Shown here: one piece after another, positions 1-64,000 of the stretch
Position numbering within the stretch: the first letter of the stretch is position 1
How the letters are laid out: each line of letters begins with the position of its first letter
From: Candidatus Omnitrophota bacterium
Lineage (GTDB): Bacteria; Omnitrophota; Gorgyraeia; JABMRG01
NCBI GenBank assembly: GCA_030593065.1
Contig: JAUVHV010000001.1
Coordinates: 145,965 to 209,964, forward strand
DNA length: 64,000 bases
Direction of reading: 5' to 3'
Made by a program: the position numbers and the translations under genes
The notes under the pieces: model-generated
The model's input: only the letters and a program-made list of their open reading frames with translations
The model's database searches: none
Told to the model about the DNA's origin: nothing

Positions 1-43
1 GCAAATATTCGGAATATTAAGCGGAGGGTTTCTTTTAATTGAG

Positions 44-706
44 ATGGGAACATTTATTGGTTTTCTGACTATGGCGTTTCTTTTATTAGGATTTATCTGG
101 TATAAGGTCTATGCCCAGAAAAGAGCGGCTCAGGATTCAGCTCTTATATATGTTTTAGAAAAATTAGTTGCCAAGGATAGAGAATTAGTTTCAGATAATC
201 TTCTTACGGAACTAAAGGATATTGTTATTCAGAGAGACGAGCTTATAAAAGATAGGTTTCATAAGCTTATTGAACAAGCCATGGTTTTGGATTTTGAAGA
301 AGTTTTGGAGACAGAGGACTTTTTTAAATATATCTCAGATATATTAGGGAAGGAGTTAAGCTTAGACCCGCAAGACTTGTTTGAAAAATTTATGCAAAGA
401 GAAAAAGAGGCTAGCACCGTAATAAAGAAGGGATTGGCTATTCCACACATCATCGTCGAGGGCAAGAATATCTCTAAAATCCTTTTAGTAAGGGCAAAAG
501 CAGGAGTTGTTTTTCCTCAGGATGAGGTAGTGCATATAATGTTTGTTCTCGCGGGTTCAGCCGGCGAACGGGTCCTACACCTAAAGATTTTAGCTGCTAT
601 TGCTCAAATTGTCCAGGATCCCGGATTTGACAAGACATGGCTTAGGGCAGGAAGCAAAGATGAATTAAGGAATATCGTTCTCTTGGCTGAGAGGAAAAGA
701 GGGTAA
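44..706 (+). CDS. Membrane-anchored PTS EIIA type-2 (PtsN-like) domain protein
   Basis: N-terminal TM helix. C-terminal region has the G-L-A-I-P-H motif typical of PTS_EIIA_2 around the phospho-His. Family assignment from motif only. Confidence 0.45.
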   Translation: MGTFIGFLTMAFLLLGFIWYKVYAQKRAAQDSALIYVLEKLVAKDRELVSDNLLTELKDIVIQRDELIKDRFHKLIEQAMVLDFEEVLETEDFFKYISDILGKELSLDPQDLFEKFMQREKEASTVIKKGLAIPHIIVEGKNISKILLVRAKAGVVFPQDEVVHIMFVLAGSAGERVLHLKILAAIAQIVQDPGFDKTWLRAGSKDELRNIVLLAERKRG

Positions 707-719
707 AGATATAATCAAG

Positions 720-1148
720 GTGCCGGACCCCATGAGTTTTTATCAATTACTTGAACATACAGCAGATTTAGGTATAAGGGTCTGGGGCAGAGACCTTAAG
801 GCGCTTTTTATTAATTCCGCAAGCGCTATGTATGATCTTATTGTAGATGCCAAGACTGTAAGGCCTGTTAAGCATATTAAGATTAACGCCAAAGCTCAAG
901 ATAGAGATGAACTGCTCAAGAACTGGCTTTCAGAATTGCTATACTATTTTCATGTAAAGGATACTATTTTTTGTAGGTTTGATATAGTAAGACTAGACGA
1001 AAAAAATGTTGTTTCTATTGTTATGGGTGAAAAGATAGACAAAGATCGGCACAGCTTACAACATGAAATAAAAGCTGTTACATTTCACGCTTTGAATATA
1101 CACAAAACAGATAATAGGCTTTCTACAGATATAATATTTGACATATAG
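720..1148 (+). CDS. Archease (RtcB activator)
   Basis: LEHTADLGIRVWG N-terminal archease signature, about 140 aa, immediately upstream of rtcB. Confidence 0.8.
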   Translation: MPDPMSFYQLLEHTADLGIRVWGRDLKALFINSASAMYDLIVDAKTVRPVKHIKINAKAQDRDELLKNWLSELLYYFHVKDTIFCRFDIVRLDEKNVVSIVMGEKIDKDRHSLQHEIKAVTFHALNIHKTDNRLSTDIIFDI

Positions 1149-1167
1149 AACATATTAGAGAGATATC

Positions 1168-2628
1168 ATGATTAACGCATATAACGGCCCCTTAGAAAAA
1201 ATAGATAATTATCGCTGGCGTATACCAAAATCTTTTATGGTTAGTATGCGTGTAGACGGCCTGATATACGCGAATGATAAGCTTATAGATTCAATAAGAA
1301 AAGATAGCGCTTTACAGCAGGTAGCGAATGTTGCCACGCTTCCAGGCATAGTAAAACATTCTTTTGCCATGCCTGATATTCATTGGGGATATGGTTTTTC
1401 AATAGGAGGCCTGGCTGCAACAGATATTGAAAAGGGCGGGGTAATCTCACCCGGAGGTGTTGGGTATGATATAAATTGCGGCGTCAGGCTTTTAAAAACC
1501 GATTTATTTGAAAAAGATATAAAACTTAAGCTCAAAGAATTGGTCTATGGATTATATTATAATGTTCCCGCGGGGATCGGTTCAAAAGGCGATATAAAAA
1601 TCAGCGTCAAAGAAGAAGAGAAGATTCTTACCAAGGGAGCTGCATGGGCCCTTTCTAAGGGGTATGCGACAGAGTCAGATATCGAGCATACCGAAGATAG
1701 GGGTGTCATGGAAGGGGCAAATCCTGATGCTGTGTCCGAGAGGGCTTATGAGCGTGGCAGAAAGCAATCCGGAACATTAGGCTCGGGGAACCATTTTATA
1801 GAGATCCAGGTAGTAGATAAGATATATGATGAGAAAGCAGCGGGCATATTCGGCCTTTCAAAAGATCAGATTACGGTTATGGTTCATTCCGGTTCGCGCG
1901 GATTTGGTTACCAGATATGCGATGACTACGCGAAAAAAATGGTCCATACTCTTTCAAAATATAATATTAAGATTCCTGACAGGCAGCTTGCCTGCGTTCC
2001 TTTAGATTCTGAAGAAGGTAAGCTCTATTTTGGCGCTATGAAGTGCGCGGCAAACTACGCATGGAATAACAGGCAGTGCCTTATGCATCTGGTAAGGCAG
2101 ACTTTTGAAAAGATATTTGCAAAAAGTTCACAAGCGCTTGGGATATCGCTTATATATGACCTTGCGCATAATATAGCAAAACTTGAAAAGCATGTTGTAG
2201 ATGGCAGAGAGAAGGTTTTATGCGTGCACCGAAAAGGAGCAACACGGGCGTTTGGGCCGAACCATCCCGAACTTCCGCAAAAATATAAGGATATCGGCCA
2301 GCCTGTTATTATACCTGGTGATATGGGGACAGGATCATACCTTCTTCTTGGCACGCAAGCTGCCATGGATGAGACATTTGGCACAACCTGTCATGGGGCA
2401 GGAAGATGCTTATCCCGAAAAGCAGCATCACATAACTATACAGTAGCGCAGGTAAAAAAAGAGCTTGAGAAGAAAGGCATTGCCATAATGGCAGCTGGAA
2501 AAAATACAATTACAGAAGAGGCCCCCGGAGCTTACAAAGATATAGATGATGTAGTTGACGCGGTAGATGGCGCTGGTATATCAAGGAGGGTTTGTAGGTT
2601 TAGGCCGTTAGGAGTGTTAAAAGGATAG
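1168..2628 (+). CDS. rtcB: RNA-splicing ligase RtcB (3'-phosphate/5'-hydroxyl RNA ligase)
   Basis: 486 aa. HWGYGFSIGG, GYDINCGVR and NHFIEIQ metal/GTP-binding motifs characteristic of RtcB. Confidence 0.9.
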   Translation: MINAYNGPLEKIDNYRWRIPKSFMVSMRVDGLIYANDKLIDSIRKDSALQQVANVATLPGIVKHSFAMPDIHWGYGFSIGGLAATDIEKGGVISPGGVGYDINCGVRLLKTDLFEKDIKLKLKELVYGLYYNVPAGIGSKGDIKISVKEEEKILTKGAAWALSKGYATESDIEHTEDRGVMEGANPDAVSERAYERGRKQSGTLGSGNHFIEIQVVDKIYDEKAAGIFGLSKDQITVMVHSGSRGFGYQICDDYAKKMVHTLSKYNIKIPDRQLACVPLDSEEGKLYFGAMKCAANYAWNNRQCLMHLVRQTFEKIFAKSSQALGISLIYDLAHNIAKLEKHVVDGREKVLCVHRKGATRAFGPNHPELPQKYKDIGQPVIIPGDMGTGSYLLLGTQAAMDETFGTTCHGAGRCLSRKAASHNYTVAQVKKELEKKGIAIMAAGKNTITEEAPGAYKDIDDVVDAVDGAGISRRVCRFRPLGVLKG

Positions 2629-2644
2629 GAAACAAAGGGAGAGG

Positions 2645-3937
2645 GTGAATAGCATGCTTGATATGAGATTTATAAGGGAAAATCCTGATAGAGTAAAAGA
2701 GGCCATAAAGAATAGAAATTTAAAGCTTAATATTGACGAATTTCTTGATATGGATAAAGAGCGCAGGAACCTACTGGTTGAAGTAGATAAGCTCAAGAAT
2801 ACGCGCAATATAGAGTCTGATGAGATAGCAGCTCTTAAGAAACAGGGCAAAGATGCCAGTGTAAAGCTAAGTCAAATGAAGCTAGTATCCCAAAAAATTA
2901 AGGAAATTGACTCAAAAGTGGAGGCAATATGTAATAAAATACAAAATATAGCAATGCTTATCCCAAATATACCACATTCAAGCACACCTATTGGTTCTGA
3001 CGCAAAATCGAACAAAGTGATAAAAGAGTGGGGTAAGTTACCTAATTTTAAGTTTAATCCTTTAAACCACATAGAGTTAGGTGAAAAACTAAACATTATG
3101 AGCTTTCCAGCATCTGCAAAATTATCTGGCTCAGGTTTCTGTTTATTCACAGGTGATGGAGCTATGATGGTACGCGCGCTTCTCAATTTTATGATTGATT
3201 TACATACTAAAAAACATGGTTATAGGGAGGTGTGGCCCCCGGTATTAGTAAATCGCAGGAGTATGACTACTACTGGCCAGCTCCCTAAATTTGAAGAGGA
3301 TATGTATAAACTAAAAGATGATGATCTATTCCTTATACCTACAGCAGAGGTTCCTCTGACTAATATACATAGCCATGATATCCTTGATGAAGAGGATTTG
3401 CCTATATATTACACCGCATATACCCCATGTTTTAGAAGAGAGGCAGGCTCATACGGTAAGGATACGAAAGGCCTTTCAAGAGTCCATCAGTTTGATAAAG
3501 TGGAGATGGTAAAGTTTGTGAAGCCTGAAGACTCATATGATGAGCTTGAATCGCTGCTTGCTAACGCGGAAAAAGTTTTGCAGATTCTTAAGTTGCCTTA
3601 CAGGGTGCAGCTTCTTTCGACCGGTGATATAAGTTTTGCCGCAAGTAAATGTTATGATATCGAATTATGGGCCGTGGGAAGCGCTGTATGGCTTGAGGTC
3701 TCCAGTTGTTCAAATTTTGAAGATTTTCAGGCAAGGCGCGGCAACATAAAATTTAAAAATAAGAACACGGGAAAGCTTTCTTACGTTCATACGCTTAATG
3801 GTTCAGGAGTTGCCTTTGCCAGGCTTATTATCGCTATAATAGAGAATTACCAGACAAAAGCGGGTTTTGTCGAAATTCCCAGAGTATTACAACCTTACAT
3901 GGGCGGTAAGAAGATTATAAAACCAGTTTCAAAATAG
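2645..3937 (+). CDS. serS: Seryl-tRNA synthetase
   Basis: N-terminal coiled-coil tRNA-binding arm (MLDMRFIRENPDRVKEAIKNR). Class II core motifs (FRREAGS, GSGVAFARL). 430 aa. Confidence 0.9.
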   Translation: MNSMLDMRFIRENPDRVKEAIKNRNLKLNIDEFLDMDKERRNLLVEVDKLKNTRNIESDEIAALKKQGKDASVKLSQMKLVSQKIKEIDSKVEAICNKIQNIAMLIPNIPHSSTPIGSDAKSNKVIKEWGKLPNFKFNPLNHIELGEKLNIMSFPASAKLSGSGFCLFTGDGAMMVRALLNFMIDLHTKKHGYREVWPPVLVNRRSMTTTGQLPKFEEDMYKLKDDDLFLIPTAEVPLTNIHSHDILDEEDLPIYYTAYTPCFRREAGSYGKDTKGLSRVHQFDKVEMVKFVKPEDSYDELESLLANAEKVLQILKLPYRVQLLSTGDISFAASKCYDIELWAVGSAVWLEVSSCSNFEDFQARRGNIKFKNKNTGKLSYVHTLNGSGVAFARLIIAIIENYQTKAGFVEIPRVLQPYMGGKKIIKPVSK

Positions 3938-3952
3938 CCGCAATCTCTTTTT

Positions 3953-4618
3953 ATGCTTAAACGAGTTTTAAAATTACTTTTAGGTATTTTTATAATACCT
4001 GTCTGCATAGGTGTCTCTCTTGGACTTTATGAGCAGTTGAACCGGATAAAGGTGATCTCTTATTACCATCAAAAGTATTTTGTAATAGGTATAGTAGCTT
4101 ATCTTGTAGTACACGCTGTAATATTTAAGCCCTCGTATTTGTATATATTCAGCCATGAGTTTATGCATGTTATAGCTACATGGATATCAGGCGGCAAGGT
4201 TACGAGTTTTAAGGTCTCTCCTAAAGGAGGCAGCGTCTCTGTTACAAAAAGTAATCTCTTTATAGCGCTTGCGCCTTATTTTTTTCCATTTTATACTATA
4301 GTAATTACTATTGTCTTTTTCACAGCAAATTTTTTTTTAAAGGGTGGTATAAATTACAATCCATTCCTGTTTGCAATAGGCTTTGCCCTGGCTTTTCATA
4401 TCATACTTACTGTGGATTTTTTAAAGATAAGACAGACAGATCTTATGCATGCAGGATATCTCTTTTCAATATGCCTTATATATATTGTAAATCTTATAAT
4501 AATAGGGCTTATATTCAGCCTGCTCTTTGGGAGTGTAACGTTTAAAGAATTTTTAATGGATACCTATTTTAAGTCAAAAGATATATACGTAAGCGCGTAT
4601 CAGCAACTTTTTTTGTAA
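3953..4618 (+). CDS. Polytopic membrane protein with HEXXH motif (putative zincin-like membrane metallopeptidase, DUF3267-like)
   Basis: About 6 TM segments. HEFMH motif inside a TM-proximal region. Confidence 0.35.
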   Translation: MLKRVLKLLLGIFIIPVCIGVSLGLYEQLNRIKVISYYHQKYFVIGIVAYLVVHAVIFKPSYLYIFSHEFMHVIATWISGGKVTSFKVSPKGGSVSVTKSNLFIALAPYFFPFYTIVITIVFFTANFFLKGGINYNPFLFAIGFALAFHIILTVDFLKIRQTDLMHAGYLFSICLIYIVNLIIIGLIFSLLFGSVTFKEFLMDTYFKSKDIYVSAYQQLFL

Positions 4619-4631
4619 ACAGCACTAATAT

Positions 4632-4660
4632 TTGACAACAATCACCTCTAGTGGTATATT
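4632..4660 (+). promoter_or_regulatory. Sigma70-type promoter TTGACA-17-TATATT upstream of tRNA-Ser(UGA)
   Basis: TTGACA at 4632-4637, 17-nt spacer, TATATT at 4655-4660. The tRNA starts about 18 nt downstream. Confidence 0.45.
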
Positions 4661-4678
4661 ATACCTCTAAAACCAAGC

Positions 4679-4768
4679 GGAGGAGTGGCAGAGTCTGGTT
4701 GATCGCGGCGGTCTTGAAAACCGTTGTGGGGCAACTCACCGTGGGTTCGAATCCTACCTCCTCCGCCA
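4679..4768 (+). tRNA. tRNA-Ser (anticodon UGA)
   Basis: Cloverleaf with 7-bp acceptor stem (GGAGGAG/CTCCTCC), anticodon loop cuTGAaa, long variable arm, GGTTCGAATCC T-loop, encoded CCA. Confidence 0.85.
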
Positions 4769-4793
4769 GTTAATATTTCAAAAAGCAAAAGTA

Positions 4794-5222
4794 ATGACAG
4801 ATATAACAATACAAAAGGCTCAGGAATCCGATTGGTCGTATATACAGGAAAAATTGGATAAATATGTCTTAGATGCTACTGATGCCAAATGGCACCAGTT
4901 TTTTGTAGCCAAACTTGATGGTAAGACAGTTGCTTTTACAAGAATAATTGAACGTGGTGACGCTGTTGAGCTTGCATCTATGGGCGTGGATTATTATGAG
5001 CGCAAAAAAGGTATTGGCAAAAGACTACTCAAGTTTTTGATAGAAGAAGCAAAGAAGCTTTATCCTGGTAAGCCTATCTTCGGCGTTACCCATAGGCCCG
5101 GCTTTTTAAAACTCCTTGGTTTCAAGGAAGCCAAAGAAGTCCCTGAGGTATTAAAACATAAAAAATATCACCAGTGCGCGCTGGACCCCTCTAAGATTAA
5201 AATAATGAGATTAATGGTTTAA
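4794..5222 (+). CDS. GNAT family N-acetyltransferase
   Basis: 142 aa. Motif A-like R-K-K-G-I-G-K-R-L-L acetyl-CoA binding loop. Confidence 0.6.
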   Translation: MTDITIQKAQESDWSYIQEKLDKYVLDATDAKWHQFFVAKLDGKTVAFTRIIERGDAVELASMGVDYYERKKGIGKRLLKFLIEEAKKLYPGKPIFGVTHRPGFLKLLGFKEAKEVPEVLKHKKYHQCALDPSKIKIMRLMV

Positions 5223-5311
5223 GGAGAGATGGCTGAGTGGTTGAAAGCGGTCGCCTCGAAAGCGATTAGGCCCTTTGGGCCTCGGGGGTTCAAATCCTCC
5301 TCTCTCCGCCA
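5223..5311 (+). tRNA. tRNA-Ser (anticodon CGA)
   Basis: Acceptor GGAGAGA/TCTCTCC, anticodon stem GTCGC/GCGAT with loop cuCGAaa, long variable arm TAGGCCCTTTGGGCCTC, GGTTCAAATCC T-loop, CCA encoded. Starts 1 nt after the GNAT stop. Confidence 0.85.
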
Positions 5312-5344
5312 AGAACTAGCCATAAAAAAATTTCCATAAAAGAC

Positions 5345-5373
5345 TTGACATGCGGGATTGAGTAGTGTATATT
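5345..5373 (+). promoter_or_regulatory. Sigma70-type promoter TTGACA-17-TATATT upstream of the fur-family gene
   Basis: TTGACA 5345-5350, 17-nt spacer, TATATT 5368-5373. Confidence 0.45.
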
Positions 5374-5394
5374 AGTAATGGAAACCATTATCAA
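5374..5394 (+). promoter_or_regulatory. Fur-box-like palindrome (AATGGAAACCATTATC) immediately downstream of the -10 element
   Basis: 13/16 match to the AATGATAATCATTATC core of the Fur box consensus. Contains the inverted repeat AATGG/CCATT. Position suggests autoregulation. Confidence 0.35.
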
Positions 5395-5408
5395 TAAGGA
5401 GTTACCTG

Positions 5409-5924
5409 ATGCCAAGATGGGATACAATGCATGATTTGCCTACAGGCGGGCAGGCAGGTGGTAGGCATGGAAGAGGGCCGCTGTGGTGGCATGGAAGATT
5501 TCATGGTTGCGGATACAGAATAACTGTACCCAGGCAGGCTATTTTGAATGTATTGAGCAAAACATCAGAGCATTTAAGTGCTGAGGATGTATACATAGCT
5601 GTTCACAAGATATATCCGAACGTTGGCCTTACAACTGTTTATCGTACATTGGAATTACTTGTTCAGATGGGGATTGTTTGCAAAATCGATTTTGGTGATA
5701 AAAGAGCACGATACGAGTTATCAGAAGGGCCGAAAGGTAAAAGACACCATCACCATTTAGTATGCACAAAATGTGGCCGTATTATTGATTATACGGATTT
5801 TATTGATAAGGAGATAGAGCTACTTACTAAAACAGAAAAAGCGCTCGCAAAAAAGCATAATTTTGAAATAAATAACCATCTTATTCAATTTTATGGATTA
5901 TGCAGCGAATGCCGCAAAGAGTAA
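5409..5924 (+). CDS. Fur family transcriptional regulator (Fur/Zur/PerR)
   Basis: ITVPRQAILNVL DNA-binding helix region, HHHH-LVC-TKCG and C-SEC-R metal-binding motifs. N-terminal 30-40 aa are atypical, so the true start may be downstream (e.g. ATG at 5427). Confidence 0.75.
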   Translation: MPRWDTMHDLPTGGQAGGRHGRGPLWWHGRFHGCGYRITVPRQAILNVLSKTSEHLSAEDVYIAVHKIYPNVGLTTVYRTLELLVQMGIVCKIDFGDKRARYELSEGPKGKRHHHHLVCTKCGRIIDYTDFIDKEIELLTKTEKALAKKHNFEINNHLIQFYGLCSECRKE

Positions 5925-5937
5925 AAGATTTTGTTAG

Positions 5938-5958
5938 TTGATGATAATGATTTTTAAG
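5938..5958 (+). promoter_or_regulatory. Second Fur-box-like motif (GATGATAATGATTTT) upstream of the DUF5320/NifX-like operon
   Basis: Contains the TGATAATGAT core of the Fur box consensus GATAATGATAATCATTATC. Located between the fur gene and the first DUF5320 gene. Confidence 0.35.
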
Positions 5959-5977
5959 AAAAAAGGAGGTGATTAAG

Positions 5978-6337
5978 ATGCCAGGTGGAGATAGAACAGG
6001 ACCCATGGGAATGGGGTCAATGACAGGCCGCGGAGCAGGTTACTGTGCCGGTTATCCTATGCCAGGTTATGCCAATTTTATTCCAGGCCAAGGCATGGGC
6101 TTTGGCCGTGGTTTTGGCAGGGGCCGCGGCTGGAGAAATAATAGGCTAAATTACGGGGCATTTCAGGGATATGCGTATCAAGCAGGGCGATATTACCAGG
6201 ATGCTAATGTTTCAGGGTTTACGTCACAGCAAGAAGCAGAGATGCTTAAAAAAGAAGCTAAGTTTATGCAGGATGAAATTAGTTCCATAAATCAGCGCAT
6301 AAGTGAATTAGAATCTTTGGATAAAAAAACTGAGTAA
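5978..6337 (+). CDS. DUF5320 family protein (Gly-rich with C-terminal coiled coil)
   Basis: N-terminal M-P-G-G-D-R-T-G-P hallmark of DUF5320, Gly/Arg-rich middle, coiled-coil tail. Start placed at the ATG 8 nt after the GGAGG RBS. The ORF track starts at the in-frame GTG 5969. Confidence 0.55.
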   Translation: MPGGDRTGPMGMGSMTGRGAGYCAGYPMPGYANFIPGQGMGFGRGFGRGRGWRNNRLNYGAFQGYAYQAGRYYQDANVSGFTSQQEAEMLKKEAKFMQDEISSINQRISELESLDKKTE

Positions 6338-6423
6338 GAAGCATCTATACTAAAGTTATAGTAGGTAAAAGGGGGATACTTTTACCTACTTATCGTATAT
6401 ATGTGTAAAAAAGGAGATTTTTT

Positions 6424-6822
6424 ATGAGGATAGCCATATCAACAGATGGTGATATGGTATCTGCTCATTTTGGCAGATGCCCATCTTTTACTATTGTAGA
6501 TATTGAAAACAACAAAGTTGCAAAGAAAGAGGTTATAGATAACCCCGGGCATCAGCCTGGCGCTATACCAAGATTTTTACATGAAAAAGGTGTTAATCGC
6601 ATTATTGCCGGTGGCATGGGTATGAATGCCGTGAATTTTTTTAATCAATTCAGCATAGAGGCAATGGTTGGTGTTACAGGTACGATAGATGATGTCATAG
6701 AAAAACTGGAAAAAGGAACTTTAAAAGGCGGTGAAAGCTTATGCAGTCCAGGCGCGGGAAAAGGTTACGGCGTAGAGAAGACAGCATGTGATAATCCTGA
6801 TAAAGAGGATTGTGGGCATTAA
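6424..6822 (+). CDS. NifX/NifB-type dinitrogenase FeMo-cofactor-binding domain protein
   Basis: MRIAISTDG...VSAHFGRC...FTIVD pattern of the Nitro_FeMo-Co (PF02579) fold. GGMG nucleotide-loop-like motif. Confidence 0.7.
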   Translation: MRIAISTDGDMVSAHFGRCPSFTIVDIENNKVAKKEVIDNPGHQPGAIPRFLHEKGVNRIIAGGMGMNAVNFFNQFSIEAMVGVTGTIDDVIEKLEKGTLKGGESLCSPGAGKGYGVEKTACDNPDKEDCGH

Positions 6823-6837
6823 TCAAAAGGAGGTTTT

Positions 6838-7212
6838 ATGAAGATTTGTGTTACTTCAGAAGGAGAGGCGCTGGATTCTAAAGTGGATCCTCGTTTTGGC
6901 AGATGTCAGTATTTTATTGTTGTCGATACCGATACATTGGCATTTGAGGCGGTACGGAATCCGAATATCGAATCTATGGGCGGGGCGGGGATTCAGTCAG
7001 GCCAACTTGTCGCGGAAAAACAAGTAAAGGCATTGATTACAGGTAATGTCGGGCCTAATGCTTTTCAGGCTTTGCAGGCAGCAAACATAGATGTGATTAC
7101 CGGGGTCTCAGGTACTGTTGAGGAAGCGGTAGAAGAGTATAAAAAAGGTGATTTAAAGCCTACAAGTGGCCCAAGCGTAAATTCAAAATTTGGCACACCA
7201 CCTCAAAATTAA
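6838..7212 (+). CDS. NifX/NifB-type dinitrogenase FeMo-cofactor-binding domain protein (paralogue)
   Basis: MKICVTSEGE...DPRFGRCQYFIVVD. Same fold signature as the preceding gene. Confidence 0.7.
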   Translation: MKICVTSEGEALDSKVDPRFGRCQYFIVVDTDTLAFEAVRNPNIESMGGAGIQSGQLVAEKQVKALITGNVGPNAFQALQAANIDVITGVSGTVEEAVEEYKKGDLKPTSGPSVNSKFGTPPQN

Positions 7213-7232
7213 TTTTAAAAGGAGAAGAAAAG

Positions 7233-7406
7233 ATGGTAGCAGAGATTGGTAAAGAAAAATGTACAGGGTGCAGCATCTGCATTGAAATATGCCCTGTAAA
7301 TGCGATAAAGATCGAGAATGGTAAAGCAGAAATAAGCGATGATTGTATAGAATGCGGTGTTTGTATAAATCAGTGTCCAAATGAAGCGATGTCGCTTCCA
7401 AAATAA
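7233..7406 (+). CDS. Small 2x[4Fe-4S] ferredoxin (57 aa), absent from the ORF track because it is under 60 aa
   Basis: ATG at 7233 preceded by AAGGAGAAG RBS. Translation MVAEIGKEKCTGCSICIEICPVNAIKIENGKAEISDDCIECGVCINQCPNEAMSLPK has two CxxCxxCxxxCP motifs. Stop TAA 7404-7406. Confidence 0.6.
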   Translation: MVAEIGKEKCTGCSICIEICPVNAIKIENGKAEISDDCIECGVCINQCPNEAMSLPK

Positions 7407-7424
7407 AAGTAGGGGGTGATTAAT

Positions 7425-7652
7425 ATGCCAGGTGGAGACAGGACAGGACCGTTCGGACAAGATCCAGGACAGGCAGGAAGGGGTATGGGCAGAGGTGGCG
7501 GCAGAGGCAGGTTGAATGGAAATCGTCCAGGCGCGGGGCCTAGAGGTAACTGCGTATGTCCGCAATGTGGAGCAAAGGTACCGCATCAAGTGGGAGTGCC
7601 TTGTTATTCTGTAAATTGTCCTAAATGCCAGACGAAAATGATTCGGACATAA
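7425..7652 (+). CDS. DUF5320 family protein with C-terminal Cys4 zinc-ribbon
   Basis: MPGGDRTGP N-terminus nearly identical at nucleotide level to the gene at 5978. C-terminal CxxC...CxxC motifs. ORF track starts at in-frame GTG 7416. Confidence 0.55.
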   Translation: MPGGDRTGPFGQDPGQAGRGMGRGGGRGRLNGNRPGAGPRGNCVCPQCGAKVPHQVGVPCYSVNCPKCQTKMIRT

Positions 7653-7653
7653 T

Positions 7654-8508
7654 ATGATTGTTTCAGTTGCCAGCGGAAAGGGTGGTACTGGTAAAACAAC
7701 TATAGCTACAAGTTTGGCTCTTTCTATCAGTGGAAGTGTGCAATTCCTTGATTGTGATACCGAAGAGCCTAACGCGCATATTTTTTTAAAACCCAGCATA
7801 GAAAAGGTTGAAAAAAGTTTTATTCCGATTCCAAAAATAGACAAAGAAAAATGCAACTATTGTGGACGCTGTAAAGAGGTTTGTGTTTATAATGCCATAA
7901 TGGTTATCCCCGCAGGCAGTGATCAAAAAGGAAACATCTTAGTCTTTCCGCAGCTTTGCCATGGCTGTGGCGCCTGTGCCTATTTTTGCCCGCAGAGAGC
8001 GATAGAGGAAGAAGACAAAGAGATCGGGATAGTAGAGATTGGTGATGTTGGTTTAATGCAGTTTGTTCACGGGCGCCTTAATATCGGCGAAGCTATGGCC
8101 CCACCTTTAGTCAGGCATGTTAAAAGGTATCTCAACCCTACACGAACGGTTGTAATTGATGCCCCTCCAGGAACTTCATGCCCTGTAATCGAGTCTTTAA
8201 AAGGGAGTAATTTTTGTATTTTAGTAACAGAGCCCACTCCCTTTGGGTTAAATGACCTGATACTGGCGGTTGAGGTTTTAAGAAAACTCAAAATTCCATT
8301 TGGTGTTATTATCAATAGGTCAGATTTAGGGGATAAGAAGACAGATGAGTATTGCAAAGATGAAAATATTTCAATACTGATGCGCATACCTTTTAAAAAA
8401 GAGATAGCGGTAGCATATTCCAAAGGGGTGCCAATAGTTGAAGCTTTCCCGGAATACAGGAAAGACTTCGAGGATTTGTTCAACACAATTAAAACATGGA
8501 CAAATTAG
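7654..8508 (+). CDS. MinD/Mrp/CooC-family P-loop ATPase with inserted 4Fe-4S ferredoxin domain
   Basis: Deviant Walker A SGKGGTGKTT at the N-terminus. CNYCGRCKEVC and CHGCGACAYFC ferredoxin motifs. Start overlaps the upstream stop (ATAATATGA). Confidence 0.75.
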   Translation: MIVSVASGKGGTGKTTIATSLALSISGSVQFLDCDTEEPNAHIFLKPSIEKVEKSFIPIPKIDKEKCNYCGRCKEVCVYNAIMVIPAGSDQKGNILVFPQLCHGCGACAYFCPQRAIEEEDKEIGIVEIGDVGLMQFVHGRLNIGEAMAPPLVRHVKRYLNPTRTVVIDAPPGTSCPVIESLKGSNFCILVTEPTPFGLNDLILAVEVLRKLKIPFGVIINRSDLGDKKTDEYCKDENISILMRIPFKKEIAVAYSKGVPIVEAFPEYRKDFEDLFNTIKTWTN

Positions 8509-8566
8509 TATTATATATAATTTCTGCGTGATGCTGGAAACTGTATAAAAAAACAGGAAGGTTTTT

Positions 8567-18406: not shown

Positions 18407-19363
18407 TTATAGGCAGGCCGTAGTATAGAACGGATATTTCGTAATATAGGCATGCTTTCTGGCCCCCCCCTTTTTAACATTCATTAAATGCCTACTGCGT
18501 AGATTAGTTACATGCCAACACGAAGCACCTTCAAGCTTTGCCATAGATGCCGCAAATACAATATTTCGAAATAGTTGCTCATAAAACAGCGTGGAAGGTT
18601 TGGAGAAGTCAAATATTTGGTTAGTGTCTATAATCTTATTCTTTGTACAGTATCTCTCAATCAGTTTAGAGGCACTCTTGGGTTTTTCACCAATGGAAGA
18701 TTCTTTTTCTTTAGCGATGGGGTTCTTGCTACCAAATTTAGCTTCAATACACACAACAATTTTCTTCGGTACCACAAGCATAATGTCTGGCTCGGTAGCA
18801 AAGTGTTTTATATCGCCTTCTAAGTGATTTCTCATTTCAATTAAAGGTTCATAAGGCACAAATTGGTTATGTTTTAGGTCTATCTTTCCTCCCCATAAGT
18901 ATAAGTCAACATTGTCGTGTATCTCGCGCCTTACTATGTGACTCAATAGCTTCCTCAGGCCATGTCCGGCAGATAACATTTCAGTAAATACGTTATAAGA
19001 CACAGCATCTTCGCTGCTTTCATAACAAAGGCGCCCAAACTCCATCTTGTTGGCCTGTTTAAAGAAATTTGCAACGTAGTAATCTCTATGGAAGGGTAGA
19101 TTGCGTCTCGTGGCAATTACTAAATCTTCTTTGCTTGGTCCGTTGTAATAGACAAAGCCATTATTATGTATTCTTATGGCGTGTTCGGGGCAGAAGGGAA
19201 GGTATCTCATCTTACCCTTGTATCGCTGAAAAGGAACTTTATTAGAATGGATATGTGTGGTACAGTGTTTGACGGGGCATTTACCAAATAGGAGCCTTGT
19301 TTTTTGTAGGTCATTTCGCGTAAGCGATATTGTGCAAGGTGAAGATAATATAGAGTTAGACAC
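18407..19363 (-). CDS. PD-(D/E)xK restriction-endonuclease-like nuclease with N-terminal Cys/His zinc-finger
   Basis: E-P-D-IMLVVPKKIVVC-I-E-A-K matches the PD...ExK catalytic core. N-terminal CPVKHC...CPEH. Contains a G8 (C8 on + strand) homopolymer at 18463-18470 near the 3' end. Confidence 0.5.
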   Translation of the reverse strand: MSNSILSSPCTISLTRNDLQKTRLLFGKCPVKHCTTHIHSNKVPFQRYKGKMRYLPFCPEHAIRIHNNGFVYYNGPSKEDLVIATRRNLPFHRDYYVANFFKQANKMEFGRLCYESSEDAVSYNVFTEMLSAGHGLRKLLSHIVRREIHDNVDLYLWGGKIDLKHNQFVPYEPLIEMRNHLEGDIKHFATEPDIMLVVPKKIVVCIEAKFGSKNPIAKEKESSIGEKPKSASKLIERYCTKNKIIDTNQIFDFSKPSTLFYEQLFRNIVFAASMAKLEGASCWHVTNLRSRHLMNVKKGGARKHAYITKYPFYTTACL

Positions 19364-19428
19364 AATTTATTATACACCGTAGTGTAGTTAGGTGTCAATA
19401 GGTAAAAAACCGTAGCATAATACGGTGT

Positions 19429-19644
19429 ATGCAAAAGAATATACGGTTGCAATTTGCAGAGAAGATTAAGAAGCTACGCAAGAAACTGGGGTATACTCAG
19501 GAAAAGCTTGCTGAGCTGACAAAGATAGACTACAAATATATCCAGCGAATAGAAGGCAAGAATCCACCTGCCGTGAAGATTGATACTATCCAGAGAATTG
19601 CTCAAGCCCTCAAGGTTGACTCATCAAAACTTCTTGACGAATAG
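19429..19644 (+). CDS. XRE-family helix-turn-helix transcriptional regulator (R-M controller-like)
   Basis: 71 aa. LRKKLGYTQEKLAELTKIDYKYIQRIE HTH_3 pattern. Divergent from the nuclease gene. Confidence 0.7.
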   Translation: MQKNIRLQFAEKIKKLRKKLGYTQEKLAELTKIDYKYIQRIEGKNPPAVKIDTIQRIAQALKVDSSKLLDE

Positions 19645-19765
19645 TGTTACCAGCCGAAGCAAATCCAACACTGAGTTTTTAATAGTGTTTTTATAAGAAG
19701 AATGCTATAATGATTTTACTGGCAATACAGATATGTCATAGAGCCTCTTCAAGAAAGGAGTTGGT

Positions 19766-21121
19766 ATGACCCCCATAAGAATTAAACCAATCAGACTTAC
19801 AAATTTACTTCTCAACCAAGACAACCCCAGATTTGACCCCGTAACACACCAAAGAGAAGCCTTGGATTCCGTAGTGAGTACTAAAGTCTTACGGGACAAA
19901 GCAAGATATTTAGCACAAGATATTATAGAAGCTGGGGTTAATCCCGCGGAACTAATTATTGTAGCGGCAGCGATAGATAATAAGCATAAGGTTTTGGAGG
20001 GAAATCGTAGAGTAGCTGTATTAAAGCTACTTGCTAACCCCGAAATTTTCAAAGACAAGCACAAGGCTTTTACGAAGCAAATGAAAAAATTGTCAAACGA
20101 ATTTCGTAAGGCACCTATTAAAACGATACAATGTGTTATTATTACAGATGAATCAGCAGCAAACAGATGGATTAAGTTAAAACATACAGGAGAAAACAAA
20201 GGAAGAGGAACTGTTACTTGGGACGCACAACAAGTAGCAAGATTTGACTCAAGAGTTGCCGATAAATCATCAGTTGGATTACAAGCAATAGATTTTGTTA
20301 AAGGTTTTGCAGATAGCGCTTTGTTAGCTAAAATTAAACACGTGTCTATTACAAACCTTGAAAGACTCTTAACCGACAAAAATATACAGACGGTATTAGG
20401 GGTTACAATCGAAGATGGATTGTTAAGGACGGACCTTTTAAGGGAAGAAGTTAAAAAAGGTCTACATAAGGTTGTTAGCGATATCGCAGAAAAGAAATTA
20501 AAAGTGAAAGATATCTATACGAAAGAAGACAGAAAAGAATACATTGAGGATTTTAAACCGAAAGTAGATATTCCTGACAACAAGAAAAAAGCTGAGAACG
20601 TATGGAGTTTATCTCAGGGAGAACCGCAAAAACCGACTAAACAAAAAAGTAAACAAAAACCTGAACCGCTTTCCACAGATAGAACTGCGATAATCCCACA
20701 ACGTTGTGTTTTGACTATCAAGCCACCCAAAATCAACAAGATATACACAGAGCTTAAGTATTTGAATGTGGATGAGTTTACGAACGCCGGGGGTGTTTTG
20801 TTTCGAGTATTTTTAGAAATGAGCGTGGATGTGTTTATTGACAAGCATGGGATTCCTAAAGTAAGGAAAAAAGATGGGCGGCCATTATCACTACGCGAAA
20901 AATTGAATAATGTGGAAAAATATATGCAAAGCAGCGGGATGGCAACAAAACCCGAATTAAAAGCGGTACGCATTATGGCACAAACGAGAGACAGTATATA
21001 TTCTGTTGATACATTCAATGACTATGTTCACAATCGTCATTTCTCGCCCGATTCTAAAGAATTAAAAACTATATGGGATAATATACAAGTATTTTTTGAA
21101 AAGCTATGGAGCAATGTATAA
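19766..21121 (+). CDS. ParB/Sulfiredoxin N-terminal domain protein with ~330-aa uncharacterised C-terminal region
   Basis: I-R-L-T-N-L-L-L-N-Q-D-N-P-R (ParB box NPR) and E-G-N-R-R-V-A (GxRR) motifs in the first 100 aa. Lys-rich linker. C-terminal domain unknown. Confidence 0.5.
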   Translation: MTPIRIKPIRLTNLLLNQDNPRFDPVTHQREALDSVVSTKVLRDKARYLAQDIIEAGVNPAELIIVAAAIDNKHKVLEGNRRVAVLKLLANPEIFKDKHKAFTKQMKKLSNEFRKAPIKTIQCVIITDESAANRWIKLKHTGENKGRGTVTWDAQQVARFDSRVADKSSVGLQAIDFVKGFADSALLAKIKHVSITNLERLLTDKNIQTVLGVTIEDGLLRTDLLREEVKKGLHKVVSDIAEKKLKVKDIYTKEDRKEYIEDFKPKVDIPDNKKKAENVWSLSQGEPQKPTKQKSKQKPEPLSTDRTAIIPQRCVLTIKPPKINKIYTELKYLNVDEFTNAGGVLFRVFLEMSVDVFIDKHGIPKVRKKDGRPLSLREKLNNVEKYMQSSGMATKPELKAVRIMAQTRDSIYSVDTFNDYVHNRHFSPDSKELKTIWDNIQVFFEKLWSNV

Positions 21122-21124
21122 ACT

Positions 21125-21985
21125 ATGAGATTCAATTCTCCATTAAGATATCCAGGTGGTAAGGGTAAAATGGCGGGTTTTTTTCAATCTGTTATAGCAG
21201 ACAATAATCTTTTTGACGGCATTTATGTCGAACCATATGCGGGTGGAGCATCAGTAGCTTTATCATTGCTTTTTAACGAATATGTCTCAAAGGTGGTCAT
21301 TAATGACATCGACCGTTCTATATATGCTTTTTGGCATTCTGTTTTAAACCATACTGAAAAACTATGTAACTTAATATCAAAAACAGATGTAAATTTTAAA
21401 AACTGGCAAAAGAATAAGGAAATACAAAGACAGAAAAAAACCGCATCATTAGTAGAATTAGGATTTTCTACATTTTTTTTAAATAGGACAAATATATCTG
21501 GCATTATAAAAGGTGGAGTTATAGGAGGGGTGCAACAAAAAGGCAAATGGAAAATAGATGCGCGGTTCAACAAAAACAACTTAATTGGCCGCATACAACG
21601 CATAGCCGAATATAGCAATAGAATCGAATTGCATAATTTAGATGCATGTAAATTATTGCAGAAGCAGGCAAAGCGACTACCTAAGAAGACTATATTTTAT
21701 TTTGACCCCCCGTATTATGCTAAAGGAAAAGATTTATATATCAATCATTATGGCCCAGACGACCATAAAAAAGTTTCCAGTGTAATAAAAAAGATTAAGA
21801 GGCATAGGTGGATTGTTTCGTATGATAATCAATCGGAAATAAAAATGCTTTACAAGGTTTATAGAAAAATGGAATATTGTTTAAAATATAGCGTATCTAA
21901 ACCCAGCGTAGGAACAGAAGTAATGTTTTTTAGCCACAATTTAATAATACCTACAGCCAGCATCCCCGCCGAAACTGCGCGGTAA
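21125..21985 (+). CDS. Dam-family (D12 class) N6-adenine DNA methyltransferase
   Basis: N-terminal YPGGK / EPYAGGASV SAM-binding motifs. Catalytic DPPY (FYFDPPYY). Confidence 0.75.
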   Translation: MRFNSPLRYPGGKGKMAGFFQSVIADNNLFDGIYVEPYAGGASVALSLLFNEYVSKVVINDIDRSIYAFWHSVLNHTEKLCNLISKTDVNFKNWQKNKEIQRQKKTASLVELGFSTFFLNRTNISGIIKGGVIGGVQQKGKWKIDARFNKNNLIGRIQRIAEYSNRIELHNLDACKLLQKQAKRLPKKTIFYFDPPYYAKGKDLYINHYGPDDHKKVSSVIKKIKRHRWIVSYDNQSEIKMLYKVYRKMEYCLKYSVSKPSVGTEVMFFSHNLIIPTASIPAETAR

Positions 21986-22043
21986 ATCAGCTCAAGTTTT
22001 TCAGGAATTTTTTAAAATTCTTGTCAAAAAATTTAATATTTTT

Positions 22044-22087
22044 TAGCCTAACTTGTTATATTGTTTAAAGTTAGGCTTTTTCTTTTT
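22044..22087 (+). terminator. Rho-independent terminator after the MTase gene
   Basis: Stem AGCCTAACT / AGTTAGGCT (9 bp) with a 15-nt loop, followed by TTTTCTTTTT. Confidence 0.5.
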
Positions 22088-22195
22088 CCCTCAAAGTAGC
22101 CATTTCAGCACTTCCTTTCAGAAACTCTTTTCACTAAATAGTTGACAAATTTTAATTTTGGGTGTTTTAACTACTATAGAAACTAAGGAGGTGTC

Positions 22196-22984
22196 ATGCA
22201 TTCTGACAATATTGTGGTGGGTTATGTGCGCGTTTCGACTCAGACACAGGTGCAACATGGAGAGGGATTGGAAATACAAAGACAAAAAATCAAAGAATAT
22301 TGTAGTAAAAGAAAATTACAGTTAAGTAGATTCTATGAAGACAAGGGTATTAGTGGTGCAGTGAAAGATAGGCCGGCATTAATAAACCTATTAAAAGACT
22401 GTGAATCTGGACAAATTAAAAAAGTTATTGTTTATAAGCAGGATAGATTGAGCAGAGAGCTCGGTGTGTCAATGTGGCTTGAGACTCAGTTCAAAAAATA
22501 CAATATTGAACTAATCTCTATTTTTGAGCCAGAATTTGATACAGATGACCCTATGGGCAAGGCACTAAAAAGGATAATAAGCGTATTCGCAGAACTTGAG
22601 AGAGATATTATTGCTTCTCGGCTCCGTGATGGCAGAGAGAACAATGCAAAGAATGGTCAGCGCGGTTCTGGGCCAATACCCTTTGGATACCTAAAAGAGG
22701 GCGATGACTTGGTAATTTGTCCAGATGAAGCAAAGTGGGTTTATAAGATTTATAGATGGCGTGTTAAAGGCCTTAGATATTCAGAGATTGTCAATAGGCT
22801 TAATAAGAATGGCATTAGGACTAAAAGAGGTAAATTATTTCATACAGAAGCTGTTAAATACATACTACAGAACGAATTATATTATGGAGCAACTAACTTT
22901 GGCCTACTTAAAAGCAAGGGTATCCATGAGCCAATAGTAAGCAAAAGGATATTTTTTAAGGTAAAAACAGAAAAAAATAGGTAA
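22196..22984 (+). CDS. Serine recombinase (resolvase/invertase N-domain plus partial recombinase domain), probably C-terminally truncated
   Basis: VGYVRVSTQTQ with catalytic Ser, resolvase fold, start of the recombinase domain (GYLKEGDDLVICPDEAKWVYKIY). At 262 aa it is far shorter than large serine recombinases, and no downstream zinc-ribbon or coiled-coil coding sequence is visible. Confidence 0.65.
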   Translation: MHSDNIVVGYVRVSTQTQVQHGEGLEIQRQKIKEYCSKRKLQLSRFYEDKGISGAVKDRPALINLLKDCESGQIKKVIVYKQDRLSRELGVSMWLETQFKKYNIELISIFEPEFDTDDPMGKALKRIISVFAELERDIIASRLRDGRENNAKNGQRGSGPIPFGYLKEGDDLVICPDEAKWVYKIYRWRVKGLRYSEIVNRLNKNGIRTKRGKLFHTEAVKYILQNELYYGATNFGLLKSKGIHEPIVSKRIFFKVKTEKNR

Positions 22985-23220
22985 GTGAGCTCTCTGGAAA
23001 GGGGTTTATAGGTATAATAATTAGGGAGTAGGAAACACAAGGAGCCCAACAAAGGCTTCACCAAATGCTCATTTTGAGTATGGGGCTTGTATCAGAGTAT
23101 GCATAGAGAGGGCAAAAATATTTTTACTCATTGAAAACAAAGAAGTTACGTCAAAAAAGCCACAAATCGTATTAAACTTTTTTGGCTAAATAGGTATAAT
23201 AAGGTAAAGGAGGTGTAGGA

Positions 23221-23403
23221 ATGACATCAGCAGACATTTTAATGGTAGAGGATATAGCTCAGATTTTAAGGATATCGCAGAATACGATACACAGTAGGCG
23301 ATGGCAGGAGAAGTCCGGCTGTCCCCTTTTCAAGAAGGGTAAACGGCTCTATGCTATAGCTACAGAGTTTTGGAGATGGTTTAGGAGCGATTCGGTAAAA
23401 TGA
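23221..23403 (+). CDS. Excisionase / DNA-binding HTH protein (Xis-like)
   Basis: 60 aa. LMVEDIAQILRISQNTIHSRRWQEK resembles the excisionase-family MerR-like HTH. Overlaps the start of the integrase gene by 4 nt. Confidence 0.5.
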   Translation: MTSADILMVEDIAQILRISQNTIHSRRWQEKSGCPLFKKGKRLYAIATEFWRWFRSDSVK

Positions 23404-24491
23404 AGAATAGAGATGGCGTCAGACAGTTAGGAAAGGGCTTATATGAGGTGAACTTTCGCCCTTTCCCTGGCGCTGATAGGATCTTTAGGAGAGTTAATGT
23501 TCAATCTTTGCAGGAGGCTCGTATAAAAAGAGCAGAGCTATTAGCAGAAAGTAGTCGTTTAGGCAAGCCTTCTGAGTTGCAAAGGACGAGACAGGATAGC
23601 GATATAATTGAATTACAGAAGGTTATAGAAAATGACCTGCTTTCAGATAATAAAGGCAAGAAGACAATTAATAGATTTATATCTTGCTGGAAGACTTTTA
23701 ACCAATTCTTGCGGAAGAAATATTCTGATATAGTTAGTATCAATGAATTGAAAGCAGGTCATTTTAAAGATTATCAAGACTACATTGTTATAGAAAAGCA
23801 AAGAAAGAAAGGCTGGAGAGCAGAGCTTACTATTTTAAAGGCTATTTTTACACGTCTCAGAATAAGGAATTATTGCACAGATGATGCGATAGGAGAGTTA
23901 AATAAGCTAAAGAAGCCACCACGCAACAAAAAGCACTATGAGGATATTCCTGATTTTGCTATAAGAGAAATGCTGACATTTATCGATAAAGATAGGCCAG
24001 ATTATTATGGCCTAACAGTTTTGCTCTATAAATGCGGCTGGCGAATAGAGGAGACGACGCTATTACGCAGAGCAGATATAGAATGGCAAGGGCTTAAGCC
24101 AGGTTCGATATTAATTAGAGGGGAGACCACAAAAACAAAAGTAGAGAGACGTTTTGACATGTTTGATGATGAGTTAGCTCTTGTGATAAGGCGCTATGCA
24201 TTTGATAGAAAAAAGACCACGTGGCTTTTTTCTAATAAGCAAAATGGCAAGATACATGCTGGTCATTATAGAGAATATCTGAAAAAGGTAAGTGGAAATA
24301 TTATGGGAAAAACTATCACGCCTCATTATTTTAGGCATAGACTTTGCACCATAGCAGGTAGAATGAATATGCCGATTAATGATGTTATGGCAATAACGGG
24401 CATACGTGATATAAAGGTTCTTTTGGAATACTACCAGCACACTACAGCAGAGGGGAAAGCGAAAATATTAGCTTTAAATAGCTTAAAGTGA
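23400..24491 (+). CDS. Tyrosine-type site-specific integrase
   Basis: C-terminal catalytic region with R...HxxR...Y (TPHYFRHRLCT ... LLEYYQH). SAM-like N-terminal domain. 363 aa. Confidence 0.8.
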   Translation: MKNRDGVRQLGKGLYEVNFRPFPGADRIFRRVNVQSLQEARIKRAELLAESSRLGKPSELQRTRQDSDIIELQKVIENDLLSDNKGKKTINRFISCWKTFNQFLRKKYSDIVSINELKAGHFKDYQDYIVIEKQRKKGWRAELTILKAIFTRLRIRNYCTDDAIGELNKLKKPPRNKKHYEDIPDFAIREMLTFIDKDRPDYYGLTVLLYKCGWRIEETTLLRRADIEWQGLKPGSILIRGETTKTKVERRFDMFDDELALVIRRYAFDRKKTTWLFSNKQNGKIHAGHYREYLKKVSGNIMGKTITPHYFRHRLCTIAGRMNMPINDVMAITGIRDIKVLLEYYQHTTAEGKAKILALNSLK

Positions 24492-24507
24492 TATAATTAC
24501 AATATAG

Positions 24508-25389
24508 TTGGGAAAGGAGACCAATAATATGTTTATGAAAATATTAGTGATAGGGCTGTTTTTAATCGCAGGTTTATTATTATTACTTACAGCAACTTGG
24601 TTTTATGAATTACCAATTTTACCCTTAAAGAAAATTGTGGGTGCATTAAAAACTCATGAAATAACACTAATGGCTTTATTTAACTTATTTGTAATAGTTA
24701 TAATGTTAATAACTATATTTATAAGTATGGTTTCTTCCCAACAGCAGATTGAAAAGATGCAGGACCAAATTAAATCCGATAAAAAAAATACAGATAGCTA
24801 TATTACTACAACAAAAGATGCTACAGATAAGCAAATAAAAGCTATAAAAGACGCCACTAATAGTCATATAGAAAGGCTTGCAGAAGAGCAGAAGAGAAGA
24901 AGAAAAGAGCTACTGTCAGCTTTGATTTCTGAAATCCAATCTAATATTGAAGAAGGGGATTATTTTTTAAAGCACTTACCACTTACAGAAGATGGGATAA
25001 TATTTTATAATGACTTACCACTTGATATTTTAAACATTAATTTATCTAACAATACGATTACAAGCAAAGTACTATTTGATAAAATTAGAGAATACAAAAA
25101 GGTAATAGTGACGGCTAACAATATGATTCTGAGGGGCAGAGAAAGCGATGTTGATAGATATAACAAAACACAAGAGTTAGTTGGTAAGTGGGAAGGAGCA
25201 AAGAAAGATAGGGATTACAAGTTTGATGACAGCTCTATTAAAGAGATAGATTCTATTCTCTCTAAATTGCCTGAAAAGATTCAAACGCGTAGATGCGAAC
25301 TTTTTCTTATAACGTTTAACTTGATAGGTAATAAGTATAACTTTGTTGATTTGAAACTGAAACTTATAAATTATATGAATGACTTGTAG
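24508..25389 (+). CDS. Hypothetical membrane protein (2 TM plus coiled coil plus unknown C-terminal domain), cargo adjacent to attR
   Basis: Two N-terminal TM helices, a ~70-aa coiled coil (QQQIEKMQDQIKSDKK...), and a C-terminal globular region with no recognisable motif. Confidence 0.3.
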   Translation: MGKETNNMFMKILVIGLFLIAGLLLLLTATWFYELPILPLKKIVGALKTHEITLMALFNLFVIVIMLITIFISMVSSQQQIEKMQDQIKSDKKNTDSYITTTKDATDKQIKAIKDATNSHIERLAEEQKRRRKELLSALISEIQSNIEEGDYFLKHLPLTEDGIIFYNDLPLDILNINLSNNTITSKVLFDKIREYKKVIVTANNMILRGRESDVDRYNKTQELVGKWEGAKKDRDYKFDDSSIKEIDSILSKLPEKIQTRRCELFLITFNLIGNKYNFVDLKLKLINYMNDL

Positions 25390-25453
25390 CAGACTTGAAA
25401 TTTTGGTGGTTTTAACGGTGGTGGGAAGGCTATTTTGAGCTTAAAGCAATGAC

Positions 25454-25472
25454 AATCCCTGCCTCTCCGCCA
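25454..25472 (+). repeat. attR: 19-bp direct repeat of the tRNA-Ser(GGA) 3' end
   Basis: AATCCCTGCCTCTCCGCCA identical to 17240-17258. Confidence 0.8.
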
Positions 25473-25586
25473 CTGGCTCGATGAAAAAAATTCCGTATAT
25501 CCCGTATATAATGATAGGGATTTTTTCTTGACATGATTATTGAATAAGAGTATATTTTTATTTAGACCAGGCAGAAGAGAAGCGCT

Positions 25587-27530
25587 ATGAAGATAGCAAA
25601 TAAAATAACCTTTTCGTTTTTTATAACAGCACTTGTGCTTACAAGTATTGTGGCATCTGTTTTTTATTTTATAGCCAGAGACAACCTGGAAAGAGCTATA
25701 TCTGAGCACCTAAAAACCGCTATCCAGAAAACAGTATTCCAAGTCGATACATTTCTCAAGATGAACTTAGAGAAAGTCGAGCAATTTTCAAAAAGTGCCA
25801 TAATCAGGCGCCTCCTGCAAACAAAAAGAGAAAATAAAGATTATAAAAGTAGATTAAACGATGTTACGCAAAGATTGAAAAGTATAAAAAGCGTTAGCAG
25901 GTATCTGTACGATTTTTTTGTTATGGATAGAGACGGGATAGTTGTTGTTTCAACTGATGAGAAAGATATAGGAAAAGACAGGGGCGCTGATTCTTATTTT
26001 GTAAGCGCTAAAAAAAGCCCCTTTACAAAATCCGCTTATGTATCACGACACAAGAAAAAGGGTTCTTTAGTTTTCTTCATCCCCTTTATAAATGATACAA
26101 CAGGAGAGTTCCTTGGCATACTTGCCGCCAGAAGCACTGTGGAAGGTTTGAATAAAATAACCACAGACAGAACCGGCCTTGGCAAAACAGGCGAAATTTA
26201 CATCATAAATAAAGACGGCTACATGATAACCCCGTCCCTGTTTGTAGGGGATGCTTTTTTAAAGCAAAAAGTCGATACGGAAAATACAAGGAGAGCTTTT
26301 GAAGATATCAAGGAATTCGGCCGAAAAGTGTATTTACGAAAATTTCACAAACCCTTCATATATAGCGATTATCGTGGTATAAAAGTTTTGGGAATACACG
26401 AGCATATATTTCGAACAGAATGGATTGTTTTCGCGGAAATTGACAAGAAAGAAGCCTTTGCGCCCCTTGCGGCACTAAAGCTTATTTTGCTTTCCGTGCT
26501 GATTTTTGTGCCTCTGGCAGCATGGATAATCGGTGTATTTGTTTCACGAATTATTTCGGAGCCGATTTGCAAATTGCATAAGGGAACAGAAATAATCGGT
26601 AGTGGAAACCTGAATTATAAAACCGCCATAACTTCAAAAGACGAAATTGGCCAGCTTTCAAGGGCGTTTGACAAAATGACCAATAATTTGAAAGAGACAG
26701 TAGCTAGCCTTCAATGGGAGATTGGCAAACACAGGAAGGCAGAAGACGCTCTCCAGAATACATACAGGAAACTTAAAGATGCCCAGCAACAACTTATTGA
26801 ATCAGAGAAATTACGGGTTGTTGGACAAATAGCAAGTGGAGTAGCCCATGAAGTGAGGAATCCTTTAGGAATAATAATGCAGGTTATTAATTATATTGAG
26901 AATAAAATAATGCCTATGGAAGAAGACATCTCTAAAGCTTTGGGCATGGCCAAGAATAGCGTAAAGAGAGCCGACAAGATTATAAGTGCGTTGCTCAATA
27001 TTCCGAAAGCCACAAAACTGGAATTGCATCCAGAAAGGATAAACTCTCTTTTGGAAAGCTCTTTAAGTTTAATAAAAGATAAAATAAAAAATATTAAAAT
27101 TATTAAGGAAACGGAAAGTGGCTTACCTAAGGTTTTGGTAGATAAGAACAAATTGGAGCAGGTTTTTATTAATCTATTTTTGAATTCAGCTGACGCGATG
27201 CCTAAAACGGGCAGCCTGGTTATTCGCAGTTATGATAAAGAGTTTAAAGAAATAAAAAACAGCAAGCTTGCAAAAGATGTTGGTTTTTTTGAACCAGGGG
27301 AGCAAGTAGTGGTAGTAGAGATAGAAGATACGGGTATGGGTATATCTGAAGAGAACCAGAAGAAGATTTTTGATCCTTTTTTTACCACAAAAAGTTCAAG
27401 CAAAGGAACAGGCCTGGGCTTGTTTATGAGTAAGAAAATAATCGATAAGCACAATTGCTTGATAGGCATAGAAAGCCATTTGGGTAAGGGTACTAAAGTG
27501 ACTATTGTTTTAAAAATTATTGAGAGGTGA
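25587..27530 (+). CDS. Sensor histidine kinase with periplasmic Cache-like domain, HAMP, HisKA and HATPase
   Basis: Two TM segments flank a ~270-aa extracytoplasmic domain (ADRTGLGKTGEIYIINKDGY). H-box SGVAHEVRNPL. N/G boxes (NLFLNSADAM, DTGMGI, GTGLGL). Confidence 0.8.
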   Translation: MKIANKITFSFFITALVLTSIVASVFYFIARDNLERAISEHLKTAIQKTVFQVDTFLKMNLEKVEQFSKSAIIRRLLQTKRENKDYKSRLNDVTQRLKSIKSVSRYLYDFFVMDRDGIVVVSTDEKDIGKDRGADSYFVSAKKSPFTKSAYVSRHKKKGSLVFFIPFINDTTGEFLGILAARSTVEGLNKITTDRTGLGKTGEIYIINKDGYMITPSLFVGDAFLKQKVDTENTRRAFEDIKEFGRKVYLRKFHKPFIYSDYRGIKVLGIHEHIFRTEWIVFAEIDKKEAFAPLAALKLILLSVLIFVPLAAWIIGVFVSRIISEPICKLHKGTEIIGSGNLNYKTAITSKDEIGQLSRAFDKMTNNLKETVASLQWEIGKHRKAEDALQNTYRKLKDAQQQLIESEKLRVVGQIASGVAHEVRNPLGIIMQVINYIENKIMPMEEDISKALGMAKNSVKRADKIISALLNIPKATKLELHPERINSLLESSLSLIKDKIKNIKIIKETESGLPKVLVDKNKLEQVFINLFLNSADAMPKTGSLVIRSYDKEFKEIKNSKLAKDVGFFEPGEQVVVVEIEDTGMGISEENQKKIFDPFFTTKSSSKGTGLGLFMSKKIIDKHNCLIGIESHLGKGTKVTIVLKIIER

Positions 27531-27533
27531 AAC

Positions 27534-27920
27534 ATGGACAGAAAAAAAATATTGATTATTGACGACGAGGCAGACTTTTGCATGTTTGTTAAAATGAATT
27601 TGGAATTGGGATCTAAATTTGAAGTAGAGATAGCTTTAAGCGGCAAAGAAGGCATTGAATTGGCTAAAAGGATAAAGCCGGATCTGATTCTTTTGGATAT
27701 AATAATGCCAGAGATGGACGGTTTTGAAGTTTTGGCGAGATTAAAAAAAGATAAAAATACTATAGCGATTCCCGTTGTTATGCTTACAGCCAGAACAGAT
27801 GATACCTCTAAACTAAGAGCTTCTATGCTATACGACGAAAAATATCTTACAAAAACAATCGAGACTTCTCAGTTAAAAACAGAGATAGAAGAAGTCTTGC
27901 GCAGGAGAGGGAATATATAA
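27534..27920 (+). CDS. Response regulator, receiver domain only
   Basis: ILIIDDE, phospho-acceptor D in LILLDIIMP, T and K motifs. 128 aa with no output domain. Confidence 0.75.
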   Translation: MDRKKILIIDDEADFCMFVKMNLELGSKFEVEIALSGKEGIELAKRIKPDLILLDIIMPEMDGFEVLARLKKDKNTIAIPVVMLTARTDDTSKLRASMLYDEKYLTKTIETSQLKTEIEEVLRRRGNI

Positions 27921-28039
27921 TATATTTTATTTGATCAATATCCAAAGGGTAAGGAATATATTGATAAAACAGCTTGAAATCAGCAATTTTTAAGGTTATA
28001 ATAAAAAAGTTTTGAATTTAGAATCGCAAATGGTGAAAA

Positions 28040-29479
28040 ATGAAATATAAACATGCTTTATTCTTAAATCCGTATATTGAAAGTACCGCAACAAGCATCA
28101 TGGGCCTTTTTCCACCTACAGGCCTTGAGTATGTTGCTACCGGCGCCAAGGGCCTTGTGGATAAAATAACTCTTCTCGACTTAAGATATGAAAGAGATTT
28201 TTGCGATCCCGATAAATTGCTCGATTTTATACGTAAGGAAATAGATATTATATGCGTTAGCATCGGGTGGGACCGTCAATTTAAAGAAATCTGCGGCCTG
28301 CTAAACCTAATGCCGGATAATATACCTTTGGTCGTGGGTGGGTATAAAGCGACGGAGCAAGTTGAGGAGCTCTTTCGGGCTTGTTCGAAAATAAATATTA
28401 TCGTAAGAGGCGAGGGAGAAGAGACGATAAAAGAGGTACTAAAAGGGTTGCCGCTTGAAAATATTTTGGGTATTTCTTATAAAATAGATAACAAAGTGAT
28501 TCATAATAAGAACAGGCCTTTACAGGAAGTAGATGCCATAGCGACACCTGACCGCAATTTAAGGCGATATAAATACCGCTTGATATTAAACGGTATCAAC
28601 GTGACAAACTCAACATTTGATACAGTCTTGAGCGCGAGAGGGTGCCCTTTTAACTGCAAGTTTTGCACATTCAGTTTGAATCCGCTTGGACAAAAAAGAC
28701 AATACGCGGCACGCAGCGTTGAATCTGTTATCAAAGAGATAGAACAGATAACCGCTAATACCGTACTTTTCAGCGATGACAACTTTTTCACAAACATAAA
28801 AAGGGCAGAGGAGATTTGTGATTTAATAATAGCGCGCAAAATAAAAAAACGTTTCATAGCGCAGGCGCGTATTGAAATAGCGAGATACCCTAATCTTTTA
28901 AGCAAAATGGTCCAGGCGGGATTCAAGATACTCTTGATGGGCATAGAATCTCCGCATGATCGTATCCTGACTGAGCTTAATAAGGGTTTTGATACAGATA
29001 CCATAAGAAAATGTTTTGAGGTACTTAAAAAATACCCAATTTATTACCATGGTTACTTTATTTATGGCAACATAGGTGAGACCGAGGAAGAGATGTTATG
29101 TATATCGAAATTCGCAAAGGAGATAAGCCTTGACTCCATTACTTTCCAGAAGTTAAGAATAGAGAAATTTTCGCCCCTTAGAAAAATAGCGGAAGAGACA
29201 CCAGGTTACCATGTTACTGACAGAGGTGAACTTTACTCGGATACTTATAGCCACGCTGCCTTAAAGAAGATAGGTAGAAAGATAAAATTTTCTTTTTATA
29301 CACCAACCGCCCTTTTAAGAATATTGAAGAAATTTATGGCAATGAGATTTTTTAGTCTTAGTGAAGTTATGTCATTTATATCAGTAATCCCCCGCTTGCT
29401 AAAAGGTGTAATAGCTCGGGAGATAGAAAAGAACCGCCTTAAAGATTCCTTGAAACGCATATTTATAAAGAATACATAG
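28040..29479 (+). CDS. B12-binding domain radical SAM protein
   Basis: N-terminal cobalamin-binding-like Rossmann (IDIICVSIGW). CPFNCKFC (Cx3Cx2C) radical SAM cluster motif. Confidence 0.7.
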   Translation: MKYKHALFLNPYIESTATSIMGLFPPTGLEYVATGAKGLVDKITLLDLRYERDFCDPDKLLDFIRKEIDIICVSIGWDRQFKEICGLLNLMPDNIPLVVGGYKATEQVEELFRACSKINIIVRGEGEETIKEVLKGLPLENILGISYKIDNKVIHNKNRPLQEVDAIATPDRNLRRYKYRLILNGINVTNSTFDTVLSARGCPFNCKFCTFSLNPLGQKRQYAARSVESVIKEIEQITANTVLFSDDNFFTNIKRAEEICDLIIARKIKKRFIAQARIEIARYPNLLSKMVQAGFKILLMGIESPHDRILTELNKGFDTDTIRKCFEVLKKYPIYYHGYFIYGNIGETEEEMLCISKFAKEISLDSITFQKLRIEKFSPLRKIAEETPGYHVTDRGELYSDTYSHAALKKIGRKIKFSFYTPTALLRILKKFMAMRFFSLSEVMSFISVIPRLLKGVIAREIEKNRLKDSLKRIFIKNT

Positions 29480-29533
29480 CGAGAAGCAATAGTTGTATAC
29501 AACGTCACCCAACGATGTTAACATGGAGAAAAG

Positions 29534-30742
29534 ATGAAACAGACGCCACGCCAGACAAATGCTTCGTTTTACGGCCTCGGGATTGCCCCGAGAATACTGG
29601 ATATACTGGATCGAATGAAGTTTACCGTTCCTACGCCCATTCAGCACAAGACCATACCCATTGCCATAGAAGACAAAGATATTATAGGGGTCGCGCAGAC
29701 CGGCACTGGTAAGACACTTGCTTTTACTATCCCTATTATTCAGAGACTTTCCCAGAGAAGAGGCCGTGCGCTCATTCTTGTACCTACCAGAGAACTTGCT
29801 ATTCAGGTTAATGAGACATTTGAGAAGATTGCCTCGCCATTTGGCATAAAGACAGCTGTTATTATAGGCGGCGCATCCATGCATTTGCAGCTAAAAGCAC
29901 TAAGAAAAAACCCGCGTGTTCTGGTTGCTACTCCCGGACGCCTTGTCGACCATATGGAGCGGGGTACAGTTCTTTTGGCTGATATAAATGTTCTGGTTCT
30001 GGATGAGGCGGATCGCATGCTTGACATGGGATTTCTGCCGCAGATTGAAAAAATCATTAAATTTATTCCACGAAACAAACAGACCATGTTTTTTTCAGCG
30101 ACTATACCGGCAGAGATCGTGAAGATGGCAGCCGCGCACATGAAGCTTCCTATACATGTTGAAGTTGCCCCCTCAGGGACTACCGCTGAGCGTGTTATAC
30201 AGGAAGTCTTTATTATTAAGAGAAGCTCAAAACATCAGCTTTTAATGAAGCTGCTTAACCGCTATCATGGCCCGGTACTTATCTTCTCCCGGACAAAAAT
30301 AGGCGCCAGAAAGATCACACGCGATTTACAGCGGACGAATCACAGAGCTGCTGAGATTCACTCAAACCGTTCACTCATCCAGAGAAAAGAGGCCTTGAAT
30401 GGTTTTAAATCAGGAAAGTATAAGATACTTGTTGCCACTGATATTGCCGCCAGGGGCATCGATGTTACAGGCATAGAGCTTGTTATAAACTATGATCTCC
30501 CGGATGACACTGAGAATTATGTACATCGTATCGGCCGTACAGCCCGCGCCGGGCACGAAGGCCGCGCTATATCTTTCGCGACCCCTGAGCAGGGCAAGGA
30601 TGTTAAAAATATTGAAAAACTTATTAAGACCGCGCTTCCGATAGTAGAACACCCGGGATTTCCAAAAGAGAAATTTATTAGAGAGCCAAAATACCACCAG
30701 AGCCCAAAACCGTATAAAGGAAGACGAAGAAGGCGCAACTGA
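29534..30742 (+). CDS. DEAD-box ATP-dependent RNA helicase
   Basis: Q-motif, AQTGTGKT (I), PTRELA (Ia), DEAD (II), SAT (III), HRIGRTAR (VI), basic C-terminal tail. Confidence 0.85.
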   Translation: MKQTPRQTNASFYGLGIAPRILDILDRMKFTVPTPIQHKTIPIAIEDKDIIGVAQTGTGKTLAFTIPIIQRLSQRRGRALILVPTRELAIQVNETFEKIASPFGIKTAVIIGGASMHLQLKALRKNPRVLVATPGRLVDHMERGTVLLADINVLVLDEADRMLDMGFLPQIEKIIKFIPRNKQTMFFSATIPAEIVKMAAAHMKLPIHVEVAPSGTTAERVIQEVFIIKRSSKHQLLMKLLNRYHGPVLIFSRTKIGARKITRDLQRTNHRAAEIHSNRSLIQRKEALNGFKSGKYKILVATDIAARGIDVTGIELVINYDLPDDTENYVHRIGRTARAGHEGRAISFATPEQGKDVKNIEKLIKTALPIVEHPGFPKEKFIREPKYHQSPKPYKGRRRRRN

Positions 30743-30770
30743 TTCCATAATAAATTAAGATAATAATAAA

Positions 30771-32648
30771 ATGAGAATAACTACAAAAATAACTTTTTCT
30801 TTTTTGCTATTGATGATTTTGATTATGGCTCTGGCAATGTCTGCTTTGTATGTAGTAGGTAAAAGATACATGACTAACGCCATATTTGACCATTTAATTA
30901 CTACCAGCGAGGCAAGGGCAGATAACATTGATACATACTTAGAGATGCAGAAGATTATAGTAAAACAATTATCTGAATGCATACTTTTGGAAAGGTTTTT
31001 ATCCACAAGCAGGGAGGCTTCTAATTATGTTGAGAGATTAAGAATAGCTACAGAAAGGTTGAAAAGGATACAAGAGGTCAATGAAGATCTCTTTTATGAA
31101 TGTTTCATCATGAATAAGGAGGGCAGAATAGTCGCTTCCAGTAATATGGGTTCGGTTGGACTGGATAGGGCGGATGATGCCTACTTTTTAGGGGCAAAGA
31201 AGGAAGGAGTTTATATTAAGGATGCTTATTATTCTAAGATTACGAAACAAGCCTCATTAACATTTTCCGCGCCAATCATAAATCGTAAAACAGGAGAATT
31301 TTTAGGTGTAGTTGTTAACAGGGTTAGTTTAAGTTCGCTAAATAAAATAACCGCTGACCGAACCGGCCTGGGTGAGACAGGAGAGACGTATTTAGTAAAT
31401 AAGAACGGATATATATTAACCCAATCTCGTTTTGTAGACAATGCCCCTCTTGCATTAATGGTCATTTCTAAGATCAGAAGAGATGACCTTGATCATGATA
31501 GAAGAGTTAGCACGGTATCGCATATATATAATTCTCATATATATACAAATTATAATGGTATTAAAGTATTGGGCGTATGTGCCCGTATTTCCAGGATGCA
31601 GTGGTGCCTCTTGACTGAGATCAGCACAAGCGAAGCATTTGCGCCTTTGCACAGATTAAATTTTGTTTTGCTTGCTATAACGATTTTAGCGCTGGTACTA
31701 ACCTGGCTGGCAGGGAGATTTGCCGCAAGACTCATTGCCGAACCTATTTATCAATTACATAGAGGTACTGAGATAATCGGCCAGGGAGATCTCGATTATA
31801 AAGTAGATATGAAAGCAGATGACGAAATCGGTGCTCTCTCAAAGGCGTTTGACAAAATGACCGGGAATTTGAAAAAGACCACTACCTCAATAGTCAGTCT
31901 CGAGATGGAGGTTGTTGAGCGCAAGAAAGCGGAGGAAGAAGCGAAAAAAGCCGTGCAGATTAAATCTGAATTTATCTCTATGGTTTCGCATGAGTTGAGG
32001 ACCCCGCTTACTGTAATAAAAGAGGGCATTGCCATGACTTTAGACGGCTTAGCAGGCCCGCTGAATGATGAGCAGAGAGATTTCCTGGTTGCGGCAAAGA
32101 GAAATGTAGACAGGCTTACCAGATTGATCAATAATATCCTGGATTTCCAAAAACTGGAATCCGGGAAAGTGGATTTTAATATTGAAAAAGATGATATAAA
32201 TGAGGTTATTAAGGTTGTCCAGAAAGAGCTGGCTTACCAGGCAAAGGAGAAAGGCTTGGATCTTATTCTCAAGCTTGGTGAAAATCTACCCATGATAAAA
32301 TTTGATAGAGATAAAATTACCCAGGTCCTAATGAATCTTATCAATAATTCCATTAAATTTACTGATAAAGGAAGTATTACAATAAGTACCACCCAAGAAG
32401 GCAATGTTATTGGTGTTTCAGTAAAAGATACCGGCATTGGCATTGAAAAAAAAGAGATTCCAAGGCTATTCCATAAATTCGAACAGGTATCAAAAACCGA
32501 GGATAAAAGAACTGGCGGGACAGGATTGGGCCTGGCCATTTCAAAAGAGATCATCGTAATCCATAAAGGTAAAATTTGGGTAGAATCAGAACTGGGCAGA
32601 GGTGCTACATTTTATTTTGTTTTGCCTGTCAAGGAACGAAGAGGTTAG
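30771..32648 (+). CDS. Sensor histidine kinase with periplasmic Cache-like domain (paralogue of 25587)
   Basis: ADRTGLGETGETYLVNKNGY ligand-domain motif shared with 25587. H-box SHELRTPL. HATPase N/G boxes. Confidence 0.8.
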   Translation: MRITTKITFSFLLLMILIMALAMSALYVVGKRYMTNAIFDHLITTSEARADNIDTYLEMQKIIVKQLSECILLERFLSTSREASNYVERLRIATERLKRIQEVNEDLFYECFIMNKEGRIVASSNMGSVGLDRADDAYFLGAKKEGVYIKDAYYSKITKQASLTFSAPIINRKTGEFLGVVVNRVSLSSLNKITADRTGLGETGETYLVNKNGYILTQSRFVDNAPLALMVISKIRRDDLDHDRRVSTVSHIYNSHIYTNYNGIKVLGVCARISRMQWCLLTEISTSEAFAPLHRLNFVLLAITILALVLTWLAGRFAARLIAEPIYQLHRGTEIIGQGDLDYKVDMKADDEIGALSKAFDKMTGNLKKTTTSIVSLEMEVVERKKAEEEAKKAVQIKSEFISMVSHELRTPLTVIKEGIAMTLDGLAGPLNDEQRDFLVAAKRNVDRLTRLINNILDFQKLESGKVDFNIEKDDINEVIKVVQKELAYQAKEKGLDLILKLGENLPMIKFDRDKITQVLMNLINNSIKFTDKGSITISTTQEGNVIGVSVKDTGIGIEKKEIPRLFHKFEQVSKTEDKRTGGTGLGLAISKEIIVIHKGKIWVESELGRGATFYFVLPVKERRG

Positions 32649-32649
32649 T

Positions 32650-33018
32650 ATGGCAAAAAAGATATTGGTTGTTGATGATGAGCCTGATATTCTTAAAATT
32701 ATTACATTCAGGTTGAAAAATGAAGGCTATGAAGTTATAGCAGCGAAGAATGGCCAGGAAGCCCTTGATTTAGTGAACAGGGAGATGCCCGATTTAGTGC
32801 TTTTGGATCTGCGCCTGCCTGTTATCAGCGGATATAAGGTCTGCGAAATCTTAAAGGCAGATAAAAACCTGAAACAGATACCAATTGTTTTTTTAACGGC
32901 GAGTGTTATAAAAGGCAACATTGCAAAAAAGGCAAAGGAATTCAAGGCGGACGGTTACCTGATAAAACCATTCGACCCAATAAAATTATTGGAAACAGTA
33001 AAGAGACTTATAAAATGA
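32650..33018 (+). CDS. Response regulator, receiver domain only
   Basis: MAKKILVVDDEPD... The ORF-track 5' extension from 32602 overlaps the kinase gene. The ATG at 32650 follows the kinase stop. Confidence 0.7.
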   Translation: MAKKILVVDDEPDILKIITFRLKNEGYEVIAAKNGQEALDLVNREMPDLVLLDLRLPVISGYKVCEILKADKNLKQIPIVFLTASVIKGNIAKKAKEFKADGYLIKPFDPIKLLETVKRLIK

Positions 33019-33061
33019 TGGGCGCAGGATACAAATTATAAGTATATATGGGGGGGTAGGT

Positions 33062-33439
33062 GTGAGTCAGCATAAAATATTGATAGTAGATGATGAGGAA
33101 GATCTTGTTACAATGATAAAGTTGAGGCTTGAGGCAGCGGGATATGATACGCTTGAGGCATATGATGGCCAGGAAGCGCTTAAAAAGGCACAGGATCAAA
33201 ATCCTGATCTTATTATACTTGACCTTATGCTTCCAAAGATGAATGGATATAAGGTATGCAGAATGTTAAAGTTCAATGAGAAATACCGGCATATTCCTAT
33301 TATCATGTTTACAGCTAAAGTACAAGATACAGACAAGCAGATGGGCCAGAAAGTGGGCGCTGATGCATATATAATTAAGCCTTTTGAACCGGATATTTTG
33401 CTTGGTAAGATAAGGGAGTTATTGTTTCAACACAACTAA
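33062..33439 (+). CDS. Response regulator, receiver domain only
   Basis: KILIVDDEED, LIILDLMLP, conserved K in IIKPF. GTG start. Confidence 0.7.
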   Translation: MSQHKILIVDDEEDLVTMIKLRLEAAGYDTLEAYDGQEALKKAQDQNPDLIILDLMLPKMNGYKVCRMLKFNEKYRHIPIIMFTAKVQDTDKQMGQKVGADAYIIKPFEPDILLGKIRELLFQHN

Positions 33440-33454
33440 GGCCGGTTATTACAA

Positions 33455-34228
33455 ATGCTAAAGTACCGATATATATATGGCCCAGTCAATTCGTGGAGGT
33501 TAGGCCGCTCTCTTGGCATAGATCCCATTTCATCCAGTAAGAAGATATGTACATTTGATTGCATCTACTGTCAGGTGGGAAGGGCTAGGCCGTCTTTTGC
33601 GAAAAGAAAAGTTTTTGTCCCCACAGAAAAACTTATCAAAGAATTCAAATGCTTTCCCTATACAAAGGTAGATTATATTACCCTCTCAGGCACGGGAGAG
33701 CCCCTTCTGGCAAAGAACCTAGGCAGCATAATCAAGAGAGTAAAACGCTTACGGAAAGAAAAGATAGCTGTTCTTACTAATTCCACACTTTTAGGAAGAA
33801 AAGATATCCAAAGAGAACTCAAAGACGTGGATCTGGTTGAAGCAAAACTCGACGCGTCATCAAATAACCTGCTTCGAAAAATTAACAAACCATACGATTC
33901 AATAAACCTAAAAAAGATAGTGAGTTCAATAAAAAGATTCAAAAAGCACTTTACGGGAAAACTTGCTTTGCAAATTATGTTTACAAAAGATAACCTCAGT
34001 GCCGCAAAAGGTATCGCAAAGATAGCAAAGTCCATAAAGCCAGACAGCGTTCATATAAATACTCCTTTAAGGCCTTGCGGGGTCAAGCAGGTTTCAAAAA
34101 AAGAGATAGAAAAAATCAAATCTTATTTTACGGGCTTAAAAGTCATTTCTGTATATGATAAAAGAAAAAATAAGCAGACAAAACCTATAAGCAGGAAAGA
34201 GACTTTGAAGCGCAGAGGAAAAATCTGA
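33455..34228 (+). CDS. Radical SAM domain protein (small, function unknown)
   Basis: CTFDCIYC Cx3Cx2C motif near the N-terminus. 257 aa. Confidence 0.55.
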   Translation: MLKYRYIYGPVNSWRLGRSLGIDPISSSKKICTFDCIYCQVGRARPSFAKRKVFVPTEKLIKEFKCFPYTKVDYITLSGTGEPLLAKNLGSIIKRVKRLRKEKIAVLTNSTLLGRKDIQRELKDVDLVEAKLDASSNNLLRKINKPYDSINLKKIVSSIKRFKKHFTGKLALQIMFTKDNLSAAKGIAKIAKSIKPDSVHINTPLRPCGVKQVSKKEIEKIKSYFTGLKVISVYDKRKNKQTKPISRKETLKRRGKI

Positions 34229-34242
34229 ATATTGGATGCCGA

Positions 34243-35181
34243 ATGAAGACTATGAATATCTATGATGTGATAATAATTGGCGCGGGCCCGGCAGGCCTGA
34301 CAGCAGCTATGTATACCTCACGCGCTTGCTTAAAGACGCTTATCATTGAGAACCCGTCTATTATGAGCCAGGCAGGTTATGCTGTACTTGTAGAAAATTT
34401 TCCCGGCTTTACGCAAGGGGTAAGCGGGCCTCAGTTTATAGCAAACCTAAAGAGTCAGGCTATATCTCTTGGCGCAGAACTTATAGTTGGCAATGTTAAC
34501 AGTGTTAAATTTCTGAAACAGCAGAACCACGGGATCTGGCAAATCAATACATTAGATAAGACTTATCGGGCCCTGTCGCAGATAGTTGCTTCTGGAGCAA
34601 GCGCAAGGAAGCTGGATATTCCGGATGAGGATAGATTCCTTGGTAAAGGCCTCTCATATTGCGCAACCTGTGATGGCGCATTCTTTAAAGATAAGGAGAT
34701 AGCGGTAATAGGAGGTGGTAATTCAGCTGTTGAGGAGGCCATATTCTTAACGCGATTTGCAGGCAAGGTTACTATTATTCACAGAAGAGATAAGCTACGC
34801 GCAACAAGATTTCTGCAGGAGAAGGCATTCTCCAATAAAAGAATAGATATATTATGGAACTCTATAGTAGATAAGATTTTAGGTGACAGCAAGGTCTCAG
34901 GTTTAAGGCTTAAGAATCTCGATACTAATACATTAAGAGAACTTAGATGTGAAGGTGTTTTTGTATCAATAGGTAAAATACCCAATACAGAGTTCTTAAA
35001 AGGCGTAACCAGTTTAGATGATAACGGTTATGTAATAACGGATAGAGAGCTTAAAACATCAGAAAAAGGCATATTTGCCTGTGGTGACTGCCGTGATACA
35101 TTTTTAAGGCAGATTGTAACAGCCTGCGGTGACGGCGCTTTAGCAGCTTACAGCTGCCAACAATATATTGAGCAAAGGTAG
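34243..35181 (+). CDS. trxB: Thioredoxin-disulfide reductase
   Basis: VIIIGAGPAGLTAA FAD site, redox-active CATCDG, second GGGNSAVEEA NADPH site. 312 aa. Confidence 0.8.
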   Translation: MKTMNIYDVIIIGAGPAGLTAAMYTSRACLKTLIIENPSIMSQAGYAVLVENFPGFTQGVSGPQFIANLKSQAISLGAELIVGNVNSVKFLKQQNHGIWQINTLDKTYRALSQIVASGASARKLDIPDEDRFLGKGLSYCATCDGAFFKDKEIAVIGGGNSAVEEAIFLTRFAGKVTIIHRRDKLRATRFLQEKAFSNKRIDILWNSIVDKILGDSKVSGLRLKNLDTNTLRELRCEGVFVSIGKIPNTEFLKGVTSLDDNGYVITDRELKTSEKGIFACGDCRDTFLRQIVTACGDGALAAYSCQQYIEQR

Positions 35182-35215
35182 AATAAAATAACCTTCTTTT
35201 AAATAATGGAATAAA

Positions 35216-36307
35216 ATGAACAGTAAAGAGATCAAAGCGCACAAGAAGGCCAAACAAGCGATATTAGATGTGGCAGAAGAATGGCAGAGGACATTTGACT
35301 CGATTTCAGACATAGTCTTCATACAAGACACAAACTTTATCATTACCAGGGCAAATAAGGCCATGTTTACGACTCTCAAGAAAAAGGCTAATAAGGTTAT
35401 TGGCAGGAAATGTTATGAAGTTTTGCATAATAGGGATAAGCCATGCCCTAACTGCGCGCTTAAAAAAGCCGTACTCGATAAGAAAAAGCATATAATAGAA
35501 GTTGAAGACCCGAATATAGGTATTCCTCTTTCAATCATCGTCTCCCCCCTATTTGATAAAGAAGGTGAGTTTATTGGTTCTGTTCATATTGCAAGGGATA
35601 TCAGCGAGGGAAAAAAAATAGATGAGATAAAGGATGAGTTTGTATCTACTGTATCCCATGAGTTGCGTACGCCGCTATCTATTATAAAAGAGAGCATATC
35701 CTTACTATTGGATGAACTGCCTGGTAAGATAAATGACGGGCAGAGGAAGATCCTTACTATGGGAAGGAATAATGTAGATCGTTTAGCACGAATTGTAAAT
35801 GACCTTCTTGATATATCGAAGATAGAGTCAGGTAAAATAGGGATTAAAAAGACAATAGTCAATATTTCGAGCCTGATTAAAGATATCTGTGAAAACTGGA
35901 TCTTAGAGTTTGATAAGGAAAATAGAGAACTAACGCTGCATTTACCAAAAGCACCTGTGGACATACATGCTGACTATGATAGGATAAGCGAGGTAATAAA
36001 TAATCTTATATCAAATGCCTTAAAATTTACACCTGAAAAAGGGCATGTGGATATCTATGTAAAGGATGTGAAAGACGGGGCTGAAGTTACGATTACTGAT
36101 ACAGGTGTAGGAATATTAAAAGAGGATATACCAAAGCTATTTACAAAATTCCAGCAGTTTGGCAGAAGGGTAGGCCCGGGAGCCAAAGGAACAGGTTTAG
36201 GCCTTGCTATTGTAAAGCAACTTATAGAGCTCCACGGAGGAAATATCAGGGTAGAAAGCAATATTAAGAAAGGAACCAGCTTTATATTTACTATCCCTAA
36301 AAAATAA
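35216..36307 (+). CDS. Cytoplasmic PAS-domain sensor histidine kinase
   Basis: PAS-like N-terminal region (two Cys pairs, possible cofactor). H-box SHELRTPL. N/G boxes NLISNALKFT, DTGVGI, GTGLGL. Confidence 0.8.
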   Translation: MNSKEIKAHKKAKQAILDVAEEWQRTFDSISDIVFIQDTNFIITRANKAMFTTLKKKANKVIGRKCYEVLHNRDKPCPNCALKKAVLDKKKHIIEVEDPNIGIPLSIIVSPLFDKEGEFIGSVHIARDISEGKKIDEIKDEFVSTVSHELRTPLSIIKESISLLLDELPGKINDGQRKILTMGRNNVDRLARIVNDLLDISKIESGKIGIKKTIVNISSLIKDICENWILEFDKENRELTLHLPKAPVDIHADYDRISEVINNLISNALKFTPEKGHVDIYVKDVKDGAEVTITDTGVGILKEDIPKLFTKFQQFGRRVGPGAKGTGLGLAIVKQLIELHGGNIRVESNIKKGTSFIFTIPKK

Positions 36308-36317
36308 GGAGAAGAGT

Positions 36318-36731
36318 ATGGATAAATTAAAGGTTTTGGTGGTTGATGATGAACCGGAATTTGTAGAGCTTATAAAGTTCGGGCTTGAATGTAAGGGGTA
36401 TGACGTTATAGTCGCTTTTGATGGGAATGATGGCCTCAAAAAGATAAAGAAAGAGAAGCCCGACGCTGTGCTTCTGGATATACTTATGCCGGGCCTAGAT
36501 GGCATTGAGGTATTAAGGAGGATACGAAGAGGCAATAAAGACTTACCTGTATTTATTGTTACAGCATACTCTAATGAAGAACGTTTTGATAAGGCCAGGC
36601 AGTATAATGTCTCTGGGTTTATAATAAAGACATCGGATCTAAAGCAGGAGATTGCAAACATAACCAGTGCTATCAGAATATCGCCTATGTATAAATCCAA
36701 GAAAAATAAACCTGCAGGGAAAAAGAGATGA
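36318..36731 (+). CDS. Response regulator, receiver domain only
   Basis: LKVLVVDDEPE, AVLLDILMPG, IIK. 137 aa. Confidence 0.7.
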   Translation: MDKLKVLVVDDEPEFVELIKFGLECKGYDVIVAFDGNDGLKKIKKEKPDAVLLDILMPGLDGIEVLRRIRRGNKDLPVFIVTAYSNEERFDKARQYNVSGFIIKTSDLKQEIANITSAIRISPMYKSKKNKPAGKKR

Positions 36732-36861
36732 CCCTTAAGGCCTTGTTGCATAAAAAACCGATTCTAGCCTTTGAGTTTGTAAAACCCGAGTCTGGAAAGG
36801 CGCCTATTAATAGAACCTTAAATTAAAAATTGATCTCTCAATAAAGTATTCAAAGATCTAG

Positions 36862-37020
36862 GCTGATTATGACAGAATTACACAGGTTGTAAACAATCTT
36901 TCAGGTAACGCGTTAAAATTCACAGCAGAAGGCGGTAACGTAATCGTAAGGCTGCAGGAGAGGGGTAAGGATCTATTAATCTCTGTGCAGGATACGGGTA
37001 TAAGAATGAAGAAGAGAAAA
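36862..37020 (+). pseudogene. Histidine-kinase HATPase_c remnant (N-box to G1-box only)
   Basis: Stop-to-stop frame translates ADYDRITQVVNNLSGNALKFTAEGGNVIVRLQERGKDLLISVQDTGIRM, about 50% identical to the N/G1 region of the kinase at 35216. No upstream HisKA or start codon. Confidence 0.55.
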
Positions 37021-37049
37021 AATAATAATATTGAGGAGACGAATAGTTT

Positions 37050-38735
37050 ATGGAACAGATAAAGCTTATAATAGATGACCTGATAAAAAAGGGTATTATT
37101 GCGGATGATCAACTGAAAGCAGCTCAGGAAGAGTCTAGAAAAAGAGGCCTTGCTATTGACAAAGTGCTGATACAACAAGGCCTTATAAAAGAAGAAGATA
37201 TTGTTAATATTATATCAGAACACATGGGTATTCCTTTTATGAATCTTTCAGATTATCTAATAGATAGTTCAGTCATAGAACTTGTGCCTGAAAGTATTTC
37301 CCAAAAGTATAATCTTATTCCTATCTTTAAGATAGGCCAGACATTAACAGTCGCAATGGCAAATCCGCAGGATATAAATGCCATAGACCAGGTAAGCTTA
37401 AAATCTAAATGTGATGTTGAGCCTGTCCTGGCTACAGAGACAGCAATCAGGAATGCCATAGACCAGTATTATGGTATATCAGGCGGAGTCGATGAAGTAA
37501 TAAAGCAGATGAATGATGCCAAGAAGTCATCCGCGATGGGGGCAGTATCTGATAGGGAGCTTGCAAAGCTTGCGGATAACGCCCCTGTTGTAAAGCTTGT
37601 TAACATGATTATAATGCAGGCTGTAAAAGATAAGGCAAGTGATATACACATTGAACCTGATGAGAAGATTTTGAGGGTAAGGTACAGAGTTGATGGCATT
37701 CTGCATGAAGGCCCAAAACCGCCAAAGGATCTTGAGGCAGCAATTATATCGCGCGTTAAAGTGCTTGCGTCAATGGATATTGCTGAACGCAGAAAACCTC
37801 AGGATGGCAGGATTATGCTTAAGATGCGGGGCAAAGAGATAGACCTAAGGGTGTCAAGTTTTCCTACTGTGTATGGTGAAAATATAGTTATAAGGCTCCT
37901 TGATAAAACCAGTGTAATGTTAGGCCTTGCTGAACTTGGCATGGATAAAGAGACACTTAAATCATTCAATACTATAATAAGAAAGCCTTTTGGCATAATA
38001 TTAGTTACAGGCCCAACAGGAAGTGGAAAGACCACAACTCTATACGCTTCTCTTTCTACAATAAATTCCCAGGAGAAGAATATAATTACAATTGAGGATC
38101 CTGTAGAGTATCAGATACCAATGATACGCCAGACGCAGATAAACCCAAAGGCCGGGCTTACTTTTGCGTCAGGCCTGCGCAGTATGCTGAGACAGGACCC
38201 GGATATTATAATGGTAGGTGAAATAAGGGACTCAGAGACAGCTGAGATAGCAACTCAGGCAGCATTGACAGGGCATCTGGTATTCTCTACACTCCATACA
38301 AACGATTCCGCGGGAGCAATAATACGTTTGATAGATATGGGCATTGAACCATTTTTGGTATCTGATTCTGTAATAGCTATATTAGCTCAGAGGCTTGTAA
38401 GGATAGTCTGCCCTAAATGCAAGGAAAAGATTGCTCCTACAGATGAGATGCTTAAGGATTTAGAATTAGAAAGATCAGGCAATATAAACATATACCGCGG
38501 AAAAGGCTGCCAAAAATGCAAAGATACAGGTTATATCGGGCGGGCGGGCCTTTACGAACTACTGGTTATAAATGATGAGATAAAGAAACTTATCATAGAG
38601 AAGGCATCCGCGGATAAGATAAAGGCTAAAGCCATAGAGGCAGGCATGAAGACGCTATATGATGATGGTATAGCAAAGGCCTTATCAGGTATTACCAGCA
38701 TAGAAGAGGTGCTTCGTGTTGCTCGTGAAGAATAG
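37050..38735 (+). CDS. Type IV pilus / type II secretion ATPase (PilB/GspE family)
   Basis: N-terminal T2SSE_N-like domain, Walker A GPTGSGKTTTLY, Asp box, Walker B, His box, and a tetracysteine motif (CPKC...CQKC). Confidence 0.85.
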   Translation: MEQIKLIIDDLIKKGIIADDQLKAAQEESRKRGLAIDKVLIQQGLIKEEDIVNIISEHMGIPFMNLSDYLIDSSVIELVPESISQKYNLIPIFKIGQTLTVAMANPQDINAIDQVSLKSKCDVEPVLATETAIRNAIDQYYGISGGVDEVIKQMNDAKKSSAMGAVSDRELAKLADNAPVVKLVNMIIMQAVKDKASDIHIEPDEKILRVRYRVDGILHEGPKPPKDLEAAIISRVKVLASMDIAERRKPQDGRIMLKMRGKEIDLRVSSFPTVYGENIVIRLLDKTSVMLGLAELGMDKETLKSFNTIIRKPFGIILVTGPTGSGKTTTLYASLSTINSQEKNIITIEDPVEYQIPMIRQTQINPKAGLTFASGLRSMLRQDPDIIMVGEIRDSETAEIATQAALTGHLVFSTLHTNDSAGAIIRLIDMGIEPFLVSDSVIAILAQRLVRIVCPKCKEKIAPTDEMLKDLELERSGNINIYRGKGCQKCKDTGYIGRAGLYELLVINDEIKKLIIEKASADKIKAKAIEAGMKTLYDDGIAKALSGITSIEEVLRVAREE

Positions 38736-39489
38736 AGCCCAGATATTGATTCCCGTTATAATGCTTATAATCATTGCTGTTATACTGATATCAGGAATAG
38801 TTATATTTTTAAGCCAAATGATAAATCTGAATCTCGCGAGATCAGAACTCACAAAGGCTGTATATGCCGCGCAGGCAGGCGCGTATAAAGCGATAGTTGA
38901 TTATAAAAATACCGGTTCAATTACCGCTGAAACAGACACTCAGATTGCGGACAATACGTACTATTCTATAGGTGGCGCCGGAATGTTCTTTCTTACAGAT
39001 TGCAGTAATCCGAGGATAAATGCAAATCGAAAATTAATAGATATTACTATGGCCAATGTAAACAGCATAGACTCTATTACAATAACTCATATGCAGGTAA
39101 GCTGGGCACCTGATGGCGGTGAGAATCTAATATCAATAGATCTAGGCCGTGGTACTAGTGAATGGAGCGGGATCGCTCAAAGCGGAACTAATATTGATAT
39201 GGCCGATTATACGATACCTGCAGGCACTACAGAGAATGATGTTTGGCTTGATTGGGAAGTTGGTACTGATATTACTAATATGACAATCACCGCGGTTCTT
39301 ACATTCAGTGACGCGAGTACACTTGAGATTACATTATTAGATGAAGGCCTTGGAGCAAGCAAAGCGATTGTTATTACCTCGACCGGTAAAATAACAGCGC
39401 GGAAGACATGGAGACGCACTATAAAAGCTGGTTACGATACTGGAACAGATGAGATAATATCATGGAATGAGGCAACAGGCCACCTGTGA
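38716..39489 (+). CDS. Hypothetical pilus-associated protein (PilX-like N-terminal TM)
   Basis: Single N-terminal TM followed by AQAGAYKAIVDY resembling PilX-family minor pilins. Start codon uncertain (GTG 38716 / ATG 38761). Overlaps the PilB stop. Confidence 0.3.
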   Translation: MLLVKNRAQILIPVIMLIIIAVILISGIVIFLSQMINLNLARSELTKAVYAAQAGAYKAIVDYKNTGSITAETDTQIADNTYYSIGGAGMFFLTDCSNPRINANRKLIDITMANVNSIDSITITHMQVSWAPDGGENLISIDLGRGTSEWSGIAQSGTNIDMADYTIPAGTTENDVWLDWEVGTDITNMTITAVLTFSDASTLEITLLDEGLGASKAIVITSTGKITARKTWRRTIKAGYDTGTDEIISWNEATGHL

Positions 39490-40244
39490 AAGCTTTCACA
39501 TTAATAGAGATAATTATAACTATTCTGATAGTTGCTATATTTATAGCTGCTACAGCGCTTATTTTGCAGCAGGCTGTGACAGGCCTGGTCTTTTCCAGTG
39601 ACACAGTAAAGGCATTAAATTTAGCACGCCTTGAGATGTCGAAGATAAACAACCTTTCTTATACAGATGTTACACTTGTGGACGGATATAACATTACAAT
39701 ACCTGGTTATGAAGGCTCTGGGTATGACTTAAACAGAAGTGTAAGTCATGTCGCGGACACAAACGAAGCCATAAAGAAGGTAGTTGTGTCAGTATATCTA
39801 GCTGGTACAATAGATATTCTCTCAAAGCTTGTTACCTATGCAGCAGATATAGATTTTGGGCCAGGAAGCGGTGGGAATACCCCCGGAACCGAAGCAGGCC
39901 AGGCAAACTCACTCTCTGTTTCAGGAGGAACTGTATCAGGAAAATTGTTCCAGAATGTGACTTTAGAGAACACATCAGCAGATGTTATTACAATAACAGC
40001 TGTGGCAGTATCATTCGCAGGCCAACCAGGTATCAAGATAAAACAGGTTGATATGAATGGTACTACAAGGTGGAGCGGGACCAAGCTTTCAGGTGTTCTC
40101 CTTTCACTCAACCCCAGTTTTTCTTTAAGCGCGTATACGACATACAGTAATACAACGCATTTTACATTCAGCAAGAATTTAACCAGTGTAACGACCATTG
40201 TGTTTACAATGTCTGATGATTCAACAAAGGCCTATATGCCGTAA
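39486..40244 (+). CDS. Prepilin-type N-terminal cleavage/methylation domain protein (pseudopilin)
   Basis: MKAFTLIEIIITILIV class III signal-like N-terminus. Confidence 0.5.
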   Translation: MKAFTLIEIIITILIVAIFIAATALILQQAVTGLVFSSDTVKALNLARLEMSKINNLSYTDVTLVDGYNITIPGYEGSGYDLNRSVSHVADTNEAIKKVVVSVYLAGTIDILSKLVTYAADIDFGPGSGGNTPGTEAGQANSLSVSGGTVSGKLFQNVTLENTSADVITITAVAVSFAGQPGIKIKQVDMNGTTRWSGTKLSGVLLSLNPSFSLSAYTTYSNTTHFTFSKNLTSVTTIVFTMSDDSTKAYMP

Positions 40245-40256
40245 AGATTATATCTT

Positions 40257-40838
40257 ATGCTATGTATTCTCAATAGAAAAAAATCATTCTCTCTTATAGA
40301 AGTTGTAATTACCATATTAGTGCTTACTGTTATAGGCGCGACTACTGCCGCGTTCTTTATGCCTATGATAAATTTATTCTTCTATTCACCAAGCCAGCTT
40401 ACGGTGAACAATACAGCACAGGAATTGCTGAACATCCTTATAGAAGGTGATAACCAGGCAAAGGGTTTAAGGTTTACAAAGTCTATAACAAGCGCGGACA
40501 AAGATGACATAACTTTTATAAACCAGGATAATGATACAGTAAGATACCGTTGGGACTCTCTTACTAATAGAATATATAGAAAAATAAACAGTCAAGCTGA
40601 AACATTAGTACCCAGCAGCTACTATGGCGATATAACAGTAAAAGGAGAACCCTCAGATTCTGAGGTATTTCAGTATTATGATGCTACGCTATCTAAGCTT
40701 TCGGTTCCTGTGGCAGATGAAACAGGTATAGAAACTATAAGAATAGATCTTATCTTTAAAGCAGGTTCAGGGAATGTAAAAGAAAATAAAGGAAAGATTA
40801 GTGTAAAAGCAGGGGTGGACATAAAGCAGTTTGGGTAG
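40257..40838 (+). CDS. Prepilin-type N-terminal domain protein (pseudopilin)
   Basis: KKSFSLIEVVITILVL N-terminus. Confidence 0.5.
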   Translation: MLCILNRKKSFSLIEVVITILVLTVIGATTAAFFMPMINLFFYSPSQLTVNNTAQELLNILIEGDNQAKGLRFTKSITSADKDDITFINQDNDTVRYRWDSLTNRIYRKINSQAETLVPSSYYGDITVKGEPSDSEVFQYYDATLSKLSVPVADETGIETIRIDLIFKAGSGNVKENKGKISVKAGVDIKQFG

Positions 40839-40887
40839 TCCTAGATACTGCACCCAGCATCTAGTATCCAAGATAGGAGTATTAGTT

Positions 40888-42099
40888 ATGCCGACATATA
40901 AATATCGAGTAAGGGATAAGCATGGGCGTGCTGTATCAGGTATAATGGGTGGAGCTACTGAGAAAGAGGCAGTAGAAAGCTTAAAAAAGATGGGTTATAC
41001 GCCAATAAGCATGAAAGAGCAAAAGCCAAGCAGAAATATACTGAATATAGAGCTTTTTAACCCCGTAAAAGCAGAAGATAAGGTCTTATTTACCAGGCAG
41101 ATGTATACCCTGCTTAAGGCAGGCGTACCTATGTTAACAGGGCTTGAAGCTGTTGGCGAGCAGACAGATTCAAAAGTATTAAAAGATAAGATATTAAAGA
41201 TAAAGGCTGATGTAGAGTCTGGAACAAGTTTTTCAGATTCTTTAGCAAAATATCCAAAGATATTTCCAGCATTATATGTAAGCATGGTTAAGTCTGGCGA
41301 AGCATCCGGAAAACTGGATGAGATTATGAAGAGTTTGGCAGAGATGGGTGAGTATGATATGGATATAAGCTCAAAGATAAAGTCTGCAACTCGTTATCCT
41401 ATGCTTGCTCTGGGAACATTGGTAGTCGCGTTCTTTGTAATTGTGCTTTTTGTAATACCAAGGTTCACATCCTTTTTTTCAAGTTTTAACATGGAGCTTC
41501 CGCTTCCAACGCGCATTCTATTTGGATTATACAGAATAATACATGGTTATTGGTACTGGAGCTTATTGGGTATTATTGGTATTTGCGTGGGGTTTGTAAA
41601 ATTTATTAATACGTCTTTTGGCAGAGAGAGATGGGATATGTTTAAATTAAAGATACCTGTGTTTGGGCCTGTCATATTTAAACTTGCTATGTCACGTTTT
41701 GCAAAGACAACATCTATACTCATTTCAAGCGGCATAGACATGTTAAAGACGCTTGAACTTACAGCGGATACAGCTGGAAATACTATTATAGCAAGGGCTA
41801 TAAGAGACATAAAAGATGGTGTAAATCAGGGGCAGGGTTTAGCAGCACCAATGAGAGTAAGCAAGTTTTTCGCTCCTATCGTGATACAGATGGTCTCTAT
41901 TGGTGAGGAGTCAGGAAAACTTGATGAGCTTCTCTTGAGCGCGTCAGAGCATTATGACCAACAGGTAGATTATACTATGAAGAATCTTACAACAATGATT
42001 GAGCCCCTGTTAATATTTGTATTAGGTTTTATGGTATTATTTGTTGCGCTCGGTGTCTTTCTGCCTATGTGGAACATAGTGCAGATTGTAAATCAATAA
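40888..42099 (+). CDS. Type IV pilus / T2SS platform protein (PilC/GspF family)
   Basis: Two GspF-type repeats, three TM segments. Start at ATG 40888 (MPTYKYRVRDKHGR). The ORF-track 5' extension from 40831 is unlikely to be coding. Confidence 0.8.
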   Translation: MPTYKYRVRDKHGRAVSGIMGGATEKEAVESLKKMGYTPISMKEQKPSRNILNIELFNPVKAEDKVLFTRQMYTLLKAGVPMLTGLEAVGEQTDSKVLKDKILKIKADVESGTSFSDSLAKYPKIFPALYVSMVKSGEASGKLDEIMKSLAEMGEYDMDISSKIKSATRYPMLALGTLVVAFFVIVLFVIPRFTSFFSSFNMELPLPTRILFGLYRIIHGYWYWSLLGIIGICVGFVKFINTSFGRERWDMFKLKIPVFGPVIFKLAMSRFAKTTSILISSGIDMLKTLELTADTAGNTIIARAIRDIKDGVNQGQGLAAPMRVSKFFAPIVIQMVSIGEESGKLDELLLSASEHYDQQVDYTMKNLTTMIEPLLIFVLGFMVLFVALGVFLPMWNIVQIVNQ

Positions 42100-42114
42100 G
42101 ATGCTGGAGAAGTA

Positions 42115-42510
42115 ATGGCGAGAGGCAGTAATGAAAAAGCAAGGTCGCTGGTTGAACTCATAATAACGTGGATTGCGATATTTATAATTATAGGGTTTCT
42201 TATCACGCGGGCAAGCATTCTTTTGACAAGCGCAAAAAAAGCAATACTTACAAATGAATTGAGCAACATAAGGCTTGCCGTCTCTTTGTACCATATATTG
42301 CATAAAACCTACCCAGATAATATTGAGATGCTTATAGACAAGACCTATAAGATACATGCACGCAAGGGGCGTGTATTAAAAGGCACATTTCTTAACCGCC
42401 TAAAACACGATAAGCAGGGAAGGCTAAAAGACCCTTTTGGCAATATTTATCTTTACAATCCGCAGACAGGTATGGTAAAATCGCAAACAGATAGTTATAA
42501 AGATTTGTAA
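42115..42510 (+). CDS. Pilin-like / pseudopilin-like small protein (non-canonical leader)
   Basis: SLVELIITWIAIFIIIGF hydrophobic N-terminus resembling a prepilin helix but lacking the G-F cleavage motif. Confidence 0.3.
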   Translation: MARGSNEKARSLVELIITWIAIFIIIGFLITRASILLTSAKKAILTNELSNIRLAVSLYHILHKTYPDNIEMLIDKTYKIHARKGRVLKGTFLNRLKHDKQGRLKDPFGNIYLYNPQTGMVKSQTDSYKDL

Positions 42511-42526
42511 AAGGAGGGGCATTATT

Positions 42527-42940
42527 ATGAGGGAAAAAGGTTTTACATTAATTGAGCTTGTTATGGTTATTGTGATCCTTGGTATTCTCGCAGCAGTGGC
42601 TCTACCGAAATTTATCGACTTAACCAGTAACGCTAAGATTGCCGCTACAAAAGGAGGCCTTGGAGCTGTTCGTTCTTCAGTTGCGATAAAATACGCGAAT
42701 CGTGTCGCGAATGATAGCGGAACGGATTTCCCTACTTTGACCCTTACAGATTTCTTAGGCGCAAAGTATCCTAGAAATGAATTGAATGACAAAACAGATA
42801 TAACATTTGTTTCTACCCCAGTTGCAGGTACAAACACAACAAGTATTACTTACGGTTGGTGGTATATTACAGGTTCAGGTACAGAGGCAGGCCGGTGCGG
42901 CGCGTATTCCGATGGTACAGAGGATGTATCTGAGTGGTAA
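42527..42940 (+). CDS. Type IV major pilin (PilA/GspG-like)
   Basis: MREKGFTLIELVMVIVILGILAAVALP canonical prepilin leader and N-methyl-Phe site. 137 aa. Confidence 0.75.
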   Translation: MREKGFTLIELVMVIVILGILAAVALPKFIDLTSNAKIAATKGGLGAVRSSVAIKYANRVANDSGTDFPTLTLTDFLGAKYPRNELNDKTDITFVSTPVAGTNTTSITYGWWYITGSGTEAGRCGAYSDGTEDVSEW

Positions 42941-43012
42941 TAACCGAATAGAGTGTCTCTTACATCAATATTAGGGGAATGACAAATATGTCATTCCCCT
43001 TTTTTAAATATT

Positions 43013-45391
43013 ATGGAAAAATTTATTTATAAGAATAGATATCTTATCCTGGTATCGTTTATCTTTACAGCATTGCTCTGCATTGTGTTTAAAGATGTTA
43101 TATTCTCAGATTATATCTTTGCAAGAAGGGATATAGCAAGGCTGTATCTTCCTGTAAGGGAGTTTGTGGTAAGCAGCATAAAGAACTTTGAAGCTCCTTT
43201 ATGGAATCCATATGTATTTTGCGGCGCACCTCTGCATGCCTCTATCCACCACGCAGTCTTCTACCCTTTAACGATAATATATTATATAGGTGATTTTACA
43301 AGGGGTTTTAGCTTTTTTATATTATTCCATATATTCTTATGCGGATTATTTACTTATATATTTACACGTTCAATAAGTATATCTAAGCTGGGAAGTTTCT
43401 TAGCTGGTTTTAGTTTTATGTTTAGCGGCTATGTAATGTCAACGATATGTTTAACTACAGTACTAAGTTCTGTAACGTGGTTTCCCCTCGTGCTGTTCTT
43501 ATTTTTAAAATCTTTAAAGAAAAGAACTTTATTCCTCCCTGTTGCCTTAGGAGTGGTTTTGTCTCTTATGTTTATAGCGGGAGACCCGCCAACATTTATT
43601 GTAACCTGCGCGCTATTATTTCTTTATAGCCTTTACCTGATCATAGAGGGGTTTATCAAAAAGAGGGAGTTAGATCTTTTTATTATATACAGTATGTTTG
43701 CGGCATCAGTAGCGTTCCTATTGCTTACCGCATTCCAGATAATCCCCGCGATAGAATACTATTCGCAGACTGTCAGGACCAGCATGTCCTGGCAGGAAGC
43801 CTCAGCATGGAGCCTGCCGTATAATCACATCTTAAGCTTTATAATACCATACTTCAATGAACCTGCTTTTTTCAGCAAAAACTTTTTAGAAGGGCAGAAA
43901 TGGCTCGACAACTATTACCTTGGAATCATAACACTTTTGCTCGCTTCTTTCGCGCTCTTTTATAGCAGGAGAAAAAAAATTACATGGTTTCTCTTCGCAA
44001 TGGGGATATTTTCAATAGCCTTGTCACTTGGAAGATATTTTTTTCTATTTCCGATTTTTTTTAAAGCCTTTCCGGGGTTTAGTTTTATACGCTATCCGGT
44101 AAGGTTTTTATTTATCTTCTCATTCTCAACATGCGTATTATCCGGCATGGGTTTCGACGCGCTAAAGATGTTATTTTGTAAAGGCAGGCCAGAGAAGATA
44201 GGAGGGGCTTTTCTGATAATAGGTTTTTTAACGGCGATTATCGCGATTATATTTATGGCTATTCCGGAAAAGATTATCGCGTTTATAATGCATTATTCAG
44301 GAAAGATGTTTCATTTTGATAGCGGGTTTGTTTACGCGGATTTGTTCAACTTAAGACGATCGCTTTTTTATGTAAGCAGTTTTGGAGTTTTTCTTTTCCT
44401 TTTCTCCAGGATAAAACAGAGAAAACTTATAATTGTCCCTATACTTATCTTAGCTGTATTTGACCTTCTTTTTACAAATACAGATTATAATTTTATTGAA
44501 GACAGAGAATATTTTAAGCGGCCCACAAAAAACATAAGTTTTCTTTTGCGGGATAAATCTATTTTTAGGATATTTCCTTCTCCATACTCATATGATATGT
44601 TCTCTGTGATACGTGGCGAGTCATTACATAAGGCTGTAGAGACGTCCAAAGACCTGCTTGCCAACAATCAAATGATGCAATTTGGTATTTCAGACGCTTG
44701 GGGTTATGATTCAAGCAAACTTAGTTCCAATAACGAGATGGTAAAGCTTATATATCTTTCTAAGCTTCCTAACGATACAAATCTTCTTAATCTATTAAAT
44801 GTAAAATATATATCATCGCATGGAGATCTAAGCGCCTATGGGTACAAGAAGGTAAGTACCACAGAAAAGTCTACCATCTATCAGAATATACGATATCTTC
44901 CAAGGGCTATGCTGCTCAGGAACATTCTCTCCTTCGACAATGATAATGATATGTTAGATTATATGAGCACGCGTAAATTTAACCCCAAGAAAGAAGTCCT
45001 GTTAAAAGAGGACATTATCTTATCCGGTTCTTTTGACAGGAATATAAGAAAGGACACCCTCTCTATAACAGAATATAGCCCAAGAAGAATAGCAATAGAT
45101 GTATCCGCGAAAACAGACGCTGTTTTGCTTTTAAGCGATACCTATTATACAGGGTGGAAGGTTTATTTAGATGGGGTAAATGAAAAGATATATTGCGCAG
45201 ACTTCTTTTTACGTGCTGTTTTAATACCCGCGGGAAAACACAAAGTTGAGTTTGTATATGACCCATGGAGTTTTAAGATAGGGTCTATAATCAGTTCTAT
45301 CAGCTTGTTATTACTTATACTATATATAGCTATATCGGTTTTAAGGTTGACCAGTAAAAAATTATTAAGTATAATAAACAAAAGATGTTGA
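43013..45391 (+). CDS. Large polytopic membrane protein, YfhO-like / GT-C-like (candidate pilin glycosyltransferase)
   Basis: 792 aa, over 12 predicted TM helices, large C-terminal soluble domain. Located immediately downstream of the major pilin gene. Confidence 0.35.
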   Translation: MEKFIYKNRYLILVSFIFTALLCIVFKDVIFSDYIFARRDIARLYLPVREFVVSSIKNFEAPLWNPYVFCGAPLHASIHHAVFYPLTIIYYIGDFTRGFSFFILFHIFLCGLFTYIFTRSISISKLGSFLAGFSFMFSGYVMSTICLTTVLSSVTWFPLVLFLFLKSLKKRTLFLPVALGVVLSLMFIAGDPPTFIVTCALLFLYSLYLIIEGFIKKRELDLFIIYSMFAASVAFLLLTAFQIIPAIEYYSQTVRTSMSWQEASAWSLPYNHILSFIIPYFNEPAFFSKNFLEGQKWLDNYYLGIITLLLASFALFYSRRKKITWFLFAMGIFSIALSLGRYFFLFPIFFKAFPGFSFIRYPVRFLFIFSFSTCVLSGMGFDALKMLFCKGRPEKIGGAFLIIGFLTAIIAIIFMAIPEKIIAFIMHYSGKMFHFDSGFVYADLFNLRRSLFYVSSFGVFLFLFSRIKQRKLIIVPILILAVFDLLFTNTDYNFIEDREYFKRPTKNISFLLRDKSIFRIFPSPYSYDMFSVIRGESLHKAVETSKDLLANNQMMQFGISDAWGYDSSKLSSNNEMVKLIYLSKLPNDTNLLNLLNVKYISSHGDLSAYGYKKVSTTEKSTIYQNIRYLPRAMLLRNILSFDNDNDMLDYMSTRKFNPKKEVLLKEDIILSGSFDRNIRKDTLSITEYSPRRIAIDVSAKTDAVLLLSDTYYTGWKVYLDGVNEKIYCADFFLRAVLIPAGKHKVEFVYDPWSFKIGSIISSISLLLLILYIAISVLRLTSKKLLSIINKRC

Positions 45392-45458
45392 AGCAGATTT
45401 TATGGCCTATTATGTGTATGGCATGCCGGTACTGAAAGGTATAAATTAATATTCTATT

Positions 45459-47108
45459 ATGGAAAACATATTTTACGTTATAAGCAGATTATGTTCTAAG
45501 TTTGCTCCTCTGCCATTATCTCTCGGTATAGAGATAAGCTCCAACTCTATCAAGACAGCATTGGTAAAACAGGATTCCCACGGCTCAGCTTCTCTTATAG
45601 ATTACGAAATAACGCAGGTAAACAATAAAGATAATGCCCCAATCATATTTAAAGAGATATTAAAGTCTAAAGGTATCTCATCATCAGTTAATGTAAAGTT
45701 TGTCGTCTCGGGAGCTGATGTGGATTCCAAAAGGGCAAAACTTTCCTCCATGCCGGAAGAGGAGATAGCCGCGGCGTTAAGATGGCAGGCTAAAGAACAT
45801 TTTCTCTTTAACATAGATGAGTCTATGCTTGATTTTGAAGTGCTGAGATTAGCAGAGAAACAGGATGGTTCAGGCGGAGTTGAGGTTATAGCCAATATAG
45901 CAAAGAATGAAATCATAGATAGCAGAATATCACTATTAAAAAATACAGGTATTGTCCCCTCTGTTATCATACCTGTTGCTTATGGTTTGCGTAATATTTA
46001 CAATATCTCAAATATGCAGGACGGAGATAATCCGGTAGCAATTATAGATATAGGTGCTGATACAACTACTATTGTAATAATAAAAGATAAGAATATAAGG
46101 TTTATAAGGCAGATAAGCTGTGCCGGAGGTGACTGCACAAAGGCTATGTCCGGCGCATTTGTTTCGGGTAAAGGAAGAATAGAACTTTCTCCTGAGAAAG
46201 CTGAAGCATTTAAAAAAGAATTTGGAATTCCAAATTGTTCTGAAGGAGAGCTTAAGGACGGGGTATCTGCCGCACAAATTGCTTCTATGCTGAGGCCTGT
46301 GCTTGAGAAGCTTGGTAACAATATAAGGCGTTCATTCGATTACTATATAAGCCAGTTTCAAGAAGAAAATATATCAAAAATATACATAAGCGGCGGAACG
46401 TCCAGCATGAAGAATATAGAATCTCAACTCTTTAAGATGTTATCTGTGCCTGTTGAGAAACTTAATGTTCCAAAGAGCATAAAACTAAAAATTCCAAAAG
46501 AAAAGGTTAAAAACCTTAATGATGATTTTGCGTTTATAGCGCCTGCTATTGGAGCTGCTTTGCACAATATTGAAGGATTAAATCTTATTCCTTTAATATA
46601 TAAAAAAGATAAAATAAGGAAGATCGAGAAGATTTCCGCAAGGCTGGCGTTTATATTTATTGTAATGCTGTTATCCGTATTTTATCTTTTTAATCTTGGC
46701 CATGAAGGGGTATTAGTGAAGATATTAAATGCACAGCGCCCACAATGGCAGAAGCTACAGGAAGTGCGGGAGCTTCACGCGCGGATAACTCAGAAGAATG
46801 CAATAATGAACCAAACGCTAAAGAGGCAAATACCTTTATATTATCTATTTAAAGCGTTGGCTAACGCAATACCAAGAGAGATTTATCTGCGCGATCTTAG
46901 CATAGAAGAGCAAGCTACCAGTATGAGCATGGAAGGGATTGTCGTGGAGACAAGCGAGCTAGCAGAGATTACATTGTCAAAATTCATAAAGTCTTTGGAA
47001 GATTCTATATTTTTTCACGATGTTTTATTAGGTTCAACCCAGGATGTGGAGATATCAGGCAGACAGGCGTTAGAGTTTAAGATAAGCTGTGGATTGGGAA
47101 GAGGTTAG
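45459..47108 (+). CDS. PilM-PilN fusion (type IV pilus assembly)
   Basis: N-terminal actin-like PilM (LGIEISSNSIKTALVK). At about aa 370, LNLIPLIYKKDK (PilN INLLP-like) is followed by a TM helix. Confidence 0.6.
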   Translation: MENIFYVISRLCSKFAPLPLSLGIEISSNSIKTALVKQDSHGSASLIDYEITQVNNKDNAPIIFKEILKSKGISSSVNVKFVVSGADVDSKRAKLSSMPEEEIAAALRWQAKEHFLFNIDESMLDFEVLRLAEKQDGSGGVEVIANIAKNEIIDSRISLLKNTGIVPSVIIPVAYGLRNIYNISNMQDGDNPVAIIDIGADTTTIVIIKDKNIRFIRQISCAGGDCTKAMSGAFVSGKGRIELSPEKAEAFKKEFGIPNCSEGELKDGVSAAQIASMLRPVLEKLGNNIRRSFDYYISQFQEENISKIYISGGTSSMKNIESQLFKMLSVPVEKLNVPKSIKLKIPKEKVKNLNDDFAFIAPAIGAALHNIEGLNLIPLIYKKDKIRKIEKISARLAFIFIVMLLSVFYLFNLGHEGVLVKILNAQRPQWQKLQEVRELHARITQKNAIMNQTLKRQIPLYYLFKALANAIPREIYLRDLSIEEQATSMSMEGIVVETSELAEITLSKFIKSLEDSIFFHDVLLGSTQDVEISGRQALEFKISCGLGRG

Positions 47109-47696
47109 ATGAAAAAGGCCGTTATAAAAAACAAGAAGCAATTGTTAAGCATATCCGCAATAGTGTTTGTTGTTTTAATACTTTTTGTATTTGCCTATAT
47201 ACCACAACATCAAAAAGTGAGTAGCCTGAAGAAACAGGTGCAGGATATAGATGAGCAGATAAACCTTACCAAGTCTATACTTGGTGATATGAAGAGATTG
47301 GGGCCTTTTTTAGGCCAGATGCAACAGGAGATGAAGCGTTTTGAGGATAGGCTTCCTACTACGAAAGAGATAGCGTCAGTAGTATCGGAATTATCAAACC
47401 GTTTTAAAAAAGCCTCTTCACTTGAGGTTTTAAGCATAAGGCTGCAGAAACCTTTGCCTGTTTTAGATAACGATTACAAGCCTGTCTATATGGATGGAAA
47501 GCCACTTAATAAAATAGAGATAGAGCTTAAGTTTCGGGCTACTTATGAGGACTTAGCAGAGTATATCAGAAAGGTGCAGGATAGCCCAAAGACACTTGCA
47601 AGCATAGACAGTATAAAGATAAGTAAAGACGACAGCATAACTCCAAGCTTAGGTATTGTGGCTTTATTTACTATCTATGTAATCGATAGGGGTTGA
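47109..47696 (+). CDS. PilO-like pilus assembly protein
   Basis: N-terminal TM, coiled coil, then ferredoxin-like domain. Position after pilMN. Confidence 0.4.
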   Translation: MKKAVIKNKKQLLSISAIVFVVLILFVFAYIPQHQKVSSLKKQVQDIDEQINLTKSILGDMKRLGPFLGQMQQEMKRFEDRLPTTKEIASVVSELSNRFKKASSLEVLSIRLQKPLPVLDNDYKPVYMDGKPLNKIEIELKFRATYEDLAEYIRKVQDSPKTLASIDSIKISKDDSITPSLGIVALFTIYVIDRG

Positions 47697-47703
47697 CCTT
47701 AAT

Positions 47704-48207
47704 ATGAATTTTATCGATTTTAAAAATCTTAATACAAAATCAAAAATAGAGATTATAGCCACCTCTTTTATGATAATCGTTTTTATACTGATACTCGCAA
47801 ATAGTTTAAAGACTGTATTTAAGTCAAAGAAGTTGACCAGCGAAAATTTTTATATGTCAACGGATGCGTTTAAGGAGATAATAAAAAGAGATGTTATAAG
47901 CCCAAAAGATACAGGGGTAGTCGGTAACCGGGATATATATAAGGATATAAAAAAGGAAGAAGATCTTAAGCCCTGGGGCAGAGACCCTTTTTCTGAGAAA
48001 ACCGCTTTAAGCGTCGGGAGTATGCCTATATCAAATCTTAAGGTCGAAGGCATCTTTTTCCAGCACGATCAAACTCCACAGGCAATCATAAATGGAGAGG
48101 TCTTAGAAGAAGGTGATAAAATAGGGGATATTACTATAATAGAAATAAATAAAGATACAGTCATAGTAACTGATGGAGAGAAGAATTATAACTTGCATCT
48201 ATGGTGA
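47704..48207 (+). CDS. Hypothetical membrane-anchored protein (PilP-like position)
   Basis: Single TM. Last gene of the pilMNO-like run. Confidence 0.25.
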   Translation: MNFIDFKNLNTKSKIEIIATSFMIIVFILILANSLKTVFKSKKLTSENFYMSTDAFKEIIKRDVISPKDTGVVGNRDIYKDIKKEEDLKPWGRDPFSEKTALSVGSMPISNLKVEGIFFQHDQTPQAIINGEVLEEGDKIGDITIIEINKDTVIVTDGEKNYNLHLW

Positions 48208-48273
48208 GACTAAGATATATCAGATGATTGTATAATAAAATGACCCGGATTATCACCCCTTTTATTTATATGG

Positions 48274-48349
48274 GGCCCCATCGTCTAGTGGCCTAGGACG
48301 CCAGATTCTCATTCTGGTAACACGGGTTCGACTCCCGTTGGGGTCACCA
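48274..48349 (+). tRNA. tRNA-Glu (anticodon CUC)
   Basis: Acceptor GGCCCCA/TGGGGTC, TCGTCTAGTGGCCTAGGAC D-arm typical of tRNA-Glu, anticodon stem CCAGA/TCTGG with loop ttCTCat, GGTTCGACTCC T-loop, CCA encoded. Confidence 0.8.
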
Positions 48350-48567
48350 GAGTCGTAAGTAGCTGTAATTCCTATAGTTATAAAACAAGAATCAAAATAT
48401 CCCGATATTACCGGATTAAAAACTTTTTCATAAATTGTTTTTTTAAACCTTGAAAATTTAACAATATGTGTTATAATTATGTTGTAAAAAGTTAATCAGT
48501 AAAACCCCTGGCAAAAATAAGTAGTGGTCTGTTTTTTAATCCTGAACTTGTAGAAGGATTTTTTGCC

Positions 48568-49835
48568 ATGAAAAAACTCGTCATACTTATAATCATTATT
48601 ATTTCCACGTTTAATAGTATCCCTCGATTACACTCGGAACGAGCAAGCCAGGGCGATGCCCTGAGGCCCATGGCTACACGTATATTTCCTGAATATAATC
48701 AAATAATAGAACATATCAAGAGAGACCATCGTTATTGGAAAAGAACCGGCGAATCTGCTTTAGGAGAGGTAAGCCAGTTTAAAGTAAGCGTTAGAGAACA
48801 CCCAGGCAATCCTATACTTATTCCTGATTATAAGAATGAGGTTTTTGTATTAAATCCAGGTGCGATAAGAATAGGGGATACATATTATTTAGCTGTACGG
48901 TCATCAACTCGTGATAAGCTATCAAGGATATTTATTGCAACCAGTAAGGACGGTTACAATTTTCAAAGAAAGCCCGGATTCTTTTATGCGATTCCTGGTA
49001 TAGATTCAAATGGTGGCATCGAAGACTCGAGACTTTTAATTGTAAAAGAGTTTCCTAACAGAGTATTTATGCATTTTACCTATTGCCATGATGGTATATT
49101 TGAAATTGCCGAAAGCTCTATTGCTATGCAGGACTTTATAAATATAAACCCTGCAGGGTGGAGCCCTATGAAAAGGCTCTTTCCCGGAAAGAGGGATAAA
49201 GATTTTGTGCTGATACCGCGAATGTTGAATAATAGATACTATGCCTACCACCGGCCTGAATTTGAAAGCGGACAATTAGTTGGACGAGGCATACATCTAG
49301 CTTATACAGATAACCTTATTGACGGCACATGGGAGGACTTGGGCATGGTAATGGCTCCCAGGAAAGATTACTGGATAGGAGCAGGGGTGGTACTAGAGGC
49401 AGAGAATGCCTGGATTTTGATTTATCATGAAGCGCAACAGCTTGCTGATACGGACAAACGCTATGTATGCAAAATTGCTCTAATAGATAAAGAAAATCCG
49501 GCAAATATTCTTTATGCTCCTGAAGAGCCGATACTTGAAAGCAATCCATCTGAGACAGAGATGCTTAAAAAGACAATAGGGCTTGAGTCTTGGGTCCCCA
49601 ATGTTAAATTTATAAATGGCGCTATAGTATTGGGGAAAGAGAGGCTGTGACTGAAGGAAGTGAAATTGTTCTTTATTATGGTCTTAATGATACGGTTGTA
49701 TCTGCTGCAATATTAAAAATTGAGAAAATGCCGGATATTTCAAATGGAAGAAAGGCAGTGCCTAATAAGCCCTTCTCGGGTATAAATTTCGGCCAAAATA
49801 AAACTGTTTTAATAAATATTGACTCTGCTGCCTAA
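48568..49835 (+). pseudogene. GH130-like (DUF377) glycosidase/phosphorylase, apparent frameshift near 49645
   Basis: ORF 48568-49650 has the GNPIL / beta-propeller signature. The overlapping ORF at 49647 continues with EIVLYYGLNDTV (C-terminal GH130 hallmark VLYYGAADT) in another frame. Confidence 0.4.
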
Positions 49836-49989
49836 CCACCCTTTTTAATTGATACCTGCCGATTCAAACTCTTGACTATTTATATTTCATCAGGTATACT
49901 TCTTTTATATTCCATAACTAACGCGTAACTTTATTGTAAGGTATTTTTTAAATACTTTAGAAAAGATTTGAATACCACATTTTAAAAAT

Positions 49990-52900
49990 ATGCTATATTT
50001 AAAATTAATACATAGTAAATTTATTTCAATTATACTATTACTTGCTATTAGTGTTACTACGTCTGCCTATGGCAGTACTAACCCCGCGCTTTTTACCAGA
50101 AAATCCCATGCGCAACGTTACTTAAAAAAATCTGGCAATAAATTGCCCCTCGATTTTACCGGTAAAGACTCATCGTCGGCTATAAACATTCCCCGGAGAT
50201 TAGGGGTTGTGGTGGAGCGTTATAATGGTGAAAGTGGTTATACAGTTATACATATTCAGGACTCCCATATCAACCCTACAGCTCAGTTTAATATAGCAAG
50301 CATAATAGAAGAGATTGCCACAAAATACAACACATCTCTTATGTGCTTAGAAGGTGCTTCTGCAGAACTTGATATATCCTTTTATGATAAGTTTCCTGAT
50401 GATGAAGCAAAGCGCAGAATAGCAGGTTTTTTTGTGGAAAGAAGCCTTTTTACGGGTGCTGAGTTCTATAAAATATTACACAAAGCCCAATATTTGAAAA
50501 CTATAGGCGTAGAAGATAAAAAGGCCTATTTAGAACACCTTTTTTACCATAGAAAAAATCGGCTAAGTAGAGAGGTTGTATTAGGATCTCTTAAGGAGCT
50601 TGAAAGAGGCCTAATCAGTTTAAAGAGTAGAGTATATTCCAAAAGTTTAAAAGACTTAAGCGGAAAAAGCTGTCTTTATCATTTGAAGCAGTTTAAGCTG
50701 CCTGAATATCTTAATATATTAGAGAAATATTCTAAAAAAGCAAAGATAGATATCTCTAGATATGAGAACCTTATTAAAATGCTTGCGCTTATGGAAAAAG
50801 AGAAAGAGCTAGATTTTCAAGCAGCGGCAACGGAAAGAGAAGCACTAGTTCTTTATCTTTCAGAATTACTGCCTGCCAAAAAGCTGAGAGAGCTTTCCGC
50901 AATGAGCCTTAATTTTAAACTCAACAAGAGATCGGACATTGAATTCTATACCTATCTTGAACAATTCCTCAATAGCCAGTTGTTGCAAGTTAAAGATGCA
51001 ATACGCGCTATGCGCTACAACCATCTTATTGCTTACATAGATTATCTTAAATTCTCAAAGTCTATCGATTATCTTATGGTTTATGATGAGGCAGAGCGCT
51101 TAGAAGAGGAGGTTTCAAAAGCACTTTGCACAAATTCAACACAACAGAGGCTTGTTGAATACACCAAAGCTGTAAGTATCCTGCTGGATTTTTACGAGTT
51201 GAAGCTTACCAGCGGCAGGTTAGATTACATGGATAGAAATCAGGATTATTTTGATATTCAAAACATAATACAGTTTTTGAAAGAGGCTTGCAATAAATAT
51301 GGTTTGCCTCTTGAAGATGCTCTCCTTGTATCTATAGACAAGATGTTTATTGAAAACACTAAAAATTTTTACGAGATAGCGCTGAAACGGGATATAGCCA
51401 TTACAGAAAATACACTAAAATCTATGAGATGTCAGCGTAAAGACAGGGCCATACTAATAACAGGGGGGTTCCATACCCGGGGCATAACTAATATCTTAAA
51501 AGAGAAGGGTATATCCTATGTTGTAATATGCCCTAACATCGGCTTAATGGATTCAGAAAGGCTTTATTTAGATAGATTAGCAGGCAGGCTGCAGGATGTT
51601 TCAGAGCTAACAGAGCTTTTTAGCCAGACACTAACAGCCCCTCTTGTTACAGGGGATGCTTCAGTAGCAGAAGTAAGCTTTATCGCGCAAGAAGCATTTA
51701 AAATGTGCTGGAATATTTCAAATAATGCGAAAAAACTCAACACCCCAGCTCATAAAGCTGAAGAGATGGTGCGTCAGATTAACAGCCGTAGCATAAAAAT
51801 ATACCCATATGACAAGAAAAACGACGCCTATATGTTAGATAAAGGGGGAGTGTTAAAAGCAATTTATGATTCTGACTATCCCGTAGTTGTTAGGTTTATG
51901 ATAGAGGGTATTTCTGATTATGTTATTTTAGGTTTTAGGGTGGAAGAAGACGGCATATCTGCTTTGTCTACACACTTTCCTGATGACCTGCAGGGTAAAA
52001 GGTTAAATTCGCAAGTTTTCGAAGCCTTAGGCAATGTGATAGAGAAAGGCGCAATACTTAGGGCAAAGATATCTAATTCTATGACCAGGAAGAGATTGTT
52101 TAGTGCTTTTGAAGTAGTAGCTGGTAGTATAAAAAAGAGAGGGGCGGGGGATAATATTGTCGTTGATGAAAATCTTATTGCGGATGCCTTTTCAAAAACA
52201 CTTATGGGTAATCTATTTGCAAGGGCCGGGTTTAGCAATTTCAAACTTATGCTTAAGAGAAATAATGGTAGCTATATGAGGGGCCTTGAGGCCTTGACCA
52301 ATATTTTACTTGCGAGCAGAGACGGAAAAAAGACAGGAGAATTTTGTCTTGAGGCTGTAAAATTATATAGCAGGCAACCCACCCTTCCTCAGCCCCAGGA
52401 TGGCGAAAAGGCCGAGCCTATAAAATCCTCATCCGCGGGCAAGGAGCAGGCCAAAGAAGATATCACCATGGAACGCTTATCAGAAAAGGAGAGAGAGGCT
52501 ATTGCTGACGTTTCAGATAAGGTCTTGGCAGTATATCCAAAATTTAAGATACATAAAAAGGAGCTTAACTACTTTATAATGCTGATAGGCCCAGGCGACT
52601 TCTCAAAGGCATTTGCTAATAATCTTGTGGCAGTTGTCAATGCCCTCAAGACAGTCTTTAGAAATTGGGATGAAGATAAACTCACTGCTCTCATCAAACA
52701 TGTTACCCAAGATGCCTTTACAAAGGCATTTGCTAATAATCCAGCGGCAGTTGCTCATGCTCTCAGGATAATCTTTGCTGACTGGGATAAATACACCATC
52801 TTTATAACTCACATTAATAAAGATGACTTCTCAAAAGCATTTGCTGATAATCCTATAGCAGTTGCTTATGTCCTCAGGACAATTTTTGCTAATTGGGATA

Positions 52901-55900
52901 AATACATTACCTTCATAGCCAATTTTAATAAAGACGTACTCTCAAAGGTGCTTATTGATAATCCACAGGCAGTTGCTTATGCTTTCAGAATAATCTTTGT
53001 TAATGAGGATGAAGATAAGCTTACTGCTCTCATCAAACATGTTACCCAAGCTGCCTTTACAAAGGCATTTGCTGATAATCCAAGGGCAGTTGCTCATGCT
53101 CTCACGATAATCTTTGCTGACTGGGATAAATACACCATCTTTATAACTCACATTAATAAAGATGACTTCTCAAAAGCATTTGCTGATAATCCACAGGCAT
53201 TTGCTGATATTCTCTTGGCAACCTTTGTTGACTGGGATAAATACATTACTTTCATAACTCATGTTACCCAATCCGCTTTCTCAAAGGCACTTGCTGATAA
53301 TCCTGTGGCGGTTACCAATAGTATCGCGAAAATATTTAATAACTGGGATGAATACAATAAGCTTTATAGCCAATACGGTAGGCAACTAAATATATTGCGC
53401 GATTATGCATCTGAGACGGATCAGCAGGATATAACAGATATCTTTATTATTATAAAGATGTTTGATATATTGAAACTCTTGAAAGACTTACCCAAAGAAG
53501 CAGATAGGAGACTCTTAAGAGAACTTCTTGATAAGAAGGGGTTAGAAGGCCTCTATCTTATCTTAAAGTTCTTCTATGAGTTCAATCCTCTCTTTGCTGA
53601 TAAGCACAAACCATCCTTTATAAGGAACTTCTTAGGTATTAACTTTATTAATCAGGAGTTCGGATTCCGTTACGGCCGTAATTACGCCTATATATCTGCA
53701 GGAGAGAACAGGGAACCTGTATATACAATTACCAAGGTCTTCGGTTCAATCCCTTCAGCCAAAGAAGAGTTTAATGGGCTTAAACTGCTTGAGGAATTTG
53801 GCAAACTTACAAAAATCACACTAAACGAAAAATCTACATCCATAACTTACTCTACAACAGAACCAGGCCTGTTTATCATGCCTACTGAGTTTATGGCTTA
53901 TGCCTCAAAACAAGAGAGAATGAAGATACTCATATCATTATTAAAAGAGTCGTTGCTTCAGATATACTCACTTGCACATAAAGGATACGCTCACACCAGC
54001 TTAACTTCTCTGAGTCATGGCATAAGGGACGATAACACGCCCAATGAGTGGATACCATATAGAGGAGGAGAGATAACCGATGTCCAAGAAGGCTTAAAAC
54101 ACCTTAATTTTCGTCCTGGTATAGGTTTAGTGGATGCGGAACATATATTTTATTCAAGGGAACTGGAACATTTAGACAGCAGCATTCTTAATAAAGATGT
54201 AGCAGGTTCAGTCTTTGAGCTTTTGTTAGGCCTTTGTTACGGAGCTATAGTACAAGGCTTCTCAACAGATGAGATAGTATCCTCGTTTACCTCAATAGAA
54301 TTAGATATAGATGCTTTACCAGGTGAACTTCAGCACAAACAACAGATTTTTAAAGGTTCTGAAAAGCATCTCAGAAGGATAATCAATGATATCATAACTG
54401 ACCATATACCGCATCAGAGAGACACCAACGCTCTTCTTCCATGGCTTGAAGAAAATCTACCCGGCCTTCTTACTGTAACAGCCAGCGAAAATAGGGTTAT
54501 CCTGCCGGAACTTATTAATGTGTTGGATTATGCCCTTACAAAATCCTCATCCGCGGGCAAGGAAAAGGTCAAAGAAGAGATTATCATAGAAGGCTTATTG
54601 GAAAAGGAGAGAGCCCAGAGGATTTCAGGGCTTTTAGGTGAATTAGCCTCTATAAATAGCATGCAGGAGGTACTGCCGCTTAAATGGATGGAGACAATAT
54701 CTTCCTTTGATATTATTGAGTTTTTTAAAAATATTAGGGGTATAGAATTAGAGGCAGAAAACCTGCTAATGGCAAAACTTTTATGGCATATTGTATGCCA
54801 CACACTCGGGATAGAAGGCAGGCCGCTCAAGCCATTTTATGAGTTGGTGATACTGGATATAAGTGAAGAGAGCATAGCAGGACATTCTGCTGAATTTTCT
54901 TACTATTTAAGGCTTATGATTGAAGAAAAAATGGAAAAAGAGATAAAAGTTGAGATTGAGAAAATGCTTAAAGAAAAAAAGGTGAAAAAAAGAGAAAGCT
55001 TGATAGAAGAGTGGGATAAGGCTGTCGATGGTTTATTAGAAGAATATATTAATAACATAACTCTGCTTTTGAAAGATATAGAGGTTGAATTTAAGAGACA
55101 GGATTTATTTAAAGGGATCGAAGGAGCAATGGAACATTTTAGAGAGCGCTTTAACTATGTTTCAATAAAGCATTCTTCCGCGGGCAGAGAAACAAGGGGT
55201 AAGAAAAATAAACCTGTTGCTGATTTTACGCTAAGAATAACAAAAGAGATGATTCAGGCGGTTATGGATGGCAGTGAGTTTAGAAGCGCAAAAAACGGGA
55301 AGGATTATGAAATTAAGGCTGCTGTGGAAGAAGACTGGCTTGTTATATGGGTAAAAGAGGGTGGACAGCCCGACGAACTTAATAGAGACGAACATTCTTA
55401 TATCGAACTCGACTTAAAATTCACGGAAAATAAAAATAAAACCGAGATCCTTATTGACAGGGAAAGCATTAAAGAACCGGACAGCGGTATATTGACCAAT
55501 ATCCTGGATTATATTATTCCTTATTTTAATGAAATTACTTATGTTTCAACCAACCAATGCCCGCAGATAATAGCCGGAGCTGAAAGGACAATCGAGAATA
55601 TATTGAGAAGATCCGGCAGGGGATTTAAAACTGTTCAAAATAATTTTGGCGGGGTTTTTTATATCAACAAGCCGAAACCATTTAATCCGCATCTTAAGAA
55701 AAGCGAAAAAGAGCACCTCTCCGCCATAAAGCTTTCTTCCGCGGGAGAAGGTGGGGTTGCCCACGATGTCCATAAAGACGGCTCTCTTTCAATGGATAGG
55801 AGACAATTTTTGAAACAGTTGGTGGGAATCCCGGCCTTCTTAACTGTGCTTGGAACCAATAAGAGAGAGGCCTCAGCGCAGGGAAATATATTTGAAGATC

Positions 55901-58851
55901 CCCGCGATTTAATTCTTGATTTTGGCCAAGCGATAGACAGCACTGTTCTTGAAAAATATATTTCTGTGATTAAGGAACAAGGGCTTTTAGAGTTTAGCAG
56001 TGTTATTCAAAACGATTCTGATACAATGATTATTGTAAAGCTGGGGGAAAATAAGGTTGATGCCGAGGTAGTTGCCGGGAGGCTAAACAAGGCGCTATCA
56101 GGCAAAATTAGTTTTGCTAAAAAGTTTAAGTGTGTAAAGAGCAGCATTATATGGGAAGAGACTAAGACCTATAAAGAGATAGAGAATTTTGTGAATAGAG
56201 TTGCCCGTATTTCAGACTCATTGGGTATGGGTAGGGTGAATAGGGATAATCTCAGAACTTTGCTGGAAGGAGTTACCTATGTAGAGAGTAAGTACCTTCA
56301 TTGGGAGCGCAGATTTGGCAAGATTAAACCAATAGAGTCATATACAGGCGCGATAGGCGCGACTCAGCTTGTAAAAAGTAAAGCCGTAAAACATATTGCT
56401 GAACTCGTATTTAAGCATAAGGATGGCCTGATAAAATACAGTAGTATTATCTCAGAGCTGAAAAGAGTTTTGGAAGAAAAGAATCCAGAGGAGAATTATC
56501 TGTCCGCTTATTTTGAAGCAGGAGATGACACCGTTCTGCAAAGATACGCCGTAGAGAAATTAAGGAGAAAGATACTTGCTAACCCTTTATTAAAAGGGGT
56601 TAATCTATATTACGCGCTTTCATTATGGTTAATACTGGTTGAAAACAAAAAAATTTCCACTACGTTAAAAATAGATAGAAAGATAATAGAGCAGATAGCC
56701 AATATAGCGCAATCCGACAGCAATGTCATCTCAGGAAAGGGCGCTTATAAACCTAAGAATTTACATGAAGCAGAATGCCGATGCGGGCAGGATCTTTTAA
56801 GGGCAGAGGTTATTTTCAGGATGCTGGGCGAGGAGGTTATCAAAGATATTGCCATAAAGCATAAAACCAACAGCAAAAGATTTGAGGTGTTATTTAACTA
56901 TATGAAGGTAAAGGTATTCAATGATAAATCATATAACCAGAAGGTTGGATATGTATATCTTTTCTATTTGTGGGACAGGGCCCGCAGGCTGCAGTTAAAA
57001 AAAAGAGAGCAAGGTTATGCTTTTACAGAAGAACTGCCTGAGTATTTTGAATTTAATTCTCGTAGTTTTGATGAGAGATTAGCGGCTGCTGCTGCTTATA
57101 ACTCAGGCTGGAGCACAGTTAGCAAGGCGTTAAAGGGTTTTGGCGCAGAGAAAGATAAAGATACAATCCCCCGCTGGATTAAGAATATGATAGGGCCAAA
57201 CCGCCGAAATCCCAGAGAACCGATTAACTATCTGCGGACATATTTAGAATATATACTCCACTACAAGAGTGTTTTAGTTGATAAGGATTACAATTTAATG
57301 TGCGCTTTAATTGAAGAACGTTATAATCGTTTGCGATATGTGGCCACTAAGAAAGGGCCACGCCTTATTGAATATAGTAAAATCATAACTTCAGACGGGC
57401 AAAAACGATATACTGAATCAGAAAGAAGCAAGGATGATTTATTTAATTATAAGCTGGCTTCTTTACTAGCATCATTGCTCGGCAGCGATTATGTGGATAG
57501 CTATATTATCAGTTGGGGGATGCCAGGCTGGGAAGATAATATTTTAAGCTCTACAGCGCCAACCTTTAAATGGCTGGCAAAACGCATGTATAATGAAGAG
57601 AGTGTTTATCGTGAAAAAGGAGAGCAGGTATTGAATTATTTCAGGGATAACAAAAAGCAATATGGTAAATCTTTAGCAGCGTTAGAAAATTCAATAAGTG
57701 CCCTGACAAAGCACAAAGAGCCGTGGATAGTTTTGCAGAAAAAGATTAAAGCAGAAGCTAAAAGACAAAAAATCAGGGGGTATCTGGTTTGGGGCTTCAA
57801 GTACGCGACGCCAGTTTTTTTGGCAGGGCTTATTCCCGCGGCGCTTGGGTACATAATTTACAGGCGTCTCAAGCGTGAAAAAGCTTCTAAAGTGGGAGAA
57901 GCCGTAAAGACGCCTAAGCCGAAAAAAAGACAGGTTATATACAAACCTCCGGCTTTATATAAAAGCAAGACAACAGGAAAAGTGTATCTTGGAAAAGCTT
58001 TTGTTTCAGACAAAGAACAGAAATACACTGTTGAGAAAAGTGAAAAAAAGCACCCTCCCATTATGAAGTCTTCTTCTAGCGGTGAAAACAGAAACGAAAT
58101 TATAACAGAAATGCCTATTATTAAGCAGGCAAGCATATCTGGCCAGCAGCTTTCCGCGCAGGCCCTGGAATTAGAGAAGTTATGTGTCAGCATGTTTAAT
58201 TTTCCTTATGATCTTCAATTTGGCTATAGCCCATATCGCTATGGGATTATAATTGATGAGGCAGTGTTACGGAATGAAGAAAAGCGGATAATTGAATTTT
58301 TGGCATCTCAGAAAACCTCAACCGGCAAGGCTAAATTTATTATTCTTATTAATACAAAAGATGCAAAAGAGAGTATGATTGATAAATGGGGTTTACTGCA
58401 TGAGAATATATTGAGTGTAGATAAATTTTTTAAGCAGAGAGGTGTTGACCAATCATGGTTAGGTTCAGAACAGGCTAAGGTTATACAAGCGGCAAGACTG
58501 CTTAAGAATAGGATAAGCCAGGGCCAGCCTATAGGAATTATCGCGGGGCCGTCTGTGGACATAGAAAAGATGGCGCATAACATGCAAAGGGAGAATGTAA
58601 AAGGAGTATTTATATCCTCACAACAACCGGCTGCCGCGCAAATAGATATAAGTGAAACTTCGATAATTGCTAATTTTATGTTTGAAGCTCTTTTAGCTGA
58701 TATTCTGCTTAAGCTGAAATCCTATAACCCTGCCAAAAAATACACGATACAGGAACTTATTGAGATTCTTCCGCCAATAATAAGCATAGAATTTATGGAG
58801 AAGATAGAACTTCTTAAAGCCGCGACAGAAGCTATCTCTCAGGCTGCTTAA
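49990..58851 (+). CDS. Giant secreted/membrane-associated multidomain protein (2953 aa), function unknown
   Basis: Sec signal peptide. Tandem ~38-aa repeats (aa ~870-1130). Five K-S-S-A-G linker motifs. Internal Tat-like signal (MDRRQFLK...ASAQ) at aa ~1935. TM helix near aa 2600. Confidence 0.6.
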   Translation: MLYLKLIHSKFISIILLLAISVTTSAYGSTNPALFTRKSHAQRYLKKSGNKLPLDFTGKDSSSAINIPRRLGVVVERYNGESGYTVIHIQDSHINPTAQFNIASIIEEIATKYNTSLMCLEGASAELDISFYDKFPDDEAKRRIAGFFVERSLFTGAEFYKILHKAQYLKTIGVEDKKAYLEHLFYHRKNRLSREVVLGSLKELERGLISLKSRVYSKSLKDLSGKSCLYHLKQFKLPEYLNILEKYSKKAKIDISRYENLIKMLALMEKEKELDFQAAATEREALVLYLSELLPAKKLRELSAMSLNFKLNKRSDIEFYTYLEQFLNSQLLQVKDAIRAMRYNHLIAYIDYLKFSKSIDYLMVYDEAERLEEEVSKALCTNSTQQRLVEYTKAVSILLDFYELKLTSGRLDYMDRNQDYFDIQNIIQFLKEACNKYGLPLEDALLVSIDKMFIENTKNFYEIALKRDIAITENTLKSMRCQRKDRAILITGGFHTRGITNILKEKGISYVVICPNIGLMDSERLYLDRLAGRLQDVSELTELFSQTLTAPLVTGDASVAEVSFIAQEAFKMCWNISNNAKKLNTPAHKAEEMVRQINSRSIKIYPYDKKNDAYMLDKGGVLKAIYDSDYPVVVRFMIEGISDYVILGFRVEEDGISALSTHFPDDLQGKRLNSQVFEALGNVIEKGAILRAKISNSMTRKRLFSAFEVVAGSIKKRGAGDNIVVDENLIADAFSKTLMGNLFARAGFSNFKLMLKRNNGSYMRGLEALTNILLASRDGKKTGEFCLEAVKLYSRQPTLPQPQDGEKAEPIKSSSAGKEQAKEDITMERLSEKEREAIADVSDKVLAVYPKFKIHKKELNYFIMLIGPGDFSKAFANNLVAVVNALKTVFRNWDEDKLTALIKHVTQDAFTKAFANNPAAVAHALRIIFADWDKYTIFITHINKDDFSKAFADNPIAVAYVLRTIFANWDKYITFIANFNKDVLSKVLIDNPQAVAYAFRIIFVNEDEDKLTALIKHVTQAAFTKAFADNPRAVAHALTIIFADWDKYTIFITHINKDDFSKAFADNPQAFADILLATFVDWDKYITFITHVTQSAFSKALADNPVAVTNSIAKIFNNWDEYNKLYSQYGRQLNILRDYASETDQQDITDIFIIIKMFDILKLLKDLPKEADRRLLRELLDKKGLEGLYLILKFFYEFNPLFADKHKPSFIRNFLGINFINQEFGFRYGRNYAYISAGENREPVYTITKVFGSIPSAKEEFNGLKLLEEFGKLTKITLNEKSTSITYSTTEPGLFIMPTEFMAYASKQERMKILISLLKESLLQIYSLAHKGYAHTSLTSLSHGIRDDNTPNEWIPYRGGEITDVQEGLKHLNFRPGIGLVDAEHIFYSRELEHLDSSILNKDVAGSVFELLLGLCYGAIVQGFSTDEIVSSFTSIELDIDALPGELQHKQQIFKGSEKHLRRIINDIITDHIPHQRDTNALLPWLEENLPGLLTVTASENRVILPELINVLDYALTKSSSAGKEKVKEEIIIEGLLEKERAQRISGLLGELASINSMQEVLPLKWMETISSFDIIEFFKNIRGIELEAENLLMAKLLWHIVCHTLGIEGRPLKPFYELVILDISEESIAGHSAEFSYYLRLMIEEKMEKEIKVEIEKMLKEKKVKKRESLIEEWDKAVDGLLEEYINNITLLLKDIEVEFKRQDLFKGIEGAMEHFRERFNYVSIKHSSAGRETRGKKNKPVADFTLRITKEMIQAVMDGSEFRSAKNGKDYEIKAAVEEDWLVIWVKEGGQPDELNRDEHSYIELDLKFTENKNKTEILIDRESIKEPDSGILTNILDYIIPYFNEITYVSTNQCPQIIAGAERTIENILRRSGRGFKTVQNNFGGVFYINKPKPFNPHLKKSEKEHLSAIKLSSAGEGGVAHDVHKDGSLSMDRRQFLKQLVGIPAFLTVLGTNKREASAQGNIFEDPRDLILDFGQAIDSTVLEKYISVIKEQGLLEFSSVIQNDSDTMIIVKLGENKVDAEVVAGRLNKALSGKISFAKKFKCVKSSIIWEETKTYKEIENFVNRVARISDSLGMGRVNRDNLRTLLEGVTYVESKYLHWERRFGKIKPIESYTGAIGATQLVKSKAVKHIAELVFKHKDGLIKYSSIISELKRVLEEKNPEENYLSAYFEAGDDTVLQRYAVEKLRRKILANPLLKGVNLYYALSLWLILVENKKISTTLKIDRKIIEQIANIAQSDSNVISGKGAYKPKNLHEAECRCGQDLLRAEVIFRMLGEEVIKDIAIKHKTNSKRFEVLFNYMKVKVFNDKSYNQKVGYVYLFYLWDRARRLQLKKREQGYAFTEELPEYFEFNSRSFDERLAAAAAYNSGWSTVSKALKGFGAEKDKDTIPRWIKNMIGPNRRNPREPINYLRTYLEYILHYKSVLVDKDYNLMCALIEERYNRLRYVATKKGPRLIEYSKIITSDGQKRYTESERSKDDLFNYKLASLLASLLGSDYVDSYIISWGMPGWEDNILSSTAPTFKWLAKRMYNEESVYREKGEQVLNYFRDNKKQYGKSLAALENSISALTKHKEPWIVLQKKIKAEAKRQKIRGYLVWGFKYATPVFLAGLIPAALGYIIYRRLKREKASKVGEAVKTPKPKKRQVIYKPPALYKSKTTGKVYLGKAFVSDKEQKYTVEKSEKKHPPIMKSSSSGENRNEIITEMPIIKQASISGQQLSAQALELEKLCVSMFNFPYDLQFGYSPYRYGIIIDEAVLRNEEKRIIEFLASQKTSTGKAKFIILINTKDAKESMIDKWGLLHENILSVDKFFKQRGVDQSWLGSEQAKVIQAARLLKNRISQGQPIGIIAGPSVDIEKMAHNMQRENVKGVFISSQQPAAAQIDISETSIIANFMFEALLADILLKLKSYNPAKKYTIQELIEILPPIISIEFMEKIELLKAATEAISQAA
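52596..53380 (+). repeat. Coding tandem repeats (~114-117 nt unit, 7 copies) with a 339-nt higher-order duplication
   Basis: Repeating unit (D/A)FSKAFA(D/N)NP.AVA.ALR.IFA.WDKY(T/I)(I/T)FI.H(I/V)(N/T)(K/Q). 52678-52870 and 53017-53209 are near-identical. Mirrored by duplicated antisense ORFs. Confidence 0.8.
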
Positions 58852-59081
58852 TTCCTATATTATTAAAAAAAGAGAATGCTTAGAGGGTGAGTCAAATCAT
58901 CCTTTTTTTAATTTCGGAGATGCCCTACCTCATCCAAACATCCTCACTACAAATATACCTAATAATATCAAGAAGTCAATAGGCATGAAGCAAAAAAATA
59001 ATGCTTGACAGCTTAGTTGTATTTTTGTTATACTTTTTTTAAAAGAGTTTTTAAACCGTGGAATAAAAAGGGGGTATAAAT

Positions 59082-60305
59082 ATGGTAGTTAGGCAAACAT
59101 TATTCAGAGACCAGGTCTTATCAGATCGCGAAAGGAAAAATTTGGCTATTCTGGATGTTATCAGAAAGAGTGGACCGGTTACAAGAACAGAGATATCGAA
59201 GGTTACAAAGCTTAATATTGTGACTGTGTCAAATTATGTAAACAACTATATTGACAAGAACCTGATTATAGAGAAAGGGTTTGATGTCTCAACAGGTGGC
59301 AGAAAGCCTACCCTGGTTGAACTGAATGCTAAGATGGGTAATGTTATAGGTATTGATATCGGCCCTGTTAATATGGTCGCGGTTATTACTGATCTGACAA
59401 ATACAGTTATAGGAAAAACAAAAAGGCTTCGCCCTGACGGACCTATGAGTGAAGTCATAACTAGTTCCATTGAAATGGTTTATGAAATAATGGAGAAATC
59501 AAAGGTTGATAAAAATAAGATAAAGGGTGTTGGCCTCGGTGTTTCCGGTGTGATTGATTCCATAGCAGGAACAGTAAGGGATACAGATCTTACTAGAGGA
59601 AGAACAACAGGAAGCTATACTTCTGTTAAGTCTCTTGTACAGAAGGAGTTTAATATTCCTACGTTTGTGGGTAACGATGCTACTGTGGCAGCATTTGGGG
59701 AAAAGAGATTAGGTTTAGAGCAGGAGATAGATGATATGCTCTATGTCTACTCTGACGTAGGTTGTGGTATCATAATAAAAGGAGAGATATATTGCGGAGC
59801 AGGTGGAAGCGCGGGTGAGATGCAGCTTACAGCAGATAATCCAGAACTGCCTTTGCAGGGTAAAGACCCATCATATTTGCGGCCCTGGGGAGTTGACCTG
59901 GGTATAACTCAGGAAGCGCACCAGATACTTTCAAAAGAGAAGGCCGATTCTAAAATAATGGATCTTGCTGGAGATGACTTGGATAATATTACACCTGATA
60001 TTATTATAGAGGCTGCTAAGGCTAAGGACAAGATAGCTATGGAGATTATTGAACGTGCAGGCGCGAACTTAGGTATTAGAATAGCCTATCTTGTAAATCT
60101 TTTTAATCCAGAAGTAGTGGTAATCGGGGGAGGCATAGAACAGGCAGGAGAACTGCTTCTTGGGCCTGTAAGAAAAACAGTAAGAAATCTTGCTTTTGAA
60201 GAACCGGCAAATACAGTTAAAATAGTGCCTTCAAGACTTGGTGACAGCGCTGTAGCATTAGGCGCGGCAGCGCTTGTTTTGAGAGAGATTTTTGCGCAGA
60301 TCTAA
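59082..60305 (+). CDS. ROK family transcriptional regulator
   Basis: N-terminal winged HTH (ILDVIRKSGPVTRTEISKVTKLNIVTVSNYV). ROK sugar-kinase-like domain with CGAGG and glycine-rich ATPase-fold motifs. Confidence 0.75.
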   Translation: MVVRQTLFRDQVLSDRERKNLAILDVIRKSGPVTRTEISKVTKLNIVTVSNYVNNYIDKNLIIEKGFDVSTGGRKPTLVELNAKMGNVIGIDIGPVNMVAVITDLTNTVIGKTKRLRPDGPMSEVITSSIEMVYEIMEKSKVDKNKIKGVGLGVSGVIDSIAGTVRDTDLTRGRTTGSYTSVKSLVQKEFNIPTFVGNDATVAAFGEKRLGLEQEIDDMLYVYSDVGCGIIIKGEIYCGAGGSAGEMQLTADNPELPLQGKDPSYLRPWGVDLGITQEAHQILSKEKADSKIMDLAGDDLDNITPDIIIEAAKAKDKIAMEIIERAGANLGIRIAYLVNLFNPEVVVIGGGIEQAGELLLGPVRKTVRNLAFEEPANTVKIVPSRLGDSAVALGAAALVLREIFAQI

Positions 60306-60321
60306 TATATAACCGTATCAT

Positions 60322-60368
60322 AGATATGAGGCTAACCGTATCATTATGAATAGCCTCATATTGTTTTG
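60322..60368 (+). terminator. Rho-independent terminator after the ROK gene
   Basis: Stem ATATGAGGCTA / TAGCCTCATAT (11 bp) enclosing an AACCGTATCA motif, followed by TGTTTTGC. Confidence 0.45.
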
Positions 60369-60407
60369 CTAGCCTGAAATATTTCTTTAAATTTACATAA
60401 ATATACA

Positions 60408-60436
60408 TTGACAGTAACCGTATCATTTGTTAAAGT
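60408..60436 (+). promoter_or_regulatory. Promoter TTGACA-17-TAAAGT for the AMIN-TolC gene, overlapped by AACCGTATCA operator-like motifs
   Basis: TTGACA 60408-60413. Spacer contains GTAACCGTATCAT. -10-like TAAAGT 60431-60436 with upstream TGT. Inverted partner ATGATACGGTTAC at 60449-60462. Confidence 0.45.
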
Positions 60437-60496
60437 TAAATTAAGCTTAATGATACGGTTACTTAATTTGTAGGTAGTACTAATATGTAAGGCAAA

Positions 60497-63025
60497 ATGA
60501 AAATGATGCGGTGGGCGTTTTTCTTTATTTTTTTCTCTATATCTGCGCTGTTTATATGCAGTTTTGATACGGTTTTAGCACAACCATATGAAACCGTATC
60601 ACCCTATATATTGGCTGATTTACAATATGAGCAATATCCTGGTTTTTCCCGTATCATGGTTGCATCAAATGAAAAGATAGCTTTTGTCTCTTATGAACTC
60701 CAAAACCCTTATAGGATTGTAATAGATCTTATAGGGGTCTCTTTTTGTGAACTACAGGAGTATATTGAATATGAAGAAGGCCTTGTTAAATCGATTGAGA
60801 TAATAGAGACACCTTATGTAAAACGCTTACCAGGCCTTGATGAGTACTTTTACGCAGTAGACTATATAATTATTACGCCACGCTCTAAGCTTTCCTTTAC
60901 TGTATCATCATCAGAGGATGAAAAGGTAATAGTAGTGGATATTGGTGATCAATCAGAAGATAGTGTAGATACAAAACCGGAAGAAGAAGTAAGCCCTGTT
61001 AAAAAGGATCCTATTGGCCAAGAGCTTACAGCAGTGCCAAAGCCTGAATCATCGGTTATAAAAGAGAATATAATCGGTTATATCAATTTTGAAACTTTAG
61101 ATGACGCTTCTTTGATTATCATTATATCCAATAACGAGGTTGTATATAAAATAGAAAGGAACCATTATCCTGATTTTAATATAGTATTAATACCTCAGGA
61201 TCCGGTATTCACGGATCTGGAAGAGTATGCGGAACTTGATACAGGGTATTTGAAATCCGTAAGGATTGTAAAAGATACCATAGCGCCTAAACCAGAATCG
61301 CTTGATAATTATTATTATCCTATAAAATATATAGTAATAGAGCCGAACGTTGACCTGCCTTTTGATTTTTATTCGAATAATGACGGAACCATATCTATTT
61401 TAGAGATATACTACCCTGATATTGATAAAAGAAAAAAAGAGGCCATAGTTGAGAAAAAAGAAGTTGTAGCTGATGTTGATATGGAAAAAGAGGCGGAATT
61501 GTTTGCGCAGGATGTCAGAATGAGCCTGCTTAAACAATTTAAGGAAGAGATAAAGAAAGAAAGCCTGTTGAGTAAAGAAAAAGTTGCGGAGCTTAAAAAA
61601 GAAGAACTTGAAAAGAGGAGAAAAGAGATAAGCAAAAAGGCAGAGACTATTGGCAGAGAGCTCTTAAAAGACCTTATTATTACAGGAAAGGGCATGTTGA
61701 GCCTCAAGAGATCACAGGATATTGCCATTGAGAACAATCTACAGGCTAAGATCTTAAAGGAAGAGGTAAAGCTTACAATGCTGAAAAAGAGGGATGCATT
61801 CAGGTCCCTATTCCCTAATGTGAAGCTCAAGGCATCACATACGGTCGGAGATGTTATGGAAGATATTGCCTTTACTGAAGAACAGTATGGCGTAGAAGGA
61901 GAACAGGTTCTTTATCAGGGCGGCAGGCTAATGAATGCATACAAACAGAGTAAGGTGAATGTCGCTCTTTCAGAAGCCAGGTGCAAGAAGATAGTGAATG
62001 ACCTGAATTTTAAGGTTGCGGAGGCATATTATAATATTGTGACAGCGGTAATGAATATAAGATTGCAGAAAGAGCTTTTTGAACAGGCAGAGGTAATTGT
62101 TGAATTGGCAGATAAGAGGTATGAGGCGGGTTTAAGTACTAATCTTGAGATACTCAATGTAAAATCGCGTTATAACCAGATACAATTTCAGCTTGCTACG
62201 GCAGAAAGGGATTTGGCATTGGCAAGGTTTAAGCTTAAGCAGGTAATAGGCCTTGATATTAGTGAACAGGATATAGATCTTTCCGAAGTCGATACAGAAC
62301 TTCCATTTAAGATTGTTGATATCAATCTGGATGAGTGTTTAAAAGCAGCGTCAAATAATCAGCCTGATATAGTGGTCAATAAGCTGCTCGTTGAATCTAA
62401 TGACTATGGAGAAAAGATTGCCCAGGGAAAAGAAGGGTTTAGTGTAGATTTGACAGGATTTTATGGCAGAGGGGATTCTTATTATGATACAGAACCAAAA
62501 AATTTGGATAATAACTGGAATGTAGGCCTTAAGGTGAGTAAGCCTTTCTGGTTTGCTACACCGTCGTATTCATTTACAAGAGATAAGACCAGCATGAAAG
62601 TCGGAGATACTGACAGAACAGGTTCAACTGTAAATTCAGGCGAAATAGCTATACTTGATAAGAACGCGCTTGCCGTGAGATCAGAGATTAAAGAGGCAAA
62701 GATTAATAAGCAGAAAGCTGAAAATGAATTGATAGAGACAAGGCGGCAGGCAGCTCTGGAGATAAAAGAGGCGTATTATAATTACCAGGAGTCTATTTTG
62801 CAGGTAAAAAACACCCTGGAAAAGGTGCGTTTTCATAAAGAGGCTACAAAGGTTGCAATGGCACAGGCCTCACTAAATGAAGCGCTCCAGTCACAATTAC
62901 TGGAGGCCATGATACAGCTTGTTGATGAAAAGTCAGTTTACATAAAGGCGCTTTCTGATTACAGCCTTGCGATAGTAAAAATTAATAAAGCAATAGGTAT
63001 CAAAGATTATTTTAATATTGATTAA
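60497..63025 (+). CDS. Outer membrane efflux protein (TolC family) fused to N-terminal tandem AMIN-like domains
   Basis: Signal peptide. Two repeated beta-rich modules (NPYRIVIDLIGV / HYPDFNIVLIPQD), a Glu/Lys-rich linker, and a C-terminal ~430 aa with the OEP/TolC double-repeat pattern. Confidence 0.6.
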   Translation: MKMMRWAFFFIFFSISALFICSFDTVLAQPYETVSPYILADLQYEQYPGFSRIMVASNEKIAFVSYELQNPYRIVIDLIGVSFCELQEYIEYEEGLVKSIEIIETPYVKRLPGLDEYFYAVDYIIITPRSKLSFTVSSSEDEKVIVVDIGDQSEDSVDTKPEEEVSPVKKDPIGQELTAVPKPESSVIKENIIGYINFETLDDASLIIIISNNEVVYKIERNHYPDFNIVLIPQDPVFTDLEEYAELDTGYLKSVRIVKDTIAPKPESLDNYYYPIKYIVIEPNVDLPFDFYSNNDGTISILEIYYPDIDKRKKEAIVEKKEVVADVDMEKEAELFAQDVRMSLLKQFKEEIKKESLLSKEKVAELKKEELEKRRKEISKKAETIGRELLKDLIITGKGMLSLKRSQDIAIENNLQAKILKEEVKLTMLKKRDAFRSLFPNVKLKASHTVGDVMEDIAFTEEQYGVEGEQVLYQGGRLMNAYKQSKVNVALSEARCKKIVNDLNFKVAEAYYNIVTAVMNIRLQKELFEQAEVIVELADKRYEAGLSTNLEILNVKSRYNQIQFQLATAERDLALARFKLKQVIGLDISEQDIDLSEVDTELPFKIVDINLDECLKAASNNQPDIVVNKLLVESNDYGEKIAQGKEGFSVDLTGFYGRGDSYYDTEPKNLDNNWNVGLKVSKPFWFATPSYSFTRDKTSMKVGDTDRTGSTVNSGEIAILDKNALAVRSEIKEAKINKQKAENELIETRRQAALEIKEAYYNYQESILQVKNTLEKVRFHKEATKVAMAQASLNEALQSQLLEAMIQLVDEKSVYIKALSDYSLAIVKINKAIGIKDYFNID

Positions 63026-63051
63026 ATGGTTTAAGAAGAAGGAGTGATGAA

Positions 63052-64000
63052 ATGAGTGCTTTTAGATTCAGGTTCTGGAAAAAGAGATTAAAATTAAAGC
63101 CCGCTGTATTTATACTGCTGATTTTTGTATTCGCGGCAGCGCTTCTTTTTACCCTGGGCCCGAAATATGCGCCTGAGTTTATGGATAAGATAGGCGCTAC
63201 AAGGATTATTGATAAAATACCTTTTTTAAGGCATGAGCCTGAAGAGGAATTTGTAATTCCGGAGGAAGAAGTGGAAGATACGTTTGTAACAGTCAGAACG
63301 TATCGTACTATGAGAGGGGATTTTGTCGATATTTTACCGGGTATGGGTACAATAAAAGGTGACAGAGAAGTAGAACTCAGGTTTTCTGTAAATGGTATAA
63401 TCGACTCTATCAACTTTTTCGAAGGTGATTTATTAAGAAAGGGTGATATTGTCGCAACTCTTGACCAGAAAGACGCGCTATTGAAACTCGAGTATTCGAA
63501 AAGTAAGCATAAGACCCAGGAGATAGCTGTAAAAGGCGCAAAGAAGAAGCTTGAGATACACCAGACGCTTTTCAAAGACGGTATAATAATAAAACCCAAG
63601 TTAGATGAAGTGCAATTTGAATATGAGAGCACCAAATCGCAGACAAAATCGAGCCAGAAAGAGGTAGAGTTTGCCCTGGCAGAGCTGGATAAGACATACC
63701 TCTATTCTCCGATAGACTCTGTAATGGGTACACGGAATGTAGAAGTCGGTGAGTTCATAACCTCTAATGTAAAGATAGCATCTTTGTATGAGACCTCCAC
63801 TGTAATAGCGGAGATAGGCATTATCGAGAAGGATATAAACAGGATTGCGCTTGGACAGAAAACAACAATAACTGTTGATACATATCCCGGCGTGGAATTT
63901 GAGGGGCAGATAGAGAACATAGCGCCTATAATAGAAGGAAAATCAAGGACATTGACCGTTAAGATAAGAATAAAGAATAATAATCCAAGAGGAACGCTCT
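63052..64000 (+). CDS. Efflux transporter periplasmic adaptor (HlyD/membrane-fusion family), 3'-partial at window edge
   Basis: Open + strand frame from ATG 63052 (RBS AAGGAG 63038-63043) to the window end, missing from the ORF track. N-terminal TM, coiled-coil and beta-barrel pattern of MFP adaptors. Confidence 0.6.
   Translation, partial: MSAFRFRFWKKRLKLKPAVFILLIFVFAAALLFTLGPKYAPEFMDKIGATRIIDKIPFLRHEPEEEFVIPEEEVEDTFVTVRTYRTMRGDFVDILPGMGTIKGDREVELRFSVNGIIDSINFFEGDLLRKGDIVATLDQKDALLKLEYSKSKHKTQEIAVKGAKKKLEIHQTLFKDGIIIKPKLDEVQFEYESTKSQTKSSQKEVEFALAELDKTYLYSPIDSVMGTRNVEVGEFITSNVKIASLYETSTVIAEIGIIEKDINRIALGQKTTITVDTYPGVEFEGQIENIAPIIEGKSRTLTVKIRIKNNNPRGTL

Follow-up and report, generated by a model that had tools for sequence, protein, structure and literature searches.

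A predicted PD-Lambda-5 anti-phage gene pair and a probably independent nuclease-HTH module on a small tRNA-Ser element of Candidatus Omnitrophota

Background

Experiments have shown that PD-Lambda-5, a family listed in PADLOC and DefenseFinder, gives E. coli broad protection against phages, and the authors characterised it as "compacted RM+Abi" (Vassallo et al. 2022, Nat Microbiol, PMC9519451). In this prototype, which is borne by a mobile element, gene A (about 450 aa) is directly followed by a co-oriented gene B coding for a D12 methyltransferase (MTase), and its cloning required an mrr-deleted host (PMC9519451). The system has been placed in the literature among HEPN-containing and RM-related systems, and our literature search found no paper establishing its mechanism. 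A purely computational survey of the HEPN superfamily (Anantharaman et al. 2013, PMC3710099) listed ParB-HEPN fusions associated with DNA methylases, as well as HEPN genes sharing operons with a ParB nuclease and a DNA methylase, and its authors read this organization as a restriction-modification (R-M) system with a second-line RNase. Two other groups invite comparison, namely the GmrSD, SspE and BrxU-type enzymes, which join DUF262 (a ParB-like NTPase) to DUF1524 (HNH), and the Type II restriction enzymes (REases) regulated by C proteins (see below).

The locus described here lies in a window of 64,000 nucleotides (the whole stretch of DNA analysed) from a Candidatus Omnitrophota bacterium. 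The original prediction had gathered four neighbouring ORFs into one candidate R-M or defence system, and all four are present: a nuclease of 318 aa (18407-19363, minus strand), an XRE-type HTH protein of 71 aa (19429-19644, plus strand), a ParB-like protein of 451 aa (19766-21121, plus strand) and an adenine MTase of 286 aa (21125-21985, plus strand). Our results point with considerable confidence to two independent modules sharing one element of about 8.2 kb in a tRNA-Ser(GGA) gene, PD-Lambda-5 (19766-21985) and a nuclease-HTH module (18274-19644). Annotation of the locus is clarified in that the ParB-like and Dam-like MTase genes would correspond to the known PD-Lambda-5, to which the neighbouring nuclease and HTH genes very probably do not belong.

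Identification of the A-B pair

Both components displayed full-length matches to PADLOC profiles. The 451-aa protein matched PD-Lambda-5_A (PDLC03998, E-value 3.6e-143, 475.7 bits) from residues 6 to 449 against profile positions 4 to 465 of 466, and all 25 listed sub-models of A matched it as well. The 286-aa protein matched PD-Lambda-5_B (PDLC04018, E-value 9e-125) with residues 1-279 against positions 1-279 of 291. Judged by these profiles, whose HMMs were trained on relatives of the E. coli system, the pair is a new copy of the anti-phage system PD-Lambda-5 on a mobile element. Co-orientation, adjacency and gene order are those of the prototype, as are the HEPN-type domain of A and the relationship to RM systems. 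The differences lie in the host lineage and in the carrier, here an 8.2-kb tRNA-Ser element instead of an E. coli prophage; anti-phage protection was demonstrated for the prototype and is predicted for the window copy. Pairs of ParB-N proteins and adenine MTases had been regarded as functionally uncharacterised, a view that no longer holds since this pair corresponds to an experimentally validated system (PMC9519451).

Component B belonged to the D12 class of N6-adenine DNA MTases (Pfam PF02086, 7.5e-19; PDB 7m6b, 2.8e-20) and displayed the DPPY motif, in agreement with the Dam-type enzyme initially proposed. The distance to gene A was 3 nt and not 4 nt as first given. The protein also matched a PADLOC model of Type II MTases (PDLC03358, 1.9e-107).

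Organization of component A

Component A was found to consist of a ParB/Srx domain (residues ~1-140), a helical middle part (~150-260), a disordered linker (~286-298) and a HEPN fold (~320-451). The Pfam search of the window protein left ParB undetected at the sequence level, and some homologues gave sub-threshold matches to GmrSD_N and ParB_N only. The N-terminal fold was recognized in an AlphaFold model (pLDDT 87), which matched ParB, Noc, KorB, PadC and sulfiredoxin folds; residues N20-P21-R22 and E78-G-N-R-R82 were invariant or nearly so across homologues. The ParB/Srx domain with its NPR box and GNRR motif was thus correctly recognized beforehand, but it is not the only recognizable part of the protein, since the C-terminal ~130 aa matched HEPN structures. 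Searches of PDB sequences with A and with its profile returned nothing meaningful, and NCBIfam contained no model for it.

Within the HEPN domain, R347, E351, Y420 and H422 were invariant in the alignment. The canonical Rx4-6H motif was absent from this alignment, the corresponding stretch reading [ST]-F-N-x-Y-V-H-N with F417 in the arginine position, so the domain may not be an RNase. Judging from the alignment, R347 and E351, conserved on another helix, might substitute for the missing arginine. The protein therefore resembles the fusions of the 2013 survey in its association of a ParB-like domain, HEPN and a DNA methylase, but departs from them in that canonical Rx4-6H is not evident. The GNRR loop of the ParB/Srx domain and the non-canonical HEPN fold provide concrete residues for mutation in component A.

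A reading of A as a GmrSD/SspE-type enzyme was rejected: its C-terminus matched HEPN and not HNH structures, and neither the window protein nor its homologues matched DUF1524. GmrSD, SspE and BrxU-type enzymes are moreover modification-dependent or PT-sensing and act without a partner m6A MTase of the B type. Could A instead be a plasmid or element partition ParB next to an orphan MTase? In favour of such a role are its ParB/Srx fold and a GxxRR motif similar to the CTP-binding box of ParB. The probability of this reading is nevertheless close to nil, since no ParA occurred among the ORFs of the element, the HEPN domain occupies the place of the ParB dimerisation domain, Pfam ParB_N stayed below threshold while PD-Lambda-5_A matched over the full length, and A is coupled to an MTase in 77 of 80 loci (see below), most of them chromosomal.

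Phage databases searched by tblastn with A yielded distant matches only (identity of 32% or less) in Vibrio, Pseudomonas and Paracoccus phages. One of these matches was inspected and its record carried no MTase annotation.

As to how PD-Lambda-5 may operate, B would methylate a short motif in the DNA of host and element and so provide a self mark. Unmarked DNA would then be engaged by the ParB-like domain of A, probably nucleotide-binding through its EGNRR loop, together with the helical DNA-binding region, and the invader would be restricted by a ParB-like or HEPN nuclease activity of A. In such a scheme self and non-self would be told apart as in R-M, with HEPN as the Abi-type effector, which fits the way the E. 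coli prototype was described (compacted RM+Abi).

Genomic association of the four genes

A clear association was observed between A and B. In 77 of 80 genome loci, from bacteria and archaea, B was located directly downstream of A on the same strand, and PD-Lambda-5 appears as a self-contained two-gene module distributed over many phyla of bacteria and several lineages of archaea. The nuclease was encountered in none of these 80 loci, and HTH matches occurred in two, neither of them adjacent to the pair. Clustering of the genes neighbouring the 80 A-B loci revealed no conserved third gene and no family present in more than 6 loci; the commonest neighbours were integrases and recombinases. Conversely, examination of 80 metagenome loci of the nuclease revealed A in none, and a single, unrelated D12 MTase match (24% identity).

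These counts bear directly on the initial assumption of a single non-canonical system in which the nuclease restricts, the HTH protein controls, the MTase modifies and the ParB-like protein acts as accessory NTPase or nuclease. Physical adjacency, the similarity of the HTH protein to R-M controllers (PADLOC, 4.7e-15) and the intact PD-(D/E)xK core of the nuclease are in its favour. It is made highly improbable by the lack of co-occurrence in either direction (0/80 and 0/80), by the experimental validation of A-B alone as a unit, by the frameshift in the nuclease gene of the window and by the finding of the same nuclease beside wholly different cargo in related elements. What stands of the four-gene proposal is the functional pairing of the ParB-like protein with the MTase; membership of the nuclease and HTH genes is not retained.

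The integrative element

The PD-Lambda-5 pair is carried by an integrated element of ~8.2 kb (17240-25472), in line with the defence cargo on an integrative element that had been envisaged. The element is inserted in a tRNA-Ser(GGA) gene (17168-17258, plus strand, ARAGORN) and bounded by att repeats, the exact 19-nt direct repeat AATCCCTGCCTCTCCGCCA occurring at 17240-17258 (attL, the last 19 nt of the tRNA gene) and at 25454-25472 (attR, plus strand, a second copy of the tRNA-Ser 3' end that forms the right end).

Related elements share a backbone composed of a Rep-like gene, the nuclease, a serine recombinase, an excisionase (Xis) and a tyrosine integrase. In the window, all on the plus strand except the nuclease, these comprise the Rep-like gene (17402-17956, 184 aa; Pfam PF23343 REP_ORF2-G2P, 3.2e-07), the serine recombinase (22196-22984, 262 aa; Pfam Resolvase 3e-37, Recombinase 2.5e-17), an excisionase-like HTH_17 protein (23221-23403, 60 aa; weak Pfam match, 0.0018) and the tyrosine integrase (23400-24491, 363 aa; Pfam Phage_integrase, 6e-16). 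Homologues of the Rep-like protein (66-71% identity) occupied the same position in three related elements (L095, L096 and L098). Identity to copies in related elements amounted to 69-93% for the serine recombinase, 86-90% for the excisionase-like protein and 63-68% for the integrase. A perfect tandem repeat (25 nt, 2.2 copies, 18154-18209) in the interval that separates the Rep gene from the 3' end of the nuclease gene could represent iterons or an origin.

The cargo of the related elements is variable, one carrying an SDH-protease/NfeD combination and another RelA_SpoT with a Cas2-like gene, and PD-Lambda-5 would fill this variable slot in the window. The nuclease-HTH module, which has no cognate MTase, appears to belong to the backbone of the element or at least to be mobile independently of PD-Lambda-5. 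Most homologues of the nuclease and backbone originated from environmental metagenomes; those bearing a name, few in number, were labelled Candidatus Omnitrophota. These observations define a family of small elements that integrate into tRNA-Ser, exchange their defence cargo in one slot and encode, as part of the backbone, an orphan nuclease of REase fold putatively under HTH control.

The nuclease gene and its frameshift

The PD...ExK core and N-terminal Cys/His finger initially noted in the nuclease were confirmed. In the alignment, residues D193, E207-x-K209 and E118/D119 were invariant and present in the window protein. The 318-aa ORF itself does exist but is not a complete gene, being cut by a +1 frameshift. 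An intact gene would span 18274-19363 on the minus strand (about 362 aa), and its conserved C-terminus indeed continues to 18274 in another frame. The frameshift site is an A5G8 homopolymer (18463-18475, minus strand; C8T5 on the plus strand) in which G7 would restore the frame. In 57 relatives, all in frame, the corresponding G-run comprised 2 to 6 residues. As encoded, the protein scored 14.3 bits against Pfam PF22558 (REase-ARP), below the gathering threshold of 27 bits; correction of the frame raised the score to 29.4 bits, and homologues reached 39-43 bits. On the strength of these scores, the gene is assigned to the REase-ARP family, with a truncated product predicted as encoded.

Homologues of REase-ARP were solitary or adjoined unrelated genes, and displayed no conserved MTase neighbour. 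The suggestion that the nuclease is the restriction partner of the MTase is thus abandoned: it is not the cognate REase and its gene is disrupted in the window. Searches of PDB sequences with the nuclease and its profile gave nothing meaningful, NCBIfam offered no model for it, and in the literature we found neither a paper explaining REase-ARP (PF22558) or the meaning of "ARP" nor a characterised member.

The same G8 was found in a Logan contig from SRR18936876, 100% identical to the window over 1701 nt, and a sequencing error in the homopolymer could account for the frameshift should the two assemblies come from the same error-prone reads. It has also to be considered whether the nuclease is an HTH-controlled, modification-dependent (Type IV-like) enzyme and its G8 frameshift either the scar of a conflict with the PD-Lambda-5 m6A MTase or the OFF state of a phase-variable gene, which would relieve that conflict. 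Consistent with this are the solitary nature of REase-ARP, which has no cognate MTase, the fact that the sole copy found beside a PD-Lambda-5 MTase is also the sole frameshifted one (the 57 relatives being in frame), and the location of the frameshift within a lineage-specific, slippage-prone tract. Cloning of the E. coli prototype moreover required an mrr-deleted host, so its methylation does provoke a Type IV enzyme. We regard this explanation as rather unlikely. Were it true, REase-ARP would be a previously unrecognised MTase-independent restriction enzyme, and the conflict would be a natural case in which, of two defence systems sharing a mobile element, one had disabled the other.

The HTH protein and the divergent control region

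The 71-aa protein belonged to the XRE family (Pfam HTH_19, 7e-12; HTH_3, 3e-11). Among PADLOC models it matched the R-M Control_protein best, at the E-value given above, which bears out the controller-like HTH, divergent from the nuclease, of the original prediction. The region between the two genes (19364-19428) displayed a predicted promoter of perfect sigma-70 consensus for the nuclease gene (TTGACA-18-TATAAT, from 19398 to 19369, minus strand) together with CACCGTA/TACGGTG boxes, which occur as a palindrome at 19409-19426 beside the start of the HTH gene and as a half-site that overlaps the -10 element of the nuclease promoter. The divergent pair was also present in two other loci, L005 and L146 (76% identity in the latter), both without PD-Lambda-5, and the control region was conserved across these loci and the window (mean identity 84%). 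The HTH protein is thus a putative regulator of the divergent nuclease gene, which would be transcribed from the consensus promoter overlapped by its putative operator boxes.

This arrangement recalls C protein-regulated Type II REases in its small XRE HTH, nearest to C proteins, in the inverted-repeat boxes overlapping the nuclease promoter and in the PD-(D/E)xK fold of the nuclease. It differs from them in that the HTH gene is divergent from the nuclease gene instead of upstream and co-oriented (C to R), and in that the nuclease family has no cognate MTase. Both differences, together with the consistent pairing of B-type MTases with A (77/80 loci), leave very little credence for a C protein-controlled Type II R-M system made of nuclease, HTH and B, with gene A inserted between, even though B matched the Type II model PDLC03358 and the HTH protein is C-protein-like with putative operator boxes. 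Within the preferred arrangement of two independent modules, the HTH gene and the A-B pair are co-oriented and 121 nt apart with no terminator predicted between them, so the HTH protein may also influence A-B expression in this element.

Identity and distribution of the gene pair

The four open reading frames of the original prediction were all found: the nuclease (318 aa as encoded, 18407-19363, minus strand), a divergent 71-aa protein with a Pfam XRE-type HTH (19429-19644), a 451-aa protein, here called A (19766-21121), and a 286-aa protein, B (21125-21985). The description of B as a Dam-like methyltransferase directly following A stood (D12-class N6-adenine methyltransferase, Pfam 7.5e-19), the gap being 3 nt rather than 4. 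Against Pfam, A displayed no meaningful match and the 318-aa ORF only a sub-threshold one to REase-ARP. PADLOC profiles identified A as PD-Lambda-5_A (residues 6-449 of 451 aligned to profile positions 4-465 of 466, E 3.6e-143) and B as PD-Lambda-5_B (E 9e-125). The A-B pair is the already known two-gene system PD-Lambda-5. Such pairs had been called functionally uncharacterised, yet this one was recovered by functional selection in E. coli, where nine of the ten phages tested plated differently in its presence and cloning required an mrr-deleted host; its discoverers regarded it as a compacted RM+Abi system (PMC9519451). A 2024 survey placed it under both HEPN-containing and RM-related systems, and a 2013 catalogue listed ParB-HEPN fusions as well as operons that combine a HEPN gene with genes for a ParB nuclease and a DNA methylase (PMC3710099). 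No paper establishing the PD-Lambda-5 mechanism was found by literature search.

A scan with one genome per species retrieved 276 relatives of A, and the best 80 loci were analysed. They spanned Bacteroidota, Leptospira, Bdellovibrio, Dehalococcoidia, Firmicutes, Nitrospira, Planctomycetes and several archaeal lineages. A B homologue (tblastn; 42-64% identity) occurred directly downstream of A on the same strand in 77 of the 80 loci; in the other three, B was inverted, the contig ended right after A, or no B match was recorded (one case each). None of the 80 had a nuclease relative within 7 kb, and HTH matches were limited to two loci, both weak and non-adjacent. Clustering of all neighbouring ORFs revealed no third gene conserved beside A-B in these loci, the most frequent neighbours being integrases and recombinases (at most six loci). 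In the reverse comparison, neither A nor a conserved methyltransferase neighbour occurred in 80 metagenome loci that carry homologues of the nuclease; the sole D12 methyltransferase match there was unrelated (24% identity, 4.5 kb away). The proposal of a single four-gene R-M or defence system has to be abandoned on these counts. What remains is a predicted defence system carried by an integrative element, composed of the two known genes, next to which the nuclease is an unrelated, disrupted neighbour.

Domain structure of component A

An AlphaFold2 model of A was built from 40 homologues (mean pLDDT 87, pTM 0.74). Foldseek comparison with the PDB ranked ParB-CDP, Noc, KorB, PadC and sulfiredoxin at the top (E ~1e-3, probability 1.0). 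The previously noticed "NPR box" and "GNRR" are real; N20, R22 and V76-L-E-G-N-R-R82 were invariant in the 40-homologue alignment. In the model, EGNRR falls where strand E74-78 gives way to helix H80-90, the kind of junction at which ParB/Srx proteins have their phosphate-binding GxxR loop. Sub-threshold matches to GmrSD_N (DUF262) and ParB_N were displayed by 8 and 3 of the 40 homologues, respectively. The C-terminal domain contains invariant R347, E351, Y420 and H422 and a T-F-N-x-Y-V-H-N motif. The canonical HEPN Rx4-6H was absent from this domain in the alignment, and RNase activity of A should therefore not be assumed.

We infer a scheme in which self DNA would be marked with m6A by B, while A would engage unmarked DNA via its ParB-like, probably nucleotide-gated domain and helical region, and would then act through either the HEPN domain or a ParB-like nuclease activity. 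Dam-type GATC methylation is tolerated by E. coli K-12. Because an mrr-deleted host was needed, the methyltransferase of the E. coli prototype, to which this argument is confined, is probably not simply a Dam-type GATC enzyme.

The nuclease and its divergent HTH

The nuclease belongs to a family of 344 homologues (typically 358 aa, up to 75% identical) carrying Pfam PF22558 "REase-ARP". Both the PD...ExK core and the C/H finger originally recognized proved invariant in the alignment (E118/D119, E191-P-D193 and E207-A-K209; C10, C29, C58, H61 and H66), and the check for missing catalytic residues found them present throughout.

The same divergent 71-aa HTH flanked the nuclease in two other nuclease loci, L005 and L146 (76% identity in the latter), neither with PD-Lambda-5 near the pair. 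The 65-bp intergenic region (window 19364-19428; L005 300-364; L146 6928-6991) displayed 84% mean identity and was more conserved than the proteins on either side. It contains a perfect sigma-70 consensus for the nuclease promoter (TTGACA-18-TATAAT) with a TACGGTG box over its -10 element, and, directly next to the HTH start, the palindrome CACCGTA-N6-TACGG. As pair and control region were kept at all three loci, HTH and nuclease are predicted to be a self-contained regulated pair, in which the HTH would repress the nuclease promoter. The logic is that of a C-protein/REase pair, but without the methyltransferase.

In six other nuclease loci (L092, L098, L099, L101, L114 and L130), a ~105-aa ORF without Pfam match replaced the divergent HTH. 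Its 4-nt overlap with the start codon of the nuclease (e.g. L098 6411-6728) suggests translational coupling. Beside its intact HTH-nuclease pair, L146 carried E1-like (ThiF), JAB-like and E2-like genes, an XRE/ImmA-like pair and an N4/N6 methyltransferase (1720-6400), an island that resembles a ubiquitin-like conjugation defence cluster. A phage-like region of another nuclease locus, L002, encoded (at 1784-3076) a 430-aa ParB_N and N6_N4_MTase fusion, with a further REase-ARP gene at a distance of ~5 kb; this form of ParB-methyltransferase coupling is distinct from PD-Lambda-5, its methyltransferase family differing from that of B.

Disruption of the nuclease

The window ORF departed from all homologues past ...HLMNVKKGG and stopped 25 codons on. 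The +1 frameshift site is an A5G8 run on the minus strand (18463-18475, plus-strand coordinates) inside the nuclease gene (18274-19363). With G7 instead of G8, the frame runs ...PESMPILRNIRS...NRAFNIF to 18274, in agreement with the conserved C-terminus. The lost segment (~62 residues, confidently modelled as four helices and one strand) is part of the Pfam domain; frame correction raised the REase-ARP score from 14.3 to 29.4 bits (threshold 27). All 57 relatives examined were in frame, with G-runs of 2-6 at this site; judging from this comparison, the A5G8 homopolymer is lineage-specific. A Logan contig (run SRR18936876) was 100% identical over 1701 nt, G8 included, so that the disruption recurs in both assemblies, although a read-level homopolymer error common to both may account for it. 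The disrupted gene may be either a fixed pseudogene or a phase-variable tract. Selection for inactivation of a modification-dependent nuclease, following gain of an m6A methyltransferase alongside it, seems improbable: this conflict would be argued from one case, and intact family members also occur a few kb from other methyltransferases.

The integrative element and its cargo

The 8.2-kb element (17240-25472) is inserted in tRNA-Ser(GGA), and its ends are marked by two identical 19-nt direct repeats, one formed by the 3' end of the tRNA gene (17240-17258) and the other at 25454-25472. Its genes are, in order, Rep-like, nuclease, HTH, A, B, serine recombinase, Xis-like HTH, tyrosine integrase and a 293-aa protein. 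The element thus combines two kinds of recombination enzyme, the serine type and the tyrosine type, the latter accompanied by an Xis-like gene; the small Rep-like gene corresponds to PF23343. The same backbone was found in metagenome contigs L095/L096 (= L006/L007) and L098/L099 (identity to the window: Rep 66-71%, nuclease ~70-74%, serine recombinase 69-93%, Xis 86-90%, integrase 63-68%). Cargo between nuclease and serine recombinase (window 19364-22195) differed, with an SDH-protease/NfeD gene in one related element and a RelA_SpoT-domain protein (toxSAS-like) plus an 87-aa Cas2-like protein in another. The cargo slot filled here by PD-Lambda-5 is thus variable and looks like a defence/TA hotspot, while the nuclease belongs to the backbone.

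A perfect tandem repeat with a 25-nt unit (2.2 copies of CAAAAACAGGTAGGTTCACAACAAT) lies at 18154-18209, downstream of the Rep-like gene and before the 3' end of the nuclease gene, and could represent iterons or a replication origin. The 293-aa product of the last gene (24508-25389) combines a coiled-coil region with a membrane segment at its N-terminus; it matched PADLOC profiles only weakly (ZorB 7e-05, LeoBC 9e-05). The window contains three tRNA-Ser genes, TGA (4679-4768), CGA (5223-5311) and GGA (17168-17258), of which the element occupies the GGA copy only.

What the first reader, a model, noticed from the sequence alone, without database searches (positions are those of the whole stretch)
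18455..18480. C8/G8 homopolymer tract inside the nuclease gene where a +1 slip swaps a 17-aa for a 60-aa C-terminus
Positions 18463-18470 are CCCCCCCC (GGGGGGGG on the coding minus strand, encoding KKGG). A second minus-strand ORF (18274-18480) starts exactly at this tract in another frame. With G9 the nuclease would read through into it, giving about 360 aa. Homopolymer-mediated phase variation of R-M genes is established in Helicobacter and Neisseria. Alternatively this is an assembly or sequencing error.
Basis: seen in the sequence. Interest (0 to 1): 0.6.

Follow-up and report, generated by a model that had tools for sequence, protein, structure and literature searches.

The report
Frameshifted nuclease gene at a G8 run
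A run of eight G's breaks the reading frame of an otherwise well-conserved DNA-cutting enzyme gene on a small mobile island; it looks like an ordinary recent slippage mutation that switched the gene off, and nothing shows it is an evolved on/off switch.

Summary
The tract is real. C8 lies at window 18463-18470, which is G8 preceded by A5 on the coding minus strand. It sits exactly where a 318-aa ORF (18407-19363) and a 68-aa ORF (18274-18480) change frame. Removing one base (G7, or A4) or adding two (G10) joins the ORFs into a 362/363-aa protein; G9 gives a third frame of 335 aa.

The restored protein is the conserved form. 344 homologues were found; most of the 120 best are 350-370 aa, 55-75% identical, and cover 98-99% of it. 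Its C-terminal 62 aa are as conserved as the core. Only the restored protein passes Pfam PF22558 (REase-ARP, a PD-(D/E)xK nuclease).

None of 83 homologous sequences has a G run longer than 6 at this site, and none is frameshifted there. The window has no other G/C run of 8 or more. Fifty-six of 67 homopolymers of 7 or more bases lie in intact ORFs. A separate Logan assembly of SRR18936876 also shows G8.

Best reading: a recent, genuine slippage frameshift that truncates the nuclease. It could revert, but it is not a conserved contingency tract. The gene sits with a divergent HTH regulator on an 8.2-kb island at tRNA-Ser. The adjacent methylase belongs to a PD-lambda-5-like pair. Read pileups are still needed.

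The parts
18463..18470 (-). G8 homopolymer (C8 on + strand), the frame junction
   Evidence: tblastn segments change frame here
18471..18475 (-). A5 run immediately 5' of the G8. Loss of one A would also restore the frame and gives KRGGPES, matching the family consensus KRG
   Evidence: inference
18407..19363 (-). Truncated nuclease ORF as it stands (318 aa from GTG 19363; NCBI call P0121 is 267 aa from M52). It keeps the N-terminal Cys/His cluster and the catalytic E191-P-D193...E207-A-K209
   Evidence: no Pfam hit on its own
18274..18462 (-). Out-of-frame remnant encoding the conserved C-terminal 62 aa (PESMPILRNIRS...CNRAFNIF). It is open and 59-83% identical to full-length homologues
18274..19363 (-). 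Whole REase-ARP family (PF22558) nuclease gene, interrupted by a +1 nt frameshift
19369..19398 (-). 12/12 consensus sigma-70 promoter (TTGACA-18-TATAAT) ending 5 nt before GTG 19363. It is overlapped by the inverted repeat ACACCGTA/TACGGTGT, a putative operator
   Evidence: operator role inferred
19429..19644 (+). Divergent 71-aa HTH regulator (C-protein-like). The same divergent pairing with a nuclease homologue is seen in L058 and L067
19766..21985 (+). PD-Lambda-5-like pair: 451-aa A protein (19766-21121) and Dam-like D12 methylase B (21125-21985). This is context, not shown to be part of the nuclease module
17240..25472 (.). About 8.2-kb integrated island bounded by a 19-nt exact direct repeat of the tRNA-Ser(GGA) 3' end (17240-17258 and 25454-25472). 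It carries a Rep-like gene, the nuclease, the HTH, PD-Lambda-5, a serine recombinase and a tyrosine integrase

Best explanation
The gene at 18274-19363(-) encodes a PD-(D/E)xK nuclease of Pfam family REase-ARP with an N-terminal Cys/His cluster. It is carried on a tRNA-Ser-integrated island together with a divergent HTH regulator. Its normal product is about 360 aa.

In this genome one extra base has been added within the A5G8 purine run. The most likely event is G7 to G8 by slipped-strand mispairing during replication; A4 to A5 is the less likely alternative. Translation therefore leaves the conserved frame after residue 300 and stops 18 codons later. The catalytic core is kept, but the conserved 62-aa C-terminal subdomain is lost.

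The event is recent, because the out-of-frame tail is still open and as conserved as the core. It most likely inactivates or cripples the nuclease. A run of eight G's is intrinsically slippage-prone, so reversion (G8 to G7) can occur. However, the tract is a lineage-specific accident of codon choice (AAG GGG GGG for K-G-G) in a variable surface loop. It is not a conserved, selected contingency switch.

Shown: the anatomy, which frame is conserved, the absence of the tract in relatives, and the same G8 in two assemblies. Inferred: the slippage origin, the loss of function and the recency.
For: Frame arithmetic: G7 gives 362 aa, G10 gives 363 aa, G8 gives 318 aa and G9 gives 335 aa.

Pfam PF22558 scores 29.4 bits (cut-off 27) on the restored protein. 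The match covers residues 189-351 and profile positions 121-268 of 270. The 318-aa and 68-aa ORFs give no hit.

344 homologues were found. Most of the 120 best are 350-370 aa and cover 98-99% of the restored protein at 55-75% identity. All full-length sequences in the alignment read K[KR]GxPESMPI...AFNI in one frame.

Tail identity to full-length homologues is 59-83% in all but one, against 61-76% for the core. The tail holds invariant residues L310 W323 E324 Y343 K347 F355 across 64 sequences.

None of 83 homologous sequences in the fetched loci has a G run longer than 6 at the site (51 have 2, 20 have 3, 8 have 4, 2 have 5, 1 has 6). None changes frame there.

The AF2 model of homologue P0001 has pLDDT 89.3. 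Its only low-confidence stretches are 100-105 and 290-297. The second reads MNLKRGEP and is the tract position, a loop between the core and a C-terminal helical subdomain.

Other family members are disrupted at other positions: L046 at an A6 run, L085 near a C5 run, L069 truncated. Sporadic decay of this gene is therefore normal.

The assembly is not prone to homopolymer errors. 56 of 67 runs of 7 or more, and 11 of 12 runs of 8 or more, lie inside intact long ORFs. Logan contigs of SRR18936876 match the window 100% over 1,701 and 9,828 nt, including the G8.

GGG is the rarest Gly codon here (16%), and only 1 of 62 Gly-Gly pairs elsewhere in the window is GGGGGG.
Against: No read-level data are available. 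The Logan contigs probably come from the same reads as the genome record, so G8 has been seen in one sample only. Loss of function is inferred from conservation, not tested, because the catalytic residues all lie upstream of the break. A G8 run is at the length where phase variation is known in some bacteria; PMC3936762 regards reactivation as likely for runs longer than 8 bp. A functional switch therefore cannot be excluded. Whether the extra base is a G or an A cannot be decided.
Confidence: 0.6

Rival explanations
1. Selected phase-variable (contingency) switch. The G tract is maintained because reversible G7/G8 slippage turns a costly or self-toxic nuclease ON and OFF in the population, as in Helicobacter, Neisseria and Campylobacter restriction genes.
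For: G8 lies inside a defence-type gene on a mobile island. One-base changes toggle between the full-length and truncated product. The tail is perfectly preserved, as expected if the OFF state is transient. AAG GGG GGG uses the rarest Gly codon twice. Homopolymer switching of R-M genes is documented (PMC3936762).
Against: The tract is absent from all 83 homologous sequences examined, including the closest, at about 73% identity. No length variant of this allele is on record among 5.8 billion protein clusters; the only near-identical hits are the G8 forms P0115 and P0121. The tract lies at 82% of the ORF. It is the only G/C run of 8 or more in 64 kb. G8 is at the low end of known switching lengths.
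Confidence: 0.15
2. Sequencing or assembly artefact. The true sequence is G7 (or A4G8) and the gene is intact.
For: The break is a single base in a homopolymer, which is the classic indel-error context. The downstream frame is flawless. The NCBI genome contig and the Logan contigs are probably built from the same reads.
Against: Two different assemblers give G8. The Logan contig runs through the tract without a break. 56 of 67 homopolymers of 7 or more bases sit in intact ORFs, including a 2,953-aa ORF. Eleven and a half kb of Logan sequence is 100% identical to the window, which implies accurate reads.
Confidence: 0.17
3. Programmed recoding. Full-length nuclease is made from the G8 template at a low level by +1 ribosomal frameshifting on GGG GGG G, or by transcriptional slippage that drops one G. 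This would throttle expression of a toxic enzyme.
For: The run allows re-pairing of tRNA-Gly in the +1 frame, and homopolymers support RNA polymerase slippage (established knowledge, not tested here). The gene has a 12/12 consensus promoter, so attenuation could be useful.
Against: No homologue shares a frameshift or a slippery run at this site. No stimulatory element was identified. The 0-frame A-site codon after the tract (GCC) is neither a stop codon nor an obviously rare one. Known slippage sites are mostly A/T runs of 9 or more.
Confidence: 0.04
4. Functional split gene. The 318-aa core and a separately translated 68-aa tail (ATG 18480) associate to give an active enzyme.
For: An in-frame ATG lies 10 nt upstream of the tract. 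The break falls in a flexible loop between two subdomains.
Against: There is no convincing ribosome-binding site before ATG 18480 (read by eye). The ATG lies inside the translated upstream ORF. No homologue is split this way.
Confidence: 0.04

Closest known systems
Slippage frameshifts in homopolymers of restriction/defence genes (e.g. H. pylori JHP1272/HP1353-1354, HP1471; PMC3936762)
   Same: A G/C homopolymer lies inside a nuclease-type defence gene, and a one-base length change decides between the full-length and truncated product. The mechanism is slipped-strand mispairing.
   Different: In those cases the tracts are longer (up to 13-14), recur in orthologues of several strains, and length variants were observed. 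Here the tract is unique to one lineage, only one length has been seen, and the host is an uncultivated environmental bacterium.
Pfam PF22558 REase-ARP (PD-(D/E)xK restriction-endonuclease-fold family)
   Different: The gene as sequenced is frameshifted and fails the cut-off. What 'ARP' is, and whether it is present here, could not be established. There is no close solved structure (best sequence E-value 0.38).
C-protein-controlled type II R-M systems
   Same: A small HTH with best PADLOC match 'Control_protein' (4.7e-15) lies next to a nuclease gene. The shared intergenic region has a strong promoter overlapped by inverted repeats.
   Different: The HTH is divergent from the nuclease, not upstream and co-transcribed with it. 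No cognate methylase has been assigned, and in homologous loci a methylase is usually absent (3 of 86, crude scan).
PD-lambda-5 (Vassallo et al. 2022, PMC9519451)
   Same: The adjacent 451-aa protein and the Dam-like methylase match PD-Lambda-5_A (3.6e-143) and PD-Lambda-5_B (9e-125).
   Different: PD-lambda-5 is a neighbour of the finding, not the finding itself. The frameshifted nuclease is not a component of PD-lambda-5.

Membership tests
Pfam PF22558 REase-ARP | Score at or above the gathering cut-off (27 bits) | tested here: met
   The restored G7 protein scores 29.4 bits, E 8.1e-07. The 318-aa ORF as sequenced gives no hit. 109 of the 120 listed homologues carry PF22558.
Pfam PF22558 REase-ARP | PD-(D/E)xK catalytic motif and restriction-endonuclease fold | tested here: met
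Pfam PF22558 REase-ARP | Genomic association with 'ARP' | not tested
   The meaning of ARP was not found. Neighbourhoods of 86 loci are heterogeneous.
Phase-variable contingency locus (simple-sequence repeat) | Hypermutable repeat within the ORF whose length sets the reading frame | tested here: met
   G8 lies in the ORF. G7 and G10 give the full-length product; G8 and G9 give truncated products.
Phase-variable contingency locus (simple-sequence repeat) | Observed tract-length polymorphism within or between populations | not testable with these tools
   Only G8 was seen, in the window/NCBI record and in Logan SRR18936876. No reads are available.
Phase-variable contingency locus (simple-sequence repeat) | Tract retained in orthologues, or the genome enriched in such tracts | tested here: not met
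   None of 83 homologous sequences has a G run longer than 6 at the site. There is one G/C run of 8 or more in 64 kb, and the G7 at 33050 is intergenic.
Type II restriction-modification system | Cognate DNA methyltransferase encoded beside the nuclease | tested here: inconclusive
   A Dam-like methylase lies 1.8 kb away, but it matches PD-Lambda-5_B and is paired with PD-Lambda-5_A. Methylase-motif ORFs occur within 3 kb in 3 of 86 loci. The regex is crude and could miss some C5 methylases.
Programmed frameshift / transcriptional slippage gene | Frameshift site conserved among homologues | tested here: not met
   Every homologue that spans the site reads through it in one frame. Frameshifts in L046, L085 and L088 are at other places.
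PD-lambda-5 defence system (neighbouring genes) | A and B proteins adjacent and co-directional | tested here: met
   19766-21121 matches PD-Lambda-5_A at 3.6e-143 and 21125-21985 matches PD-Lambda-5_B at 9e-125.

The most novel reading that the evidence does not exclude
The G8 (or A5G8) run is a working ON/OFF or throttling device for a solitary, possibly modification-dependent nuclease on a mobile island. It would act either by reversible slippage in the population or by low-level +1 recoding. It might have been selected because the island also carries a Dam-like methylase (PD-lambda-5 B) whose marks the nuclease would attack. The published PD-lambda-5 could only be studied in a host lacking the mrr region. 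This would be homopolymer phase variation resolving a conflict between two defence systems in an uncultivated environmental lineage.
Probability: 0.12. Interest if true: 0.55.

Novelty: new member of a known kind. Interest (0 to 1): 0.25.

Why it matters
If it is simply a recent frameshift, the practical value is annotation. The two ORFs should be joined and flagged as one disrupted REase-ARP nuclease, about 362 aa when repaired, not left as a 267/318-aa 'hypothetical protein'.

It also gives a clean, datable example of how solitary nuclease genes on small tRNA-integrated defence islands are silenced.

If reads showed mixed tract lengths, it would extend homopolymer phase variation of defence nucleases beyond host-adapted pathogens. 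It would also make the idea of nuclease/methylase incompatibility within one island testable.

Tried and rejected
- Looked for a G7 allele or other strains. Exact-protein look-ups of the 318-aa ORF, the HTH, P0115 and P0124 returned only Logan SRR18936876 contigs identical to the window. The NCBI contig could not be fetched. A viral-contig scan for the tract found nothing.
- Tested whether homologues of 311 aa were C-terminally truncated like the window. They are not; they only start at the internal Met52.
- P0094 (295 aa) ends exactly at KRG and looked like a second hit at the same site. Its contig L091 is a fold-back, with the C-terminal part present in reverse complement. It is probably a chimeric contig and was not used as evidence.
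- L070's match ends at residue 295. It is a divergent homologue that continues in frame, not a break.
- The G7 run at 33050-33056 was suspected as a second frameshift. It lies between two complete receiver-domain genes.
- Searching the literature for 'REase-ARP' or ARP gave nothing.
- PADLOC, NCBIfam and PHROGs give no hit for the nuclease. A PDB sequence search gives no relative.
- No conserved neighbour or methylase partner was found.
- The organism was not identified. Nuclease relatives come mostly from Omnitrophota, with some from Brocadiia, Nitrospirota, Planctomycetota and other phyla, but the gene is mobile.

Full report
OBSERVATION. On the + strand, 18463-18470 is CCCCCCCC. The coding (minus) strand reads ...AAT GTT AAA AAG GGG GGG GCC AGA AAG CAT..., so A5 (18475-18471) is followed by G8 (18470-18463). 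ORF 18407-19363(-) is 318 aa and ends ...NVKKGG-ARKHAYITKYPFYTTACL. ORF 18274-18480(-) is 68 aa (MLKRGGPESMPILRN...AFNIF) and lies in the frame displaced by one base.

Editing the run in silico gives these products: G7 362 aa, G10 363 aa, G8 318 aa, G9 335 aa in a third frame, and G6 334 aa. The frames are joined by loss of one base or gain of two. Loss of one A from the A5 run works as well and gives KRGGPES, the family consensus.

This is the only G/C run of 8 or more in the 64-kb window, which has 38% G+C; only two G/C runs reach 7. However, 52% of first-order Markov simulations contain such a run. The run alone is not remarkable. Its position at a frame junction is.

WHICH FRAME IS THE REAL PROTEIN.
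- The restored 362-aa sequence matches Pfam PF22558 (REase-ARP, 'Restriction Endonuclease associating with ARP') at 29.4 bits against a cut-off of 27. The match covers residues 189-351 and profile positions 121-268 of 270, so it runs straight across the tract. The 318-aa and 68-aa ORFs taken separately give no Pfam hit.
- A search of 5.8 billion protein clusters found 344 homologues. Most of the 120 best are 350-370 aa, 55-75% identical, and cover 98-99% of the restored protein.
- All full-length homologues in the alignment read ...NLRNQHVMNLK[KR]GxPESMPIMRNIRSIL...WYLKNKSLxCGRAFNI in one frame. The 311-aa homologues merely start at the internal Met52.
- The out-of-frame tail (residues 300-362) is 59-83% identical to all but one full-length homologue (48% for the most distant, P0107). 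The core (52-296) is 61-76% identical. In a 64-sequence alignment the tail contains invariant L310, W323, E324, Y343, K347 and F355.
- The long C-terminus is therefore the conserved, selected one, and the break is evolutionarily recent or not real.

IS THE TRACT CONSERVED? I fetched 87 homologous loci (69 metagenomic, 18 genomic) and extracted the codons aligned to residues 289-306, which gave 83 sequences. The longest G run at the site is 2 in 51 sequences, 3 in 20, 4 in 8, 5 in 2 and 6 in 1. Every locus that spans the site is in a single frame there. The fourth residue of K-[KR]-G-x is variable (K/R/E/G/Q/M).

An AlphaFold2 model of the 75%-identical homologue P0001 (pLDDT 89.3, pTM 0.89) has only two low-confidence stretches. 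One is 290-297 (MNLKRGEP), exactly the tract position. It forms a loop between the nuclease core and a C-terminal subdomain of four helices and one strand.

The G run is thus a lineage-specific result of encoding K-G-G as AAG GGG GGG in a poorly constrained loop. GGG is the rarest Gly codon here (16%), and only 1 of 62 Gly-Gly pairs elsewhere in the window is GGGGGG.

IS IT AN ARTEFACT?
- The window appears to come from an NCBI contig of 242,868 nt. There the gene was called as a 267-aa protein (P0121, from Met52) with the same short tail.
- Logan contigs of run SRR18936876 are 100% identical to window 18180-19880 and 19861-29688, and they contain G8. This is a second assembler, but probably the same reads.
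- The window is 89% coding with contiguous genes. 56 of 67 homopolymers of 7 or more bases, and 11 of 12 of 8 or more, lie in intact long ORFs, including one of 2,953 aa.
- The other G run (G7, 33050-33056) is intergenic between two complete receiver-domain genes.
- A systematic homopolymer error problem is therefore unlikely, but a single-site error or a mixed population cannot be excluded without reads.
- No G7 allele of this lineage exists in the protein collection or in viral contigs.

The gene has a 12/12 consensus sigma-70 promoter (19398 to 19369) ending 5 nt before GTG 19363. The promoter is overlapped by the inverted repeat ACACCGTA/TACGGTGT.

Divergent from the nuclease is a 71-aa HTH whose best PADLOC match is 'Control_protein' (4.7e-15). 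HTH homologues of 76-79% identity sit next to nuclease homologues on the opposite strand in L058 and L067. In L058 the spacing is about 73 nt, as in the window.

The next two genes match PD-Lambda-5_A (3.6e-143) and PD-Lambda-5_B (9e-125; a Dam-like D12 methylase). PD-lambda-5 is described as a compacted RM+Abi system that was studied in a host lacking the mrr region (PMC9519451). The methylase therefore has its own partner.

In the other loci the nuclease has no constant neighbour. It sits next to recombinases, next to a small ~105-aa ORF, or between housekeeping genes. A crude motif scan finds an N6/N4 methylase-like ORF within 3 kb in only 3 of 86 loci. Calling it an 'R-M gene' is thus not established. 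A solitary, possibly modification-dependent, nuclease is at least as likely; this is inference.

The whole region, 17240-25472, is an 8.2-kb island bounded by a 19-nt exact repeat of the tRNA-Ser(GGA) 3' end. It carries a Rep-like gene, a serine recombinase and a tyrosine integrase. Islands with the same backbone but different cargo, and with an intact nuclease, occur in L002, L003 and L005; L006 shares both recombinases.

INTERPRETATION.
- Best supported (about 0.6): a genuine, recent +1-nt slippage mutation in the A5G8 run removes the conserved C-terminal subdomain and most likely disables the nuclease. Sporadic disruption of this family is seen elsewhere at other positions: L046 at an A6 run, L085 near a C5 run, L069 truncated. 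Reversion is possible because G8 is slippage-prone, but nothing indicates a selected switch.
- Rivals: a true contingency locus (0.15), an assembly or sequencing error (0.17), programmed recoding (0.04) and a functional split gene (0.04).
- Homopolymer switching of restriction genes is well documented (PMC3936762). Even the rival is therefore a known kind.
- The most novel reading not excluded is that the frameshift resolves an incompatibility between this nuclease and the island's Dam-like methylase. That rests on one locus and an analogy with mrr.

VERDICT. The long C-terminus is the conserved one. Phase variation is not supported by comparative data and cannot be tested without reads. This is an ordinary frameshifted nuclease gene and a new example of a known kind, with interest of about 0.25.

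Noticed in passing
window 19766-21985: Complete PD-lambda-5-like two-gene defence system. The 451-aa A protein matches at E 3.6e-143 and the Dam-like methylase B at 9e-125. It lies in an environmental, non-enterobacterial genome, co-directional with the HTH gene.
   Followed up: partly
window 17240-17258 and 25454-25472: A 19-nt exact direct repeat (AATCCCTGCCTCTCCGCCA) of the tRNA-Ser(GGA) 3' end bounds an ~8.2-kb integrated island. The island carries a Rep-like gene (17402-17956), a serine recombinase (22196-22984) and a tyrosine integrase (23400-24491). L002, L003 and L005 share all three backbone genes, and L006 both recombinases, but carry other cargo (a RelA/SpoT-domain protein, a Cas2-like protein, an SDH-type protease, an AAA_15 ATPase).
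   Followed up: partly
window 19363-19429: Divergent promoter region between the nuclease and the HTH. It has a 12/12 consensus TTGACA-18-TATAAT promoter for the nuclease, and inverted repeats ACACCGTA/TACGGTGT plus an ACCGTA-N6-TACGGT hairpin. Both start codons lie 5-8 nt after the -10 elements, which suggests leaderless transcripts.
   Followed up: partly
L091 860-1216 (JGI Ga0247389_10318123; protein P0094): A 67%-identical homologue stops right after ...NLKRG, the codon position of the window's tract. The contig then continues as the reverse complement of the C-terminal part plus 18 nt of downstream sequence. This is either a fold-back chimeric contig or a real inversion whose junction falls at the same spot.
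   Followed up: partly
window 18154-18203: Exact 25-nt tandem duplication (CAAAAACAGGTAGGTTCACAACAAT x2) in the spacer between the nuclease stop and the Rep-like gene. The Logan contig ends inside it.
   Followed up: no
L046 ~3210; L085 ~5570-5600; L069 ~4260; L088: Other members of the nuclease family are disrupted at different places: an A6 run in L046, near a C5 run in L085, a truncation after about residue 190 in L069, and several shifts in the L088 contig.
   Followed up: partly
window 33050-33056: The only other G/C run of 7 or more (G7). It lies 5 nt upstream of the GTG start of a receiver-domain gene (33062-33439) and after another one (32602-33018). It is probably a G-rich ribosome-binding site, not a frameshift.
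   Followed up: yes
window 49990-58851: Uninterrupted 2,953-aa ORF next to a type IV pilus gene cluster (PilB-like 37050-38735, PilM-like 45459-47108). It was not characterised.
   Followed up: no
L005 4678-4995, L007, L010, L048, L049, L073, L074: In 8 loci a small ~105-aa ORF abuts or overlaps the start of the nuclease homologue (separated by -12 to +6 nt). It has no Pfam hit and only a weak PADLOC SspB match at 3.7e-05. It may be an alternative partner or regulator, and it is absent from the window.
   Followed up: partly

Follow-up and report, generated by a model that had tools for sequence, protein, structure and literature searches.

The gene directly behind the major pilin gene in a type IV pilus operon of this Omnitrophota genome encodes a 792-aa polytopic membrane protein, here called the window protein after the window, i.e. 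the whole 64-kb stretch of DNA that was analysed, and this protein is a YfhO-family glycosyltransferase of the GT-C fold. It belongs to a previously undescribed YfhO subgroup that, in dozens of uncultured species, is encoded immediately after a pilin gene, and because of this position the transfer of a sugar to pilin is the function that it most likely serves. The window protein is probably a periplasm-facing enzyme that moves a monosaccharide from polyprenyl phosphate to pilin, and as such a functional analog of TfpW and not an en-bloc oligosaccharyltransferase.

The family assignment derives from a match to YfhO (PF09586; E=4.2e-24, 85.4 bits against a gathering cutoff of 28.5) that covers aa 82-640 together with a second stretch. 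The same domain is present in all close homologs, and a Pfam scan of the window protein at E<=0.01 returned YfhO as the sole family, with no Wzy_C, STT3 or TPR match. Hydropathy and the secondary structure of the AF2 model reveal 14 TM segments in an N-in/C-in topology, with all cytoplasmic loops rich in Lys and Arg. A search of PDB sequences found no relative of the window protein (best E=0.084, spurious), and a fold comparison was used in place of a YfhO-family structure; by this comparison, the membrane part displays a GT-C fold whose top structural neighbours include STT3, AglB and PglB, with AftD, AftA, PMT and ArnT scoring equally well. Assignment to an unrelated transporter family, which the first-pass annotation of this DNA had considered fatal to its proposal, was rejected, with MFS, SGLT and MATE proteins matched only at insignificant Foldseek scores (E>0.3, probability <=0.1). 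That annotation had described a YfhO/GT-C-like polytopic protein, a description borne out by the domain match, the 14 TM segments and the fold. Its large soluble C-terminal domain is likewise real, comprising 268 aa, but it is not the end of the protein, as a final TM anchor comes after it. This periplasmic domain begins with mixed α structure and continues into a β-sandwich, and it bears the family-wide residues R519, YYxGW (711-715), D720, R734 and H743. Its C-terminal part resembles the end of the NCBIfam PgfM2 model (30.7 bits over 72 residues, far under the cutoff), which is the sole similarity of the window protein in NCBIfam.

Residues conserved across the family lie essentially all in the periplasmic loops or the periplasmic domain, and those kept in the window protein include D40, PxWxP at 62-66, E248 and R255, D484, R519 and the YYxGW motif, such that the extracytoplasmic loop motifs whose absence would have spoken against the earlier proposal are present. 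Asp40 is located nine residues past TM1 on the periplasmic side and provides the acidic residue in the first extracytoplasmic loop that is characteristic of GT-C enzymes, here within an RRD sequence bearing a single invariant Asp and not a DDX motif. It is invariant in 32/32 sequences, and within an 83-sequence set it is conserved in 94% of in-clade and 97% of out-clade members. An hhalign comparison of the family alignment with E. coli ArnT gave a probability of 2.4%, and the pairing of D40 with ArnT D31 (DE motif) is thus not statistically supported; it is suggestive only and was left out of the evidence.

The features of the locus are collected in Table 1. The YfhO ORF begins 72 nt after the pilin stop codon and ends 67 nt ahead of the PilM-PilN fusion, and the neighbours identified by Pfam agree with the position given in the first-pass annotation, directly after the pilin gene and before pilMN. 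No recognisable Shine-Dalgarno sequence precedes the YfhO start codon, and a strong one (AAGGAGGGG) precedes the major pilin gene. Homologs of the minor-pilin-like genes are found in related pilus loci, in some of which they have moved downstream of YfhO, while the GspG-like pseudopilin occupies the same position before the pilin in related loci (L005, L014, L017, L018, L025, L040, L054 and L056). For the 167-aa protein, 17 different related loci carry a homolog in the equivalent place (18 matches, with L003 and L011 being one contig), and the Omnitrophota loci yielded no secretin. A 360-aa ORF at 48568-49650, located after tRNA-Glu and lacking a Pfam match, was considered as a glycan-related partner and rejected, as none of the related loci contains a homolog of it; an 83%-identical relative carries other genes in its place.

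Table 1. Features of the type IV pilus operon and of the YfhO-family protein encoded within it (coordinates are window positions).
Feature	Coordinates	Strand	Basis
PilB-type assembly ATPase, first gene of the pilus operon	37050..38735	+	Pfam T2SSE 480.9 bits, MshEN 77 bits
Three minor-pilin-like genes (257, 252 and 193 aa)	38716..40838	+	Prepilin-type hydrophobic N-termini; N_methyl 20.4 bits (193-aa protein)
PilC platform protein	40831..42099	+	Pfam T2SSF 198.5 bits, two repeats
GspG-like 131-aa pseudopilin, non-canonical N-terminus	42115..42510	+	Weak T2SSG match, 18.1 bits
Major pilin, 137-aa prepilin, proposed acceptor	42527..42940	+	Pfam N_methyl 32.9 bits, leader MREKG|FTLIE
Rho-independent terminator/attenuator between pilin and YfhO	42973..43006	+	Terminator scan: 12-bp stem (6 G-C), 4-nt loop, U6
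YfhO-family GT-C glycosyltransferase gene, 792 aa	43013..45391	+	ATG-started ORF
First periplasmic loop (aa 31-94), predicted catalytic loop; D40 (codon 43130-43132), PLWNP (aa 62-66)	43103..43294	+	
Periplasmic soluble domain (aa 491-758) between TM13 and TM14	44483..45286	+	DSSP of model, hydropathy, conservation
14th (last) TM segment, anchoring the periplasmic domain; K/R-rich cytoplasmic tail after it	45287..45343	+	Hydropathy 2.7, helix 752-776
PilM-PilN fusion, 549 aa	45459..47108	+	PilM_2 105.7 bits, PilN 31.4 bits
PilO	47109..47696	+	PilO 25.5 bits
167-aa PilP-position protein, final operon gene	47704..48207	+	Weak CdsD_C and T2SSB matches

The linkage of YfhO to pilin was followed in a census that covered 80 species-level genomes. 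In an NJ tree without support values, the window protein falls into a clade of ~48 species-level genomes of the Omnitrophota, Desulfobacterota-like bacteria and Nitrospinota, all of them MAGs or SAGs, with MAG taxon labels that may be wrong. A prepilin gene is located directly upstream in 41/43 assessable clade loci, compared to 1/31 outside the clade, and the apparent exceptions (L015, L016, L022, L033 and L036) were recognized by eye as detection artefacts or pseudogenes caused by an Ala at -1, a masked N-run, frameshifts or tandem copies. Relatives at 83-30% identity all share the gene context pilC-pilin-YfhO-...-pilMN, and the adjacency of pilin and YfhO persists despite relocation of the minor pilins, tandem copies of either gene and insertion of a GT2 gene. 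The inverse test, made in metagenomes, is in agreement: YfhO follows 8/8 independently recovered close relatives of the pilin that have any downstream sequence, compared to 8/38 of the pilins that match in the N-terminal helix only. More than 150 clusters (50% identity) score within the pilus-linked range.

The mature major pilin is ~132 aa in length and terminates in ...GAYSDGTEDVSEW. Its single Cys precludes a disulfide pair, and Ser and Thr account for ~24% of the globular part. The hairpin behind its gene (42973-43000, followed by U6) folds at -21.1 kcal/mol (z=-4.37), a value that 0/200 shuffles equalled, and a hairpin with a T-run (<= -8 kcal/mol) is found downstream of the pilin stop codon in 27/38 related loci. 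Pilin-accessory cassettes of Pseudomonas are built in this way, with the accessory gene directly 3' of the pilin gene and a Rho-independent terminator after the pilin (PMC11841053), and both the adjacent accessory gene and the terminator are found in the window. The terminator could alternatively mean that YfhO is transcribed separately from pilin. The major pilin was aligned with 38 pilins of other YfhO-linked loci. An aromatic motif at the pilin C-terminus is strongly enriched among YfhO-followed pilins (21/22 compared to 26/102), in a sample that is not phylogenetically independent. This motif was not taken as evidence of a recognition signal, as pilins of one and the same subtype, RVWxNxSxY[ST]x[WY], have a YfhO next to them in some loci and not in others.

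An active GT-C glycosyltransferase might nonetheless serve an acceptor other than the major pilin, namely the minor pilins, another periplasmic part of the pilus, or an envelope polymer (LPS or a peptidoglycan-associated glycan) modified locally for passage or function of the pilus. The best-studied of the characterised YfhO proteins act on teichoic acids and not on proteins (PMC5836110), and the Omnitrophota loci, with no secretin detected, imply an unusual envelope architecture. Minor pilins do follow directly after YfhO or its GT2 in several loci, but they and the other pil genes vary in position, whereas the constant neighbour is the major-pilin-type gene directly upstream, and the type of pilin and the presence of YfhO co-vary in the inverse test. 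A terminator separates the YfhO gene from the pilin, but this succession of pilin, terminator and accessory gene is the one known from pilin-specific modifiers (PMC11841053). An acceptor other than the major pilin is considered unlikely, albeit with some claim to attention.

The donor for transfer to pilin would be a polyprenyl-phosphate-linked sugar at the extracytoplasmic face, as supported indirectly by the GT2 enzymes of relatives, which resemble polyprenyl-phosphate hexose synthases in sequence. A GT2 gene (~225-235 aa) adjoins YfhO within 800 bp in 11 clade loci, and GT2 genes are also present in 8 out-clade loci; the best NCBIfam matches of the locus GT2s are AglJ, PpgS, dolichyl-phosphate hexose transferase, ArnC and PgfS. 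Several Omnitrophota loci have the GT2 embedded between YfhO and the minor pilins, and there are compact pilin-YfhO-GT2 cassettes (e.g. L013, L018 and L025). Within the 64-kb window, neither Pfam scans nor an HMM built from the relatives' GT2 genes detected a GT2 synthase. A phmmer search with E. coli GtrA (YfdG), ArnE and ArnF gave no flippase match in the window or any locus, a single-sequence search being insensitive for such small and divergent proteins. Of the three-component system (GT2, flippase and GT-C), these searches detected the GT-C component alone in the window.

The first-pass annotation had proposed a pilin glycosyl- or oligosaccharyltransferase by comparison with TfpO/PilO of Pseudomonas group I. 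The glycosyl part of this claim is strengthened by the 41/43 adjacency, the terminator layout and the GT2 genes in the operons of some relatives, but the oligosaccharyl part is not, as the family precedent is monosaccharide transfer, and of the comparison only the gene position stands, making it a positional analogy only, since the window protein has no Wzy_C and is unrelated to TfpO/PilO/PglL. An enzyme that, like those proteins, transfers a preassembled oligosaccharide en bloc from undecaprenyl-pyrophosphate to pilin would fit the position 3' of pilA shared with TfpO (bioRxiv 10.1101/2020.04.19.049825) and the presence of the oligosaccharyltransferases STT3, AglB and PglB among the top structural neighbours, although the monophosphate-donor enzymes AftD, AftA, PMT and ArnT are structurally their equals in score. 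It is nevertheless improbable: the translation contains no WWDYG/WWD motif, there is no Pfam match to either oligosaccharyltransferase type, and the cassette GT2s of relatives resemble polyprenyl-phosphate hexose synthases and not the initiating phosphoglycosyltransferases that pyrophosphate-linked glycans require. Moreover, all characterised YfhO-family enzymes use a polyprenyl-monophosphate monosaccharide donor (PMC5836110; bioRxiv 10.1101/2024.05.05.592596), and by analogy the family precedent of YfhO, PgfM1 and PgtC2 points to this type of transfer over an en-bloc one. Least credible is a non-catalytic, TfpY-like accessory or assembly factor that has lost its glycosyltransferase activity and chaperones or docks pilin in the membrane. 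In its favour, non-enzymatic accessory proteins are known after pilA in other bacteria (PMC11841053), no donor-pathway genes were detected in the window, and H79 (Q in 92% of the clade) and T713 (P in nearly all) depart from the consensus. Against it, the putative catalytic Asp and ~35 other periplasmic residues common to non-pilus YfhO proteins are kept clade-wide, 11 relatives carry a GT2 gene linked to YfhO, and an 800-aa, 14-TM enzyme scaffold would make an unlikely chaperone.

The preferred reading, transfer of a monosaccharide to pilin, extends from the observed family, fold, topology, residue conservation, gene linkage, terminator and GT2 partner of relatives to a mechanism whose catalytic activity, donor type, pilin acceptor, and site and identity of the sugar we infer. 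An inner-membrane GT-C enzyme of the YfhO family would have been recruited as a dedicated pilin accessory. A cytoplasmic GT2, encoded within the pilus operon in some relatives and presumably elsewhere in this genome, would take a monosaccharide from its nucleotide sugar and attach it to polyprenyl (undecaprenyl) phosphate, and the lipid-linked sugar would then be flipped to the periplasmic face. There, the YfhO protein, by way of Asp40 together with E248, R255, D484, R519 and YYxGW, would transfer the sugar to the membrane-anchored pilin, most likely to Ser/Thr in its Ser/Thr-rich globular part and before polymerisation by PilB/PilC/PilMNO. Besides O-linkage to Ser/Thr, the attachment might involve the N-x-S/T sequon that one pilin subfamily carries close to its C-terminus, or conceivably Trp. 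The terminator after the pilin gene would ensure that little enzyme is made in comparison with pilin, its very abundant substrate.

Most of what is known about pilin glycosylation comes from a small number of proteobacterial pathogens and concerns two enzyme families; in these pathogens, the modification influences resistance to phages, evasion of immunity and the functioning of the pilus. With the subgroup described here, the Wzy_C-type TfpO and the ArnT/TPR-type TfpW may well be joined by a third class of enzymes dedicated to glycosylating type IV pilins, one of broad phylogenetic range, carried as a mobile pilin-terminator-YfhO(-GT2) cassette among Omnitrophota, Desulfobacterota-like bacteria and Nitrospinota and paired with an unusual type of pilin that is short, Cys-free and Ser/Thr-rich and bears a C-terminal aromatic. 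If so, glycosylation of the pilus would be the rule and not the exception in these uncultured and partly host-dependent bacteria. Modification of pilins by YfhO-type enzymes would bring a third enzyme family for pilin glycosylation to at least three poorly studied phyla, and the YfhO family, with known substrates so far being teichoic acids and streptococcal surface proteins, would gain a defined protein substrate in diderms. Type IV pili of Omnitrophota have been implicated in a predatory or host-attached lifestyle, and glycan-decorated pili would then be a surface feature of this phylum. The pilin-YfhO-GT2 cassettes are of a size that would allow them to be reconstituted directly in a heterologous host, and they could be developed into a simple module for glyco-engineering.

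Among known systems, the N-oligosaccharyltransferases STT3, PglB and AglB resemble the window protein in fold only. TfpO/PilO of P. aeruginosa group I shares with it a gene directly after pilA, a polytopic architecture and a periplasmic C-terminal region, with pilin O-glycosylation as its function, but TfpO/PilO/PglL form an unrelated, Wzy_C/O-antigen-ligase-like family that transfers en bloc from an Und-PP-oligosaccharide. The GtrABC systems rely on a GT2 enzyme that synthesises the polyprenyl-phosphate sugar, on a flippase and on a GT-C transferase active in the periplasm (PMC11194591), the same three-part logic as proposed here, although GtrC modifies O-antigen and is not of the YfhO family.

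Closer in sequence is YfhO of B. subtilis, which has 13 TM segments, the last two separated by an extracytoplasmic loop of 389 aa, and has the GT2 Und-P-sugar synthase CsbB as its partner (PMC5836110). This protein and its Listeria homolog share the Pfam family and the overall architecture found here (~13 TM segments, the last two flanking a very long extracytoplasmic loop), but their acceptors are lipoteichoic and wall teichoic acids of Gram-positive hosts and their gene is co-transcribed with csbB, whereas the window protein belongs to a diderm-type candidate phylum and a type IV pilus operon with no adjacent GT2 in the segment. The YfhO-family enzymes PgtC2 (S. pyogenes; with GtrB) and PgfM1 (S. 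mutans; with PgfS) O-glycosylate Ser/Thr-rich regions of proteins with Und-P-derived monosaccharides (bioRxiv 10.1101/2024.05.05.592596). They are likewise YfhO-domain GT-C proteins supplied with a GT2-made Und-P-monosaccharide, and GT2s of the related pilus cassettes match the PgfS model, but they act on disordered tails, present on many adhesins and membrane-associated proteins, and not on pilins.

A better analog than TfpO is, on present comparison, TfpW, the GT-C enzyme of P. aeruginosa group IV (Pa5196/PA7), which is encoded 3' of pilA and glycosylates pilin (bioRxiv 10.1101/2020.04.19.049825). TfpW displays 11 predicted TM segments, an ArnT-like core, a DDX motif, a proline-rich Emb-like motif and a C-terminal TPR domain (bioRxiv 10.1101/2020.04.19.049825), whereas the window protein, of another sequence family, bears 14 TM segments, the YfhO domain, RRD and a β-rich domain closed by a TM segment, with no TPR. 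TfpW polymerises D-Araf, and the window protein gives no pointer to the sugar that it uses. Both are GT-C-fold membrane glycosyltransferases with a gene immediately 3' of the major pilin, and TfpW draws on a polyprenyl-phosphate monosaccharide donor, the genes for whose synthesis and GtrA-like flippase may be located elsewhere, to modify Ser/Thr of its target pilin (bioRxiv 10.1101/2020.04.19.049825).

The 792-aa open reading frame (ORF) directly 3' of the major pilin gene was found exactly as the first-pass annotation had described it; it starts with ATG, and one type IV pilus operon surrounds it in a window of approximately 38% G+C whose genes lie almost all on the + strand (see table). Its product belongs to the YfhO family and to the GT-C superfamily: YfhO (PF09586) is its sole Pfam family (85.4 bits against a cutoff of 28.5), its database relatives are named 'YfhO family protein [Candidatus Omnitrophota]', and the only NCBIfam match is a short C-terminal one to PgfM2, a streptococcal YfhO-type enzyme. 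No solved structure is related to it by sequence.

At least eight related loci from other genomes (L005, L014, L017, L018, L025, L040, L054 and L056) keep the GspG-like gene, with its non-canonical prepilin N-terminus (ARSLVELIITW...), just before the major pilin gene. The closest relatives have a small ORF of 70-89 aa between YfhO and pilMN that is absent from the window, where this gap is 67 nt. Neither the scanned ORFs of the window nor the Omnitrophota loci L001-L005 yielded a secretin (PilQ), unlike the Desulfobacterota-like locus L007, in which a secretin follows pilMNO. Shortly 3' of the operon, a giant ORF displays visible internal repeats (DFSKAFADNP-type units and KSSSAGKE spacers) and is missing at the corresponding position of an 83%-identical relative (L173).

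Features of the window and of related loci (L handles), with coordinates in each
Feature	Coordinates	Strand	Remark
tRNA-Ser(gga), then apparent small integrated mobile element	17168-24491
Rep ORF2/G2P-like protein	17402-17956		mobile element
ORF, no Pfam match	18407-19363	-	mobile element
ORF, no Pfam match	19766-21121		mobile element
Dam-type N6-adenine methyltransferase	21125-21985		mobile element
Serine recombinase	22196-22984		mobile element
Tyrosine integrase	23400-24491		mobile element
PilB	37050-38735
Three minor-pilin-like genes	38716-40838
PilC	40831-42099
GspG-like gene	42115-42510		131 aa
Major pilin (prepilin)	42527-42940		137 aa
Hairpin and U6	42973-43006
YfhO-family ORF	43013-45391	+	792 aa
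PilM-PilN fusion	45459-47108
PilO	47109-47696
167-aa gene	47704-48207		followed by tRNA-Glu
Giant ORF	49990-58851		2953 aa, no Pfam match whatever
842-aa protein	60497-63025		TolC-like OEP domain (141.6 bits), weak AMIN domain
Small ORF, L001	9487-9726		no Pfam match
Small ORF, L002	9447-9686		no Pfam match
Small ORF, L003	5354-5566		no Pfam match
Small ORF, L173	12405-12674		no Pfam match
Pilin, then two YfhO paralogs, L033	5117-10250		tandem duplication
Three tandem pilin genes, then frameshifted YfhO, L016	6426-7880
Two tandem YfhO genes, L026	4-4381
GT2-methyltransferase fusion, L041	10484-11884		beside YfhO
GT2-methyltransferase fusion, L080	10236-11789	-	beside YfhO
GT2-methyltransferase fusion, L032	10398-11804	-	beside YfhO
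Separate methyltransferase with GT2, L045	2767-3519		next to YfhO

The pairing of pilin and YfhO genes extends well beyond this contig. Context look-ups placed the homologs of 83, 48, 48, 47, 36, 32 and 30% identity (7/7) in a pilC-pilin-YfhO-...-pilMN-pilO operon; a Nitrospinota homolog of 28% identity is not in one. For a wider census, one genome per species was scanned and the best 80 loci were taken, with ORFs called mechanically, YfhO, PilB/C/M/O and GFTLIE-type prepilins scored, and prepilins recognized by motif. A neighbor-joining tree of 83 YfhO proteins, built without support values, places the window protein in a clade of 48, all from uncultured organisms, with taxon labels (which may be wrong for MAGs) of Omnitrophota (including SAGs, and MAGs labelled 'Planctomycetia'), Desulfobacterales, Thermodesulfobacteriota, Syntrophorhabdus, Syntrophaceae and Nitrospina. 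In the window and 36 other clade loci, a same-strand prepilin gene ends within a few hundred bases upstream of YfhO, and inspection revealed an upstream pilin in four more (one with Ala at -1, one split by an N-run, one frameshifted, and one ahead of a tandem YfhO pair). Five loci have no upstream sequence and are not assessable; in only two others, a Firestonebacteria and a Nitrospinaceae MAG, is YfhO clearly elsewhere. A prepilin thus directly precedes YfhO in 41 of 43 assessable clade loci versus 1 of 31 outside the clade (Fisher 3e-17, uncorrected for relatedness, the counts not being phylogenetically independent). Tandem arrangements of either gene occur in L016, L026 and L033. In an exhaustive search, 49,131 YfhO-like cluster representatives were recovered at E<=1e-3, and the 150th best (264 bits) still has a score at which genome hits are mostly linked to a pilus, so the pilus-linked group is large.

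The inverse test, a metagenome scan anchored on the pilin, indicates that this coupling is specific to particular pilin types, as it is among the Pseudomonas pilin groups, since YfhO follows all eight pilins of at least 50% full-length identity with any downstream sequence, 6/15 at 42-48% identity, and 8/38 of those matching in the generic N-terminal helix alone. The 39 pilins encoded before YfhO genes are of a distinctive type: short (mature length mostly 115-133 aa), mostly Cys-free (30/39), Ser/Thr-rich (12-30% of the globular part, and at least 15% in all but three) and ending in W, F or Y in 34 cases, typically as [ST]-x-aromatic-COOH, with GAYSDGTxDTSxW as the Omnitrophota form. In the metagenome set an aromatic C-terminal residue is found in 21 of 22 YfhO-followed pilins versus 26 of 102 other prepilin-type ORFs; it is a pilin-family trait rather than a strict marker, because pilins of the same subtype are found both next to a YfhO gene and without one. 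In one subfamily (RVWxNxSxY[ST]x[WY]) there is an N-x-S/T sequon close to the C-terminus, so more than one type of sugar-pilin linkage is conceivable. The adjacency persists despite rearrangement of the remaining operon, the minor pilins being found either ahead of pilC or behind YfhO, depending on the locus; that the true acceptor is something other than the major pilin, such as these or an envelope polymer, seems rather unlikely.

The 72-nt gap between pilin and YfhO contains a 12-bp G+C-rich hairpin followed by U6 (fold energy -21.1 kcal/mol, z=-4.4), and 27 of 38 related loci, among them almost every Omnitrophota one, have a comparable hairpin and T-run after the pilin stop. Pilin-accessory cassettes are described as commonly having a Rho-independent terminator behind the pilin gene that attenuates the accessory gene (PMC11841053). 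The YfhO ATG stands immediately 3' of the U-tract without a Shine-Dalgarno sequence; that of the pilin is AAGGAGGGG. The same start arrangement in L001 and L003 suggests deliberately weak or structure-gated translation.

A potential source of donor is encoded beside some of these genes. With E. coli GtrB as probe and then an HMM made from the hits, 11 clade loci were found to have a gene for a cytoplasmic glycosyltransferase (GT2; PF00535) of approximately 225-235 aa no more than 800 bp from YfhO; it often overlaps the YfhO stop and, in five loci from Omnitrophota (L013, L018, L023, L025 and L087), is embedded between YfhO and the minor pilins. In L022, 7 kb separate YfhO from a full-length GtrB/PgfS-like gene. 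Outside the clade, eight YfhO genes likewise adjoin a GT2, as in Bacillus csbB-yfhO. In the 64-kb window no GT2 is present, and no homolog of GtrA or ArnEF could be detected. The GT2 of Desulfobacterota-like pilus loci is fused to a SAM-dependent methyltransferase (L041, L080 and L032), and in L045 a separate one accompanies it, which may point to a methylated sugar or to a further modification. In NCBIfam the GT2 genes match best AglJ, PpgS, dolichyl-phosphate hexose transferase, ArnC and PgfS, always below the equivalog cutoff, and all these families make polyprenyl-phosphate monosaccharides; transfer of an oligosaccharide en bloc is, by comparison with monosaccharide transfer, very improbable.

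Hydropathy and the helices of a structure model predict 14 TM segments, a cytoplasmic N- and C-terminus, and cytoplasmic loops that are all rich in Lys/Arg. On the periplasmic side the prediction places loop 1 (aa 31-94), aa 241-297, aa 346-362 and a domain of 268 aa (aa 491-758) that the final TM helix anchors; B. subtilis YfhO is reported to have this architecture (PMC5836110). Residues common to pilus-linked and non-pilus YfhO proteins are nearly all periplasmic and are retained here: D40, P47, PxWxP (62-66), G71 and P85 in loop 1; Q242, P245, E248, R255 and P279; P354; D484; and R519, YYxGW (711-715), D720, R734 and H743. D40 occupies the position where GT-C enzymes have a catalytic or metal-binding Asp, although the hhalign alignment that pairs it with D31 in the loop-1 DE motif of E. 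coli ArnT has a probability (2.4%) too low to be evidence. A role in pilus assembly without catalysis can scarcely be credited.

Glycosylation of the pilin by the YfhO enzyme from a polyprenyl-phosphate monosaccharide is the best supported and probably the correct model. A GT2 enzyme would make the lipid-linked sugar, which would be flipped to the periplasmic face, where the YfhO enzyme would move it to the membrane-anchored pilin prior to assembly, with the terminator keeping the ratio of enzyme to substrate low. Precedents exist in the YfhO-family protein O-glycosyltransferases PgtC2 and PgfM1, and in the pilA-linked GT-C enzyme TfpW. A pilus-linked YfhO enzyme is credible as a pilin modifier. 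Full-text searches on YfhO with pilin or type IV pili, and on pilin glycosylation with GT-C, gave no account of YfhO genes at pilus loci, and neither did the titles and abstracts of papers pairing Omnitrophota with type IV pili.

The proposal that this protein is a candidate pilin glycosyl- or oligosaccharyltransferase, in the position of Pseudomonas TfpO, stands as regards its GT-C family and its place after the pilin. It does not belong to the TfpO/PglL family, whose Wzy_C domain it lacks. Nor is it a member of the STT3 family or of the TfpW family, having neither the TPR domain nor the DDX motif of the latter. It would work in a manner like that of TfpW and of the streptococcal Pgf and GtrB-PgtC2 systems.

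Follow-up and report, generated by a model that had tools for sequence, protein, structure and literature searches.

Architecture of the giant gene and its family

The window analyzed here is a 64,000-nucleotide stretch of an Omnitrophota genome. The giant open reading frame (ORF) of 2,953 amino acids (aa) at 49990–58851 that had originally been predicted in it was recovered in full, together with the following flanking and N-terminal features:

49872..49900, + strand: promoter-like site preceding the giant ORF (consensus scan, 10/12; consensus match only)
49990..58851, + strand: giant ORF, ATG start, 2,953 aa plus stop (confirmed)
49990..50070, + strand: predicted Sec-type signal peptide or signal anchor, aa 1–27 (charge pattern and model)
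58882..58905, + strand: terminator-like hairpin after the giant ORF (consensus match only)

In the model of this protein (the query), residues 2–27 form a helix, followed by disorder at 26–52; across the family, the n-region of the signal carries a net charge of +4.0, compared with –0.1 past the h-region (98/109 proteins). The query consists of six modules with five copies of a short motif between them. It belongs to a family found only in Omnitrophota, with at least 556 loci, in which protein length ranges from 1.1 to 4.9 kaa and all members share one layout: a Sec-type signal peptide, an N-terminal domain of ~550 aa, a variable set of cargo modules and, at the C-terminus, a conserved end. 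Two collinear homologues from independent metagenomes, P0002 and P0003, are 82–84% identical to the query, and another family member lies on a complete chromosome. The query gene is chromosomal and stands in a housekeeping context with no viral genes near it. The gene neighborhood differs among homologues, and a search around them for a conserved neighborhood with a linked protease found none. We found no description of the family or of the junction motif in the searchable literature.

A hexapeptide at the module boundaries

The original prediction described five occurrences of a linker, K-S-S-A-G-(K/R/E)-E. Five in-frame copies are present in the ORF, although the residue numbers given for them were off by a few, and by up to 8, residues; the consensus is really K-x-S-S-[A/S]-G and the trailing K/R/E-E is not conserved. 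The copies, as read from the sequence, and the position at which relatives carry their first motif are as follows:

52423..52440, + strand: motif copy 1, K812-SSSAG817 (IKSSSAG), M1/M2 junction
54541..54558, + strand: motif copy 2, K1518-SSSAG1523 (TKSSSAG), M2/M3 junction
55168..55185, + strand: motif copy 3, K1727-HSSAG1732 (IKHSSAG), M3/M4 junction
55729..55746, + strand: motif copy 4, K1914-LSSAG1919 (IKLSSAG), M4/M5 junction
58066..58083, + strand: motif copy 5, K2693-SSSSG2698 (MKSSSSG), M5/C-terminal module junction
51691..51747, + strand: first-motif position of relatives (by comparison); the query reads EAFKMCWNISNNAKKLNTP and P0004 reads KAFKEIWNIAEKKSSSAG

The pattern K.SS[AS]G was thus observed 5 times in the query, compared with 0.0097 expected from the ORF composition, and a six-frame search of the 64-kb window for further in-ORF copies yielded none beyond the five. 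Among the 30 closest family members, which belong to the motif-bearing clade, we counted 92 matches, compared with 0.23 in shuffled sequences (maximum 3), with up to 11 copies in one protein. The clade-wide form of the hexapeptide is K-[S/A/T/P]-[S/A]-S-[A/S]-G. Each of its six positions carries 2.1–4.2 bits of information and the flanks carry <0.6 bit; such a sharp block between uninformative flanks is the pattern expected for a recognition site rather than for a structural linker.

In this clade, the motif occurs at almost every module boundary, directly before the conserved C-terminal module in all members and after the N-terminal domain in most of them; by comparison with relatives, this first site has been lost in the query lineage. 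The concern that the motif might be a common low-complexity linker lacking positional conservation in homologues was therefore not borne out, since its position is kept both where the N-terminal domain ends and before the C-terminal module. At the one junction that was modelled, the chain is predicted to be disordered through copy 5 and the following ~23 residues (pLDDT 35–40). By inspection, we agree with the earlier remark that no sortase or lipobox consensus matches: the motif contains neither Cys nor LPXTG, and no hydrophobic segment was found within 45 aa upstream of the motif at 82 sites. A distant clade of the family (143 proteins; exact and reduced-alphabet k-mers) has neither the hexapeptide nor any other recurrent junction motif.

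Cargo modules are exchanged together with the motif

The modules downstream of motif copy 1, and the features recognized within them, are as follows:

52441..54540, + strand: module M2, aa 818–1517, orphan and mobile (found in P0004 but in neither P0002 nor P0003)
54559..55167, + strand: module M3, aa 1524–1726, orphan
55186..55728, + strand: module M4, aa 1733–1913, orphan (absent from P0003, motif to motif exactly)
55747..58065, + strand: module M5, aa 1920–2692
55789–55881, + strand: twin-arginine-like SMDRRQFLK, h-region and ASAQ in M5, aa 1934–1964
56284–56373, + strand: weak lytic-transglycosylase-like motif ES...GATQL in M5
57085–57108, + strand: weak lytic-transglycosylase-like motif AAYNSG in M5
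57778–57861, + strand: transmembrane helix followed by RRLKR in M5
58084..58848, + strand: conserved C-terminal module, aa 2699–2953, Rossmann-like alpha/beta fold, ending ...EAISQAA

In all of the motif-bearing clade, the C-terminal module is the very last part of the protein. M2 contains about 5–7 copies of a 37-aa helical repeat (nt 52600–53352), the sole internal repeats in the protein, and the SLT match in M5 is below the Pfam threshold (E 0.015).

The module shuffling suggested in the original prediction is supported by comparison of the homologues. M2 and one motif are missing in P0002 and P0003. P0003 also lacks M4 with one motif, and its two deletions match the register of the motif exactly; the M2 deletion in P0002 ends ~22 residues past it. 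In P0004, a homologue of M2 (68% identity) occupies a different position and has motifs on both sides. Homology blocks stop at motifs, single Pfam domains of relatives are contained in single modules, and the median module length is ~430 aa. In evolution, a module plus its motif behaves as one cassette, which can be inserted, dropped or relocated in register. A word-indexed search for stand-alone homologues of the cargo modules returned P0003 alone, and the search with the C-terminal module returned only fragments of family genes, one with an in-frame stop and one broken by masked runs of N.

The twin-arginine-like segment after motif copy 4 was considered as proof that a free N-terminus is required by M5 but was not retained as strong evidence, because an unrelated motif-less family carries RRxF(L/F)K ~90 aa inside its proteins, so that such an internal segment gives no argument for cleavage; the segment in M5 is internal, has no Shine–Dalgarno sequence for an internal start and matched nothing in Pfam or TIGRFAM. 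Internal translation starts were also rejected: no Shine–Dalgarno sequence precedes the internal Met and most modules have no initial Met. Module starts resembling signal or transmembrane segments were not significantly enriched after motifs (3 versus 1.2 expected, P about 0.1).

The N-terminal domain resembles TIKI-type hydrolases

The N-terminal domain carries the invariant residues listed below:

50182..51579, + strand: N-terminal domain, aa ~65–530, erythromycin-esterase/ChaN/TraB/TIKI-fold hydrolase core, candidate protease
50251–50268, + strand: invariant H88, D91 and H93
50344–50361, + strand: invariant E121
51379–51399, + strand: invariant R467/D468
51460–51483, + strand: invariant G492-G493-F-H495

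In the model, the domain has an alpha/beta core with a parallel beta-sheet between helices, as in this superfamily, and the core is split by a helical insertion of ~300 aa. D91-x-H93, E121, R467 and H495 are invariant in 34–50 family members, and the invariant residues directly follow the modelled strands 85–91, 117–120 and 486–492. The hallmark of the superfamily is a catalytic 2His/2Glu set with a conserved basic residue at strand ends (PMC6254334), and the same set was found here with Asp in place of the first Glu. Order and spacing follow the catalytic E-x-H, E, R and H of RRSP: between H and E the distance is 28 in the query, as in RRSP and Bcr135, and between R and H it is 28 versus 29 (PMC6254334), the correspondence being one of order and spacing, not of residue-level superposition.

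This likeness in the His, Asp/Glu, Glu, Arg and His residues where the core strands end is accompanied by clear differences from known members. The query has no Pfam or NCBIfam match, including to TraB, Erythro_esterase and Cofac_haem_bdg; among ten diverse N-terminal domains, a single one gave a sub-threshold match, to ChaN (E 0.07), and a PDB profile search with the domain returned nothing. Besides the insertion and the Asp, a further difference is the very long train of cargo that invariably extends the chain on the C-terminal side of the domain. The superfamily includes two sequence-specific endopeptidases, the Wnt protease TIKI and the Ras/Rap1 endopeptidase RRSP, and TIKI and PrgY are membrane or extracytoplasmic proteins, as the N-terminal domain would be here. 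It also holds esterases and a haem-binding protein, a point against reading the domain as a protease.

Because the superfamily contains sequence-specific endopeptidases and the first motif delimits the domain in most clade members, the N-terminal domain is the prime candidate for a protease acting on the motif, an assignment that we make tentatively. In the distant clade (143 proteins checked), this domain and its invariant residues are likewise present but the motif is missing, and thus the conserved role of the domain is not simply to cut K-x-S-S-A-G.

Possible cleavage or modification of the hexapeptide

We rate at about even the chance that the hexapeptide is the protease recognition site of a secreted polyprotein. 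Among the functions originally suggested for the linker, a functional processing site is the best supported, for example by positional conservation in homologues, and it is put forward here as an inference. The product would be exported via its Sec-type signal peptide, and the hexapeptide, presented in an exposed linker at each boundary, would undergo site-specific proteolysis, so that the precursor would yield the N-terminal enzyme, the separate cargo proteins and the C-terminal module. We infer this cleavage together with its scissile bond, its compartment (cytoplasm, periplasm or target cell) and the enzyme responsible. As expected of a polyprotein, several unrelated, independently folding units lie in a single ORF and share a short conserved junction motif. 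The stronger proposal, that these are true bacterial polyproteins cut at every K-x-S-S-A-G by the TIKI-type protease at their own N-terminus to give as many as a dozen independent proteins, is possible and more speculative.

Paralogues with and without the motif occur in one and the same genome, an observation that counts against cleavage.

Alternatively, the hexapeptide might be a site of modification or docking in a protein that acts as one long chain, for example through O-glycosylation or phosphorylation of the serines, isopeptide formation or ligation at the invariant lysine, or as a partner-binding tag. A sharp motif that lies in a disordered segment and contains an invariant Lys, two Ser and a Gly would suit any enzyme recognition site, and bacterial O-glycosylation typically targets Ser/Ala-rich disordered stretches. 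A gene resembling YfhO-family membrane glycosyltransferases lies 5 kb upstream, and several family members contain Ser/Thr kinase modules. However, a general sequon should occur more widely, whereas the motif is confined to module boundaries and to this family of giant proteins, being absent from the pilins and other exported proteins of the window; moreover, the genomic context is not conserved and no modifying enzyme is consistently linked. We therefore regard modification or docking as unlikely.

Selection acts on the peptide at the junctions

The original prediction held that conservation of the linker extended to the nucleotide level, which was mostly not the case: the 20-mer TCCTCATCCGCGGGCAAGGA occurs only twice (52426 and 54544), even with 3 mismatches allowed, and the other three motif copies differ in DNA. 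The identical 20-mer stems from one recent duplication of a junction of ~80 nt, comprising the motif and the first ~25 codons at copies 1 and 2, that took place upon insertion of module M2. The same duplication explains the near-identical KE(Q/K)(A/V)KE...EKER stretches that had been noticed after two of the copies. Between genomes, the codons of the motif vary (AAA/AAG for Lys, 15/14; all four Gly codons; GCG/GCA/GCT for Ala), and this variation at synonymous sites indicates selection on the peptide.

These data bear on the possibility that the motif is a passive flexible linker without biochemical function, a single ancestral junction that was copied with the modules by concerted evolution, with survival of in-register recombinants. 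Within a gene, codons are homogenized (Ala is GCG in 4/4 copies in the query and GCA in 10/10 in L001), the invariant serines are almost always TCN, as common descent predicts, neighboring junctions have 21/26 nt in common, the duplicated ~80-nt junction flanks M2, and the unit of gain and loss is a module plus its motif. Against this, the six residues are near-invariant although the N-terminal domains are only 35–50% identical and the modules are unrelated, whereas passive linkers vary in length and composition. That the hexapeptide stays near-invariant while synonymous sites and directly adjacent residues are randomized calls for purifying selection on the exact peptide. In addition, 18 nt with 5–6 degenerate positions are too short for efficient homologous recombination. 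A purely passive linker is accordingly quite improbable.

One feature of the DNA is left unexplained by the peptide-level model. At the variable second codon, 33/45 copies from eight genes have C as the wobble base, compared with a background of 21% (P about 6e-14), whichever amino acid is encoded (TCC, GCC, ACC or CCC). This bias would fit a signal at the level of nucleic acid or translation, such as a recombinase site, mRNA processing, ribosomal pausing or 2A-like skipping. However, all other wobble positions of the motif are near background (≤0.15 bit), an Rfam search of the ORF gave no match, and no RNA structure signal was detected beyond the effect of GC content. Furthermore, the motifs are not followed by a start codon or Shine–Dalgarno sequence, no recombinase is linked to the family loci, and we know of no 2A-like mechanism in bacteria. 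A signal of this kind is therefore very unlikely. An artefactual ORF, produced by misassembly or by sequencing errors that fused separate genes, is hardly credible: nothing specific favors it beyond the fragility of such calls illustrated by a relative split by a single in-frame TAA (P0017/P0136), and it is opposed by the collinear homologues from independent metagenomes, by hundreds of family members with the same N- and C-terminal architecture, one of them on a complete chromosome, and by 8.9 kb without any stop.

Relation to known giant proteins and polyproteins

Omnitrophota are widespread, uncultured, ultra-small and probably host-dependent or predatory bacteria with unusually many giant genes. 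Whether their giant proteins act as one chain or are cut is explicitly posed as an open question in the literature, where missing cleavage points are said to stand in the way of structural and functional analysis (bioRxiv 10.1101/2023.11.21.568195). Cleavage after translation has already been suggested for Archaeovorin, the Dockerin-type giants (West-Roberts 2023) and the 'multi-enzyme metabolic cluster' giants (2026 preprint); these reports deal with proteins that exceed 20–30 kaa and contain dockerin, C39, S8 or SecA-like domains, and the cleavage points are stated to be unknown. They likewise describe a predicted signal peptide with membrane association and many unrelated enzyme domains tiled along one protein from the same phylum, as in our family, and the passages searched contain no mention of a junction motif or a TIKI-like N-terminal domain. 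The query, at 2,953 aa, is far from the >30,000 aa of the Archaeovorin and Dockerin types and has none of the dockerin, C39, S8 or SecA-like domains.

For one sizeable clade, the analysis supplies a candidate cleavage code that is precise and statistically unambiguous, points to a candidate protease within the same protein and gives an in silico rule for splitting giants into modules. If cleavage by the proposed route is correct, this would be the first concrete cleavage code for giant proteins of Omnitrophota and a chromosomally encoded bacterial polyprotein strategy with a TIKI-like protease, a type not previously tied to polyprotein processing. It would explain the in-register exchange of cargo modules and imply 'operons' at the protein level, in which cassettes of module and cleavage tag are freely shuffled between giant genes. 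It would also establish self-processing multi-effector proteins of a new class in these putatively predatory or parasitic nanobacteria.

Among the systems considered, MARTX toxins of Vibrio and relatives (3,500–5,200 aa) are likewise giant secreted proteins with conserved ends and unrelated central modules that vary by recombination; in our family, modules are gained or lost at the motif or within ~22 residues of it. The variable effectors of MARTX are freed by cuts at short sites in unstructured inter-effector segments, made by a protease domain in the same polypeptide (PMC2900308), and one of the effectors, RRSP, has the TIKI-type fold of the query's N-terminal domain. The query showed no Pfam match to glycine-rich RTX repeats (E up to 1) or to the inositol-hexakisphosphate-activated cysteine protease (peptidase C80). 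Its candidate protease is N-terminal and of another fold, its putative site is the six-residue K-x-S-S-A-G rather than a P1 leucine, and its secretion signal is N-terminal and Sec-type, whereas that of MARTX is C-terminal and type I. The query is also from Omnitrophota, its cargo is mostly orphan and its cleavage is conjectural.

In polymorphic toxins, a short peptide (VENN in CdiA, PxxxxDPxGL in Rhs) marks the conserved/variable border and recombination breakpoints, and in Rhs also autoproteolysis; these proteins have one border each and come as toxin/immunity pairs, whereas proteins of the query family have up to 11 borders and no immunity genes. Viral polyproteins, such as those with picornavirus 3C or potyvirus NIa sites, share with the query a single ORF, independent modules and a short peptide at every junction; their protease is encoded within the polyprotein itself and bordered by its own site, as is the candidate protease of the query family. 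They differ in that the query is a cellular chromosomal gene without viral neighbors and its candidate protease has an unrelated fold. Birnavirus VP4 sites, which are rich in small residues, are another viral example.

Five copies of a hexapeptide in a giant open reading frame

The predicted giant open reading frame was confirmed at 49990..58851 on the forward strand (2,953 codons, ATG start), and five in-frame copies of its recurring linker were found. The features are as follows:

49872-49900, promoter-like site upstream of the frame
52423 (Lys codon), motif copy 1, IKSSSAG
54541 (Lys codon), motif copy 2, TKSSSAG
55168 (Lys codon), motif copy 3, IKHSSAG
55729 (Lys codon), motif copy 4, IKLSSAG
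58066 (Lys codon), motif copy 5, MKSSSSG
58882-58905, terminator-like hairpin downstream of the frame

The core kept across these copies is K-x-S-S-[A/S]-G, of which 0.0097 copies were expected from the composition of the frame, and a six-frame search of the whole 64-kb window gave no further in-ORF copies. The DNA conservation claimed for the linker held only in part: the exact 20-mer occurs just twice (≤3 mismatches allowed), and these two occurrences belong to a duplicated junction of ~80 nt, comprising the motif and the first ~25 codons, with unrelated upstream flanks. The similar 'KE.. ..EKER' stretches are present because this junction was duplicated.

The motif in a family of giant Omnitrophota proteins

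The six motif-delimited modules of the query all lack above-threshold matches in Pfam and NCBIfam. Homology searches matched giant proteins only (1,600-4,900 aa), every named one from Candidatus Omnitrophota; the common part is the first ~580 residues of the query, a domain whose GG[FYW]H signature is found in 120/120 of the matches listed. A scan of species-representative genomes yielded no fewer than 556 loci. Omnitrophota MAGs and SAGs, some of them mislabelled, account for every one, and there are several paralogues per genome, a complete 1.43-Mb chromosome included. A classical Sec-type signal forms the N-terminus (n-region net charge +4.0 versus -0.1 past the h-region, 98/109 proteins), in agreement with the topology survey of a 2026 preprint.

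In the 30 closest members (79.9 kaa), [KR][STAP][SA]S[AS]G matched 92 times, with up to 11 copies in one protein, compared with a mean of 0.23 (maximum 3) in shuffled sequences and a single match in the distant clade (273 kaa). The information profile over 93 sites has six informative positions (3.5, 2.1, 3.2, 3.9, 2.8 and 4.2 bits) and flat flanks (<0.6 bit), and variants by lineage include KTASAG, KPASAG, KTSAGG and KATSAA. In most members of the motif-bearing clade the first copy lies 50-135 residues past the GGFH signature and closes the N-terminal domain, a copy lost in the query lineage; a C-terminal module of ~250 residues is conserved throughout, with the motif or a degenerate copy directly ahead. 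The original prediction had named lack of positional conservation in homologues as telling against it; the position is conserved, and a functional element is therefore favoured.

The distant members (P0031-P0120) carry normally cytoplasmic enzyme domains (phosphoglucomutase, phosphofructokinase, PTS EI/HPr, cytidylate kinase, other kinases and methyltransferases) and correspond to the 'multi-enzyme' class of the 2026 preprint. With a Sec-type signal peptide ahead of ATP-, PEP- or SAM-dependent domains, export of the entire chain would be topologically paradoxical.

Gain and loss of cassettes

In-silico cutting at the motifs gave mostly unique modules (median length ~430 residues), and each Pfam domain of the relatives is confined to one module (Metallophos and HD in P0004, HD in P0005, HATPase_c in P0009). 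P0002 and P0003, the nearest relatives, are distinguished from the query by whole cassettes. P0003 lacks M2 and M4, with one motif missing alongside each, so that the M1 tail and motif run straight into the M3 head, and the M3 tail and motif (KHPSAG) into the M5 head; P0002 lacks M2. A homologue of M2 (68% identity) occupies another position in P0004 with motifs on both sides, and adjacent junctions share 21/26 nt. Together, these sequence comparisons indicate that the unit of gain and loss is 'module plus motif'.

M2 itself (52600-53352) contains ~5-7 tandem copies (71-80% DNA identity) of a 37-residue (111-nt) repeat, FSKAFADNPxAVAxALRIIFADWDKYTIFITHINKDD, which matches no known family and is probably a helical repeat scaffold. 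Elsewhere, the order TrkH-TrkA-PheS-PheT-MgsA, gene, PALP-HcyBio-EamA... is syntenic in two loci from other genomes, L085 (7339-10705) and L001 (10001-23572). The member in L001 has 4,523 aa and 11 motifs; that in L085, interrupted by masked N runs, is a compact ~1,120 aa comprising the N-terminal domain, ...LQKSSSAG... and the C-terminal module. Cargo content at this orthologous position thus differs by a factor of about four.

The N-terminal domain

The N-terminal domain was modelled with 34 homologues as input (pLDDT 81, pTM 0.67). The predicted order is a signal/TM helix, a disordered tether and an alpha/beta core split by a helical insertion of ~300 residues. The model scored 9.8 against a TraB protein, 9.7 against HopBA1, 8.9 against EreC, 8.7 against ChaN and 8.2 against RRSP, the MARTX-toxin endopeptidase specific for Ras/Rap1. 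The family-invariant D91-x-H93, E121, R467 and H495, placed by the model at core strand ends, match the catalytic residues of RRSP (E3900, H3902, E3930, R4001, H4030) and Bcr135 (H85, E113) in order and spacing (PMC6254334). Foldseek returned nothing significant, with EreC, BcR135, HopBA1 and ChaN turning up repeatedly among its weak matches, and sequence-profile searches gave no link to the erythromycin-esterase/ChaN/TraB/TIKI superfamily, which also includes non-proteases.

Possible functions of the motif

The hexapeptide is sharp and constrained as a peptide, lies in an exposed linker at the single junction modelled, marks nearly every border between unrelated modules and occurs only in proteins starting with a hydrolase domain whose superfamily contains sequence-specific endopeptidases; a protease recognition site would therefore be the most economical reading. 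The giant product would then be a polyprotein precursor, similar in role to viral polyproteins and working like MARTX toxins, in which cutting occurs in unstructured inter-effector segments (PMC2900308). We give cleavage at the motif an even chance, and the N-terminal domain is a tentative candidate for the cleaving enzyme. The main counter-evidence is that the distant clade has the same domain and invariant residues and is motif-less, with no alternative recurrent junction motif found there; secondly, paralogues with and without the motif occur together in one genome. A modification or docking site that is not cleaved appears rather unlikely.

Codons were compared among motif copies from four, later eight, genes of different genomes. 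Synonymous positions vary between genomes (Lys AAA/AAG 15/14; Gly all four codons; Ala GCG/GCA/GCT), so that, judged from these codons, selection acts on the peptide. Within one gene codons are uniform (Ala GCG 4/4 in the query, GCA 10/10 in L001), which is consistent with copied junctions; a passive linker spread by concerted evolution seems improbable. The second, variable codon ends in C in 33/45 copies from eight genes (the query and L001, L003, L004, L005, L010, L028 and L042; background 21%, P about 6e-14), irrespective of the residue encoded (TCC, GCC, ACC, CCC). In the query this holds for 52426-52428 (copy 1) and 54544-54546 (copy 2), copies 3-5 having T. This bias is left unexplained by peptide-level selection and hints at a nucleic-acid or translational signal. 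The remaining wobble sites are background-like (≤0.15 bit), the two invariant serines almost always use TCN, and we found neither an RNA-family match in the giant frame nor local RNA structure past a GC effect; such a signal is very doubtful. An artefactual open reading frame is scarcely credible.

Full-text literature searches turned up no account of Omnitrophota giant proteins that describes this motif or an N-terminal domain resembling TIKI. West-Roberts et al. proposed that C39 or S8 domains cleave far larger proteins and stated that the cleavage points are unknown (bioRxiv 10.1101/2023.11.21.568195). Processing at the motif would differ from known autoprocessing modular giants and polyproteins in candidate protease, site and phylum, and the finding turns an open question of cleavage into a directly testable one.

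C-termini, M5 and gene neighbourhood

Two further arguments for cleavage were dropped: signal-like module starts showed no enrichment, and the textbook twin-arginine segment that follows motif 4 in M5 likewise lies within the chain in a motif-less family unrelated to this one. This segment (RRxFLK, h-region, AxA; 55789-55881) is conserved in those large Omnitrophota proteins (P0121-P0127, 879-2,855 aa), ~90 residues past a Sec-like N-terminus with a conserved 'LIQAFLVMDIAWA' h-region; there is no explanation for this second apparent export signal behind the first.

An extreme C-terminal element of ~25-30 residues (58770-58848) is common to both clades (P0001-P0120), with the pattern ...LP-x-I/V...E-(I/F)...EAV-x-x-[SA]-[LA]-COOH. 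Endings are ...KAA, ...QAA and ...SQA in the close clade, ...RSL, ...WSV and ...ISA in the distant clade, and ...QAI, ...QSI and ...SAI in the M5-type family. From these sequences, the element may be a signal for the sorting or recognition of giant proteins in Omnitrophota; comparison of the profiles was weak (probability 5.8%). In L086 (6190-6250; P0017/P0136) and also L087, two separate sequencing runs, a family gene is broken by one in-frame TAA within the C-terminal module, which may reflect a pseudogene, an error common to both runs or stop-codon read-through.

A type IV pilus assembly cluster precedes the giant gene; the neighbourhoods of homologues differ and hold housekeeping genes. 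The neighbours are:

37050-48207, pilus cluster directly upstream (PilB-like ATPase, PilC-like platform protein, fused PilM-PilN of 549 aa, PilO, small T2SSB/CdsD_C-like protein)
43013-45391, YfhO-family membrane protein embedded in the cluster
48568-49650, 360-aa ORF immediately ahead of the giant gene
59082-60305, ROK-family gene between the giant gene and the next
60497-63025, 842-aa protein with two TolC-like OEP (outer-membrane efflux) repeats and an N-terminal AMIN domain

The 360-aa ORF has no Pfam match and a weak likeness, well short of the NCBIfam cut-off (E 2e-23), to GH130 beta-1,2-mannobiose phosphorylases. The pairing of OEP and AMIN in the 842-aa protein is unusual.

Follow-up and report, generated by a model that had tools for sequence, protein, structure and literature searches.

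Here we show how a gene of Candidatus Omnitrophota encodes a giant protein with a twin-arginine motif deep inside the chain, how this motif is conserved among Omnitrophota proteins, and how the module behind it, SLT-like in identity and of separate ancestry, has been fused in frame to its present neighbours. The twin-arginine (RR) segment is most likely an internal Tat-type signal or signal-anchor, with its N-terminal end inside and its C-terminal end outside. More specifically, we propose, at about even confidence, that residues 1935-1964 form a conserved helix at the head of an 'in-out-in' membrane cassette, module 5, and that this helix is recognised by Tat.

Anatomy of the internal twin-arginine segment

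The open reading frame runs through 2,953 codons without interruption in the window, by which we mean the whole 64-kb stretch of DNA analysed. A protein identical to its product is present in the public collection (P0001, NCBI, from a 242,868-bp contig). The features referred to below are as follows.

49990..58851, + strand: giant ORF, 2,953 aa; six modules, connected through [IT/M]K-x-SS[AS]G linkers
55735..55746, + strand: fourth SSAG linker, residues 1916-1919; left edge of module 5
55747..55791, + strand: linker-to-Met stretch EGGVAHDVHKDGSLS, the 15 residues after the fourth SSAG
55792..55815, + strand: twin-arginine motif M-D-R-R-Q-F-L-K, with R1937-R1938 at nt 55798-55803
55816..55860, + strand: h-region QLVGIPAFLTVLGTN, 15 uncharged residues of low hydrophobicity
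55861..55881, + strand: c-region KREASA, then Q; two basic residues and a signal-peptidase-I-type site between A-S-A and Q
55903..56145, + strand: SPOR-like domain, small ferredoxin-like alpha/beta, residues ~1972-2052
56227..57186, + strand: SLT-type lytic-transglycosylase-like domain in two parts, separated by a helical insertion of ~165 aa
57802..57861, + strand: TM helix YATPVFLAGLIPAALGYIIY, residues 2605-2624, conserved in all family members
57862..58071, + strand: basic tail, 22 K/R vs 6 D/E in 70 residues
58072..58083, + strand: fifth linker, SSSG, residues 2695-2698; right edge of module 5
58084..58848, + strand: module 6, conserved C-terminal domain of the SSAG-linked giants, ending ..SQAA

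The initial annotation had placed a Tat-like signal at around residue 1935, and such a segment is indeed present at residues 1935-1964 (nt 55792-55881), reading MDRRQFLK-QLVGIPAFLTVLGTN-KREASA-Q; the peptide MDRRQFLKQLVGIPAFLTVLGTNKREASAQ begins at the same Met (residue 1935, nt 55792). The claimed spacing of 15 residues after the fourth SSAG linker is exact, and the claimed succession of h-region and AxA site is borne out by the 15 uncharged residues and the A-S-A before Q, with every sequence hallmark of a Tat signal present. The claimed match to S/T-R-R-x-F-L-K stands for RRxFLK but not for its first position: D-R-R-Q-F-L-K agrees at six of seven positions and not at all seven, because the residue preceding the arginines is Asp instead of Ser/Thr. 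Kyte-Doolittle maxima of the h-region are 1.93 over 13 residues and 1.43 over 17. The predicted cut falls between A1963 and Q1964, and the basic residues of the c-region would be of the 'Sec-avoidance' type. If the module were released at the linker, EGGVAHDVHKDGSLS would be an extended n-region; this stretch is poorly conserved relative to the related locus L012 (dN/dS 0.57 over 15 codons).

Composition-preserving shuffling of the ORF, repeated 20,000 times, never produced the combination of RRxFLK, at least 13 uncharged residues and an AxA-like site, and gave its relaxed form with RRxF[LF] in 0.085% of the shuffles. No second RRxFLK was found in any of the six frames of the window, the motif being its sole occurrence there. 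Together, the shuffles and this single occurrence exclude chance as the origin of the motif. When 40-aa peptides were searched in isolation, the recurrent matches were to Tat-signal models (PF10518, n = 3; TIGR01409, n = 4; TIGR02811, n = 3), and an RR-less control peptide had no match in the same HMM libraries. The window peptide itself scores below the curated cut-offs, with 12.0 bits on PF10518 (cut-off 22.7 bits) and no match to TIGR01409 (cut-off 16.7 bits). On the latter model the homologous peptides of P0006, P0005 and P0002 reach 20.3 bits, which passes, 14.5 and 13.2 bits, respectively.

The module 5 family and the in-frame fusion

The module behind the motif belongs to a small family found only in Omnitrophota. 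In its members an RR helix is followed by a SPOR-like domain and by an SLT-like domain that harbours a large helical insertion, and after these come a TM helix and a very basic tail. In the giant ORF, module 5 spans residues 1920-2698 (779 aa) and is preceded by 1,919 aa of modules 1-4. Its ~780 residues are homologous to free-standing Omnitrophota proteins, which lack SSAG linkers and share 31-37% identity with it over ~700 residues; the separate origin that had been suspected for the C-terminal part is thus real. Pfam and NCBIfam searches with whole modules of the giant ORF gave nothing above threshold, and a word-indexed homologue search found nothing with module 5 alone, nothing with the leader alignment, and only P0007 with the family alignment. 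The homologues came only from an exhaustive search of representative proteins. Contig scans gave no match with a single-sequence query and nine loci with a profile query, and a scan of metagenomes returned known family members only.

Within the SLT-like domain, the window protein carries E2099-S2100 (nt 56284-56289), G-A-T-Q (residues ~2123-2126), N-Q-K-V-G-Y-x-Y-L (2316-2324) and A-Y-N-S-G (2369-2373). Invariant throughout the family are E-S, G-x-x-Q, N-x-x-x-G-x-x-Y-L and A-x-Y-N-x-G (E182, S183, G206, Q209, N399, Q400, G403, Y406, A451, Y453, N454 and G456 in the numbering of the family alignment), which we take to be the catalytic E-S, G-L-M-Q-like, N-x-x-x-G-x-x-Y-L and A-Y-N-x-G motifs of family 1 lytic transglycosylases. 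On native sequences PF01464 gives 15.5 bits for the window protein against a gathering threshold of 21.3, and weak matches in six of nine members. After removal of the ~165-aa insertion it matches all seven constructs, with passing scores of 30.6, 25.2 and 23.6 bits; the window construct reaches 20.1 bits, under the same threshold. Foldseek against the PDB returned nothing below E = 0.17, and neither the protein nor the profile found a meaningful match when searched against PDB sequences. The passenger has no cofactor motif, and as judged from its sequence it is of a type that must be in the periplasm. Genes for an Amidase_3 protein and a glutamate racemase adjoin that of P0007.

Nine of 11 family members show [STDG]-R-R-x-F-[FL] at the same alignment position, at an overall identity of only 30-37%, and the adjoining linker is not conserved. 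The motifs read DRR(Q/G)FLK in the window and P0002, TRRGFF in P0003, SRRNFF in P0004, GRRTFLK in P0005, SRREFFK in P0006, DRRDFL in P0007, SRRAFFK in L006 and SRRTFFK in L007; the RR-less members, P0008 and P0009, have GS and RS instead. The RR-bearing helices have maxima of 1.45-1.93 over 13 residues (KD13) and 1.12-1.88 over 17 (KD17), whereas the RR-less ones are more hydrophobic, with 2.24-2.57 and 1.94-2.14. As such, hydrophobicity appears to covary with the twin arginines as expected of Tat versus Sec signals. In several members the h-region is broken by charge or has fewer than 13 uncharged residues. In each of the nine aligned members an AxA-like site lies 7-11 residues ahead of the strand that opens the next domain; Arg occupies +1 in five of them, and the c-region contains K/R in four. 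Basic residues in the c-region, or Arg at +1, are tolerated by Tat and disfavoured by Sec. Furthermore, an A-x-(V/F)-L-T core is conserved in the helix across the family, and this looks more like a retained membrane helix than like a disposable signal.

The motif is internal in each of the nine homologues whose N-terminus is complete (in two of the nine it is the RR-less counterpart), at residue ~85-100 in relatives, or 370 in P0003, and never N-terminal. It is always preceded by a hydrophobic helix at the N-terminus, which is itself conserved and ends AWA in the free-standing family. The proposal of the initial annotation that the C-terminal part had once been a separate protein with an N-terminal Tat signal does not agree with this distribution. 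The same annotation had set its export signal against the possibility of a conserved internal motif, and formally the latter is what we find, since the motif is internal in the homologues as well. What is conserved, however, has the anatomy of a signal: it is precisely RRxF, a weak helix and AxA, heading a domain that must be periplasmic.

The flanks of module 5 belong to a second group of proteins, the SSAG-linked modular giants of Omnitrophota, which is a grouping defined in the present analysis and not a published family. We assign proteins to it by an N-terminal signal-like helix followed by (Y)G..P(T/A)LF..KSHAQRYL, by modules joined through [KT]-x-S-S-[AS]-G, and by a conserved C-terminal domain of ~240 aa ending ..[KQ]AA. 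All three features are present in the window ORF, which shares them with P0014, P0017, P0020-23, P0026, P0028 and P0029; its own N-terminal helix (residues 4-27) is Sec-signal-like and ends SAYG. Related giants carry up to 11 copies of SSAG-type linkers. The linker DNA, TCnTCCGCGGG, is conserved, and the fourth SSAG linker is the exact breakpoint of a 187-aa module indel between the window and L012. The window gene is, on present sequence comparison, a module 5 cassette spliced linker to linker into this second family.

A missed stop or frameshift, which had been considered as the cause of the fusion, is contradicted by the open frame and by an independent JGI metagenome assembly (L012/P0002), where the same in-frame fusion occurs at 84% identity, with MDRR(G)FLK kept. 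Between the two, dN/dS is 0.26 overall, and 0.23 when only the mature module is compared. Any origin of the segment in artefact or chance, be it mis-assembly, missed stop, frameshift or fortuitous likeness, is refuted by the independent junction and the shuffles, and likewise disagrees with the open frame, with purifying selection on both sides of the junction, and with the presence of the motif in distant homologues.

Could the segment instead begin a separate Tat precursor, made by internal initiation (ATG 55792; 1,019 aa, starting MDRRQFLK) or by hypothetical proteolysis at SSAG? In the latter case the product would start with EGGVAHDVHKDGSLSMDRR..., giving a normal n-region of 17 residues. 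The relative of 84% identity has kept the Met, the linker 15 residues ahead of the motif acts as a discrete module boundary, and such linkers are numerous in related giants, for which cleavage has been proposed in Omnitrophota, with cleavage points not known (10.1101/2023.11.21.568195). Internal initiation, as raised initially, nevertheless finds no Shine-Dalgarno sequence within 20 nt of ATG 55792, promoter-like sites are at background, and beyond the window and P0002 a Met before the arginines occurs only in L007, two residues ahead of them. In addition, the free-standing family, which is without SSAG, still keeps the motif internal, and thus an N-terminal position is not needed for the role of the motif. 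We therefore consider a separate precursor improbable.

Proposed topology and route of export

In the reading that we prefer, the cassette would descend from membrane-anchored SLT-like cell-wall proteins, which form a small family in Omnitrophota. Modules 1-4 (1,919 aa) would remain in the cytoplasm, and the RR segment would enter the membrane as a loop or hairpin, with the RR end inside and the AxA end outside. The SPOR-like and lytic-transglycosylase-like domains (~640 aa) would go to the periplasm, until helix 2605-2624 stops transfer and returns the basic tail and module 6 to the cytoplasm. The Tat translocase is proposed to recognise the segment because of RRxF[FL]K, the short and weakly hydrophobic helix, and the basic residues in or just after the c-region. 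Signal peptidase I may cut between A1963 and Q1964, since the AxA site is conserved, which would split the giant polypeptide at the membrane. Of these elements, the orientation is probable, Tat as the route falls a little short of an even chance, and cleavage seems doubtful.

Several observations bear on the orientation. Giants without internal TM helices have N- and C-terminal domains homologous to modules 1 and 6. A cassette inserted between such domains must therefore make an even number of membrane crossings, one of them by the RR helix. The basic tail, which has equivalents in P0004 and P0007, is taken as cytoplasmic because of the positive-inside rule. The predicted structure of module 6 has a generic Rossmann/HAD-like alpha/beta fold (Z at most 8) and would fit no compartment in particular. 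P0006 ends in cNMP-binding and GGDEF modules; in relatives with such cytoplasmic modules the TM-parity count is ambiguous, because the ~36 hydrophobic residues conserved behind the anchor helix could form either a single helix or a hairpin. Besides the N-terminal helix, the window ORF has no other convincing TM helix upstream of the RR segment. Read conventionally, this single upstream Sec-signal-like helix would place the RR end in the periplasm, which argues against our preferred reading.

The conventional reading can be taken to its end, with the whole chain exported by the N-terminal Sec signal (residues 4-27), so that ~2,600 residues are periplasmic and only helix 2605-2624 anchors the protein. 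The RR segment would then be too weakly hydrophobic to halt transfer, and would lie in the periplasm with no targeting role. The N-terminal helices do resemble cleavable Sec signals, with a short h-region and small residues at -3/-1 (SAYG; AWA), the SLT-like domain becomes periplasmic here too, and giant proteins of Omnitrophota are often predicted to be largely extracellular (10.1101/2023.11.21.568195, 10.64898/2026.06.07.730766). This leaves the conservation of RRxF[FL]K and AxA unexplained, however, and in P0008 and P0009 the more hydrophobic helix (KD17 1.94-2.14) would stop transfer and leave the SLT-like domain in the cytoplasm. It also separates module 6 from modules 1-4, although the domains homologous to modules 1 and 6 share a compartment in giants without internal TM helices. 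Export of the entire chain thus appears very improbable.

A different question is whether Tat is needed at all for the topology that we prefer. The RR segment could be an ordinary signal-anchor, N-in/C-out, inserted co-translationally by SRP/SecYEG in a Sec/YidC route, with SecA moving the 640-aa loop; the twin arginines would then be positive-inside determinants only, or a relic of a Tat signal. The topology would be the same, and would suit the basic tails and the parity argument equally. Two family members manage without RR, the window peptide is under the Tat HMM cut-offs, and the A-x-V-L-T core suggests a retained membrane helix. Furthermore, tblastn and a TatA signature regex returned neither tatA nor tatC from the 64-kb window or from the other Omnitrophota loci examined. 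A scan across these loci for further N-terminal RR signals returned only the module 5 family. Yet a positive-inside role does not require RRxF[FL]K, which is kept in 9 of 11 members as its neighbours drift. Insertion by Sec is hindered by weak hydrophobicity (KD17 1.12-1.88 in the RR-bearing helices) and by trans-side basic residues or an Arg at +1 (PMC5449189), and where RR is lost, hydrophobicity rises sharply. As such, we regard insertion by Sec/YidC as rather unlikely, and retain recognition by Tat as the preferred reading.

Known systems and implications

To our knowledge, a Tat signal either stands at the N-terminus or is preceded by Sec-inserted helices, always in even number, and we know of no Tat substrate with hundreds to thousands of cytoplasmic residues on both sides of the exported domain. 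The closest likeness is with dual Sec-Tat membrane proteins such as the actinobacterial Rieske protein Sco2149, Sco3746 and polyferredoxins, whose internal Tat-dependent helices have low hydrophobicity and C-terminal positive charges (Tooke et al. 2017, PMC5449189). Module 5 has the same internal RR on the cytoplasmic side of a weak helix, positive charges after it and a globular domain outside. The differences lie in what surrounds it: dual Sec-Tat proteins have two or four Sec-inserted helices upstream, where here one signal-like helix is followed by ~60 to 1,900 non-membrane residues, and their Tat helix is the last and leads to a cofactor-binding C-terminal passenger, where here the SLT-like domain has no cofactor. 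Moreover, in module 5 another helix and 330 to ~2,000 residues follow the passenger, and there is a conserved AxA cleavage site.

With classical N-terminal Tat signals (TIGR01409/PF10518) the segment shares the n/h/c layout, RRxFLK, a short Gly/Thr-rich h-region, a basic c-region and AxA, but it lies at residue 1935 (~85-370 in relatives), and the window peptide is under the cut-offs of these models. In E. coli, AmiA and AmiC are cell-wall amidases with classical N-terminal Tat signals, and like them module 5 would have a peptidoglycan hydrolase, here SLT-like by sequence, as its passenger. A looser likeness exists with ESPR signals, laid out as n1-h1-n2-h2-c. These belong to the long signal sequences of autotransporters and TpsA proteins, which have an N-terminal extension (PMC2805444). 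In both cases a conserved extra N-terminal hydrophobic segment, which need not span the membrane, precedes the n/h/c signal proper. ESPR signals are ~50-60 residues long, Sec-dependent and without RR, whereas here the spacer ranges from at least 60 residues up to whole modules; the likeness is an analogy only, without sequence relationship.

Giant proteins have been described from the same phylum ('Archaeovorins' and others; 10.1101/2023.11.21.568195, 10.64898/2026.06.07.730766), and these are likewise multi-module, with TM helices, occasional SLT domains, genes near type II / type IV pilus secretion genes, and internal signal-peptide-like calls by predictors. At 10,000 to 147,000 aa they are far longer than the window protein, with its 2,953 aa, which belongs to the distinct SSAG-linked family. 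Signal-peptide calls on non-first chunks were downgraded as chunking artefacts in one of these studies (10.64898/2026.06.07.730766), and neither mentions Tat motifs or SSAG linkers. In the papers that we searched, Tat is not discussed for Omnitrophota, and SSAG linkers do not appear.

A further-reaching reading, which we hold to be distinctly unlikely, is that the giant ORF encodes a polyprotein-like chain, parts of which end up in different compartments. The internal Tat signal would loop-insert post-translationally and export a folded SPOR/SLT-like domain from between large modules that stay in the cytoplasm on either side, and the chain would be cut by signal peptidase between A1963 and Q1964 or by a protease at SSAG. 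A single gene would then give rise to a multi-module product in the cytoplasm and to a cell-wall enzyme of its own facing the periplasm. Should this be true, it would extend the range of Tat substrates, and the nucleotide-conserved SSAG linkers would be exchange and processing points in modular proteins of predatory ultra-small bacteria.

Omnitrophota is an uncultivated phylum, and the route by which its giant proteins are made and placed is not known. Module 5 can now be annotated as a predicted membrane-anchored SPOR-like and SLT-like cell-wall enzyme, which suits the cell-wall-attacking lifestyle proposed for Omnitrophota. Tat signals are treated as N-terminal by definition, and here a conserved, canonical-looking one is internal in every relative with a complete N-terminus, and to an extreme degree in the window gene. 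If it is functional, Tat or a Tat-like hand-over could place a folded domain across the membrane from mid-chain, and one giant gene could supply both cytoplasmic and periplasmic activities.

The twin-arginine segment in the giant ORF

The giant gene runs as one open frame:

49990 to 58851, + strand: giant ORF, 2,953 codons

From residue 1935 (nt 55792) onward its sequence is MDRRQFLK-QLVGIPAFLTVLGTN-KREASA-Q, with exactly 15 residues between the fourth SSAG (residues 1916-1919) and the Met, which confirms the initial annotation in placing a Tat-like segment at residue ~1935, 15 aa past that linker. The S/T-R-R-x-F-L-K match claimed for it stands at six of seven positions, with Asp where Ser/Thr is expected. 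The h-region holds 15 uncharged residues of modest hydrophobicity (Kyte-Doolittle 13- and 17-residue maxima, KD13 and KD17, of 1.93 and 1.43), followed by a c-region with two basic residues and an A-S-A|Q site. RRxFLK occurs only once across all frames of the window, and shuffling of the giant ORF gave the full motif combination in 0 of 20,000 cases and a relaxed version in 0.085%. The peptide scored 12.0 bits against the curated Tat-signal HMM PF10518, below 22.7, and did not match TIGR01409. Neither an SD sequence nor a promoter supports internal initiation.

An exhaustive representative search returned an identical 2,953-aa protein, P0001 (NCBI, 242,868-bp contig), and P0002, from a JGI metagenome, 2,049 aa long and 84% identical; at its locus, L012, ROK and OEP genes lie downstream of the giant gene as in the window. 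The window and P0002 genes align codon for codon, except that P0002 is 6 residues longer at the N-terminus, that there is one gap of 4 residues, and that two module-sized stretches, of 719 and 187 residues, are cleanly inserted or deleted in frame. Both of these indels sit at SSAG linkers, and the shorter one is exactly module 4. The dN/dS between them is 0.26 overall, 0.23 for the mature part of module 5, 0.40 for the 30 signal codons and 0.30 for module 6, and P0002 keeps MDRR(G)FLKQLAGIPAFLTVLETGKREASAQ. This codon-level alignment, the dN/dS and the retained motif exclude the missed stop or frameshift raised earlier as a possibility, as P0002 carries the same in-frame fusion. The anchor helix and basic tail (57802-58071, residues 2601-2698) are nearly identical between window and L012 (dN 0.031, dS 0.031; dS elsewhere in the gene 0.25-0.48), which could be a trace of recent gene conversion or of a constraint on the nucleotide sequence.

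The module 5 family and its SLT-like domain

Seven more representatives (P0003-P0009) align to residues about 1935-2640 at 31-37% identity, and GTDB genomes add two members, L006 and L007; every named source is a Candidatus Omnitrophota MAG. Nine of the 11 family members carry the motif [STDG]-R-R-x-F-[FL] in register, with variants such as SRRTFFK (L007), SRRAFFK (L006), SRREFFK (P0006) and GRRTFLK (P0005). Conservation is low over the ~60 residues preceding it, and an AxA-like site, often A|RD, lies 7-11 residues ahead of the next domain's first strand in all nine aligned members. Two members have lost the RR (GS in P0008, RS in P0009), and their helices reach KD13 maxima of 2.24-2.57, versus 1.45-1.93 in RR-bearing ones, as a trade-off between Tat-type and Sec-type signals would predict. 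When 40-residue peptides were searched in isolation, the recurrent family matches were Tat-signal models, with P0006 above the TIGR01409 cut-off, and an RR-less control peptide had no family match.

None of the relatives places the motif at the N-terminus: it is found about 85-100 residues into the protein (370 in P0003), always downstream of a hydrophobic N-terminal helix of striking conservation, MNYKKSKFSLIFRIISLVLIQAFLVMDIAWA. Being internal in every relative, it lends no support to the proposal that it marks a former N-terminus. In the free-standing SLT-like family (L003-L009, P0004-P0009) the MNYKKSKFSLIFRIISLVLIQAFLVMDIAWA helix varies much less than a normal signal peptide does, and the C-terminal end is a conserved ..Q[SA][IV]; members of the SSAG-giant family close with ..[KQ]AA (window termini at 49990-50080 and 58830-58848). 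Both ends resemble recognition tags of a sorting or processing system.

The nine-sequence family alignment has the invariants V-E-S, S-x-T-x-A-x-G-x-x-Q, N-Q-x-x-G-x-x-Y and A-x-Y-N-x-G, which are the established motifs of family 1 lytic transglycosylases. Pfam SLT was a recurrent weak match in 6 of 9 members, aligning over its C-terminal part only. Once a ~165-aa helical insertion had been taken out before the search, all seven constructs matched SLT over profile positions 13-116 of 117, three of them above the gathering score (window construct 20.1 bits vs 21.3). An AlphaFold2 model on the alignment reached pLDDT 71 and pTM 0.66, the signal region being without structure. Since Foldseek and PDB sequence searches were negative, the SLT-like fold is probable rather than certain. 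The shortest member, P0007 (locus L001, 13112-14944), sits in a peptidoglycan-metabolism neighbourhood, between the dnaA-dnaN-gyrBA origin region and an adjoining pair of Amidase_3 and glutamate racemase genes.

SSAG linkers, module exchange and genomic neighbourhood

Modules 1 and 6 belong to a separate Omnitrophota family of SSAG-linked giants of 1,900-4,500 aa (e.g. P0014, P0017, P0020-23, P0026, P0028, P0029). These have a signal-like N-terminus followed by YGYPTLFKSKSHAQRYL, modules linked via [KT]-x-S-S-[AS]-G (up to 11 per protein), and, at the C-terminus, a conserved domain of about 240 aa whose last residues are ..KAA or ..QAA; an internal TM helix is usually absent. Among them only P0001 and P0002 carry the RR/SLT cassette, exactly between linkers 4 and 5, and the initial annotation was therefore right in giving the C-terminal part a separate origin, the cassette family being distinct.

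Linkers of the giant ORF ([IT/M]K-x-SS[AS]G)
52429-52440, + strand: linker 1
54547-54558, + strand: linker 2
55174-55185, + strand: linker 3
55735-55746, + strand: linker 4
58072-58083, + strand: linker 5

The linker DNA is itself conserved as TCnTCCGCGGG (five window linkers; L012 10001-16150), linkers 1 and 2 being 86% identical across 77 nt. The 187-residue module 4 indel is flanked by linkers 3 and 4, and the 719-residue indel covers module 2 with its breakpoint at the repeated linker 1/linker 2 sequence. Together, this conservation and these breakpoints suggest that modules are gained or lost through recombination at linkers. In other Omnitrophota giants the same linker recurs up to 11 times (P0029); P0034, P0015 and P0016 have an SSSP variant of it. 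Module 4 (55186-55746), absent from the close relative P0002, has one distant homologue, residues 390-475 of P0034, a 1,350-aa multi-TM protein with SSSP-type linkers and, by eye, a protein-kinase-like N-terminus, which hints at module exchange between linker families. Module 2 contains, at 52600-53360, four to six tandem 111-nt (37-aa) repeats, DFSKAFADNPxAVAxxLRxIFxxWDKY, of 60-90% identity, also present in P0017.

The giant gene lies directly 3' of a type IV pilus/type II secretion (T2SS) cluster.

Pilus/T2SS cluster (37050-49650)
37050: PilB
40831: PilC
42115 and 42527: two pilin-like ORFs
43013: YfhO
45459: PilM-PilN fusion
47109: PilO
47704: T2SSB-like gene
48568: 360-aa ORF, no assigned function

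Upstream of the giant gene L012 instead has integrase, restriction-modification and GH130 genes, so the pilus linkage is not conserved. At 60497-63025, downstream of the cluster, an 842-aa protein joins an N-terminal AMIN domain, usual on PilQ secretins and amidases, to a TolC-like OEP outer-membrane channel; a canonical secretin gene is apparently absent from the stretch examined.

Topology and comparison with known export systems

The tail after the helix beyond the SLT-like region has 22 K/R against 6 D/E per 70 residues in the window, with P0004 and P0007 alike, and further downstream the C-terminal modules of P0006 include cNMP-binding and GGDEF domains. Such tails and domains argue for a cytoplasmic C-side of this second helix, and the SLT-like domain would then be periplasmic, the chain beyond returning to the cytoplasm. 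As the module 1 and 6 homologues share one compartment in giants without internal TM helices, the cassette should make an even number of membrane crossings, which would make the RR helix membrane-spanning with its RR end inside, a geometry that fits a Tat signal inserting as a loop. In both families the N-terminal helix resembles an ordinary Sec signal; were it one, the RR end would lie on the periplasmic side. We regard the RR helix as probably a genuine N-in/C-out export or anchor element. From its sequence, Tat as the export route for the cassette is tentative, at slightly under even chances, and signal peptidase cutting at A1963|Q1964 is rather unlikely; the conserved A-x-V-L-T helix core hints that the helix is retained, not discarded.

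A conserved hydrophobic N-terminal extension can precede a real signal in extended autotransporter signals. Their extended signal peptides (PMC2805444) are an analogy only for the N-terminal helices ahead of the RR segment. Among known systems, the RR segment comes nearest to dual Sec-Tat membrane proteins and to the classical Tat signals of cell-wall hydrolases. Dual Sec-Tat proteins have internal Tat-dependent helices of low hydrophobicity with trailing positive charges (PMC5449189), and the window helix shares their weak hydrophobicity and positive charges after the helix and would share their geometry. Unlike in those proteins, the helices upstream of it are not even in number and no terminal cofactor domain follows; unlike classical Tat signals, it is not N-terminal. 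Papers on Omnitrophota giant genes describe many TM helices and occasional SLT domains, with no mention of Tat motifs or SSAG linkers (10.1101/2023.11.21.568195, 10.64898/2026.06.07.730766); one pipeline deliberately suppresses internal signal-peptide calls (10.64898/2026.06.07.730766). The literature searched held no statement on Tat in Omnitrophota. The internal twin-arginine segment is a real, conserved and unusual feature, and because it departs from both known classes, it is best characterised as acting in the manner of an internal Tat signal-anchor and not as a member of either.
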